Shown: piece after piece, positions 1 to 32,592 of the stretch | How positions within the stretch are numbered: position 1 is the first letter of the stretch | How the letters are laid out: every line of letters begins with the position of its first letter | NCBI GenBank assembly: GCA_964470215.1 | Contig: CAYYCI010000001.1 | Coordinates: 1-32,592, forward strand | Length of the DNA stretch: 32,592 nt | Source of the DNA: an uncultured Planctomycetota bacterium | GTDB lineage: Bacteria > Planctomycetota > PUPC01 > DSUN01 | Direction: 5' to 3' | Notes under the pieces: model-generated | Told to the model about the DNA's origin: nothing | Seen by the model: only the letters and a program-made list of their open reading frames with translations | Database searches by the model: none | Program-made: the position numbers and the translations under genes

Positions 1-738
1 TCCCGGCAGGCTCACGCCCACCACCTCCCCGCGCAAGTTCACCAGCGGGCAGCCGGCCATCTCGTCGGGGAGTTGCATATCTGTGGTCAAGACGGGCGCG
101 CCGGCCATCCGTCCCCTCGTCGGAGGCTTGTTCGTGCTGACGATCCCCAGAACCAGGGCGCCGCCCGTGGTCGGACCGCCTACGGCCAGGACCCACTCGC
201 CCTGTTCAGGAGTTTTCGCCACGGTCTTCGCCGAGGGGATATTCTTACCGCGAAGTTCGACGCAGGCCAGTCCGGTCAGGCGGTCGGTGCCGCGCACGTC
301 GCCGGCCAGGCGCCTGCCGTCCGAGAGCCGCACGAAGACGGCCTCGGCCCCCTCGACCACCGAGCGGGGAGCGAGCACCAGCGCCTTCTCGTCGTCGCTC
401 TCAACCACCAGCCCACAGCACCGGCGCTGGCGCTGGCCGGGCCGCACGACGAACGGGAACTGGCGTGGGAGTTCGGGAAACGGCCGGTCTCCCTCGCGAG
501 GGGGCCAGCGGAACTCCCAGCGCCACTCCCACGGCTGCCCCGGCTTCGGTGGCTCGACCTCCACCCTTGGCTGGAAGCCCCGAACCCATTGGCGACCGGT
601 GACCTCGACCTCGACGACCGCCGGCCCGACGGCCTTCGCCGCCGAGCGAATGTCCTGTGGCGCAGGACGCTCGGCCGCCAACCCCACCCCAGCCCACCAG
701 GAAGCGACGAGGAGCCACAGAAGAATGCGCTTGGCCAT
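1..738 (-). CDS. HtrA/DegP-like trypsin-fold secreted protein, N-terminal 246 codons (C-terminus runs off the left window edge); catalytic-triad positions appear substituted
   Basis: Open minus-strand frame from ATG 738-736 to position 1. It is absent from the supplied ORF track because there is no stop in the window. AGGAGG (752-747) lies 8 nt upstream of the ATG. Translation starts MAKRILLWLLVASWWAGVGLAAE (signal peptide). It continues ...ALVLAPRSVVEGAEAVFVRLSDGRRLAGDVRGTDRLTGLACVEL...TTDMQLPDEMAGCPLVNLRGEVVGV, collinear with the DegP blocks TNNHVV / SDIALI / GNSGGALVNLNGELIGIN. Confidence 0.6.
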   Translation of the reverse strand, partial: MAKRILLWLLVASWWAGVGLAAERPAPQDIRSAAKAVGPAVVEVEVTGRQWVRGFQPRVEVEPPKPGQPWEWRWEFRWPPREGDRPFPELPRQFPFVVRPGQRQRRCCGLVVESDDEKALVLAPRSVVEGAEAVFVRLSDGRRLAGDVRGTDRLTGLACVELRGKNIPSAKTVAKTPEQGEWVLAVGGPTTGGALVLGIVSTNKPPTRGRMAGAPVLTTDMQLPDEMAGCPLVNLRGEVVGVSLPG

Positions 739-823
739 CTTCCCTGCCTCCTGAACCAAATTGCCGTTTGGCCCCCCTCCGTTCTCTTAGTCGCTCCAGG
801 CCGTCTCTTGCTTCACCCCCGCC

Positions 824-2548
824 TCAGGGCAACCGCCAGGCCCCGAGGTCGAGGTCGGGGAAGACCGCGTCGCGGCGGGCGATCTGGCGCACCAGCGCGC
901 GCTCCTGCGGGGTGAGGGAGCCGCGGGTGGCCGCGGCCTCGGCGAGGTCGGCCAGGCGCTTGAAGTCGCCGTAGTGGACGGACACGCGGTTCTCGGCGTA
1001 ATCCCTTGCATGCCAAGTGCTTATGAGAAACTGCCAGTCCGAACTCTCCAGAAGCAACAGCTCCCGCCCCGCCTGCTTGAGCACTTCGGTGGTCAGCGGG
1101 TCGCCGTTTCGCCCGTACTTGTCGAGCAGTTCGACGAAGCGGTTCTCCGCCTCGTAGATGTCGCGCCAGGTCCACTCGGTCCACTCGTTGAGCCATATCC
1201 AGTGGAAGCCGCCCTCGCCCCAAGAGCCCTCGGGCAGCGCGACGACCCCCGCGGGAGGGTGTTCGGCCAGGTACTCGCTACAGGTCACCGGCCGCACGGC
1301 CCCGTTCTGGTGGAGTCGGGCGAAGACCTTGTGGACCCACCGCGGCCCCTCGAACCACCAGTGGCCGAAAAGTTCGGCGTCGTAGGGCGCGCAGACGACC
1401 CCGGCGCCCGGCGGGACGAGTTCGTCGGCCGCCAGGGTCCGCTCGACGAGTTCAGCGAAGTGGGCCGCGTGGCTCTCCAGCCGCTCCTCGACCCGCTGAG
1501 GGTCGTAGATCGCCTTCGCCCCGAGGTCGGCCTTCGGGTCGGTCACCCGCCAGTAGCGATGGCCCCCGGGATAGTGTTTCTTGTGGAAGTCCAGGTACCA
1601 CTGGTCACCCGGATAGCCGTGCTCGCCGCTCCAGACCTGGAGGGCGGTCGTGGGGTCGCGGACGAACGCCGCCGCGGTCCGCTGCGCCGATGGGTCGGAA
1701 CAAACCACGTAGGTGCGATGGGGCGACCGCTCGCGGATTTCGGCCCGCGGCTTATATTGCTCGCTGAAGTGCCCCCACAGGCGCTGGAGCGCCTCGAAGC
1801 GGTCAATGTAGACCCCGATCGGCTTCCCCCCCTTCAAGAGGTGGGAATCCACGACGAAATAGCGAATCCCACAATCGTGGAGCACCTCCTCCACCCCCAC
1901 GCGCTCGAGGGGGGGCGAGGCGCCGTCCTTGTCGAGGGGCGAGGTCCACTTGTATCGAGGACGATACGCGCACTCGGGCAACCAGATGCCCCGCGGCGGC
2001 CGCCCGAAGTGGCGCTCGTAGGTCCGCACCGCCGTCCGGACCTGAGCCCAGACGCATTCGTCCCGGCCCAACAGCGGCAGATACCCGTGGGTGGCGCAAC
2101 AAGTGATCACCTCGATGTGGCCGTCGTCCTGGAGGCGGCGCAGCGCGCCCACCAGGTCCCGACGGTACCGCTCGGTGAAGTCCCGGAGGATGCCCTCGAA
2201 GTGGCTGCGCCACATCGCGGCCAGGGAAGCCAGGTCCCGCTGGCCGCTGTCGGTGAACTCCTTCTCGTTCGCCTCGGCGAACTCGATCCGGTGTTCCAGG
2301 TAGCCGACGAACTCCTCCTTGAACCCCTCGTCGGCCAGTTGCTCGGCCAGGACGGGGGTGACATTCATCGTGACCTTGGCCGAGATGCCCTCCTCGGCCA
2401 GGTCGTTGAAGGCGTTGATCAGCGGCACATAACACTCCGCCGCCGCCTCGTTGAGCCAGTCGGTGCCGTGGGGCCACACCCCGTGCATCAGCACGTATGG
2501 CAGATGGGCGTGGAGAACCAGAGCGAAACCGCCTTGCTGCTTTGCCAT
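824..2548 (-). CDS. Glycoside hydrolase family 57 1,4-alpha-glucan branching enzyme-like protein
   Basis: Track ORF 824..2893 trimmed to ATG 2548-2546 (MAKQQGGFALVLHAHLPYVLMHG...) with GGAAAGGA SD upstream. Shows GH57-type blocks HAHLPYV, WLNEAAAECYVPLI, CATHGYLPLL, ELFGHWWFEG. The 115-codon upstream extension is low-complexity Arg/Trp-rich and probably not translated. Confidence 0.85.
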   Translation of the reverse strand: MAKQQGGFALVLHAHLPYVLMHGVWPHGTDWLNEAAAECYVPLINAFNDLAEEGISAKVTMNVTPVLAEQLADEGFKEEFVGYLEHRIEFAEANEKEFTDSGQRDLASLAAMWRSHFEGILRDFTERYRRDLVGALRRLQDDGHIEVITCCATHGYLPLLGRDECVWAQVRTAVRTYERHFGRPPRGIWLPECAYRPRYKWTSPLDKDGASPPLERVGVEEVLHDCGIRYFVVDSHLLKGGKPIGVYIDRFEALQRLWGHFSEQYKPRAEIRERSPHRTYVVCSDPSAQRTAAAFVRDPTTALQVWSGEHGYPGDQWYLDFHKKHYPGGHRYWRVTDPKADLGAKAIYDPQRVEERLESHAAHFAELVERTLAADELVPPGAGVVCAPYDAELFGHWWFEGPRWVHKVFARLHQNGAVRPVTCSEYLAEHPPAGVVALPEGSWGEGGFHWIWLNEWTEWTWRDIYEAENRFVELLDKYGRNGDPLTTEVLKQAGRELLLLESSDWQFLISTWHARDYAENRVSVHYGDFKRLADLAEAAATRGSLTPQERALVRQIARRDAVFPDLDLGAWRLP

Positions 2549-2603
2549 CGGCTCGGAATCCTTTCCGCACCACACAACTCCGTTCGGGGAACCACACGCC
2601 CCG

Positions 2604-2612
2604 ATTATACCA
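2604..2612 (-). promoter_or_regulatory. Extended -10 promoter element (TGGTATAAT on minus strand) upstream of the GH57 gene
   Basis: The reverse complement of 2604-2612 reads TGGTATAAT (TGnTATAAT), about 55 nt upstream of ATG 2548. No convincing -35. Confidence 0.35.
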
Positions 2613-2956
2613 CAACGCGGGCCGGAGACGAGTCGCTGAGTGAGCCAGATTGCCCCGCGGCGCCTCCTAACCCGTGTAGGCGGGGCGCCGGCCACGGTCT
2701 CCCGGTGGCCGACGCATTCTCCCCTCTCGTCCGCGCTGAGTTTCCGGGGTGAAGTCCACCCGACGCGGGGCCAGACGCTCCGCCTACGTGCGTGCCAAGC
2801 CCGCGACAGGCGCCATTTCCCGAACAACCACATCACCCCCACAAACGATAATCTGAAACCAAGAAGATAGGATTTCCGCGTGCGGGTTTGCACGTCCTAC
2901 GCGCTACCCACCGAGAAGCAGGGGCGAGGCGATGCCCCGCCCGCGAGATTTTTTTC

Positions 2957-2984
2957 TTGAAACGCAGCGTGGTGGCGCTATAAT
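2957..2984 (+). promoter_or_regulatory. Near-consensus sigma70 promoter (TTGAAA-16 nt-TATAAT) preceded by a T7 tract
   Basis: -35 TTGAAA at 2957-2962, 16-nt spacer, perfect -10 TATAAT at 2979-2984, T-run at 2949-2955 immediately upstream. Conspicuous in GC-rich DNA. Points toward rarA. Confidence 0.5.
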
Positions 2985-2990
2985 CATCCC

Positions 2991-3210
2991 AGACCCCCGG
3001 CGAGTGCGGACAGAGCGAAACAACCTCTGCGGTGCTCGTGGGAAGAAGGTGCCGTTCGTGTCCGACCGACACCTGACCCAGGGAGGCAGCAGAACTGTCA
3101 GTTGAGGACAAGCCTCGTCCGAGGAAGCCCGACGCTGATACCTGTCGCCCACGTGTGGTAAGGGTCGGAGTTGCCTTCTCCACGGCACGGCGCGGAGGTT
3201 GTTTCTTTCG
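2991..3210 (+). ncRNA. Candidate structured RNA (6S-like rod) or structured 5' leader of rarA
   Basis: 3017-3031 (GAAACAACCUCUGCG) pairs with 3191-3205 (CGCGGAGGUUGUUUC) as 15 bp including one G-U. The rod continues inward as 3032-3035/3185-3188, 3037-3041/3180-3184, 3044-3050/3173-3179, 3061-3067/3163-3169, 3081-3089/3142-3150 and 3096-3102/3134-3140, separated by bulges and asymmetric internal loops. The paired span is 189 nt. The predicted TSS is near 2991. Confidence 0.35.
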
Positions 3211-3239
3211 GTGAGCCATCCCGCCGCGAGGATGTTCCC

Positions 3240-4610
3240 TTGGGACTCTTCGAGCCAGAACCTCAACACCTTCCCCCTGACCCTAATGCGCCTCTCGCCG
3301 CCAGAATGCGCCCGCGAACCCCGGAGGAGTTCGTCGGACAGGAGCACTTTTTCGGCAAGGGAAAGCTCCTGCGCCGAATGCTCGAGGCCGACCGCCTGGC
3401 GTCCGTCATCTTCTACGGCCCCCCAGGAACCGGCAAGACGGCTCTCGCCCACGTAATCGCCCACACGACGAAGGCTCGCTTCGTCGCCATCAACGCCGCC
3501 GCTTCCAATGTCGCGCAGCTCCGAGAGGCCCTCGAGGAGGCTAAACTGCGAAAGCAGCGCTCAGGCCAGCGAACCGTCCTGTTCGTGGACGAGCTCCACC
3601 GCTTCAACAAGGCCCAGCAAGATGTGCTCCTGCCCGACGTGGAGGCGGGCGCGGTCCTGATGGTCGGCGCCACAACCCACAACCCGTTCTTCACCGTCAC
3701 CTCGGCGCTCGTCTCTCGCTCGCAAATCTTCGAGTTCCGCCCCCTGACCAACGACCAGATAAAGACCATTGTCCGCCGGGCGCTGGCGGACCCCGAACGC
3801 GGGCTCGCTCGCTACAAGATCGAGATCACCGACGAGGCGCTCGACCATCTGGCCGAACTCTCCGACGGCGACGCGCGGCGCGCGCTCAACGCCCTCGAGA
3901 TAGGCGTGCTGACCACCGAACCCGGCCCCGATGGCGTCGTCCACTACGACCTGGCAGTGGCCGAGGACTCGATCCAACGGAAGGCCGTGGTTTACGACCG
4001 CGACGAGGACGCCCACTACGACGCGGCCTCGGCGTTCATCAAGAGCATGCGCGGCTCCGACCCCGACGCCGCCCTCTACTGGATGGCCAAGATGCTCGAG
4101 GCGGGGGAGGACCCCCGCTTCATCGCCAGGCGCATCGTCATCTGCGCCGCCGAGGACGTCGGCAACGCCAACCCCCACGCGCTCATCCTCGCCAACGCCG
4201 CGCTCCAGATCGCCGAGTTCGTCGGAATGCCTGAGGCGCGAATCCCACTCGCTCAGGCCGTCACTTTCATCGCGACCTCCCCCAAGAGCAACGCCGCATA
4301 CATGGCCATTGACCGAGCCATGCAGGACGTCCGCGAGGGACGTGTCCTCGAGGTCCCCGACCACCTCCGCGATGCCTCCTACCGCGGCGCCGAGAAACTC
4401 GGCCACGGCACCGGCTACAAGTACGCACACGACTCCGAAGACCACTTCGTCGAGCAGGACTACATCCCGGTCGAACGCACATATTACGAACCCACCGACC
4501 AGGGCTACGAGAAGACCATCCGCGAGCGACTGACCCAGTGGAGACGACGAAAGCAACAATGGAAAAAGCAACAGCGCGACGCGAAGTCCAGAGGCGACTC
4601 CGAAACCTGA
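3240..4610 (+). CDS. rarA: Replication-associated recombination protein A (AAA+ ATPase RarA/MgsA)
   Basis: PLAARMRPRTPEEFVGQEH, Walker A GPPGTGKT, Walker B LFVDELHRFNK, and a C-terminal MgsA block (HYDAASAFIKSMRGSDPDAALYW). The track start is TTG 3171. I prefer TTG 3240, which has GAGGA 7 nt upstream, an N-terminal length like E. coli RarA, and lies outside the upstream RNA helix. The start is uncertain. Confidence 0.9.
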   Translation: MGLFEPEPQHLPPDPNAPLAARMRPRTPEEFVGQEHFFGKGKLLRRMLEADRLASVIFYGPPGTGKTALAHVIAHTTKARFVAINAAASNVAQLREALEEAKLRKQRSGQRTVLFVDELHRFNKAQQDVLLPDVEAGAVLMVGATTHNPFFTVTSALVSRSQIFEFRPLTNDQIKTIVRRALADPERGLARYKIEITDEALDHLAELSDGDARRALNALEIGVLTTEPGPDGVVHYDLAVAEDSIQRKAVVYDRDEDAHYDAASAFIKSMRGSDPDAALYWMAKMLEAGEDPRFIARRIVICAAEDVGNANPHALILANAALQIAEFVGMPEARIPLAQAVTFIATSPKSNAAYMAIDRAMQDVREGRVLEVPDHLRDASYRGAEKLGHGTGYKYAHDSEDHFVEQDYIPVERTYYEPTDQGYEKTIRERLTQWRRRKQQWKKQQRDAKSRGDSET

Positions 4611-5131
4611 CCCCCGAAGAGCGCCACGAGGCCAGCGAGCGCATCCGCCGACACCTCGCTTCCCTCCCCGAATTCCAGCGGGCGACGACTGTCATGCTCT
4701 TCGTCGCGCTCCCCGACGAGGTCGAAACCCTGGGGATCATCCGCGACGCCATCGCAGCGGGGAAGCGGGTCGTCGTGCCGAAAATCAACACCCGCCGACG
4801 CACCATGGAAGCCCACCTCATCGAGAAGCCGCAGCGCGACCTTGCCCCGGGCGCGATGGGCATCCTGGAGCCGACCGACCGCCCCGTCGTCCCCCACGAC
4901 CAGATAGACCTCGTGGTCGTCCCAGCGCGAGCCTTCGACAAGGAGGGCAACCGCCTGGGCCGCGGGGCTGGATACTACGACCGCTACATGGCCCGTCCTG
5001 GGTTTCGCGCGCTTCGTTGTGGCATCGCCCACAGTTGTCAGGTCCTCCAGGCCGTCCCCCACGGCCCCACCGACCTACCCGTCCACCTCCTGATCACCGA
5101 AGAGGGCATCCTCAGCTTCCGCCACCCGTAG
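4538..5131 (+). CDS. 5-formyltetrahydrofolate cyclo-ligase (MTHFS/YgfA family)
   Basis: ERHEASERIRRHL..., LFVALPDEVET, VVVPK, VVVPARAFDKEGNRLGRGAGYYDRY are typical of the family. Start is GTG 4538 or ATG 4559; either overlaps the rarA 3' end (52-73 nt). Confidence 0.85.
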   Translation: METTKATMEKATARREVQRRLRNLTPEERHEASERIRRHLASLPEFQRATTVMLFVALPDEVETLGIIRDAIAAGKRVVVPKINTRRRTMEAHLIEKPQRDLAPGAMGILEPTDRPVVPHDQIDLVVVPARAFDKEGNRLGRGAGYYDRYMARPGFRALRCGIAHSCQVLQAVPHGPTDLPVHLLITEEGILSFRHP

Positions 5132-5350
5132 GCGAGGCGTCCCGCCACGCGTCAGCCACACGCCCCGGCGCCCTGCCGTCCTGGGTTTCCTCATAGATGC
5201 GCCGCCAACGGCTTGTCCACAATGTCCACCCCGCCCTGATATGCTTTCATTCCGGGCTTCCTCACGGATATGCCACAATTGGGTTGAAGAGCCGGGGATC
5301 GCGTGAGAGCGGACACACCGCCCCTCGCGCAGCGAACCGAAGCCAAGCTC

Positions 5351-5379
5351 TTGACTCCTGGCGCCGGGGGGCTTAGAAT
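5351..5379 (+). promoter_or_regulatory. Sigma70-type promoter (TTGACT-17 nt-TAGAAT) upstream of hflX
   Basis: -35 TTGACT at 5351-5356, 17-nt spacer, -10 TAGAAT at 5374-5379, followed by GGAGAGAGGA and the hflX start. Confidence 0.45.
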
Positions 5380-5418
5380 CCGATTGAGGGGAGAGAGGAC
5401 CTGTTTCAGGAAACTCGG

Positions 5419-6756
5419 TTGCAGGACGCGCGACGGGACGAGTTGTCGGTTCGCCAAGAGCGCGTGGTGCTGGTGGGGACGCTCCTGCCCGACGAGGACC
5501 ACGGCGGCGAGGGGCCGCTGGACGAGCTGGAACGCCTGGCCGAGACGGCGGGCGCCCTGGTCGTCGGCCGCCTGACCCAGAAACTCCGCCAGATCAACGT
5601 CGCGACTTACATCGGGCCGGGCAAGGCCGAGGAACTGCGAGACCTCTGCAAGGCCCTCGGGGCCGACGCCGTGATCTGCGACCACGATCTCAGCCCCGCC
5701 CAGATACGCAACCTCGAGCGCGTCACCGAAACCAAGGTCCTCGACCGCAGCGAACTGATCCTCGACATCTTCGCCACGCGGGCGAAGACCCGCCAGGCGA
5801 AGGTCCAGGTGGAACTCGCCCAACTGGAATACACGCTCCCTCGCCTGACCCGCATGTGGAGCCACCTGGACCGCCACGGCGGCGGAATCGGCACCCGCGG
5901 CCCGGGCGAGCGCCAGATCGAGACCGACCGCCGGTTGATTGCCCAGCGGATGCGCGACATCCGCCGCGAACTCGCCGCAATCGCACGAAGAAAGCATCGA
6001 GAGGTGGTCGCCCGCCGAGGGGAGTTCAGGGTGTGTCTGGTCGGCTACACCAACGCGGGCAAGAGCACCCTGATGAACGCGCTGACCGGGGCCGAGGCGT
6101 TCGTCGAGGACCGCCTGTTCGCAACCCTCGACACCCGCACCCGCATCTGGCACCTGGACGGCAAGCGGCGGGTGCTCCTGAGCGACACCGTGGGGTTCAT
6201 CCGGCGTCTGCCACACCACCTCGTGGCCTCGTTCCACGCCACCCTCGAGGTTGCCAACGAGGCGGACCTCCTGCTCCACGTCATAGACATCAGCCACGCC
6301 GACTGCTTTCACCAGTATGAGACAGCGCGGGGGGTGCTGGCGGAGATCGGCTGCGGCGAGATTCCGGTGCTGCACGTTCTCAACAAGGTTGACAAGGCGC
6401 GCCCCACGACCGAGGCTCAGATGCTCACGGCCATCCTCAGCGACTACGTCCGCGTCTCGGCGCTCCGCGGCGACGGCCTCGAGGCGCTCAGGAAGCGGGT
6501 TCTGGAGTTGGTGGCAGAGCGCGAGCGGGTGGTGACGGTCCGCGCCCACTGCGGCAACGGGCGCCTCCTGGCCTGCGTCCACAACCTCGCCAGGGTCGTC
6601 AGCCGCCACAGGGAAGACGACCACGTGGTGATCGAGGCCCGCTGCGAGCCGCGCCACCTCCCGGCCATCCGCAGGGCGGCGGGGCCGGGCGACGAGATAG
6701 TGGTTCACCCCGGGGCCAGCTCCCCGAGCGGGGAGCGCCAGTTGAAGGAGGGATAG
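5419..6756 (+). CDS. hflX: GTPase HflX
   Basis: HflX N-domain (ERVVLVG...ATYIGPGKAEEL...DHDLSPAQIRNLE, LAQLEYTLPRL, GTRGPGE) and G-domain (GYTNAGKSTLMNALTG, DTVGFI, NKVD). TTG start at 5419; the exact start is uncertain. Confidence 0.9.
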   Translation: MQDARRDELSVRQERVVLVGTLLPDEDHGGEGPLDELERLAETAGALVVGRLTQKLRQINVATYIGPGKAEELRDLCKALGADAVICDHDLSPAQIRNLERVTETKVLDRSELILDIFATRAKTRQAKVQVELAQLEYTLPRLTRMWSHLDRHGGGIGTRGPGERQIETDRRLIAQRMRDIRRELAAIARRKHREVVARRGEFRVCLVGYTNAGKSTLMNALTGAEAFVEDRLFATLDTRTRIWHLDGKRRVLLSDTVGFIRRLPHHLVASFHATLEVANEADLLLHVIDISHADCFHQYETARGVLAEIGCGEIPVLHVLNKVDKARPTTEAQMLTAILSDYVRVSALRGDGLEALRKRVLELVAERERVVTVRAHCGNGRLLACVHNLARVVSRHREDDHVVIEARCEPRHLPAIRRAAGPGDEIVVHPGASSPSGERQLKEG

Positions 6757-6758
6757 GC

Positions 6759-7664
6759 ATGATGAGGCGAGGGGTCGCGGCCCTGGCTCTCCTGATCGCG
6801 GCGGCGCCCGCGCTGGCCGCCAGGCCGAAGATCACCAGGGGCGAGGACTGCCCCTACAAGGTCACCACGCCTCACTTCGTCGTCGAGTTCTCGGTCGCGC
6901 CCCGGGTGGGCATGCTCTATGCCAGCCTGTGTGAGAAGGCGTATAAGAGGTTCTCGGACATCTTCCAGGTCCCACAGACCGAGACGGTGTGGGAGGGGGC
7001 CTGCCACGTTTACCTCTTCGAGAAGCACGAGCAGTTCGCGCGCTTCGCCGCCGACCACCACGGGATCGGCGCCGCAATGTCCGGTGGCTATGCCGTCCCG
7101 CGCAAGCGCGACCCGCTCATCGTCCTGTTCCGCCGCGGGCGGACCGACGTGAAACTCCAGCAGACCTTGATCCACGAAATGACCCACGTCTTCCTTCAAC
7201 TCTTCCGCCGCGAGGTCCCGCTGAACACGTGGCTCCACGAGGGTTTCGCGCAGTACTTCGAGTTCATGCACCACCCCTCGGACTCGCGCCTGGCGATCAG
7301 CCGCCGAATAGCCAAACGGATCGTCCGCAACCGCACGGCGCGACCGCTCAAGGACTTCTGGGTGATGAGTTTCCCGCCGACCGACCACGAGGGCTACGCG
7401 CAGGCCTGGAGCCTCATTGACTTCATGACCGCGACCAAGGAACTGCGGCGGAAGACTGCGAAATTCATCCTGGCCATCAAGGACCGTTCGCCGAAGACCG
7501 GGGGGTTCATCCACATCCAGAGCGCCGAGGACCTCGAGCGAGCCAGGGCCAGCGCGGCCAAGCAGGACTTCGAGTTCCAGGCCGGCATCTTCGAGGAGAT
7601 TTTCGGAATCCCCGTCAAGACCTTCGAGGCTCGCTGGAAACGCTACGTTCTATCGAGGTATTGA
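6759..7664 (+). CDS. Secreted putative zinc metallopeptidase (HExxH...E, peptidase MA / DUF1570-like)
   Basis: Signal peptide MMRRGVAALALLIAAAPALAA. HEMTH motif (LIHEMTHVF) with downstream WLHEGFAQYFE. The start follows the hflX stop by 2 nt. Confidence 0.65.
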   Translation: MMRRGVAALALLIAAAPALAARPKITRGEDCPYKVTTPHFVVEFSVAPRVGMLYASLCEKAYKRFSDIFQVPQTETVWEGACHVYLFEKHEQFARFAADHHGIGAAMSGGYAVPRKRDPLIVLFRRGRTDVKLQQTLIHEMTHVFLQLFRREVPLNTWLHEGFAQYFEFMHHPSDSRLAISRRIAKRIVRNRTARPLKDFWVMSFPPTDHEGYAQAWSLIDFMTATKELRRKTAKFILAIKDRSPKTGGFIHIQSAEDLERARASAAKQDFEFQAGIFEEIFGIPVKTFEARWKRYVLSRY

Positions 7665-7678
7665 GGCACACCGCCCGC

Positions 7679-8629
7679 GTGCGCATCATCTTTTTCGGCA
7701 CTCCCGAATTCGCTCTTCCGGCCCTGTCCGCTCTTCGAGAGGCCGGCCACGAGATCGCGCTGGTCGTCACCCAGCCCGACCGGCCCGCGGGTCGAGGGCG
7801 CAAGCGCCTCGCCTCGCCGGTCAAGGCGTTCGCCCTCGAGCGCGGCCTGGCGGTCCGCCAGCCCGAAGACCCCAACGAGCCGGCTTTCCTCCAGGAGTTG
7901 CGGCGGTCGTCACCCGATTTCATCGTCGTGGCGGCCTATGGGCGGAAGTTGGGCCGCGCCCTGATCGAGGTCCCCGGGTCCGAGTGCCTCAACATCCACC
8001 CATCGCTCCTGCCGCGCCACCGCGGCCCCGCGCCGATTCCCCACGCGATCCTCGCCGGCGACGCCGAGACGGGCGTGACCATCATGAGGATGAGCGAGGA
8101 GATGGACGCCGGGGACATCTTCGCCCAGGAGCGGACGGCCATCGTGCCCGGGGAGACGGCTGGCGACCTCTCGCGGCGGCTGGCACACCTGGGCGCCGAA
8201 CTCCTCGTGGCGACCCTTGCGGCGATTGCCGAGGGGAAGGCAACGCCCCGCCCTCAGGACCACGCGGCGGCCACTTACGCACCTGCGCTCTCGAAGGCCG
8301 ACGGCGCGATTCCCTGGGAGCGCCCCGCGGACTTCCTGGACCGATTCGTCCGGGCGATGCAGCCGTGGCCCGGGGCGTTCACCTTCTGGCTCCGCCCAGA
8401 CAAGGAGCCGTTGCGGATGGTCGTTCGCCGCGCGAGGGCGGCCGAAGGCCGCGCAGTCGAGCCGGGACGCATAGCCAGAGCCCAGGGCGAGACCATGGCG
8501 GTGGAGACCGGCCAAGGTCTCCTTGAACTCCTGGAAGTCCAGCCGGCCGGCAAGAAGGTCATGCCGGCAGCGGAACTCCTCCGCGGCTACCGCCTCGCCC
8601 CGGGTCAACGCCTCGTGTCCTCGCGGTAG
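7679..8629 (+). CDS. fmt: Methionyl-tRNA formyltransferase
   Basis: MRIIFFGTPEFA..., VVTQPDRPAGRG, NIHPSLLPRHRGPAPI, and a C-terminal formyltransferase domain. The track start is TTG 7661. GTG 7679 gives the canonical MRI(I/V)F N-terminus. Confidence 0.9.
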   Translation: MRIIFFGTPEFALPALSALREAGHEIALVVTQPDRPAGRGRKRLASPVKAFALERGLAVRQPEDPNEPAFLQELRRSSPDFIVVAAYGRKLGRALIEVPGSECLNIHPSLLPRHRGPAPIPHAILAGDAETGVTIMRMSEEMDAGDIFAQERTAIVPGETAGDLSRRLAHLGAELLVATLAAIAEGKATPRPQDHAAATYAPALSKADGAIPWERPADFLDRFVRAMQPWPGAFTFWLRPDKEPLRMVVRRARAAEGRAVEPGRIARAQGETMAVETGQGLLELLEVQPAGKKVMPAAELLRGYRLAPGQRLVSSR

Positions 8630-9756
8630 AGCAAAAAGCCCTCGCGCCTGGCCCGGAACTCGCCGAGGTCGGGTTCGAAAGTCGCCTCGATCTCATCGAG
8701 TGGAGCGCCCGCCAGGAGGGCCTCGAGGGTTCGTTGGCACCCGAGGAGCCTTCCGCACTTCTCGGCCTCCCACCGGTCGCGATAGGCCAGGACGAGTTCC
8801 CTGGCGAGCGCCAGCCCCAGGCGAATGGGATTGAGCCGCTGGCGGTCAACCACCACCACTCGGACCCCCGAGCACCTCTGGCCGGCGAAGGTGCTGGCCG
8901 ATGGGACGAAGTCGGCCGGGACGACCCTCGCGCCCTCGATGGCGTAGCGCGCGAGCCGCCCGGCGAGCGCGCGACCATCGAGCCACGGAGCGCCATACTG
9001 CTCAAAGGGGCGCTCGGTGCCCCTGCCCACCGACAGGTTGGTGGTCTCGAGGAAGCCGAGGCCGGAATAGAGCAGCGCCTGGTCAACCGAGCGGATGTTC
9101 GGCGAGGGATTGACCCACGGCAGCGACGTCGCGTCGAACCACATCGCGCGGCCCCAGCCCTCCATCGCCACGACCTCGGGGTCGAGGCCCAGGCCGCGCT
9201 CGGCGGCGAACATCCTGGCCATCTCGCCGACCGTCATGCCGTGGCGGAGGGCCACCGTGTGGTAGCCGACGAACGACTCCGCGCCGCGGTCCAGCACCGG
9301 GCCGTGGATGTCGAGGCCGTCTATGGGGTTCGGCCTGTCCAACACGAAGAAGTCCAGCCCGAGCCGCGCCGCCTCCTCCATCGCGTAGCCCAGGGTCGAG
9401 ACGTAGGTGTAGTGGCGGGTGCCGGAGTCCTGGATGTCGAAGACCAGGGCGTCGAGGCCCTCGAGCATCGCGGGGGTCGGCCGCCTGGTCGCCCCGTAGA
9501 GGCTGTAGAGCGGCAGGCCGGTGGGGGCGTGCACCCCGTCGGGGATCGTGTCGGTCTCCAGCGTGCCCTCGAAGCCGTGTTCGGGGCTGAAGAGGGCGAC
9601 GAGGGTGAACGAGCGGGCCGCGGCGAAAAGCGCCACGTTCGGCGTCCCGTCGCCCGCCAGGCCGGAATGGTTGGTGATGAGGCCCACGCGCCGCCCCGCC
9701 AGGGGCGCGAAGCCTTCGCGGCGAAGAACGTCCAGACCCGCGGCAACTGAAGCCAT
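8605..9756 (-). CDS. DUF1343 family protein (exo-beta-N-acetylmuramidase NamZ-like)
   Basis: GLDVLRREGFAPLAGRRVGLITNHSG, LFSPEHGF, VFDIQDSGTRHYTY, LDRPNP, HGMTVGE. Track ORF 8605..10032 trimmed to ATG 9756, because the upstream 92 codons run through a repeat element. The 3' end overlaps fmt convergently by 25 nt. Confidence 0.8.
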   Translation of the reverse strand: MASVAAGLDVLRREGFAPLAGRRVGLITNHSGLAGDGTPNVALFAAARSFTLVALFSPEHGFEGTLETDTIPDGVHAPTGLPLYSLYGATRRPTPAMLEGLDALVFDIQDSGTRHYTYVSTLGYAMEEAARLGLDFFVLDRPNPIDGLDIHGPVLDRGAESFVGYHTVALRHGMTVGEMARMFAAERGLGLDPEVVAMEGWGRAMWFDATSLPWVNPSPNIRSVDQALLYSGLGFLETTNLSVGRGTERPFEQYGAPWLDGRALAGRLARYAIEGARVVPADFVPSASTFAGQRCSGVRVVVVDRQRLNPIRLGLALARELVLAYRDRWEAEKCGRLLGCQRTLEALLAGAPLDEIEATFEPDLGEFRARREGFLLYREDTRR

Positions 9757-9826
9757 GGCGCACCCAAGGATAGCGGCGGTGGGGAAAATTGCCAGCGAGA
9801 GGAGAGCAGCAGCGAGCGAATCGCCG

Positions 9827-10038
9827 GGACGGTTGGGCTTTGGCACGCTTTTTGCACCGCAATCAATTGGCAGGCGAGAAGGAAAAGAATGTCTTGTCCA
9901 TTCCATTTGGCGCGAAGCGCTCGGTCCGCGGCTTTCTCTAACGACCAGCGGAGCCGGCTGGCCGCCACGGCATTCTTTTCCTTCTCGCCTGCATTGGAAA
10001 GCCACGGTGCACAAAAGCGTGCCAAAGCCCAATCGTGC
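9827..10038. repeat. Palindromic ~212-bp repeat element, copy A (MITE-like; inverted arms 9835-9891 and 9971-10030)
   Basis: The left arm GGGCTTTGGCACGCTTTTTGCACCGCAATCAATTGGCAGGCGAGAAGGAAAAGAATG is an imperfect inverted repeat of the right arm. 54/57 and 58/60 nt are identical to the arms of copy B at 26969-27186. It lies between divergent genes. Confidence 0.8.
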
Positions 10039-10086
10039 CAGCCGTCTGGCGGCAATCTGGGATTACGCTCGAACTCGCCAAGACGT

Positions 10087-10114
10087 TTGACAAAGGAAAT
10101 CTCGGTGGTAAAAT
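10087..10114 (+). promoter_or_regulatory. Sigma70 promoter (TTGACA-16 nt-TAAAAT with TGn extension) for the Gfo/Idh/MocA gene
   Basis: Perfect -35 TTGACA at 10087-10092, TGGTAAAAT at 10106-10114, about 100 nt upstream of ATG 10215, which has GGAGGA SD. Confidence 0.5.
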
Positions 10115-10214
10115 CGCCCGCGCCGTTGGCGAGGGCGCTCGTGCGGCAGAGGGTTTCCGCCGGGCCACGGGGCCGGCGGCTCGCTCCTGAACCACGCGGT
10201 TGGAGGACTGAGGA

Positions 10215-11390
10215 ATGGCGCAAGAGGTCTTGAAGGTCGGGCTGATCGGAGGCGGTGGCGGGGCGTTCATCGTCAACCCCCACCAGAAGGCCATCCACAT
10301 GGACGGCACCCGCAGGGTAGTCTGCGGCGCCCTCCACGAAAACGCCGAATTGGCGATGAAGTACGCGGCCGAGTGGCCCTACCCCATCCAGGGCTACCCC
10401 AGTTACGACGAGATGATCAAGGACCAGGCCCGAAAGCCAAAAAGCGAGCGGGTGGACTACATCCTGATCGTCACGCCCAACTTCGTCCACTACGACCCGG
10501 CGATCAAGTGTCTGCGCGCGGGCATCCCGGTCTTCTGCGAGAAGCCGCTGACGGTGACCTCGAGGCAAGCGGTGCAACTGGCCCGCGAGGTGGAAAAGCG
10601 GAAAATCCCCTTCGGCGTCGCACACACCTACCTGGGCCACTGGACCAGTTGGTTCTCGCGCTGGGTGATCCGCAACAAGAAACTCGGCGAGGTGCGCTGG
10701 GTGGATGCCTACTACCTCCAGGGCTGGCTGGCCACGAAACTCGAGGACACCGGCCAGCAGCAGGCTTCCTGGCGCACCGACCCGAAGCGAGCGGGGGCCA
10801 GTTGCTGCGGCGGCGACATCGGCACCCACGCCTACATGCAACTCCGATTCGTCACAGGCCTCGAGGTCACCGAGGTCCGCGGCATGATCGAGACCTTCCT
10901 CCCGGGCCGACAACTCGACGACCACTTCACCGTCTACTGCAAACTCTCCAACGGCGGCAGGGCGATCGTCCGCGCCAGCCAGATCTGCATCGGCCACAAG
11001 AACGACCTCGGGATCGAGGTCGCCTGTGAAAAGGGCACCCTGGCCTGGCGACAGGAGGACGCCGAGCGGGTGACCATCCACACCCTCGACGGCGTGCAAC
11101 ACGAGTACTGGCGCAACGCCGTGCCTGAGCGCGACCCGGTTCTTGGCAGAGTCCCCAAGTGGCTCCTCGACGAGCCTACCATCCCGTCCGGCCATTGCGA
11201 GGCATTCCACGACGCCTTCGCGAGGCTCCACCGCGAGTTCGAGAAGGACGTCCGCCTCTACAACGCGGGGAAGAAGTTCAAGTGTGACGGCTCGAAGTAT
11301 GCGAACGTCCATGACGGCGTCATGCACATGAAGTTCGTCGAGGCGGCGGTCAAGAGCGCCAAGAACAATTCACGCTGGGTGAAGGTCTGA
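10215..11390 (+). CDS. Gfo/Idh/MocA family NAD(P)-dependent oxidoreductase
   Basis: N-terminal Rossmann motif [11 protein letters not shown], the EKPL motif (FCEKPLT), and a C-terminal alpha/beta domain typical of the family. Confidence 0.85.
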
Positions 11391-11413
11391 GCCGCCACCA
11401 CAACAACAGGCAA

Positions 11414-11447
11414 CCGACGCCCGGGCCCCCCCTGCCCCGGGCGTCGG
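11414..11447. terminator. Perfect 12-bp GC hairpin between convergent genes (probable bidirectional terminator)
   Basis: CCGACGCCCGGG (11414-11425) pairs with CCCGGGCGTCGG (11436-11447) around a 10-nt loop. On the minus strand it is followed by the T-rich stretch TTGCCTGTTGTTG. There is no clean U-tract on the plus strand. Confidence 0.55.
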
Positions 11448-11484
11448 TGCGCAGCGAGGCGCCAGTCAGAGGTCGAGGCCGCGT

Positions 11485-13047
11485 TCAGGACTGGTGCTCT
11501 TCGGAGGACCTGAGGGCGAGAGCGCCGGTGGGACAGGCCGCGGCACACTCGGCAGCCACGCGCCGCAGCCCCTCGCTCAACGGCCGCGAGAACGGCGGCG
11601 CGATCACCACCTCGTAGCCACGCCCCAGAAAGGCCATGCCCAATTGCTCCCCCGCCTGGCTCGCGATCTGGACGCACAGGCCACAGCGAATGCACTTCCC
11701 AGGCTCGTAGATGACCTCAGGATGATCTGTCCAGAGTTCGAGGGAGCGGCGTTCGTCCTTGTAGCGAGTGGGCTTCGCGCCATAGGCCGCGGCGTAGCGG
11801 CGGAGTTTGCACGAGACGGGTTTGCGGCAGTCGCAGTGGAGGCAGCGGGCCGCCTCTGCCCTGGCCTCGGCCTCGACGAAGCCATCCCCGGCAGGCTCCA
11901 CACGTGAGCGGCCGTCCGCCAGCGCGACCAGTCGCTGCATCTCCGCATCGCTCAGGCGGCCCATGTGGACGCTGAATTCGCGCTCGGGGCCGGTCGGCTC
12001 CTGGCCCTTGAGGAACTGATCAACCGAGACGGCCGCGACCCGGCCCTCCGCAACGGAGCGGACGGCCATCCTCTTCGGCCTCACGGCGCTGCCCGCCGCG
12101 AAGATGCCGGCAATGGGGGTGGCGAGGCTGCGGCGGTCGGCCTCGATGCCTTCCCTGGCAAGAGGCAATCCGAGCGCCGCGCCCTCGTCGTCTATCACCC
12201 CGCCGACCGCCACGACGACCGCATCGAAGTCCGCGAGGAGTTCCGTCGCATTCTCGATTCGCCGTCCGGTGACGAGCCTCGCGCCCATCCTCTCGACCAG
12301 GGCAATCTCGGAATCGAGCACCTCGGGCGGCAGGCGTTCGGGCGACAGCGCCGAGCGCAGGGTGCCGCCGGCTCTGTCGTTGGCCTCGAAGATGGTCGGC
12401 TCGTGGCCGAGAATGACCAGGTGCCAGGCGGCGGCCAGGCCGGCCGGCCCGGCGCCGACGACCGCCACCCGCTTGCCCGACGGCTCCTTCTTCTGTGGCA
12501 AGGTTGGCTCGTCCCGCGCCAGGTCGGTGTCGGCGGCGAACCGCTTGAGCAGGCAGATCGCCACCGGGGCGTCGTGTTGTCCCCTCCGACAAGCGCGCTC
12601 GCAGGGCGCAGGACAAATGCGGCCGAGGACCGCAGGCAGCGCGATGCGGCGACGGACAGTGGCGACCGCCTGGCGGAACTCGCCACGGGCGATCTGGCGG
12701 ATCATCAGGGGAATGTTCATCCCTGCTGGACAGGCGGCCTGGCACGGGGCGATGCAATCGCCGAGATGGTCGCTGAGGAGGAGTTCGAGGGCCACGCGCC
12801 GCGCCTCCCTGACCTCCTCGCTCGAGGCGTCCACCACCATGCCGTCCTCGGCCTTCGTCGCGCAGGCGGGGACGAGGTTCTCCTTGCCCTCGACCCTGAC
12901 CACACAGACGAAACACGAGGTCAGCGGCTCGCGGCCGTCGGCGTAGCACAGCGTGGGGATTTCGATCCCCACTGACCGGGCCGCCTGGAGGATGGTTGCC
13001 CCGGGTTCGGCTTCCACCGGCTTGCCGTCAATGGTCAGTTTCGGCAT
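11485..13047 (-). CDS. Iron-sulfur flavoprotein: N-terminal 2Fe-2S ferredoxin domain + GltD/NfnB-like FeS and FAD domain (NAD(P)H subdomain apparently missing) + C-terminal 4Fe-4S region
   Basis: CX10CX2CX13C (CYADGREPLTSCFVCVV...PAC). GltD-type block CIAPCQAACPAGMNIP...GRICPAPCERAC. GXGXXG in VAVVGAGPAGLAAA, then GIFAAGSAV. C-terminal CLHCDC and CIRCGLC...CAAACPTGA. Confidence 0.8.
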   Translation of the reverse strand: MPKLTIDGKPVEAEPGATILQAARSVGIEIPTLCYADGREPLTSCFVCVVRVEGKENLVPACATKAEDGMVVDASSEEVREARRVALELLLSDHLGDCIAPCQAACPAGMNIPLMIRQIARGEFRQAVATVRRRIALPAVLGRICPAPCERACRRGQHDAPVAICLLKRFAADTDLARDEPTLPQKKEPSGKRVAVVGAGPAGLAAAWHLVILGHEPTIFEANDRAGGTLRSALSPERLPPEVLDSEIALVERMGARLVTGRRIENATELLADFDAVVVAVGGVIDDEGAALGLPLAREGIEADRRSLATPIAGIFAAGSAVRPKRMAVRSVAEGRVAAVSVDQFLKGQEPTGPEREFSVHMGRLSDAEMQRLVALADGRSRVEPAGDGFVEAEARAEAARCLHCDCRKPVSCKLRRYAAAYGAKPTRYKDERRSLELWTDHPEVIYEPGKCIRCGLCVQIASQAGEQLGMAFLGRGYEVVIAPPFSRPLSEGLRRVAAECAAACPTGALALRSSEEHQS

Positions 13048-13053
13048 TTGTTC

Positions 13054-15435
13054 TCACTCGACCTCGACGGCATCGGTCGGGCAGATGCCCCGACAGGTGC
13101 CGCAGCGGACGCATTTCTCCGGATCGATCTCGTGTTTCTCGTAGGGCCTCATCTCGATTGCGTCGGCTGGGCAGTGCTGGGCGCAGAGCGTGCAGCCGAT
13201 GCATTCGTCGGTGATGTGGTAGGTGATGAGGGCCTTGCACCGGCCGGCCGGGCAGCGGCCCTCGATGTGGGCTTCGTATTCGTGGCGGAAGTAGCGCAAG
13301 GTGGTCAGCACGGGGTTGGGCGCGGTCTTGCCCAGGCCGCAGAGGCTTCCCCGCTTGACCATCAGGGCGAGGCGCTCGAGTTCTTCGAGGTCGCCCTTCC
13401 GCCCCTTGCCCTCACACAGTCGGTTGAGGATGTCGAGCATGCGGCGGGTGCCGATCCGACAAAACGTGCAGCGCCCACACGACTGGTCCTGGGTGAACTG
13501 GAGGAAGTAGCGGGCGATGTCCACCATGCAGTCGTGTTCGTCAAGGACGACGAATCCGCCGGAGCCCATGATGGCCCCGGCCTCGGTGAGCGCCTCGTAG
13601 TCCACGGGGATGTGGCCGAGGGCGGCGGGTATGCACCCGCCGGACGGCCCGCCGATCTGGACCGCCTTGAAGCGCCCTGTGGCGTTTCTGGGCGTGAGCG
13701 CGTGTTGTGGCGGGGCGACGCCCCCGCCGATCTCCTCGACGATCTCGCGGATGGTCGTGCCCATCGGCACCTCGATCAGGCCGCCGCGGGCGACCTTGCC
13801 GGCGAGGGCGAAGACCTTGGTGCCCTTGCTCCTGGCGGTGCCGATTGCGGCGAATGCCTCGGCGCCGTGGCGGATGATCCAGGGCACGAGGGCGAGGGTC
13901 TCGACGTTGTTGACCAGGGTGGGCTTGCCGCGCAGACCGCGCTCGGCCGGATAGGGGGGCCGGAGCCTCGGCATCCCGCGTTTGCCCTCGATGGAGGCCA
14001 GCAGAGCCGTCTCCTCGCCGCAGACGAATGCCCCCGCCCCTTCCATTATCGTCACCTCGAGCGAGAAGCCCGAGCCGAGGATGTTCTGGCCCAGGTAGCC
14101 CCGCTCGCGACACCGCTCGAGCGCCTCGCGCACGCGCCGCACCGCCGGCGGGTATTCCTCGCGGATGTAGAAGTAGCCGCGCGAGGCGCCCACTGCGAAA
14201 GCCGCGATGATCATCCCCTCGATGACCCGGTAGGGATAGGATTCGAGAAGCATGCGGTCCATGAAGGCGCCCGGGTCGCCTTCGTCGCCGTTGCAGACGA
14301 CGAACTTCGGCCCGGCGGGCTGGGAGCGGACGGCCTGCCACTTCAGGCCCGTGGGGTAGCCGGCCCCGCCGCGCCCGCGCAGGCCGCTGCGGCTCACCTC
14401 CTCGATGGCCCCCTCCGGACCGAGCTCCTTGACGACGCGCTCGAGCGCGCAGAAGCCCTCATGGGCGAGATACTCGTCTATGTCCACCGGATCGATCTCG
14501 CCCCAACACTCGGTGGCGATGTGGCGCTGGGGCCCGAGGAAGGACGCGACGGGCGGGTCGCGGACCTCGAGTTGGTAGCGCCTCGCCGGTTGCCGCGCGG
14601 CGTCGGTCAGGAGGTCGTCCAGTGCCCGCACCGTCAGGGCCTTGGCCTTCCGCGCGAGGCCGCGGGGGCGGAAGTGGCGGAGGATGATCGCCTCGGCATC
14701 CTCGGGCTCCACGCGGCCGTAGAGGCCGGCCCGCCGCCCGCGTTGGACGACTTCGACGAGCGGGGTTTGGTCGCACATTCCCACGCACCCGACCCGCTTC
14801 AGGCGCGCCGGCGTACCGAACTTGGCTAGCGCGTTCTCAAGCGCCACGTGGAGACGGCCACTGCCGCGCGCCAGGCAACACGAGTCCAGGCAGATGCGGA
14901 TTTCCGCCTCGGCGGCGCCAGCGCCGGCCTCGTGTTCCGCCCAGCCGCGTCGCTCGCCCGACTCCTCGAGCTCCAGGAAGTCGCGGAGAACCTTGGGCAC
15001 GGTGTCCGGGGTCAGGTGGCCATAGGTGACGCCGTCGATCTGCACCACCGGTGCCAGGGTGCAACAGCCCATGCAAGCGACGCTCTGGACCGTGAAGCGG
15101 CGGTCGGGGTCGGTGTCGTCGCCCTCGGGAATTGCCAGGTGGCGGTGGAAGGCATCGAGGACCAGCGGCGCGCCCTTGACGTGGCAAGCCGTGCCCACAC
15201 ACACCCGCACCATGTGTTCGCCCATCGGCTTGTGGCGAAACTGGGAGTAGAACGTCGAGACCCCGGCGACCGCCGCCGGGCTGATCTCGGTGATCTCGCA
15301 GAGGCGCTCGAGCGCCTCCTGCGGCAGATAGCGATACTCCTTCTGGATGGCCTGGAGGAGCGGGATGAGGGCCTCGGCCGTTCGTCCCAGACGCTCGACC
15401 GCTCTGTCCACCGCGCTCAGGTCAATCTCGCTCAT
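13054..15435 (-). CDS. NuoE-NuoF fusion flavoprotein with C-terminal 2x[4Fe-4S] ferredoxin (HydC+HydB / HoxF-like NADH-binding subunit)
   Basis: NuoE-like CVGTACHVKG...ACMGCCTLAP. Second thioredoxin-like 2Fe-2S CLDSCCLARG...GCVGMCDQTP. NuoF blocks GRGGAGYPTGLKW, CNGDEGDPGAF, SCGRCTFCR, LCGLG. C-terminal CIGCTLCAQHCP and CVRCGTCRGICP. Confidence 0.9.
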   Translation of the reverse strand: MSEIDLSAVDRAVERLGRTAEALIPLLQAIQKEYRYLPQEALERLCEITEISPAAVAGVSTFYSQFRHKPMGEHMVRVCVGTACHVKGAPLVLDAFHRHLAIPEGDDTDPDRRFTVQSVACMGCCTLAPVVQIDGVTYGHLTPDTVPKVLRDFLELEESGERRGWAEHEAGAGAAEAEIRICLDSCCLARGSGRLHVALENALAKFGTPARLKRVGCVGMCDQTPLVEVVQRGRRAGLYGRVEPEDAEAIILRHFRPRGLARKAKALTVRALDDLLTDAARQPARRYQLEVRDPPVASFLGPQRHIATECWGEIDPVDIDEYLAHEGFCALERVVKELGPEGAIEEVSRSGLRGRGGAGYPTGLKWQAVRSQPAGPKFVVCNGDEGDPGAFMDRMLLESYPYRVIEGMIIAAFAVGASRGYFYIREEYPPAVRRVREALERCRERGYLGQNILGSGFSLEVTIMEGAGAFVCGEETALLASIEGKRGMPRLRPPYPAERGLRGKPTLVNNVETLALVPWIIRHGAEAFAAIGTARSKGTKVFALAGKVARGGLIEVPMGTTIREIVEEIGGGVAPPQHALTPRNATGRFKAVQIGGPSGGCIPAALGHIPVDYEALTEAGAIMGSGGFVVLDEHDCMVDIARYFLQFTQDQSCGRCTFCRIGTRRMLDILNRLCEGKGRKGDLEELERLALMVKRGSLCGLGKTAPNPVLTTLRYFRHEYEAHIEGRCPAGRCKALITYHITDECIGCTLCAQHCPADAIEMRPYEKHEIDPEKCVRCGTCRGICPTDAVEVE

Positions 15436-17159
15436 TTCGCGCCGATGCAGAAGAGGTGTTTTTTCCCGCGGACGTAGATTCTCCCGCCGACGAATGCCGG
15501 GGTGGCGCGCACAGGCTCACCGATGGGCGAGCGAGCCAGTTCCTTGAACTTCCGCGCCACCGCCACCACGACCGCCACGCCCTTCTCGGTGAAGACGTAG
15601 AGCCTGTCGCCGACGATGGTCGGCGAGGCCGAACACGGCATCTCGAGTTCCGCATCCCAGACCTTCTCGCCCGTCTTCGCGTCGTAGCAGGTCAGTATGC
15701 CGGTGTTGTCGAGCAGGAAGAGGAGTTTGCCGTCGGTGACCGGGCTACAGGTATCGGGCAGGCCCTCCTCGCCTTTCCACAGGATGTGGGTCTCCGTCAC
15801 ATTGCCCTTGCCGTCGGTTCGGATGGCGGCGGCATAGGAGCCGGAGTTGGCAACGTAGGCCACGCCATCCACACACACTGGCGAGGGCGCAATCTCCCCC
15901 CCGAGAACCTCCGCCCGCCAGACCTCCTTGCCCGTGGCAACCTCGTAGGCCGAGACGAACGGGTCGGAACAACAAATGATCTGTTCGCCCGAGGGTGTCG
16001 GCGCCACGATGGGGGTCATCCAGGTCTGGGGACTCTCGCGCGGGGTCTCCCAGACGGTCTGTCCCGTGCGGGTGTCGAGGGCGATGAGTTTCGACTTGTG
16101 GTCGTCGGGCGCGGCCTGGTCGTACGGGACGATCAGCCGGTCGCGCCAGAGAGCGAGCGAGGAGGCATGGCCGTAGGAGTTGTCGGGCACTCCGAGGTTC
16201 CGCGCCCACGCCCTGCGGCCCTGGAAGTCGAACGCCGCGATGTCGCCCGTGGCGAAGAGCGCATAGACCCGCCGACCGTCGGTCACGGGCGTCGGGGCCG
16301 CGTAGCCAACCGCTTCCATCACCTCGGGAAACTTGGCCGGGCTGCCCGGGATGGGGCGCGGGTCCTTCCGCCAGAGGAGTTGACCGCTCTTGGTCTCGTA
16401 GCAGAAGACCTCGTAGTGTTTCTTGTCCGAGCCCGTCAGGAACAGTCGCTCGCTCCAGACCACCGGCGAACTAGGCGCGGGGAGCGGAATCTCGCTCTTC
16501 CAGACCACGCCCTTGCCCGTCTTGCAGTCCCAGGCCAGCGGATAATTGCCCTGCCTGACCAGCCCAAGGCCGCCCGGCCCCCGGAAGCGCGGCCAGTTCG
16601 CGGCCATCTCTTCGGCCGATGGCCAGGGTGGCGCGGACGGGGCCTTCCGCTGGACGAGCGGCGTGGTCGTCCCGGCGACCAGTCCCGCCGCGACCGCCAG
16701 CAATCCGGCGGCCGTGGTCGCCACGATTCTCCTTGCACGGCGCCAGGCCGGCGCGTCGGGTCCCGTCGGCTCCGGAGCGCCTGTCGGCATCGGCGGACGC
16801 TTGCCCAACTCGCGGGCGACTTTGGCCGAGGCGGCGAAAACCACAAGCCCGACCGCCAGGAGGTAGCGCCCCGTGAGCATGAGCCGCGTCCGCGAGAAAT
16901 AACTCTGGCGCAGGCGCAGGTCGAGGGCGCGAATCTTCTGGCGCAGGTCGTCGTTGGCGCGGTCTTCGCGGAGCGCGAACTTCAGTTTAGCCAGCGCGTC
17001 GGCGTCGCGGATGTCTGCCGCGCGGCTCCTGAGGCTGAACGAGATCATCACCACTGCCACGAAGAGCGAGACCAGCCCGGCGACGGCCGCAGTGGCCACG
17101 GCGGCCTTGCGCCAGGCGGAGAGGTCTCGCAGCTGGGCCTTTGCTTCGGCACCAGTCAT
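15432..17159 (-). CDS. Membrane-anchored PQQ-like (BamB-like) beta-propeller repeat protein
   Basis: Three N-terminal hydrophobic helices, then WPRFRGPGGLG and repeated propeller blades (...LFLTG..., VYALF..., GKEVWR...). ATGA overlaps at both ends (17156-17159, 15432-15435). Confidence 0.8.
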   Translation of the reverse strand: MTGAEAKAQLRDLSAWRKAAVATAAVAGLVSLFVAVVMISFSLRSRAADIRDADALAKLKFALREDRANDDLRQKIRALDLRLRQSYFSRTRLMLTGRYLLAVGLVVFAASAKVARELGKRPPMPTGAPEPTGPDAPAWRRARRIVATTAAGLLAVAAGLVAGTTTPLVQRKAPSAPPWPSAEEMAANWPRFRGPGGLGLVRQGNYPLAWDCKTGKGVVWKSEIPLPAPSSPVVWSERLFLTGSDKKHYEVFCYETKSGQLLWRKDPRPIPGSPAKFPEVMEAVGYAAPTPVTDGRRVYALFATGDIAAFDFQGRRAWARNLGVPDNSYGHASSLALWRDRLIVPYDQAAPDDHKSKLIALDTRTGQTVWETPRESPQTWMTPIVAPTPSGEQIICCSDPFVSAYEVATGKEVWRAEVLGGEIAPSPVCVDGVAYVANSGSYAAAIRTDGKGNVTETHILWKGEEGLPDTCSPVTDGKLLFLLDNTGILTCYDAKTGEKVWDAELEMPCSASPTIVGDRLYVFTEKGVAVVVAVARKFKELARSPIGEPVRATPAFVGGRIYVRGKKHLFCIGAK

Positions 17160-18454
17160 AGCGGCTTCGCCTCACTCAGCGCCTTGCGCCGCTGGCGTTC
17201 CACGGGGCAATAGTCGTAGCACCGCCCGCAAGCCACACAAAGCGCGCGGTCGGCCTCGTAGTCGGCGCGCGTCCGCCACACCGAGAGGGCCAGGAGTTTC
17301 ACCCCGACCACGAGGCCCATCCAGGCGCCGAAGAGCCTTCCGCCGAGGGCGAACTGGCGCCTGAGCGCCAGCGCATCGGCGTAGAGTTCCTCGGGCGGGC
17401 GGCCTGTCTCGCGGAATGCCTCGCTTGCGTCGGTCGTGTCCTCGACCTCGCCCTCTTCCTCCAGGCGCACCCGCTCGGCCAGCGCGACAGTGGCATGAAG
17501 TTTCGAGAACGGGGTGCCAAGCGCACCCCCGCCCCACGCTCCCAGACCCACCAACACCGGCGCCAGAGCCAACAAGTAGGCGAGGCGACGCCGGCCAGCC
17601 AGGCGCTGACGCCTGGTCGGGGGTTCCACCGGAGCGCGCAGCGCCCCAAAGGGACACGAGTCCTCGCACAGACGACACCTCACGCATTCATCGGGCGTGA
17701 TCGTCACCCGCCGGCTCGACACCCGCGAGAGCCAGGAGAGCAGCACGCCATAGGGACAGAAGAAGCGGCAGTAGGGCCTCCCGACGAAAAGCGCGATCAC
17801 CAGGACGCAAGCGCCGAAAAGCACCATGTTGAGCGAGCCGCTCAGGCGGAAGAACCCGACGAACGGGTCGTAGCGACAGATGAGAAAAGCCGCGCCGGTC
17901 GCCGCGAAGACCACCGTGGCTCCCAGATAGGCGTAGGCCAGCAGGCGCAGCGCCTCCTCCAACCACCCCGGCACCCTCACGGGCCGGATGAGAACCAGGT
18001 CCTGGAGCGCCCCGAGCGGGCAAACCGACGAGCAAAACACCCGCCCGAAGACCAAAGCGAAAAAAAGCGGTAAGAGGAAGAAAAGCAAAACGGTGAGCGG
18101 AATCGCATAGGTGGGCTGGAAGATGGCCAGCACGACATTCTGCACCGCCCCCACGGGACATATGCACCCGCCCCTGACGAACCCGAAATAGAAGAGCGAG
18201 GCAACGGCGAGGGCGAAGAGCGCCCGCCGCGAACGCAGGCGAAAGGCGAAGTATGACGCCAGGCCAAGCGCCACGACCAAAAGCCCAACGTCCAGCCACT
18301 CGAGGGCCGCTGCCCGTGGCGGCGGATGTTCGGTTTTCGGCAACTCGTAGCCGGAGGTGAATTCGGGAGTGGGGAAGCGCTCGGCCGCTAACGCCCCGGG
18401 ACAAACAGCGGCCATCCCGACCAGGATCGCTAGCGTGGCGGCCAGTCTTCTCAA
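17156..18454 (-). CDS. NapH/NosR/MauN-like integral-membrane polyferredoxin
   Basis: Signal/TM segments. Two CX3CP motifs (GRVFCSSVCPLG, GRPYCRFFCPYG). Two CX2CX2CX3CP clusters (CVRCRLCEDSCP, CVACGRCYDYCP). The TTG start overlaps the upstream stop (TTGA at 18451-18454). Confidence 0.8.
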   Translation of the reverse strand: MRRLAATLAILVGMAAVCPGALAAERFPTPEFTSGYELPKTEHPPPRAAALEWLDVGLLVVALGLASYFAFRLRSRRALFALAVASLFYFGFVRGGCICPVGAVQNVVLAIFQPTYAIPLTVLLFFLLPLFFALVFGRVFCSSVCPLGALQDLVLIRPVRVPGWLEEALRLLAYAYLGATVVFAATGAAFLICRYDPFVGFFRLSGSLNMVLFGACVLVIALFVGRPYCRFFCPYGVLLSWLSRVSSRRVTITPDECVRCRLCEDSCPFGALRAPVEPPTRRQRLAGRRRLAYLLALAPVLVGLGAWGGGALGTPFSKLHATVALAERVRLEEEGEVEDTTDASEAFRETGRPPEELYADALALRRQFALGGRLFGAWMGLVVGVKLLALSVWRTRADYEADRALCVACGRCYDYCPVERQRRKALSEAKPL

Positions 18455-19047
18455 TCCCCCTCCTCTTCCTCGAGGGCCGGAGAATAGCCGAAATGCTTCG
18501 GATAGATGTAGGGGTGCTCAGCGGGCACGCGCACGAACGCCTCGGCGGGACACGCCACCGCGATCGAACATTCGTTACAGTTCACGCACAGGTTGTGGCG
18601 AACCTGGAGGAACAGCGACCCATTCCCGAACGCCACGCATCCCTCCACACACTTCGCACACCCGATGCAGAGGTCCTCGTCTATGCGATACTCGTAGAAG
18701 GGGTCCTCGACGAACGTGCGGACGATCGCGCCGACGGGGCAGTTCTGGTTCTCGGCCCCGGTGTTCAGTTCGATTGGTTCCGGCTCGAAGTAGCCGGTGC
18801 AAAGTTCGCAGTAGCCACAGAGAGCGTAGGCGTGGACACACTTGACCGCCGAGGGCTTCAGGACGCAGTAGGTGGCGCAGTTCCCGCAGCGGGTGCACTT
18901 GTTGGGGTCGAGTTGCCAGACGAGGCCGTCGCCCCGGCTCCTGGTGGCCAGGACGCCCGCGGCGGCTCCGAGGCCCAGCAACGACGCCCCGCGCAGGCCG
19001 CTGCGCAGGAACTCGCGTCGGTCCATCGGCTTTTCCTTCTCGTTCAT
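18451..19047 (-). CDS. Tat-exported 4x[4Fe-4S] ferredoxin (NapG/NrfC-like)
   Basis: Trimmed to ATG 19047 (AGGAAG SD). Twin-arginine motif DRREFLRSG. Cluster motifs CTRCGNCATYC, CGYCELC...NCP, CIGCAKCVEGC, CVNCNECSIAVACP. Confidence 0.85.
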   Translation of the reverse strand: MNEKEKPMDRREFLRSGLRGASLLGLGAAAGVLATRSRGDGLVWQLDPNKCTRCGNCATYCVLKPSAVKCVHAYALCGYCELCTGYFEPEPIELNTGAENQNCPVGAIVRTFVEDPFYEYRIDEDLCIGCAKCVEGCVAFGNGSLFLQVRHNLCVNCNECSIAVACPAEAFVRVPAEHPYIYPKHFGYSPALEEEEGD

Positions 19048-19244
19048 CGCCACTTCCTGGCCCCGGGCAAATCGCACTCTGGCCAGAGCGGGCAGCCGCG
19101 GCAGCGGTAGGCGCGCTTGCAAGCCTCGGGGTCGGCCAGCGCTCTGACTGCCAGTCGCCCACCGAGACCCGCCAGCGCCCCGATAGCACACCACCGGGCG
19201 AGCCTCGCCATCGCCTCGCGGCGTTCCTCTCCGCGCTCGTTCAT
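19044..19244 (-). CDS. Small (66 aa) single-TM Cys-rich protein (CX5CX2CX5C)
   Basis: ATGA overlap with the upstream gene (19241-19244) and the downstream gene (19044-19047). GGAG lies 6 nt before the ATG. Hydrophobic helix WCAIGALAGLGGRLAV followed by CKRAYRCRGCPLWPEC. Confidence 0.6.
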   Translation of the reverse strand: MNERGEERREAMARLARWCAIGALAGLGGRLAVRALADPEACKRAYRCRGCPLWPECDLPGARKWR

Positions 19245-20233
19245 CTGGCGCTCCGCTCGAAGACCCGGATGGTCGAGGTCTCAGGGTCCAGCACGTAGAC
19301 CCTCCCGTCGGGGTCGGTCGCCAGGTCGAGGTCCACTGCGTCCTTGTCGAAGACCCCCGGCGGCGCGACCACCTCGACGACCTTCCCCTCCAGGTCGCAG
19401 ACCTTCACCCTCGGGATGCCCTTCTCGCTCGTGACGAAGAGGCCCTCCCTCAAGATGGCGAGGTTCGTGGGGTTGCAACACCCACAGAAGCCCTCGATCC
19501 CGAAGCCGCGCTTGCCCCAATGGACCTCCAGGTCGCCATCGAAGGTGTAGCCCTCGACCCTGAAGCGCCCGCAGTTGGTCACCCAGAGCAGGCCCTCCGG
19601 CCCGACCGCCAGGTCGCCGTGGAGGCTGGGGAAGACCAGGCCCGGGATGTTGCGCTCGGAGTCCTTCCTGCCGATGCGCTTGAGCAGTTTCCCGGAGCGG
19701 TCGTAGCGATAAACCACCGCCGCCCCCGGGTCAATTGCGAAGACGTTCTCCTCGGCCAGTGCGATGCCGGTGATGAAGGCATCCTTGTCGGGCGGCTTCC
19801 ACGATGCCTTCAGTTTCCCCTTGGGGTCGTAGACCTCGATGTGGTCGAAGACGCCGACGAAGAGCGTCCGATCGGCGTCCACGGCCACGCAGCGGGCCCG
19901 CCCCCTGGTGGCGATGTCGGAGAGGACGGCGCCGCTGGCGTCCAGGATGCGCACCTTGCCGTCGGCGGCCACGTAGAGGCGCCCGGCGCCGTCGCGCGCG
20001 AGGCCGCCCACGTCGTCCAGGCCGACCGGGATGCTGCGCACCTGGCGATACTTCACCAGGGCCGGGTCCACTTTGCGAAACGCGCTCACGTCGTAGGTGA
20101 AGTCCTTGCCCAGGCCGCTGCCGGCGGTGCCGCGTGTGTCGGTCCGGAACACCACCACGATGGCCACCGCAGCCGCTGCGACGATCGCCACGGCGATCAG
20201 AAGTGCAACGAAAGAAAAGCCGCCTCGTCTCAT
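19241..20233 (-). CDS. Membrane-anchored NHL-repeat beta-propeller protein
   Basis: N-terminal TM FSFVALLIAVAIVAAAAVAIVVVF. Repeated NHL-like blades (GRLYVAD..., TLFVGV..., NVFAIDPG..., GLLWVTN..., GLFVTS..., GRVYVLDP). Unusual FCGCCNP motif. Confidence 0.75.
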   Translation of the reverse strand: MRRGGFSFVALLIAVAIVAAAAVAIVVVFRTDTRGTAGSGLGKDFTYDVSAFRKVDPALVKYRQVRSIPVGLDDVGGLARDGAGRLYVAADGKVRILDASGAVLSDIATRGRARCVAVDADRTLFVGVFDHIEVYDPKGKLKASWKPPDKDAFITGIALAEENVFAIDPGAAVVYRYDRSGKLLKRIGRKDSERNIPGLVFPSLHGDLAVGPEGLLWVTNCGRFRVEGYTFDGDLEVHWGKRGFGIEGFCGCCNPTNLAILREGLFVTSEKGIPRVKVCDLEGKVVEVVAPPGVFDKDAVDLDLATDPDGRVYVLDPETSTIRVFERSAR

Positions 20234-20234
20234 C

Positions 20235-21638
20235 TCAATGTTTGCCCACGTCGAGACAGACCATACGCTCGGTGTCGCGGACGATCAACCTTCCCGCCAC
20301 CAAGGTCATCGGAGCCCAACTCTCCCGGCCATCGAGCACCCTGGCCTGGGCCAGGACCTTGAATCCCGCCGGGCTGGCCTCGGCCAGGGTCAGCGTCCCG
20401 GTGTCGTTCATCACGTAGAGGAGCCCCTGATCCGAGACAAGGTAAGGTCCGAGACCGAAGCGGTGTGCCGCGCCGCTCTTCCACACGACTTTGCCGTCCG
20501 GCGTGGCACACGCCAACTGGCCATCGGCACACACCGCGTAGAGATGTCCCTGGTAGAGGATGGGGGTGTGTTGGGGGGAGTCGAAAACCTTGGCCTTCAG
20601 CCGAAGGAGCGGCCTGGCCTCGATCTTCCCATCCTTCTCCTCCAACTGGAGGATCATGCTCCCGGCGTTGTAGCCCCCGGTGAGGAAAATCCGGCCGTTG
20701 CCCAGCGGCACCGGCGATGGGACGTTCGCGATGCTGATCCGCCATTCGGGCGTCTTCCACAGCAGCGAGCCATCCCGGGCGTCCACCCCCACGACCCCGC
20801 CGCTCGCGCAGTAAACGAACATCCGCTTGCCGGCGAACTCCATCGGCATCACCGAAGAGTGAGTCATCCGCCAGCGGTCGGGGTTCGGAGTCTTCCAGAG
20901 GACTTTTCCCGTGTTGCAGTCCACGGCCATCAGGAGCGCGTCCGGCCCGCCGGGCGCCAGGATCAGGCGCTCGCCGTCAATGAGCGGACACTGCCCCGCG
21001 TACCACGGCGGCACCCTAGCCCCGAAGTCCCTCACGAGGTCAACGATCGGGAATCGGGGCTGCCCCGTCTCGGCGTCCAGACAGGCGACGTGGCACTTCG
21101 GCCCGAGGGTCGCAACGTGCTTGTCGGTCACAGCGGGGAGGGTCCGCGACATCCCGTGGTTGCGCTTGACCTCGACCGGATAGGAGAAATGCCAGATTTC
21201 CTGTCCGTCGGCCAGGGAGAGGCAACGCAGGGTGTCGGCCTTGGCCTCGTGGTCGTAGTCGAGGACGTAGGCCCTCCCCTTGTGGACGACTGCTCCGGCG
21301 TAGCCCTCGCCGAGTTGGCGCGACCAGAGCGCCGGCGGCCCGCCCTCGCCCCACGAGCGGGCCAGTGGGGTGGGGTCGCGACAGATGTTGTCGAAGTTCG
21401 GCCCGCGAAACCTCGGCCACGAGCCCGCTATGTCCGCCGCCTGAGCGACGCCGTGGACCACCATCCCCGTCAACTTCACCGGCCGCTCGACCGTCGCTCT
21501 GGCGCTTCGGCGGTCGGTGCCAGGCAGCCTCGCCTGTAGGTCGGCAGCCGGGCTGCTGGTGAGCCACAACATGGCCGCGAGGCCGAGCCCCACGGCCACC
21601 ATCGCAGGCACCGCAGCGGGCAGAAGGCGTTCTCTCAC
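20235..21638 (-). CDS. Membrane-anchored/secreted PQQ-like (BamB-like) beta-propeller repeat protein
   Basis: GTG start with GGGAAG SD, N-terminal hydrophobic segment, WPRFRGPNFDN, repeated blades (GRAYVLD, GQEIWH, GKVLWKT, GSLLWKT, GKVVWKS). The stop lies 1 nt before the next start. Confidence 0.8.
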   Translation of the reverse strand: MRERLLPAAVPAMVAVGLGLAAMLWLTSSPAADLQARLPGTDRRSARATVERPVKLTGMVVHGVAQAADIAGSWPRFRGPNFDNICRDPTPLARSWGEGGPPALWSRQLGEGYAGAVVHKGRAYVLDYDHEAKADTLRCLSLADGQEIWHFSYPVEVKRNHGMSRTLPAVTDKHVATLGPKCHVACLDAETGQPRFPIVDLVRDFGARVPPWYAGQCPLIDGERLILAPGGPDALLMAVDCNTGKVLWKTPNPDRWRMTHSSVMPMEFAGKRMFVYCASGGVVGVDARDGSLLWKTPEWRISIANVPSPVPLGNGRIFLTGGYNAGSMILQLEEKDGKIEARPLLRLKAKVFDSPQHTPILYQGHLYAVCADGQLACATPDGKVVWKSGAAHRFGLGPYLVSDQGLLYVMNDTGTLTLAEASPAGFKVLAQARVLDGRESWAPMTLVAGRLIVRDTERMVCLDVGKH

Positions 21639-21667
21639 AACGACTTCCCTGCCGTTCGTCCCCCCAC

Positions 21668-21705
21668 CTATTTTACTCTTTTCGCACTATTTTACTCTTT
21701 TCGCA
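21668..21705. repeat. Perfect 19-bp tandem duplication (CTATTTTACTCTTTTCGCA x2) spanning the permease stop codon
   Basis: Units at 21668-21686 and 21687-21705 are identical. Unit 2 encodes the last permease codons plus TAA, and unit 1 is a non-coding copy. This is an AT-rich island in GC-rich DNA. Confidence 0.9.
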
Positions 21706-24700
21706 GCGCGGGGAGAAGCGAGCCCGCCAGCGCCGCGGCGGCGGCCAGAAGCGTCCAGGCCAGGCCCCCGGCGACGATTGCCGCCAGAGTGAGGGCGAGC
21801 GAGGCGTAGGGGACATCCGCCCCCGGCGACCTGAGGGCCGGCACGACCGCCACCAGCGCGGCCACCACCCCGCAGGCCAGGCCCATCGCCAGGAGGCCCC
21901 AGTGTTCGCTCAGGACCATCCACTGGATGCGGGACCGCCGGAAGCCCACCGCGCGAAGCAGCGCGAGTTCCGCCCGGCGCTCGAGGACATTTCGCATCAC
22001 CACCACCGCCAGGCCGATGCTCCCAAGTACCAGTCCCAGACCTCCGAGGATCTGGAAGATCGAGAGGTAGGTGTTCTCGACCGTGGTGAACTCGGCCAGG
22101 CGGAGCGGGGCCGGGGTTGCCTCGAAGCCCACATCGCCGAGCGCCGCCATCAGCGTCTTGCCCACCTGGTCGGCTCGCCCCCAGGGGGCGTCAATCAGGA
22201 ACATCCGGTAGCCTTCCGCCGAGGGGAAAAGTTCCACGAACCGCTCCTCGGCAATGAGGAGATTCCCCTGGAGCACCGAGTTGGCGAGGACGCCGACCAA
22301 CCTGATCTTGAAGGGCCGCCCTCGGTCGTCGGTGTAGTCGAGTGTGTCGCCGACCTTCTTCGCCAGTCCCCAGGTAACCGTGGCGTCGTCGCCGACGGCA
22401 GGCACCACCCCGGGGCCGAGGTCCTTGCGTAGTAGAGACCACGGCTGGTCGGTCTCCTCGATTGTCTTGACGAAAGTGAATGCCTTGCGGGAGGCCAGCG
22501 CGTCGGGCTGGACGCCCAGGAGGGTCGGGCGTTGGGCACGGTTGAGGTTCAGGCAACTGGCGTCGTCGCCCTCCCGGACCCGCAACGCCACGACCTGCAC
22601 TCCCTCGAGTTCCTTTTCCTCGAGGCCATAGAGCTCTCGGCCCCTGGTCGTGTTGAGATCCTCGAAGATGGGAATGGTCGAGCGCCCGACGAGCCCGAAG
22701 CCGCCAGTGCCCGAACTCCGCTCGCGGGCAGCGAGCCACGGGTCCTTGCGGTTCGCCCCGACGGCCACGACGAGGAAACTCCCGCAGGCCAGAAGCCCGA
22801 CGACCCCCAGGCTCCTGCCCCTTCTCCTGGCGGCATTTCGCCAGCCGAGCGCAGCGAGGGAGCGGCTCGGCTGTGGCCTCGGCCTGAGCGCCGCGACCAG
22901 GAGTCCTCGGCTGAGCAGGATGCCCCCGACGAGCAGGAGCGCCCCGGCCCCGAAGAAACCCGCGGCGGCCGCCTGGTCGCGCCTCGGGCCGAGGGCGACC
23001 ACGATGACAACCGCCCCGAGGATGAAGGCCAGGCCGAGCCAGGTCAAGAAGCGTCGGCTCGGTCGCGGCGCCACTGCCGCCCCGCCTTCGGCCAGGGCGA
23101 GGAGTTCGCGCGGTGGCCGGCGAACCTGGCGTCGCAGGGTCAGCCACATCGCCACCAGCGCGACGACGAACGCCGCCCCAGCGCCGATTGCCAGCGACGA
23201 CGGATTGACGTGGTAGAGGATGACGCTTCGCGCAATCGCTCCCCGCCACACGGTCGCGAGGAGATGGAGGACGAGACGGGTGTAGCCGGTCCCGGCGGCC
23301 GAGCCAATGACTGAGCCGAGGAAGGCGAGCGTGGCGCCCTCGGTCACGAGCAGGCGCCCCACCTGGCGCGGGCGGAGGCCCAACGCGAGGAGAGTGCCCA
23401 CCTCCTCCCTGCGCTGCTCGACCCCGAAGACGAAAAGGAGCGCGGTCAGGAGCACAGCGGCGGCGATGAGGAAGAAACTCAAGCCGATGAAGAGTTGGCC
23501 GAAGTCGAGGGCCTGGCCGCTGGCGGCAAGGGCCAGTTCTCGCACTGGGCGGAAGAAAAGCCCCAGCGCGGCGGGCTCGAGCCTCGCGCGCATGGCCGAG
23601 GCCAGTGAGGCGGCCGAATTGCCCGCCAGAGGATAACGGACCGCCGTCAGATTCCCGAAGCGGTTGTTCCAGAGTCGGCGTCCGGTGGCCAGCGCGATGA
23701 ACGCCTTCGGGGTGCCGCGGTGAGCGTCCCAGTAGTCCTCGTCCTTCTTGCGAATGCGCGAGAGGTCAATGGGGATGCCGGGCCGCCAGTCGCGGCAGTT
23801 TTCGACCTCGGCGATCCCGGGGAACTCCGGCATCAGCGACCCGTCCGCGGCCACTCCCGTGAGCGGCACGACCGTCCGGACGGTGAAGCCGGCCTGGCGC
23901 TCGACCAGTCGGCGCATCGGGCCGACGATGTAGTAGGACATCGTCAGGCGGTCGCCGGGCTTCGCGCCCAGGTCGTCGGCCAGCCACTGGTTGATCACCA
24001 CCTGGTCGCCGGCGAGGTCGGGCGGCAGTGGAGGGAGATCGAGTCTCGCGCGGTCGAGCCGGCCAATCGCGCTGACCATCGCGTAGGGGGTCGTTCGCTC
24101 GGCGACCTTCAGTTCGTTGACGAAATAAGTCAGGACGCCCACCGCGCCCGGGATTGCGTTGGCCGCTTCGGCCACGGGCGGCTCGAGGAAGATGCGCTCG
24201 GAGCGCAACTCCAGGCAGCCTGGGCCTTCCAGTTTCCTGACCTCCAGCCCTGCGTCGGAGAGGCTCCAGTGTTCTTCCAGCCGGGCGTTTGCCTCGTCGG
24301 CGGACAGGGTGGTGAGCAAGAGGTTGGCTTTGCCCGCCAGGCCGACCTTTCGCTGGAGATAGCCGAGCGAGAGGAAGGCGTTGTTGGGCGGCAGTTGGTT
24401 GGCCCCGAGGCCGAATCTCCCGAAGGCCTCGTCATCCACGATGGCGGCGACGTCGAGCCTGAGGGCGATGGCGTAATCGGCCGAGACCGACAGCGGCGCG
24501 TCGCGCGAGACCACGCTCGGTTTGTTGAAGCGAAGGACAACCTGGTCGCCGGGACCGACGCCCAGTTGCCTGGCGAGTTTGGCGTTGAGCGCCACCTGGT
24601 CGTCGCCGAGGTCGAGGGCTGGGGGCTCGGAGGCCAGCGACCAGAAGCGGCGGTCAACGCCGAGGACCTGGACGTCGTTCGCTCGCGCGGCTCCGTCGCC

Positions 24701-24973
24701 TCTGACGGCCAGGCCGCTGAGGCGGAGGGCTGGCGCGGCCCCGTCGAGGTGCGAGGCGAGGGCCTCGCGAAAGAACCGTCCGCCGGTGTCCATCGCCGAG
24801 ACGGTCTTGCCCAGTCGCACGAGGGCGAAATGGCGCAGGGAAAAGCGAACCGAGTCGCCGACGGCCAGGGCTCCGACCAGGACGGCCGCGCCGACCGCCG
24901 AGCCGAGGACGACGCCGAGATGGGTGCGCCAGTAGTGGCGAAGGCTGCGCAGGACGAGGGTGGCGCCGCTCAT
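21692..24973 (-). CDS. ABC transporter permease with two FtsX domains and large extracytoplasmic domains (MacB/YbbP-like, 1093 aa)
   Basis: Two FtsX-type C-terminal 3-TM blocks (...LLFVFGVEQRREEVGTLLALGLRPRQV... and ...VVVMRNVLERRAELALLRAVGFRRSRI...). ATGA overlap with the ATPase gene at 24970-24973. Confidence 0.85.
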   Translation of the reverse strand: MSGATLVLRSLRHYWRTHLGVVLGSAVGAAVLVGALAVGDSVRFSLRHFALVRLGKTVSAMDTGGRFFREALASHLDGAAPALRLSGLAVRGDGAARANDVQVLGVDRRFWSLASEPPALDLGDDQVALNAKLARQLGVGPGDQVVLRFNKPSVVSRDAPLSVSADYAIALRLDVAAIVDDEAFGRFGLGANQLPPNNAFLSLGYLQRKVGLAGKANLLLTTLSADEANARLEEHWSLSDAGLEVRKLEGPGCLELRSERIFLEPPVAEAANAIPGAVGVLTYFVNELKVAERTTPYAMVSAIGRLDRARLDLPPLPPDLAGDQVVINQWLADDLGAKPGDRLTMSYYIVGPMRRLVERQAGFTVRTVVPLTGVAADGSLMPEFPGIAEVENCRDWRPGIPIDLSRIRKKDEDYWDAHRGTPKAFIALATGRRLWNNRFGNLTAVRYPLAGNSAASLASAMRARLEPAALGLFFRPVRELALAASGQALDFGQLFIGLSFFLIAAAVLLTALLFVFGVEQRREEVGTLLALGLRPRQVGRLLVTEGATLAFLGSVIGSAAGTGYTRLVLHLLATVWRGAIARSVILYHVNPSSLAIGAGAAFVVALVAMWLTLRRQVRRPPRELLALAEGGAAVAPRPSRRFLTWLGLAFILGAVVIVVALGPRRDQAAAAGFFGAGALLLVGGILLSRGLLVAALRPRPQPSRSLAALGWRNAARRRGRSLGVVGLLACGSFLVVAVGANRKDPWLAARERSSGTGGFGLVGRSTIPIFEDLNTTRGRELYGLEEKELEGVQVVALRVREGDDASCLNLNRAQRPTLLGVQPDALASRKAFTFVKTIEETDQPWSLLRKDLGPGVVPAVGDDATVTWGLAKKVGDTLDYTDDRGRPFKIRLVGVLANSVLQGNLLIAEERFVELFPSAEGYRMFLIDAPWGRADQVGKTLMAALGDVGFEATPAPLRLAEFTTVENTYLSIFQILGGLGLVLGSIGLAVVVMRNVLERRAELALLRAVGFRRSRIQWMVLSEHWGLLAMGLACGVVAALVAVVPALRSPGADVPYASLALTLAAIVAGGLAWTLLAAAAALAGSLLPALRKE

Positions 24974-25665
24974 GGCGTCTCTCCCGCCGGCACGAGCGCG
25001 CCGTCGCGGAGTTCGAGCACGCGCCCCATCCGCTCGGCCAGATGCACGGCATGGGTGACCATCACGAGCGTGACGCCCTCCTCGCGGTTGAGTTCGGCGA
25101 GGAGTTCGGCGAGGTTCTCGGCCGAGGCGCGGTCGAGCGAGCCGGTCGGCTCATCGGCCAGGAGGAGCCTCGGGCTGTTGATCAGGGCGCGGACCACGGC
25201 CACGCGCTGCCGCTCACCCCCGGAGAGTTGGCCGGGGAAGTAGTGGAGGCGGTCGGCGAGGCCGACGCGCTCGAGGAGCGCCCGCGCGCGCTCCTCGGCC
25301 TCCGGTTCCCCGCCCCCGGCCAGCGTGGGCACGAGGACGTTCTCGAGGACGGTGCACTGGGGCAGGAGGTGGTGGAGTTGGAAGACGAAGCCGATGAGGC
25401 GATTCCGCACCTTGGCCAGTTCGGGGTCGTCGAGGGTGGCCAGGTCGTGGCCATCGAGGACGACGGTCCCCGAGGTCGGGCGGTCGAGCGCGCCGATGAT
25501 GTTCAGGAGCGTGCTCTTGCCGGAACCCGAAGGCCCGACGACCGCCAGCGACTCTCCCGCCTCGACCCTCAGCGAGACGCCTCGCAGGACGGTCGTCGGC
25601 GGCCCGCCGCCTGGGTCTTCGTAGGTCTTGGCCACGTCGGTGAGTTCAAGCAGGGGTTCGCTCAT
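24970..25665 (-). CDS. ABC transporter ATP-binding protein (LolD/MacB-type)
   Basis: Trimmed to ATG 25665 (GGGAGGTGA SD). Walker A GPSGSGKST, signature LSGGERQRV, Walker B LLLADEPTGSLD, H-loop VTHA. Confidence 0.9.
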   Translation of the reverse strand: MSEPLLELTDVAKTYEDPGGGPPTTVLRGVSLRVEAGESLAVVGPSGSGKSTLLNIIGALDRPTSGTVVLDGHDLATLDDPELAKVRNRLIGFVFQLHHLLPQCTVLENVLVPTLAGGGEPEAEERARALLERVGLADRLHYFPGQLSGGERQRVAVVRALINSPRLLLADEPTGSLDRASAENLAELLAELNREEGVTLVMVTHAVHLAERMGRVLELRDGALVPAGETP

Positions 25666-25669
25666 CGGG

Positions 25670-26803
25670 TCACCTCCCCTCGGAGAGTCGCGCGTCGAGG
25701 CAATAGAGGAAGCCGTCCTCGGCGCCGACGAGCACTCGGCCGCCGACAACCGCAGGAGACGACGGGATGGCGGCTCCGATCTCGAAGGCGGCCACGGGTC
25801 GGCCATCGGCGAGCCGGACGAGGTAGAGGCGGCCGTCGTCGCTGCCGACGACCACCTTGTCGCGGCAGATCACGGGAGAGGAGTCCACGGCGCCTTTCGC
25901 GCGAAAGACCCAGAGCCTGGCGCCGTCGGCCCTTCGAACGCAATGGAGTTTCTTCTCGCGCGAGCCGACGACCACCCGGTCGGGCCCGACGGCCGGCGAG
26001 GAGAAGAACTGGGCGCCCTTGTAGCGCCAAACCACCTTGCCCGAGGAAATGTCCACACACAAGAGGTCGCCCTCGAAGTTCCCAACGAAGGCTCTCCCGT
26101 CCGCGATGGCGACCGAGCCGGGGACGTAGGAGCCGGTGTCGATGGCGAGGAGTTGACGGCCGTCGCGTGCCGAGACGACCCTCAGGAAGGCATCGCAGCC
26201 GCCGAAGGCTATCTTGTCGCCCGCAATGGCGGGGGCGCCGTTGATATAGTTCTCGGTCTCGACGACCCAGCGTTTCTTGCCCGTGGCGGCGTCGAGGCAG
26301 TGGAGACGGAAGTCGTAACTGCCGACGACCACCCGCAGGCGGCCATCGTTGGAGAAGTAGTTCGCGGAGGCCAGGATTTGCGCTTCGGTCGGGTATTTCC
26401 ACCTGAGCCTGCCGCTCTGGGCGTCGAGGCAAAAGAACGCGCCGTCGGCGGAGCCCACGTAGATGGCCGAGCCAACAACCAGCGGCGGGGCCTCGACCGC
26501 GTCGTCGGTCTTGAATGCCCAGAGTTTCTTACCGCTGGCCAGGTCGAGGGCGTAGAGGTGGCCGTCGCAGGAGCCGACGAAGACCCGCCCATCGGCAACC
26601 ACGGGCGACGACTTGACGACGTCCCCCGTCTTGAATCGCCACAGGAGTTTGAGTGAGGACCCCAACTGGCAGTCGGCGATGCCCCTGAGGGCTGGCGAGC
26701 CGCGGAAACACGGCCATTCGCTCTCGCCGGCGCCGCCCAGTGCGAAATCGCAGGCCAGCGACAGAAGCGGGAGAATCGAGAGGAGACGGGTCATGATTCC
26801 CAC
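25670..26803 (-). CDS. Secreted PQQ-like (BamB-like) beta-propeller repeat protein
   Basis: Signal peptide MTRLLSILPLLSLA, WPCFRGSPALRG, and regular blades (GRVFVGS.DGHLYALD..GKKLW repeated about 8 times). Start is GTG 26803 or ATG 26794. Confidence 0.85.
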   Translation of the reverse strand: MGIMTRLLSILPLLSLACDFALGGAGESEWPCFRGSPALRGIADCQLGSSLKLLWRFKTGDVVKSSPVVADGRVFVGSCDGHLYALDLASGKKLWAFKTDDAVEAPPLVVGSAIYVGSADGAFFCLDAQSGRLRWKYPTEAQILASANYFSNDGRLRVVVGSYDFRLHCLDAATGKKRWVVETENYINGAPAIAGDKIAFGGCDAFLRVVSARDGRQLLAIDTGSYVPGSVAIADGRAFVGNFEGDLLCVDISSGKVVWRYKGAQFFSSPAVGPDRVVVGSREKKLHCVRRADGARLWVFRAKGAVDSSPVICRDKVVVGSDDGRLYLVRLADGRPVAAFEIGAAIPSSPAVVGGRVLVGAEDGFLYCLDARLSEGR

Positions 26804-26823
26804 CAGGGTTGACTTCGACTAGC

Positions 26824-26852
26824 ATGCTAACAATCCGAGCGCCTCCGTTCAA
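26824..26852 (-). promoter_or_regulatory. Possible sigma70 promoter of the long minus-strand cluster (TTGAAC-17 nt-TAGCAT)
   Basis: On the minus strand, -35 TTGAAC (26852-26847), 17-nt spacer, -10 TAGCAT (26829-24). The -10 lies inside the perfect 10-bp palindrome TAGCATGCTA (26820-26829). Confidence 0.3.
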
Positions 26853-26968
26853 GCGACGACGGCAGCGATTCCCGATTGCGGGTTCAATTCTCCTCCTTGT
26901 GTCTTGGAAGGGGGACGGGCTCGAGAGTCTGAGACTGTCAAGGAGGCCAGGGGTCAGGGTGGGCGAAG

Positions 26969-27186
26969 GCCGTGGCGGGATGGGCTTTGGCACGCTTTTG
27001 TGCACCGTGGGTTTCCAATGCAGGCGGGAAGGAAAAGAATGGCTTGCCAAGAGAGCGCCAGGCGCTCAGCCCGTGGCGTTTCGCGACGGCGAGTTGGAGT
27101 TGGCTGCCCGCCGCGGCATTCTTTTCCTTCTCGCCTGCCAACTCACTGCGGTGCAAAAAGCGTGCCAAAGCCCATCCCGCCACGGC
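26969..27186. repeat. Palindromic ~218-bp repeat element, copy B (inverted arms 26982-27041 and 27117-27173, extended by GCCGTGGCGGGAT on both sides)
   Basis: Arms are nearly identical to those of copy A (54/57 and 58/60), with the arm variants swapped left and right. The central 75 nt shares its ends with the copy A centre. It lies between divergent genes. Confidence 0.8.
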
Positions 27187-27295
27187 GCACTACCACTCGA
27201 GGCACGCCCAGCGACGGCCGGCCACTTCGACAGGGCCGGTTCCACGACGCGGATTGAGAGACGACAGGTGGCGGCGCCGCGGCGACTAATCGCTT

Positions 27296-27325
27296 TTGCC
27301 AACGAGCGGCGGGCAAGCCTATAAT
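27296..27325 (+). promoter_or_regulatory. Sigma70 promoter (TTGCCA-18 nt-TATAAT) for putA
   Basis: -35 TTGCCA at 27296-27301 and perfect TATAAT at 27320-27325. GGAAGGAGGTG SD and ATG 27353 follow. Confidence 0.5.
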
Positions 27326-27352
27326 CTGGGCACATCCCGGAAGGAGGTGCAG

Positions 27353-30325
27353 ATGGAGCCGCTGGCCGTGCCGCAACTCGAAAAGCAGATTATCGAGCGT
27401 GGCAGAGGGCTCTTCGATCTGATGGGCGAGGAGGCCCCCTCGGTCTTCAACACCGGCTGGTGGGTCGGCAAGGCGCTCGACTGGTGCATGCGCAACGAGG
27501 ATTTCAAGGTCCAGCTGTTCCGCTTCATTGATGTTCTTCCGTACTTGCGGAGCGCCTCGTCGCTTTCCCGACACCTCGAGGAGTATTTCGGCCGCGGCGA
27601 GGGGGTGCCGCGGATGTTGCGTTGGGGGGTGAAGGGCGCCGGGCTGGGCGGGCGCCTGACCATGCGCCTCGCCGGCGCCACGGTCCGCAAGAACCTCGAG
27701 ATGATGGCCCGCCACTTCATAGCCGGCGAAAACCCCGCCAGGGCGCTCCGCACGGTCGAGCGACTGCGCCAGGAGGGCTTCGCCGCCACCCTCGACCTGC
27801 TCGGCGAGGCCACGATCAGCGAGAAGGAGGCCGACGACTACGCGGCCCGCTACCTGGAGCTCCTCGACGCGCTCGCTGCCGCTCAAGCGGACTGGCCGGC
27901 GCTCGGCGGCGATAAACTCGACTGGGGCCACGCCCCGAGGATAGACGTCTCGCTCAAGCCCTCGGCGCTCTACTCACAGGCCGACCCGCTCGATTTCGAT
28001 GGCTCGGTGGAGGGCATCCTGGAGAGGCTGGTCCCCATATGTCGCCGGGTGGTCGAGGTCGGCGGCTCGCTGTGCATAGACATGGAGATGCGCAGCCTGA
28101 AGAACATCACCCTGGAGGTCTATCGCCGGCTCCGAAGCCAGCCGGAGTTCCGCAACTACCCTCACCTGGGCATCGCCATCCAGACCTATCTGCGCGAGAC
28201 CGCGGCCGACCTGGACGCGCTGCTCGCCTGGGCGCGCGAGGAGCGTCTGCCCCTGTCGGTCCGCCTGGTCAAGGGCGCATACTGGGACTACGAACAGGTG
28301 ATCGCCAGCCAGCGGTGCTGGCCGCCGCCGGTCTTCACCCGCAAGGCCCACACCGATGCGGCCTTCGAGCGAGCGGCCGAGAAATTGCTTCGCAACCACG
28401 ACCTGTGTCATCTGGCGTGTGCGTCCCATAACGTCCGCTCGGTCGCCGCGGTCTTCGAGATGGCGCGCGCGCTCGGGGTGCCGGAGGAGCGGCTCGAGTT
28501 CCAGGCCCTCTACGGGATGGCGGAGCCGTTCCGCAAGGCGCTCCTGAGGGCCGGCGCGAGGGTGAGGGTCTATTGCCCCGTTGGCGAACTGGTGCCCGGG
28601 ATGGCCTACCTGATCCGCCGCCTCCTCGAGAACACCTCGAACGAGTCGTTCCTGCGGCTGAGTTTCGTCGAGGGGGTCGAGCGCGACCGCCTGCTGGCGA
28701 GGCCGGAGGCGCCCAACGAGAGTTCCCCCTCGCCGCGGCGTTCGGCCGATCTCACGGCGCCTTTCGCCAACGAGCCGTTCCCCGACTGGTCGCTGGGCGA
28801 GACCCGCGCCGCCTACGCCAGGGCAATTGAGGCCGTGAGGGAAAGGCTTGGACGCGACTACCCGCTCTTGATCGGCGGCCGCGAGGTGCGAACCGCCCAG
28901 GTCGCCGACTCGCTCAACCCGGCCCGGCCGAGCGAAGTCGTCGGGCGGGTGTGTCAGGCGTCGGCAAGGGAGGCGGAGGAGGCGGTCGAGGCGGCCAGGG
29001 ACGCCTTCCCGGCCTGGCGCGACACTCCGCCCGCCGAGCGCGCACAACTCCTGCTGCGAGCCGCTGAACTGGCGCGCGAGCGGCTCTTCGATCTCTCCGC
29101 CTGGCAGACCCTCGAGGCAGGCAAGCAGTGGAACGAGGCATATCTCGACGTTGCCGAGGCCATTGACTACCTCGAGTACTACGCCCGCGAGATGGTCCGC
29201 CTGGCCACCCCGCGGCAAACCGGCAAGGCGCTCGGCGAGGTCAACCACTACTTTTACCAGCCCAGAGGCGTCGCGGCGGTTATCGCGCCGTGGAACTTCC
29301 CCCTGGCGATAAGTTGCGGGATGGCCAGCGCCGCCTTGGTCGCCGGGAACTGCGTGGTCTATAAGCCCTCGAGTCTGACCCCCGTGGTCGGCCACACCCT
29401 CTGCTCCCTTTTCCGCGATGCGGGTGTGCCAGCGGGAGTGTTCAACTACGTTCCCGGAAGCAGCCGGGAGATCGGCGACGTTCTGGTGGGCCACCCGGCC
29501 ATCGCCCTGATCGCCTTCACTGGCTCGAAGGAGGCGGGGCTGGCGATCATCGAGCGCGCCTCGCGCCTGGCCACCGGCCAGAGCCACGTCAAGAAGGTCA
29601 TCGCCGAGATGGGGGGCAAGAACGCCATCATCATTGACGACGACGCCGACCTCGACGAGGCCGTCCCCGCGGTCATCCGCTCGGCGTTCGGCTACCAGGG
29701 ACAGAAGTGCTCGGCCTGCTCGCGGGCGATTGTCCTCGACGAAATCTACGAGCGCTTCATGGAGCGGCTGGTCGAGGCGGCCCGGTCGGTGAAGATCGGC
29801 CCGGCCGAAGACCCCGCCAACTTCATGGGGCCGGTCATCTCGCAGGATGCGCGCGACCGCATACTCGGCTACCTCGAACTCGCCCGAAGCGAGGGGAGAA
29901 TCGTCTATTCCAGCCCTGTGCCCGAGGAGGGCTACTATGTGCCGCTGACGATCGTCGCGGACGTGGGGCCGGAGGCCCGGATTGCGCAGGAGGAGATTTT
30001 CGGCCCGGTGTTGGCGGTGATGCGCGCGGGCGATTTCGACGAGGCCATAGCACTGGCCAACTCGACCGACTTTGCCCTCACGGGCGCGGTTTTCAGCCGC
30101 AGCCCCGACCACCTCGAGCGCGCCCGCCGCGAGTTCCGAGTGGGCAACCTCTACCTGAATCGTGGTTGCACGGGAGCCATCGTCGGAAGACAGCCCTTCG
30201 GCGGCTTCAAACTCTCCGGGATCGGCTCGAAGGCCGGAGGGCCGGACTATCTCCTACAGTTCCTCGAACCCCGCACGGTGACCGAGAACACCATGCGCCG
30301 CGGCTTCATCCCGAGTTGGGAGTAG
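27353..30325 (+). CDS. putA: Bifunctional proline dehydrogenase / L-glutamate gamma-semialdehyde (P5C) dehydrogenase
   Basis: PRODH barrel blocks (IAIQTYLRE, VRLVKGAYWDYE, HNVRS, YGMAEP, LIRRLLENTSN). ALDH domain (FTGSKEAG, EMGGKN, catalytic GQKCSACSR, EEIFGPV). Start trimmed to ATG 27353, which has a strong SD. Confidence 0.9.
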   Translation: MEPLAVPQLEKQIIERGRGLFDLMGEEAPSVFNTGWWVGKALDWCMRNEDFKVQLFRFIDVLPYLRSASSLSRHLEEYFGRGEGVPRMLRWGVKGAGLGGRLTMRLAGATVRKNLEMMARHFIAGENPARALRTVERLRQEGFAATLDLLGEATISEKEADDYAARYLELLDALAAAQADWPALGGDKLDWGHAPRIDVSLKPSALYSQADPLDFDGSVEGILERLVPICRRVVEVGGSLCIDMEMRSLKNITLEVYRRLRSQPEFRNYPHLGIAIQTYLRETAADLDALLAWAREERLPLSVRLVKGAYWDYEQVIASQRCWPPPVFTRKAHTDAAFERAAEKLLRNHDLCHLACASHNVRSVAAVFEMARALGVPEERLEFQALYGMAEPFRKALLRAGARVRVYCPVGELVPGMAYLIRRLLENTSNESFLRLSFVEGVERDRLLARPEAPNESSPSPRRSADLTAPFANEPFPDWSLGETRAAYARAIEAVRERLGRDYPLLIGGREVRTAQVADSLNPARPSEVVGRVCQASAREAEEAVEAARDAFPAWRDTPPAERAQLLLRAAELARERLFDLSAWQTLEAGKQWNEAYLDVAEAIDYLEYYAREMVRLATPRQTGKALGEVNHYFYQPRGVAAVIAPWNFPLAISCGMASAALVAGNCVVYKPSSLTPVVGHTLCSLFRDAGVPAGVFNYVPGSSREIGDVLVGHPAIALIAFTGSKEAGLAIIERASRLATGQSHVKKVIAEMGGKNAIIIDDDADLDEAVPAVIRSAFGYQGQKCSACSRAIVLDEIYERFMERLVEAARSVKIGPAEDPANFMGPVISQDARDRILGYLELARSEGRIVYSSPVPEEGYYVPLTIVADVGPEARIAQEEIFGPVLAVMRAGDFDEAIALANSTDFALTGAVFSRSPDHLERARREFRVGNLYLNRGCTGAIVGRQPFGGFKLSGIGSKAGGPDYLLQFLEPRTVTENTMRRGFIPSWE

Positions 30326-30333
30326 ACCTGGAA

Positions 30334-30373
30334 CGCGGACGAACACGGACAGACACGGACGGACACGGAGAAG
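30334..30373. repeat. Four tandem 10-bp units (CGCGGACGAA CACGGACAGA CACGGACGGA CACGGAGAAG) in the putA-dehydrogenase spacer
   Basis: The CACGGA core recurs at exact 10-bp phase. The last unit merges into the SD (AAGGAG) of the downstream gene. Confidence 0.8.
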
Positions 30374-30383
30374 GAGTCGGGTG

Positions 30384-31397
30384 ATGCGAGGGGTGAGGCT
30401 CTTGGGATCCAGGCAGGTCGAGGTCCGGGACTATCCCGACCCCGTGCCCGAAGGCGACGAGGTGGTCGTCAGGCTCGAGGCCGCGGCAATCTGTGGCTCC
30501 GACCTCCACGGCCTCTACGAGAAGCCCGGCGAGAAGGATTTCATCCCCGGCCACGAGGGAGCGGGGGTCGTGGTTGCGGTGGACAAGCCGACCTGGGTCC
30601 GCGAGGGCGACCGCGTGTGCACGACGGCCGTGTGGCCCTGCGGGCGGTGCGACATGTGTCGCAGGGGCTACACCATCTATTGCCGCGACCGCCGGGGAAC
30701 CTATGGCTTTGGGCTAGATGGCGTCCACGCCGACTTCGTCCGCATTTCGGAGCGCTCACTCCTGCCCCTGCCCGACTCGATGACCTTCGAGCAGGGCTGC
30801 CTGGTGCTCGACCCCGTTGGCACACCTTACCACACCAGCAAGCGCATCGGCCTGAACGCCACCCACGTCGTGGGGGTTTTCGGCCTGGGGCCGATGGGGC
30901 TGGGCGCCGTGTGTATCGCCGCGCATCTGGGGGCCAGGGTGATAGGGATTGACCCGATCGCCTTCCGTCGCGACCTGGCCGAGAAACTCGGAGCCGACAT
31001 CACCCTCGACCCGAACGAGGGAGATGTGGTGACGCAGGTCCGCGAGGCCACCGGGGGCTACGGCCTCGACCGCGCGTTCGAGTGTTCGGGCAAGCCGGAG
31101 CCGCTCAGGGCCGCGCTCGACCTGGTGCGCCACTTCGGCCACGTGGCCATCATCGGCGAGAACCCCGAGGCCACCATAAGCCCCTCGGCACACTTCTGCC
31201 GCAAGGAAATCTTCCTCTCCGGCTCGACCTGCTTCCCCCTCGGGGAATTCGACGAGATCGTCCGCCTTTTCGAGGCGGGCCTGCGCTCGGCCGAGATGAT
31301 CACCCACCGCTTCCCCATCGAGCAGGCGCCGGAAGCCTACGCCACCTTCGCGAGCGGAAACAGCGGAAAAGTGATATTCGTCAGGAGCCAGTCATGA
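30384..31397 (+). CDS. Zinc-dependent medium-chain dehydrogenase/reductase (threonine/sorbitol dehydrogenase-like)
   Basis: CGSDLH, GHEGAGVV, structural-Zn Cys cluster CGRCDMCRRGYTIYC, Rossmann GVFGLGPMGLGAV. ATG 30384 lies 7 nt after AGGAG (the track start is GTG 30381). Confidence 0.85.
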   Translation: MRGVRLLGSRQVEVRDYPDPVPEGDEVVVRLEAAAICGSDLHGLYEKPGEKDFIPGHEGAGVVVAVDKPTWVREGDRVCTTAVWPCGRCDMCRRGYTIYCRDRRGTYGFGLDGVHADFVRISERSLLPLPDSMTFEQGCLVLDPVGTPYHTSKRIGLNATHVVGVFGLGPMGLGAVCIAAHLGARVIGIDPIAFRRDLAEKLGADITLDPNEGDVVTQVREATGGYGLDRAFECSGKPEPLRAALDLVRHFGHVAIIGENPEATISPSAHFCRKEIFLSGSTCFPLGEFDEIVRLFEAGLRSAEMITHRFPIEQAPEAYATFASGNSGKVIFVRSQS

Positions 31398-31594
31398 GGT
31401 GCTCCGTGGCGATTGGTTGCCGCGGCCATGTCGGTGGCTTCGGCGGCAGAGAAGGGCCGGGTGCTCGGTCGCCGCCTGGAAGCGCCACCGAGGCCCAGCC
31501 GCGCAATAGGCTACGCCCCGCGCTGCTCTCGTTTCGGGCCTTCTCGTAGACGCGCTGCCGGGCGGATAGGGGAACGGCACTGCCGTGCCCGCCC

Positions 31595-31662
31595 GACGCG
31601 GGCCGAGACGGGACGCGGGCCGAGACGGGACGCGGGCCGAGACGGGACGCGGGCCGAGACGG
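31595..31662. repeat. Perfect 17-bp x 4 tandem repeat (GACGCGGGCCGAGACGG)
   Basis: Units at 31595, 31612, 31629 and 31646 are identical. The period is not a multiple of 3, and the repeat lies in the 445-nt convergent intergenic region. Confidence 0.9.
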
Positions 31663-31842
31663 CCCGCCTACAGGCGCGCGCCTCCGGCCTGCGTGGAAGT
31701 TTGCCCGGTCCCCGGACGCGAGCGTCCGTGTCAGTCCGTCTTGGTTCACGTGCCACAGGTGGCGAGGCTGCCGTTTCAGACCCGCCAAAACGCGGCCGCT
31801 CGTGGTCGGTATTATTCTGTTCGGGGGCGGAAGGGGGACTTC

Positions 31843-32592
31843 TCAGAGGCGTTTGGTGAGGCGGACACGGTTGCCGGTGCCGAGGTACTCGAGCTGGTCG
31901 GTGCAGCGGAGCATGAGCGCGATCCCCAGGCCGCCGAGCCCTCCGCGGCTGCGGTTCAGGCGCTCTTCGGGCAGGCTCTCTTGTTGAGCGGCGCGCTCGA
32001 CCAGCGGGGCGTAGTCGAAGCCGCGTCCCTGATCGGTCACGGTGACCGAGAGTTTCTCGCGGTCGAGCAAGAAGACGAGGTCAATGTATTTCTCGGGATC
32101 GCTGTTGTTGCCGTGGCGGGCGGCATTTTCGATGGCCTCGGCGACCGCGGCGCGCACCGCCTCGAGGTCCTCGCCGTTCAGGCCGGCCTTCTCGAGGAGG
32201 TGCGAGGCCAGTTCGTTGGCCCGGGCGATGTTCTCCGGGCGGGTGCGAAACTCCAGGTGGGTCTGGTGGAGGATGATCTTTCGGCTCTCGGGGACGCGCT
32301 TGAGTTCGGCCTCGCTGAGGGTGAAGAGTTCCATCACCTCGAACGGCTCGACCAGGTAGTCGTCCTCCCAGATTTTGAATTCGCGCCGCGAATTGATGTC
32401 GGTGCCGCGCCAGTAGAGTTTTATCACAGGCACGACGCTCCGCCCCTTCTCGGTCTTGACCGCCCAGAGGAAGTCCTCCGAGCCGTGCATCGGGTCCTCG
32501 AGGATGATCAGGTCGGGGTCCACCTCGTCGAAGCGGCGAAGGCCCTCCTGGCAGTCGGTCACTATCTCGAACCGCCCATTGGGGGTGAGCAG
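31843..32592 (-). CDS. Receiver-like domain fused to an RsbW/SpoIIAB-type HATPase (anti-sigma-factor-like Ser kinase); N-terminus off the right window edge
   Basis: The frame stays open upstream of the track start (GTG 32562) to the window end (LLTPNGRFEIV...). REC-like PDLIILEDPM...VPVIKLYW...DDYLVEPF. HATPase N-box EAIENAARHG, G1 VTDQGRGFD, G2 GGLGGLGIAL. Confidence 0.7.
   Translation of the reverse strand: MLTPNGRFEIVTDCQEGLRRFDEVDPDLIILEDPMHGSEDFLWAVKTEKGRSVVPVIKLYWRGTDINSRREFKIWEDDYLVEPFEVMELFTLSEAELKRVPESRKIILHQTHLEFRTRPENIARANELASHLLEKAGLNGEDLEAVRAAVAEAIENAARHGNNSDPEKYIDLVFLLDREKLSVTVTDQGRGFDYAPLVERAAQQESLPEERLNRSRGGLGGLGIALMLRCTDQLEYLGTGNRVRLTKRL

Follow-up and report, generated by a model that had tools for sequence, protein, structure and literature searches.

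A conserved and apparently undescribed gene cluster in which a Bfu-type NADH module may serve extracytoplasmic beta-propellers through NapGH-like iron-sulfur proteins

The question raised by this locus is whether eight tightly packed genes, which set a cytoplasmic flavoprotein module beside NapGH-like iron-sulfur proteins and extracytoplasmic beta-propellers, encode a single electron-transfer system. We analyzed a window of 32,592 nucleotides (the whole stretch of DNA under study, from contig CAYYCI010000001.1 of an uncultured Planctomycetota bacterium), in which the genes, g1 to g8, lie on the minus strand at positions 11485-21638. With confidence only a little better than even, we favor the view that they encode one membrane-bound complex, a Bfu-NapGH-like electron conduit without cytochromes that spans the membrane and serves extracytoplasmic propellers. 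Such a complex would link the pool of NADH and ferredoxin in the cytoplasm with redox chemistry on the far side of the cytoplasmic membrane.

Reading of the DNA placed all eight open reading frames at the coordinates given by the initial annotation, and the seven junctions it had claimed match the DNA exactly. There is a 1-nt gap between g1 and g2 (20234), followed by ATGA overlaps between g2 and g3 (19241-44) and between g3 and g4 (19044-47), a TTGA overlap between g4 and g5 (18451-54), further ATGA overlaps between g5 and g6 (17156-59) and between g6 and g7 (15432-35), and a 6-nt gap between g7 and g8 (13048-53), so that the description of a tight operon holds. Its extent as an eight-gene unit was probably set too short, since three further genes, co-directional with g1-g8 and directly upstream of g1, probably bring the operon to 11. 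These are u3 (25670..26803), probably the first gene of the operon, which encodes an exported PQQ_2/BamB-like beta-propeller with a signal-like N-terminal segment (Beta-prop_ACSF4 1.5e-68, PQQ_2 2.7e-43); u2 (24970..25668), an ABC transporter ATPase (ABC_tran 5.7e-36) whose likely start is M47 of the long open reading frame 24970-25806, its homologues being ~230 aa; and u1 (21692..24973), a 1093-aa double FtsX/MacB-type permease with about 10 TM-like segments (FtsX 2.1e-26 in two stretches, MacB_PCD 8.1e-07). The u3 stop lies 1 nt before the likely u2 start, the u2 stop and u1 start overlap as ATGA, and u1 is separated from g1 by only 53 nt, a spacer (21639..21691) in which no terminator-like site was called. 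In related loci, u3 is found upstream in 30 of the 39 with enough sequence, and among the 80 closest loci u2 is present in 26 of 40 and u1 lies immediately upstream of g1 in 26 of 41. The propeller-ABC-FtsX genes are a frequent accessory module of the cluster.

The combination of genes, for which random juxtaposition had to be considered, proved strongly conserved across phyla. A relative of g5 is encoded by at least 574 species genomes, and there are more than 4000 g5 homologues; our synteny counts refer to the 80 closest loci, a sample biased to near relatives. Among these, g4 and g6 are linked to g5 in every locus scored (73/73 and 68/68, respectively), while g7 is present in 57 of 61, g8 in 51 of 55, g2 in 60 of 63 and g1 in 51 of 58, and this recurrence shows a conserved gene order, far beyond chance. 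The carriers belong to at least seven phyla by record title, including Planctomycetota, Verrucomicrobiota, KSB1, Aminicenantes, Armatimonadota, Aegiribacteria and Poribacteria, and gene neighborhoods looked up from g8 returned the same cluster. Four loci contain g1-g6 without g7 and g8, including that of an aerobic cultured member of the Pirellulales; some aerobic Pirellulales have the g1-g6 core alone, as seen in Novipirellula herctigrandis, and the Bfu module encoded by g7 and g8 is therefore a frequent, not an obligatory, donor to the g1-g6 core. We found no description of the cluster in the searchable literature or in curated families, and it appears, as the initial annotation had proposed, to be undescribed. 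Single loci carry additional genes: in locus L082 an AhpC/TSA-redoxin gene stands directly before g4, and in locus L071 g6 is followed immediately by a catalase gene.

Pfam searches confirmed each of the domain assignments made initially, and comparison with solved structures narrowed those of the cytoplasmic module. The product of g7 (13054..15435), described as a NuoE-NuoF-ferredoxin fusion, does contain these domains (2Fe-2S_thioredx, Complex1_51K, NADH_4Fe-4S and Fer4), arranged as a NuoE-like [2Fe-2S] and thioredoxin-like domain, a NuoF-like FMN/NADH site with a [4Fe-4S] and a C-terminal 2 x [4Fe-4S] domain, and its cluster Cys are conserved. It is more exactly a Bfu-type protein, a fused BfuC-BfuB whose closest solved chain is NfnB 9n5u_B (5e-209), then 9bov_B, 8oh5_B and HydB (NfnB/StnB/HydB range 5e-209 to 1e-166), against ~1e-108 for complex I NuoF. 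The product of g8 (11485..13047), which had been called a 2Fe-2S/GltD-like flavoprotein, has the corresponding domains (Fer2_4, Fer4_20 and Pyr_redox_2): an N-terminal [2Fe-2S], 2 x [4Fe-4S] in Fer4_20, just one Rossmann domain, of the FAD type, and two additional Cys-cluster motifs. It does not have a working GltD/NADPH site, as it matches NfnA (3.5e-107) in alignments to 9bov_A, 9n5u_A and 8oh5_C that skip chain residues ~289-416 (GGGNTAMD) and do not reach the C-terminal ~500 residues. Family members all measure ~520 aa and share the ~128-residue NADPH-domain deletion; all cluster Cys are conserved, FAD binding is suggested by one conserved GxGxxG, and conservation of the C-terminal GD-type motif is less than strict. 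By these alignments, g8 is a truncated NfnA/StnC-type BfuA that has lost its NADPH-binding and Fdh-like domains.

The NfnB match at 5e-209 points to g7 and g8 being a Bfu-type bifurcation core and not a plain NADH dehydrogenase. Like NfnABC and StnABC, the Bfu-family NADPH:NAD+/ferredoxin transhydrogenases (9n5u, 9bov, 8oh5), it has BfuC and BfuB with the FMN site, B1, C1 and the C-terminal B3/B4 ferredoxin domain, and from the NfnA plan g8 retains the A1 [2Fe-2S] and both Fer4_20 clusters, together with the FAD-type domain and another two cluster motifs. In the solved NfnABC, the path runs FAD-A7-A6-A3-A2-A1-[B1-FMN-C1]-B3-B4-Fd, and what the enzyme does is determined by BfuA or by subunits attached to that chain (PMC11829005). 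In contrast to these enzymes, BfuC and BfuB are fused here, the genes lie inside a membrane/periplasmic operon, and neither the NADPH Rossmann domain of NfnA nor any of its Fdh-like C-terminal half is present in g8, so the Nfn reaction in its known form is not possible and the module has no soluble third-substrate site. Since the NADPH Rossmann domain is absent, the NAD(P)H/ferredoxin link proposed initially should read NADH, which at the NuoF-like site, probably with ferredoxin, is the only evident cytoplasmic substrate. A Bfu core that feeds or drains a membrane complex has been predicted in membrane-bound Nuo-Bfu and Mbh-Bfu (Schut et al. 2022, PMC9304861), but those have complex I-type or Mbh-type arms, whereas the partner here is a NapH-like FeS protein and the chemistry would be extracytoplasmic. 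The same study left 17 BfuB clades without an assigned function, and its text mentions neither PQQ nor NapH (0 occurrences each).

The NapH-like partner is g5 (17156..18454), an integral membrane FeS protein with a TTG start, a signal peptide and 7 TM segments (Fer4_5 x2, 1.7e-20, plus two 4Fe-4S motifs). It shares 29% identity with E. coli NapH, with both CX3CP and both 4Fe-4S motifs aligned, and g4 (18451..19047), a NapG-like ferredoxin with an RREFL Tat motif and Fer4-family domains, is 30% identical to E. coli NapG, and its four Cys groups all align with those of NapG. Like NapGH, the menaquinol-dehydrogenase module of E. coli and Wolinella succinogenes, the pair has the NapH membrane core, the C-terminal [4Fe-4S] motifs and the Tat signal, and as in napG/napH the two genes are adjacent and overlapping. 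They nevertheless score far under the curated cut-offs (43 bits against 213 for the NapH/MauN model; 16.6 against 269 for NapG), and, unlike NapH, g5 has a signal peptide, an ERFPPPEF motif, three extra invariant Cys (C97, C99 and C193) and an insert of ~120 residues that adds two TM helices. The cluster also differs from Nap systems in having no napA/B/C/D/F and no cytochrome, and in the dedicated cytoplasmic NADH module attached to it. The AF2 model of g5 is poor (pLDDT 57), so the transmembrane path is drawn from motif positions and the positive-inside rule, which predict ERFPPPEF and the three extra Cys on the periplasmic side and the two CX3CP and two [4Fe-4S] motifs on the cytoplasmic side. 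The 16 Cys of g4 are 100% conserved, enough for up to four predicted [4Fe-4S] clusters. Between g2 and g4, nearly all loci contain a small open reading frame with the 4-Cys motif of g3 (19044..19244), which is called as a gene by public pipelines and, in L002/L003 and L005, forms an in-frame N-terminal fusion with the g4 homologue. This 66-aa product combines a twin-arginine-type N-region with a hydrophobic segment and the motif CX5CX2CX5C. It is small and Cys-rich as first described but more than a TM peptide, and it probably serves the periplasmic ferredoxin as a mini-subunit that binds a cluster or a metal and is exported or anchored by way of Tat.

Three of the g1-g8 products are membrane-anchored beta-propellers. 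The PQQ_2-type propeller g1 (20235..21638; PQQ_2 2.8e-23) has one N-terminal TM-like segment and, outside the repeat motif, conserved H161, C182/H183, C217, H260 and C277. The NHL propeller g2 (19241..20233; NHL 1.6e-09) has one TM-like segment and was modeled by AF2 as an N-terminal helix and six blades (pLDDT 92.6), with PDB fold matches to TRIM-type NHL domains only; its motif F-x-G-C252-C253-N-P is invariant, and C252 and C253 are 100% conserved. The PQQ_2 propeller g6 (15432..17159; PQQ_2 2.6e-28) has three TM-like segments and weak sequence similarity to tetrathionate hydrolase (5e-08) and BamB. All fall far under curated PQQ-dehydrogenase models. They contain no recognizable cofactor site and match generic folds only, and they could be scaffolds and not enzymes. 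The earlier finding that propeller proteins contain no CXXCH extends to all 11 cluster proteins, and Pfam, curated models and the CXXCH scan confirmed that the cluster contains no hydrogenase, formate dehydrogenase, molybdoenzyme or cytochrome partner.

We infer from the genes that g8 and g7 may dock on g5, forming one complex. In such a complex, the FMN of g7 would oxidize NADH and g8 would carry a "third-substrate" branch to the two cytoplasmic [4Fe-4S] of g5, from where electrons would cross the membrane between the CX3CP motifs on the inner side and Cys97, Cys99 and Cys193 on the outer side. They would then pass to the Tat-exported four-cluster ferredoxin g4 and its 4-Cys partner g3, and be used at the propellers g6, g1 and g2, where the strongest candidate for the redox site is the vicinal Cys252-Cys253 of g2. 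Analogy with other Bfu enzymes makes it probable that NADH and ferredoxin are coupled by the core, through con- or bifurcation, to this membrane branch, and we favor outward flow, as reductant supply to an extracytoplasmic acceptor or for upkeep of an extracytoplasmic site. NapH-like proteins are regarded as modular transmembrane electron-transfer units that serve extracytosolic reductases or oxidases, in systems that include NosR, PceC/RdhC and clusters with the propeller enzymes NirS or ExaA (Méheust et al. 2021, PMC8238504). Those systems are defined by an ApbE-flavinylated FMN-binding domain, and a NuoF-like donor was noted only for MsrQ-like systems (31 clusters); in contrast, Pfam found no FMN-binding or ApbE domain in g1-g8, where the periplasmic carrier would be the Tat ferredoxin and the cytoplasmic donor the Bfu module.

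Could g7 and g8 instead be a soluble Nfn/Stn-type transhydrogenase that happens to adjoin a separate NapGH-like membrane system? Their resemblance to soluble NfnABC and StnABC and the four loci without them would allow this, but we find it hardly credible, given that the Nfn/Stn reaction is defined by an NADPH-binding domain which g8 does not have, that g6 and g7 overlap, and that g7 keeps its place across phyla in a cluster recovered equally from g8. It is also highly improbable, in our view, that g5 is quinone-reactive, either in a novel NADH/ferredoxin:menaquinone oxidoreductase or in a quinol-dependent periplasmic branch, with the propellers as structural partners of ABC-FtsX and not redox partners. 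Canonical NapGH is taken to be a menaquinol dehydrogenase (PMC5928378; PMC8238504), genomes with g1-g6 alone imply another donor, e.g., quinol, and PQQ_2 propellers such as BamB are scaffolds; however, the family has no known quinone-site motif, g6 is always linked to g5 and translationally coupled with both g5 and g7, and g1 and g2 stay with g3-g6 in the 15 of 41 loci where ABC-FtsX is absent. Quinone could still be involved at g5, since the membrane domain of canonical NapH is thought to oxidize quinol, the role of its CX3CP motifs being unsettled (PMC5928378).

Two further explanations keep the complex intact and change its purpose or direction. A maintenance or repair system of the NosR/NosDFY kind, as opposed to a respiratory conduit, would use the FeS relay to keep an extracytoplasmic thiol or metal site reduced, e.g., the Cys-Cys of g2 or the His/Cys patch of g1, or else to detoxify peroxide or oxidized envelope components, with the ABC-FtsX module aiding assembly or export. 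NosR, also NapH-type, is required both to activate the propeller enzyme NosZ and to supply it with electrons (PMC5928378), and as in NosR-NosDFY-NosZ the genes here link an ABC system and periplasmic propellers to an FeS membrane protein of NapH type; the invariant C252-C253 of g2, the conserved H161, H183, H260 and C217 of g1, the AhpC/TSA-redoxin and catalase neighbors and the presence of the g1-g6 core in aerobes are all in keeping with such a role. We judge it unlikely, though to be taken seriously, because the ABC genes are FtsX/MacB-type and not NosFY-type, NosZ, NosD and NosL are all absent, as is any copper- or NosZ-like signature, g5 lacks a flavin domain and the cluster the ApbE or FMN-binding domain that NosR systems have, and the redox-stress neighbors occur in two loci only, with no recurrent one in a screen of all locus flanks. 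With inward flow, a low-potential extracytoplasmic donor would be oxidized at the propellers and its electrons passed through g4 and g5 to a Bfu core that bifurcates to NAD+ and ferredoxin, an uptake system analogous to Nfn-Bfu run from a mid-potential substrate. Solved NfnABC does run its mid-potential branch, NADPH via the FAD of NfnA, to NAD+ and Fd (PMC11829005), g8 retains that branch minus the NADPH site, and NapH-like modules have been proposed to pass electrons "to reductases or from oxidases", with PQQ-type ExaA propellers among their partners (PMC8238504). This direction is decidedly unlikely, as the cluster offers no recognizable catalytic cofactor that could oxidize a donor near -400 mV (hydrogenase, FDH, molybdopterin and heme are all absent), the propellers do not resemble PQQ dehydrogenases by curated models, and aerobes without the Bfu core keep g1-g6.

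Beyond its genes, the cluster contains two small sequence elements on the same strand. A terminator-like element (11415..11446), a 13-bp GC-rich hairpin followed by U-rich GUUGCCUGUUGUUGU, lies 38 nt past the g8 stop and is visible in the centroid fold, the fold energy of the 90-nt stretch that contains it being not unusual for its GC content (z = -0.6). The AT-rich spacer between u1 and g1 contains the direct repeat AAAGAGTAAAATAG twice, and the first copy spans the u1 stop codon.

Eight consecutive open reading frames are located on the minus strand at positions 11485-21638 and, numbered in order of transcription, encode a PQQ_2 propeller (g1), an NHL propeller (g2), a 66-aa protein with four cysteines (g3), a NapG-like ferredoxin (g4), a NapH-like membrane protein (g5), a propeller with three transmembrane (TM) segments (g6), and two proteins, g7 and g8, that resemble subunits of the electron-bifurcating Bfu enzyme family (BfuA, BfuB and BfuC). 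The initial annotation proposed a tightly coupled operon of these eight genes, and our reading of the coding strand confirmed every junction that it gave, all on the minus strand: a 1-nt gap between g1 and g2 at 20234 (TGA-G-ATG), ATGA between g2 and g3 (19241-44), g3 and g4 (19044-47), g5 and g6 (17156-59), and g6 and g7 (15432-35), TTGA between g4 and g5 (18451-54), and a 6-nt gap between g7 and g8 (13048-53). Its domain assignments were borne out by Pfam and NCBIfam, and, as it had observed for the propellers, no CXXCH motif is present in any protein of the cluster. The tight coupling of g1 to g8 therefore stands, but the operon is probably larger than eight genes: the transcription unit probably contains 11, u3 through g8, since three genes upstream (u3, u2 and u1) are co-directional, near-abutting and 53 nt from g1, with no terminator-like site called in this spacer. 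These genes, also on the minus strand, encode an exported PQQ_2 propeller (u3, 25670-26803), an ABC ATPase (u2) whose start is probably M47 of a long open reading frame, at position 25668, and a 1093-aa double FtsX/MacB-type permease (u1, 21692-24973). A single nucleotide separates the u3 stop codon from the likely u2 start, and u2 and u1 overlap in an ATGA. The gene beyond u3 is putA, which is divergent, and 38 nt past g8, on its 3′ side, the sequence contains a GC-rich hairpin of 13 bp with a U-rich tract behind it. The spacer between u1 and g1 also contains an AT-rich direct repeat, AAAGAGTAAAATAG-TGCGA-AAAGAGTAAAATAG (21650-21700, minus strand), in a genome of 68% GC; the first copy includes the stop codon of u1, and the repeat resembles a short tandem duplication derived from the 3′ end of this gene.

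With g5 as query, we identified more than 4000 homologues (E ≤ 1e-10), and the identity of the best 120 to g5 is 56-85% over the full length. Where their sources name these homologues, they are called only ‘4Fe-4S binding protein’, polyferredoxin or NosR/NirI family, and for the cluster proteins in general we found no specific source names beyond ‘4Fe-4S binding protein’, ‘FAD-dependent oxidoreductase’ and ‘hypothetical’. When one genome per GTDB species was scanned, at least 574 genomes contained a g5 relative, and the loci of the best 80 of these were compared; because these are the nearest relatives (g5 identity 47-65%), more distant members lie outside the sample. According to their record titles, the 80 loci come from Planctomycetota (Phycisphaerae, Sedimentisphaerales, Pirellulales, Thermoguttaceae and Anaerohalosphaeraceae) and from Verrucomicrobiota, Aegiribacteria, Poribacteria, Armatimonadetes, KSB1 and Aminicenantaceae. 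Using tblastn with the 11 window proteins, we observe one recurrent order across these best 80 loci, with (u3 - GT4 glycosyltransferase - u2 - u1) - g1 - g2 - g3 - g4 as the upstream half and g5 - g6 - g7 - g8 - (1-3 more PQQ_2 paralogues) as the downstream half. Counting only those loci with sufficient sequence on the relevant side, g4 is present in 73 of 73 and g6 in 68 of 68, followed by g2 (60/63), g7 (57/61), g8 (51/55), g1 (51/58) and u1 (26/41). As this order recurs across these nearest loci, and as look-ups seeded with g8 homologues from Poribacteria and another MAG reach the same cluster, we reject random juxtaposition, the outcome that the initial annotation had set against its own model, and we regard the cluster as a well-supported conserved entity.

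In the genes flanking 84 such loci, only a GT4 glycosyltransferase (22), an unannotated protein of ~190 aa (11) and an Sde182-like protein (4) recur, and no recurrent known terminal reductase was found among these flanking open reading frames. The glycosyltransferase gene, absent from the window, is located between u3 and u2 in 22 loci (for example at 1287-2597 of locus L008), and the gene for the ~190-aa protein, which has no Pfam match, follows the downstream PQQ_2 paralogues at 13815-14429 of locus L010 and in 10 other loci. In a Poribacteria locus (L084), the glycosyltransferase gene adjoins g8 (11624-12922), an insertion sequence (DDE_Tnp_1) and a PIN_2 gene separate two PQQ_2 propeller genes from the NuoEF gene (4419-5874), and the stretch of sequence compared has no called gene with Fer4_5 (NapH-like). 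The complete Phycisphaerales genome CP070806.1 (locus L001) contains, upstream of its FtsX gene, a divergent gene for a 696-aa multiheme cytochrome with an MtrC/MtrF-type domain (976-3066, minus strand), no counterpart of which was found in the other loci.

Analysis of g7 and g8 places both within the Bfu family. The g7 protein contains NuoE, NuoF, NADH_4Fe-4S and two 4Fe-4S domains (Complex1_51K, NADH_4Fe-4S and Fer4 in Pfam), and in the PDB it matches the B subunits of solved Bfu enzymes along their entire length, led by NfnB (9n5u_B, 5e-209) and followed by 9bov_B, StnB (8oh5_B) and HydB chains, compared with only ~1e-108 for NuoF of complex I. It has the features of BfuB, i.e., a NuoF-like FMN/NADH site, the B1 [4Fe-4S] cluster and two C-terminal [4Fe-4S] clusters, together with the NuoE-like [2Fe-2S] cluster, C1, of BfuC (2Fe-2S_thioredx, 2e-52, residues 10-152). 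Residues C79, C84, C121 and C125 are invariant, and the ligands of C1, B1, B3 and B4 are conserved, with the N-terminal thioredoxin-like site only partly so. Since its N-terminal 155 residues are NuoE/BfuC-like, g7 is a BfuC-BfuB fusion.

The g8 protein contains Fer2_4 and Fer4_20 domains, one FAD-type Rossmann domain and C-terminal NuoG-like cluster motifs, as in BfuA, the HydA/NuoG-type FeS subunit that leads to the third substrate, and its best PDB matches are BfuA subunits of the NfnA/StnC type (9bov_A, 3.5e-107; 9n5u_A, 4e-94; 8oh5_C, 5e-91). It had been annotated as a 2Fe-2S/GltD-like flavoprotein, a domain call that holds, except that the NADPH-binding part of the GltD-like region is deleted family-wide. 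In the alignment to 9bov_A, residues 3-284 of g8 correspond to chain residues 5-288, the alignment resumes with residues 264-510 at chain residues 417-671, and the second Rossmann motif segment, GQRVLVVGGGNTAMD (GGGNTAMD), has no counterpart. The protein ends at about residue 671 of the 1178 in the chain, and its homologues, 50 of them taken from the related loci and 120 the top database matches, are all ~520 aa, with every cluster cysteine conserved among them. The Nfn-Bfu/Stn transhydrogenases have an NADPH-binding Rossmann domain, adjacent to the FAD in the GltD-like region of BfuA, and a C-terminal Fdh-like domain of ~500 residues, whereas g8 has neither and contains one GxGxxG only; by its lack of the NADPH domain, the cluster is not a member of the Nfn/Stn group. 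In solved NfnABC, electrons follow the path NADPH-FAD-A7-A6-A3-A2-A1-[B1-FMN-C1]-B3-B4-Fd, and it is BfuA, or the subunits bound to BfuA, that determine what a Bfu enzyme does (PMC11829005). As g8 retains the NfnA-type wire but has no NADPH site, we infer a Bfu core with no soluble third substrate, for which the membrane module would be the sole candidate left in the operon, and this deletion provides the strongest single argument for g7-g8 working with g5.

The g5 protein has two Fer4_5 (CX3CP) and two 4Fe-4S motifs, its best curated match, below threshold, is to NapH/MauN, and its hydropathy indicates a signal peptide and seven TM segments. It shares with NapH the membrane location, both CX3CP motifs and both C-terminal [4Fe-4S] motifs, which align with those of Escherichia coli NapH (29% identity) and are 100% conserved in the g5 family. 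Compared with NapH, g5 adds a signal peptide that looks cleavable, an ERFPPPEF motif conserved on the periplasmic side, and an insert of ~120 residues between the cluster motifs with two TM helices and an acidic loop; it also has an invariant G-C97-x-C99-P and an invariant C193-R-Y-D-P-F, which NapH lacks. A sequence search of the PDB with g5 found no solved NapH-type membrane domain, and the AF2 model of g5 was unusable for tracing transmembrane cysteine sites (mean pLDDT 57, from a 25-sequence alignment). Because this model is too poor to use, the topology is taken from the positive-inside rule applied to the loops, which would give the CX3CP motifs and the two clusters the same cytoplasmic location that they have in NapH, and place C97, C99 and C193 on the periplasmic face.

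The g4 protein is a 4Fe-4S ferredoxin with an RREFL twin-arginine motif and 16 invariant cysteines, and like NapG it appears to be a Tat-exported ferredoxin, with all four Cys groups aligning to E. coli NapG (30% identity). Although g3 belongs to no Pfam or NCBIfam family, it is a real gene, and in almost every locus a small open reading frame with S-R-R-x-L/F, a hydrophobic stretch, a basic patch and CX5CX2CX5C is located between g2 and g4. The initial annotation described g3 as a 66-aa Cys-rich TM peptide; it is both Cys-rich and hydrophobic in part, but is more than a TM peptide, with a Tat-type N-region and fusion to the g4 homologue in loci L002/L003 (9363-10001) and L005. In these loci, g3 and g4 form one in-frame open reading frame with a single Tat motif, and the g3 part replaces the Tat signal of the ferredoxin itself. 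The fusion is an argument for g3 as a subunit of the periplasmic ferredoxin, either exported or anchored, that may carry a fifth cluster.

Our hydropathy scan identified one TM segment each in g1 and g2, and the three in g6 that the initial annotation had noted. The AF2 model of g2 is confident (pLDDT 92.6) and consists of an N-terminal helix and a six-bladed NHL propeller, for which Foldseek provided no functional lead, with only TRIM-type NHL domains and generic propellers as matches; its most striking feature is an invariant F-x-G-C252-C253-N-P. Both g1 and g6 are of the PQQ_2 type. There is no full-length match to the quinoprotein model TIGR03075 (23.7 for g1 and 44.6 for g6, cut-off 480), the Pfam PQQ model matches a single repeat only, and scores with the BamB model TIGR03300 are 43 and 69 against a cut-off of 285; unlike BamB, the two proteins have TM anchors and no lipoboxes. 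A PDB sequence search with g1, g2 and g6 returned only designed propellers, BamB, repeat-level quinoproteins and tetrathionate hydrolase (5e-08 with g6). The conserved cysteines of g1, g6 and u3 were mostly rejected as a redox relay; since they occupy the same ‘x-C-h-D..tG’ position in each PQQ_2 blade, most are probably structural. Residues H161, C182/H183, C217, H260 and C277 of g1, which are off this repeat position, make up the remaining candidate site.

Comparison with described systems places the g1-g8 cluster outside NapGH, on both curated scores and gene context: the NapH models TIGR02163 and NF007013 score 43.4 and 40.7 bits with g5 (cut-offs 213 and 234), the NapG model NF007012 scores 16.6 with g4 (cut-off 269), and no molybdoenzyme or cytochrome c (the napA/napB/napC association) is found in the window cluster or related loci, in keeping with the initial annotation. 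The cluster is also outside the definition of NosR-type and flavinylated NapH-like systems, which calls for an extracytosolic FMN-binding domain and an ApbE partner: no FMN_bind or ApbE domain is found in any of the 11 proteins from u3 to g8, and with the NosR model the score is 34.8, compared with a cut-off of 1000. No NCBIfam release 20 model is reached by any of g1-g6 or g8. The membrane-bound Bfu enzymes predicted in the Bfu survey are of the Nuo and Mbh types only, and 17 BfuB clades are unassigned there (PMC9304861). The parts belong to known kinds, i.e., the Bfu family and the NapH/NapG superfamily, but the combination does not; our full-text literature searches found no description of it, and it remains a candidate undescribed system.

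In the mechanism that we prefer, NADH would be oxidized at the FMN of g7, and the Bfu core would exchange electrons with ferredoxin via its C-terminal clusters and with g8 via the A1 cluster. Electrons would then pass from g8 to the cytoplasmic clusters of g5 and travel through this protein across the membrane, entering on the CX3CP side and leaving on the C97/C99/C193 side, where g4 and g3 would distribute them to the anchored propellers. We consider an NADH/ferredoxin-linked transmembrane conduit, as such, to be somewhat probable. Outward flow is favored, because no periplasmic component looks fit to oxidize a donor near -400 mV, and because NapH-type proteins are best known for supplying or activating periplasmic enzymes (PMC5928378; PMC8238504). 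The rival to this direction is inward flow with bifurcation, a putative activity of the g7-g8 module by its membership in the Bfu family, and it is against a periplasmic electron donor of this kind that the first argument weighs. A NosR-like maintenance or repair role is a second kind of rival. The cluster might also encode a quinone-linked enzyme with the propellers as scaffolds, and the quinol site of NapH has no established sequence signature (PMC5928378).

Mere adjacency of g7-g8 and the NapGH-like genes, the only rival that we grade as clearly disfavored, has to be set against the recurrent gene order and the g8 deletion. Since four loci contain g1-g6 with no g7/g8 nearby, the Bfu module is a common accessory, chiefly of lineages known to be anaerobic, and lies outside the invariant core. 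The four include a cultured aerobe, Novipirellula herctigrandis CA13, in which the gene after g6 is Tex; Tex is the next gene in locus L046, where g7/g8 are missing. In two loci missing the Bfu module, a catalase gene is located directly after g6 (L071, 13936-15438) and an AhpC/TSA-redoxin gene directly before g4 (L082, 8446-9039), neighbors that may hint at oxidative-stress or thiol chemistry, although as two loci only they are anecdotal.

A broader proposal, which we advance tentatively and think rather unlikely to hold in full, is that the cluster encodes a widespread Bfu-type bifurcating complex without cytochromes or quinones, with its third substrate outside the cytoplasm. An FeS-only relay (a NapH-like protein with an extra periplasm-side Cys site, a Tat ferredoxin and a four-Cys subunit) would couple the NADH and ferredoxin pools to new redox chemistry at propellers with no recognizable cofactor site, for example at the vicinal Cys-Cys of the NHL protein, as an extracytoplasmic electron sink or source for fermentative Planctomycetota, Verrucomicrobiota, KSB1, Aminicenantes and others. 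If true, this would provide a function for one Bfu group among those without any, such as the 17 BfuB clades of PMC9304861. The complex would be the first of the Bfu enzymes to reach its third substrate across the membrane by an FeS-only relay, and a protein of the NapH family would thereby have a defined electron donor in the cytoplasm. To our knowledge, it has been an open question for two decades what the CX3CP motifs and cytoplasmic clusters of NapH, NosR and RdhC do. By the count of g5 relatives, the system is carried by at least 574 species genomes; these represent glycan-degrading and fermentative lineages that are poorly understood and for the most part uncultured, and current metabolic reconstructions of these organisms leave it out; an extracytoplasmic electron sink or repair system would, if true, change models of their energy metabolism. 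As N. herctigrandis is cultured and has the core but no Bfu module, the membrane and periplasmic components are accessible to genetics in this organism.

The window (32.6 kb) has a GC content of ~68%, and the long antisense open reading frames that are abundant across it are the usual high-GC artefacts. Housekeeping neighbors of the cluster encode PutA (proline dehydrogenase/aldehyde dehydrogenase; 27296-30325, plus strand), a GH57 branching enzyme (824-2893, minus strand) and the exo-muramidase NamZ (8605-10032, minus strand). An Rfam scan of the window and five related loci found no riboswitch or other RNA upstream of the operon. A match to 6S/SsrS RNA is present at 3021-3202 on the plus strand (51.5 bits against a gathering score of 46.4, E 4.9e-07), directly ahead of an open reading frame for an MgsA-type AAA ATPase (3171-4610), the start of which it overlaps.
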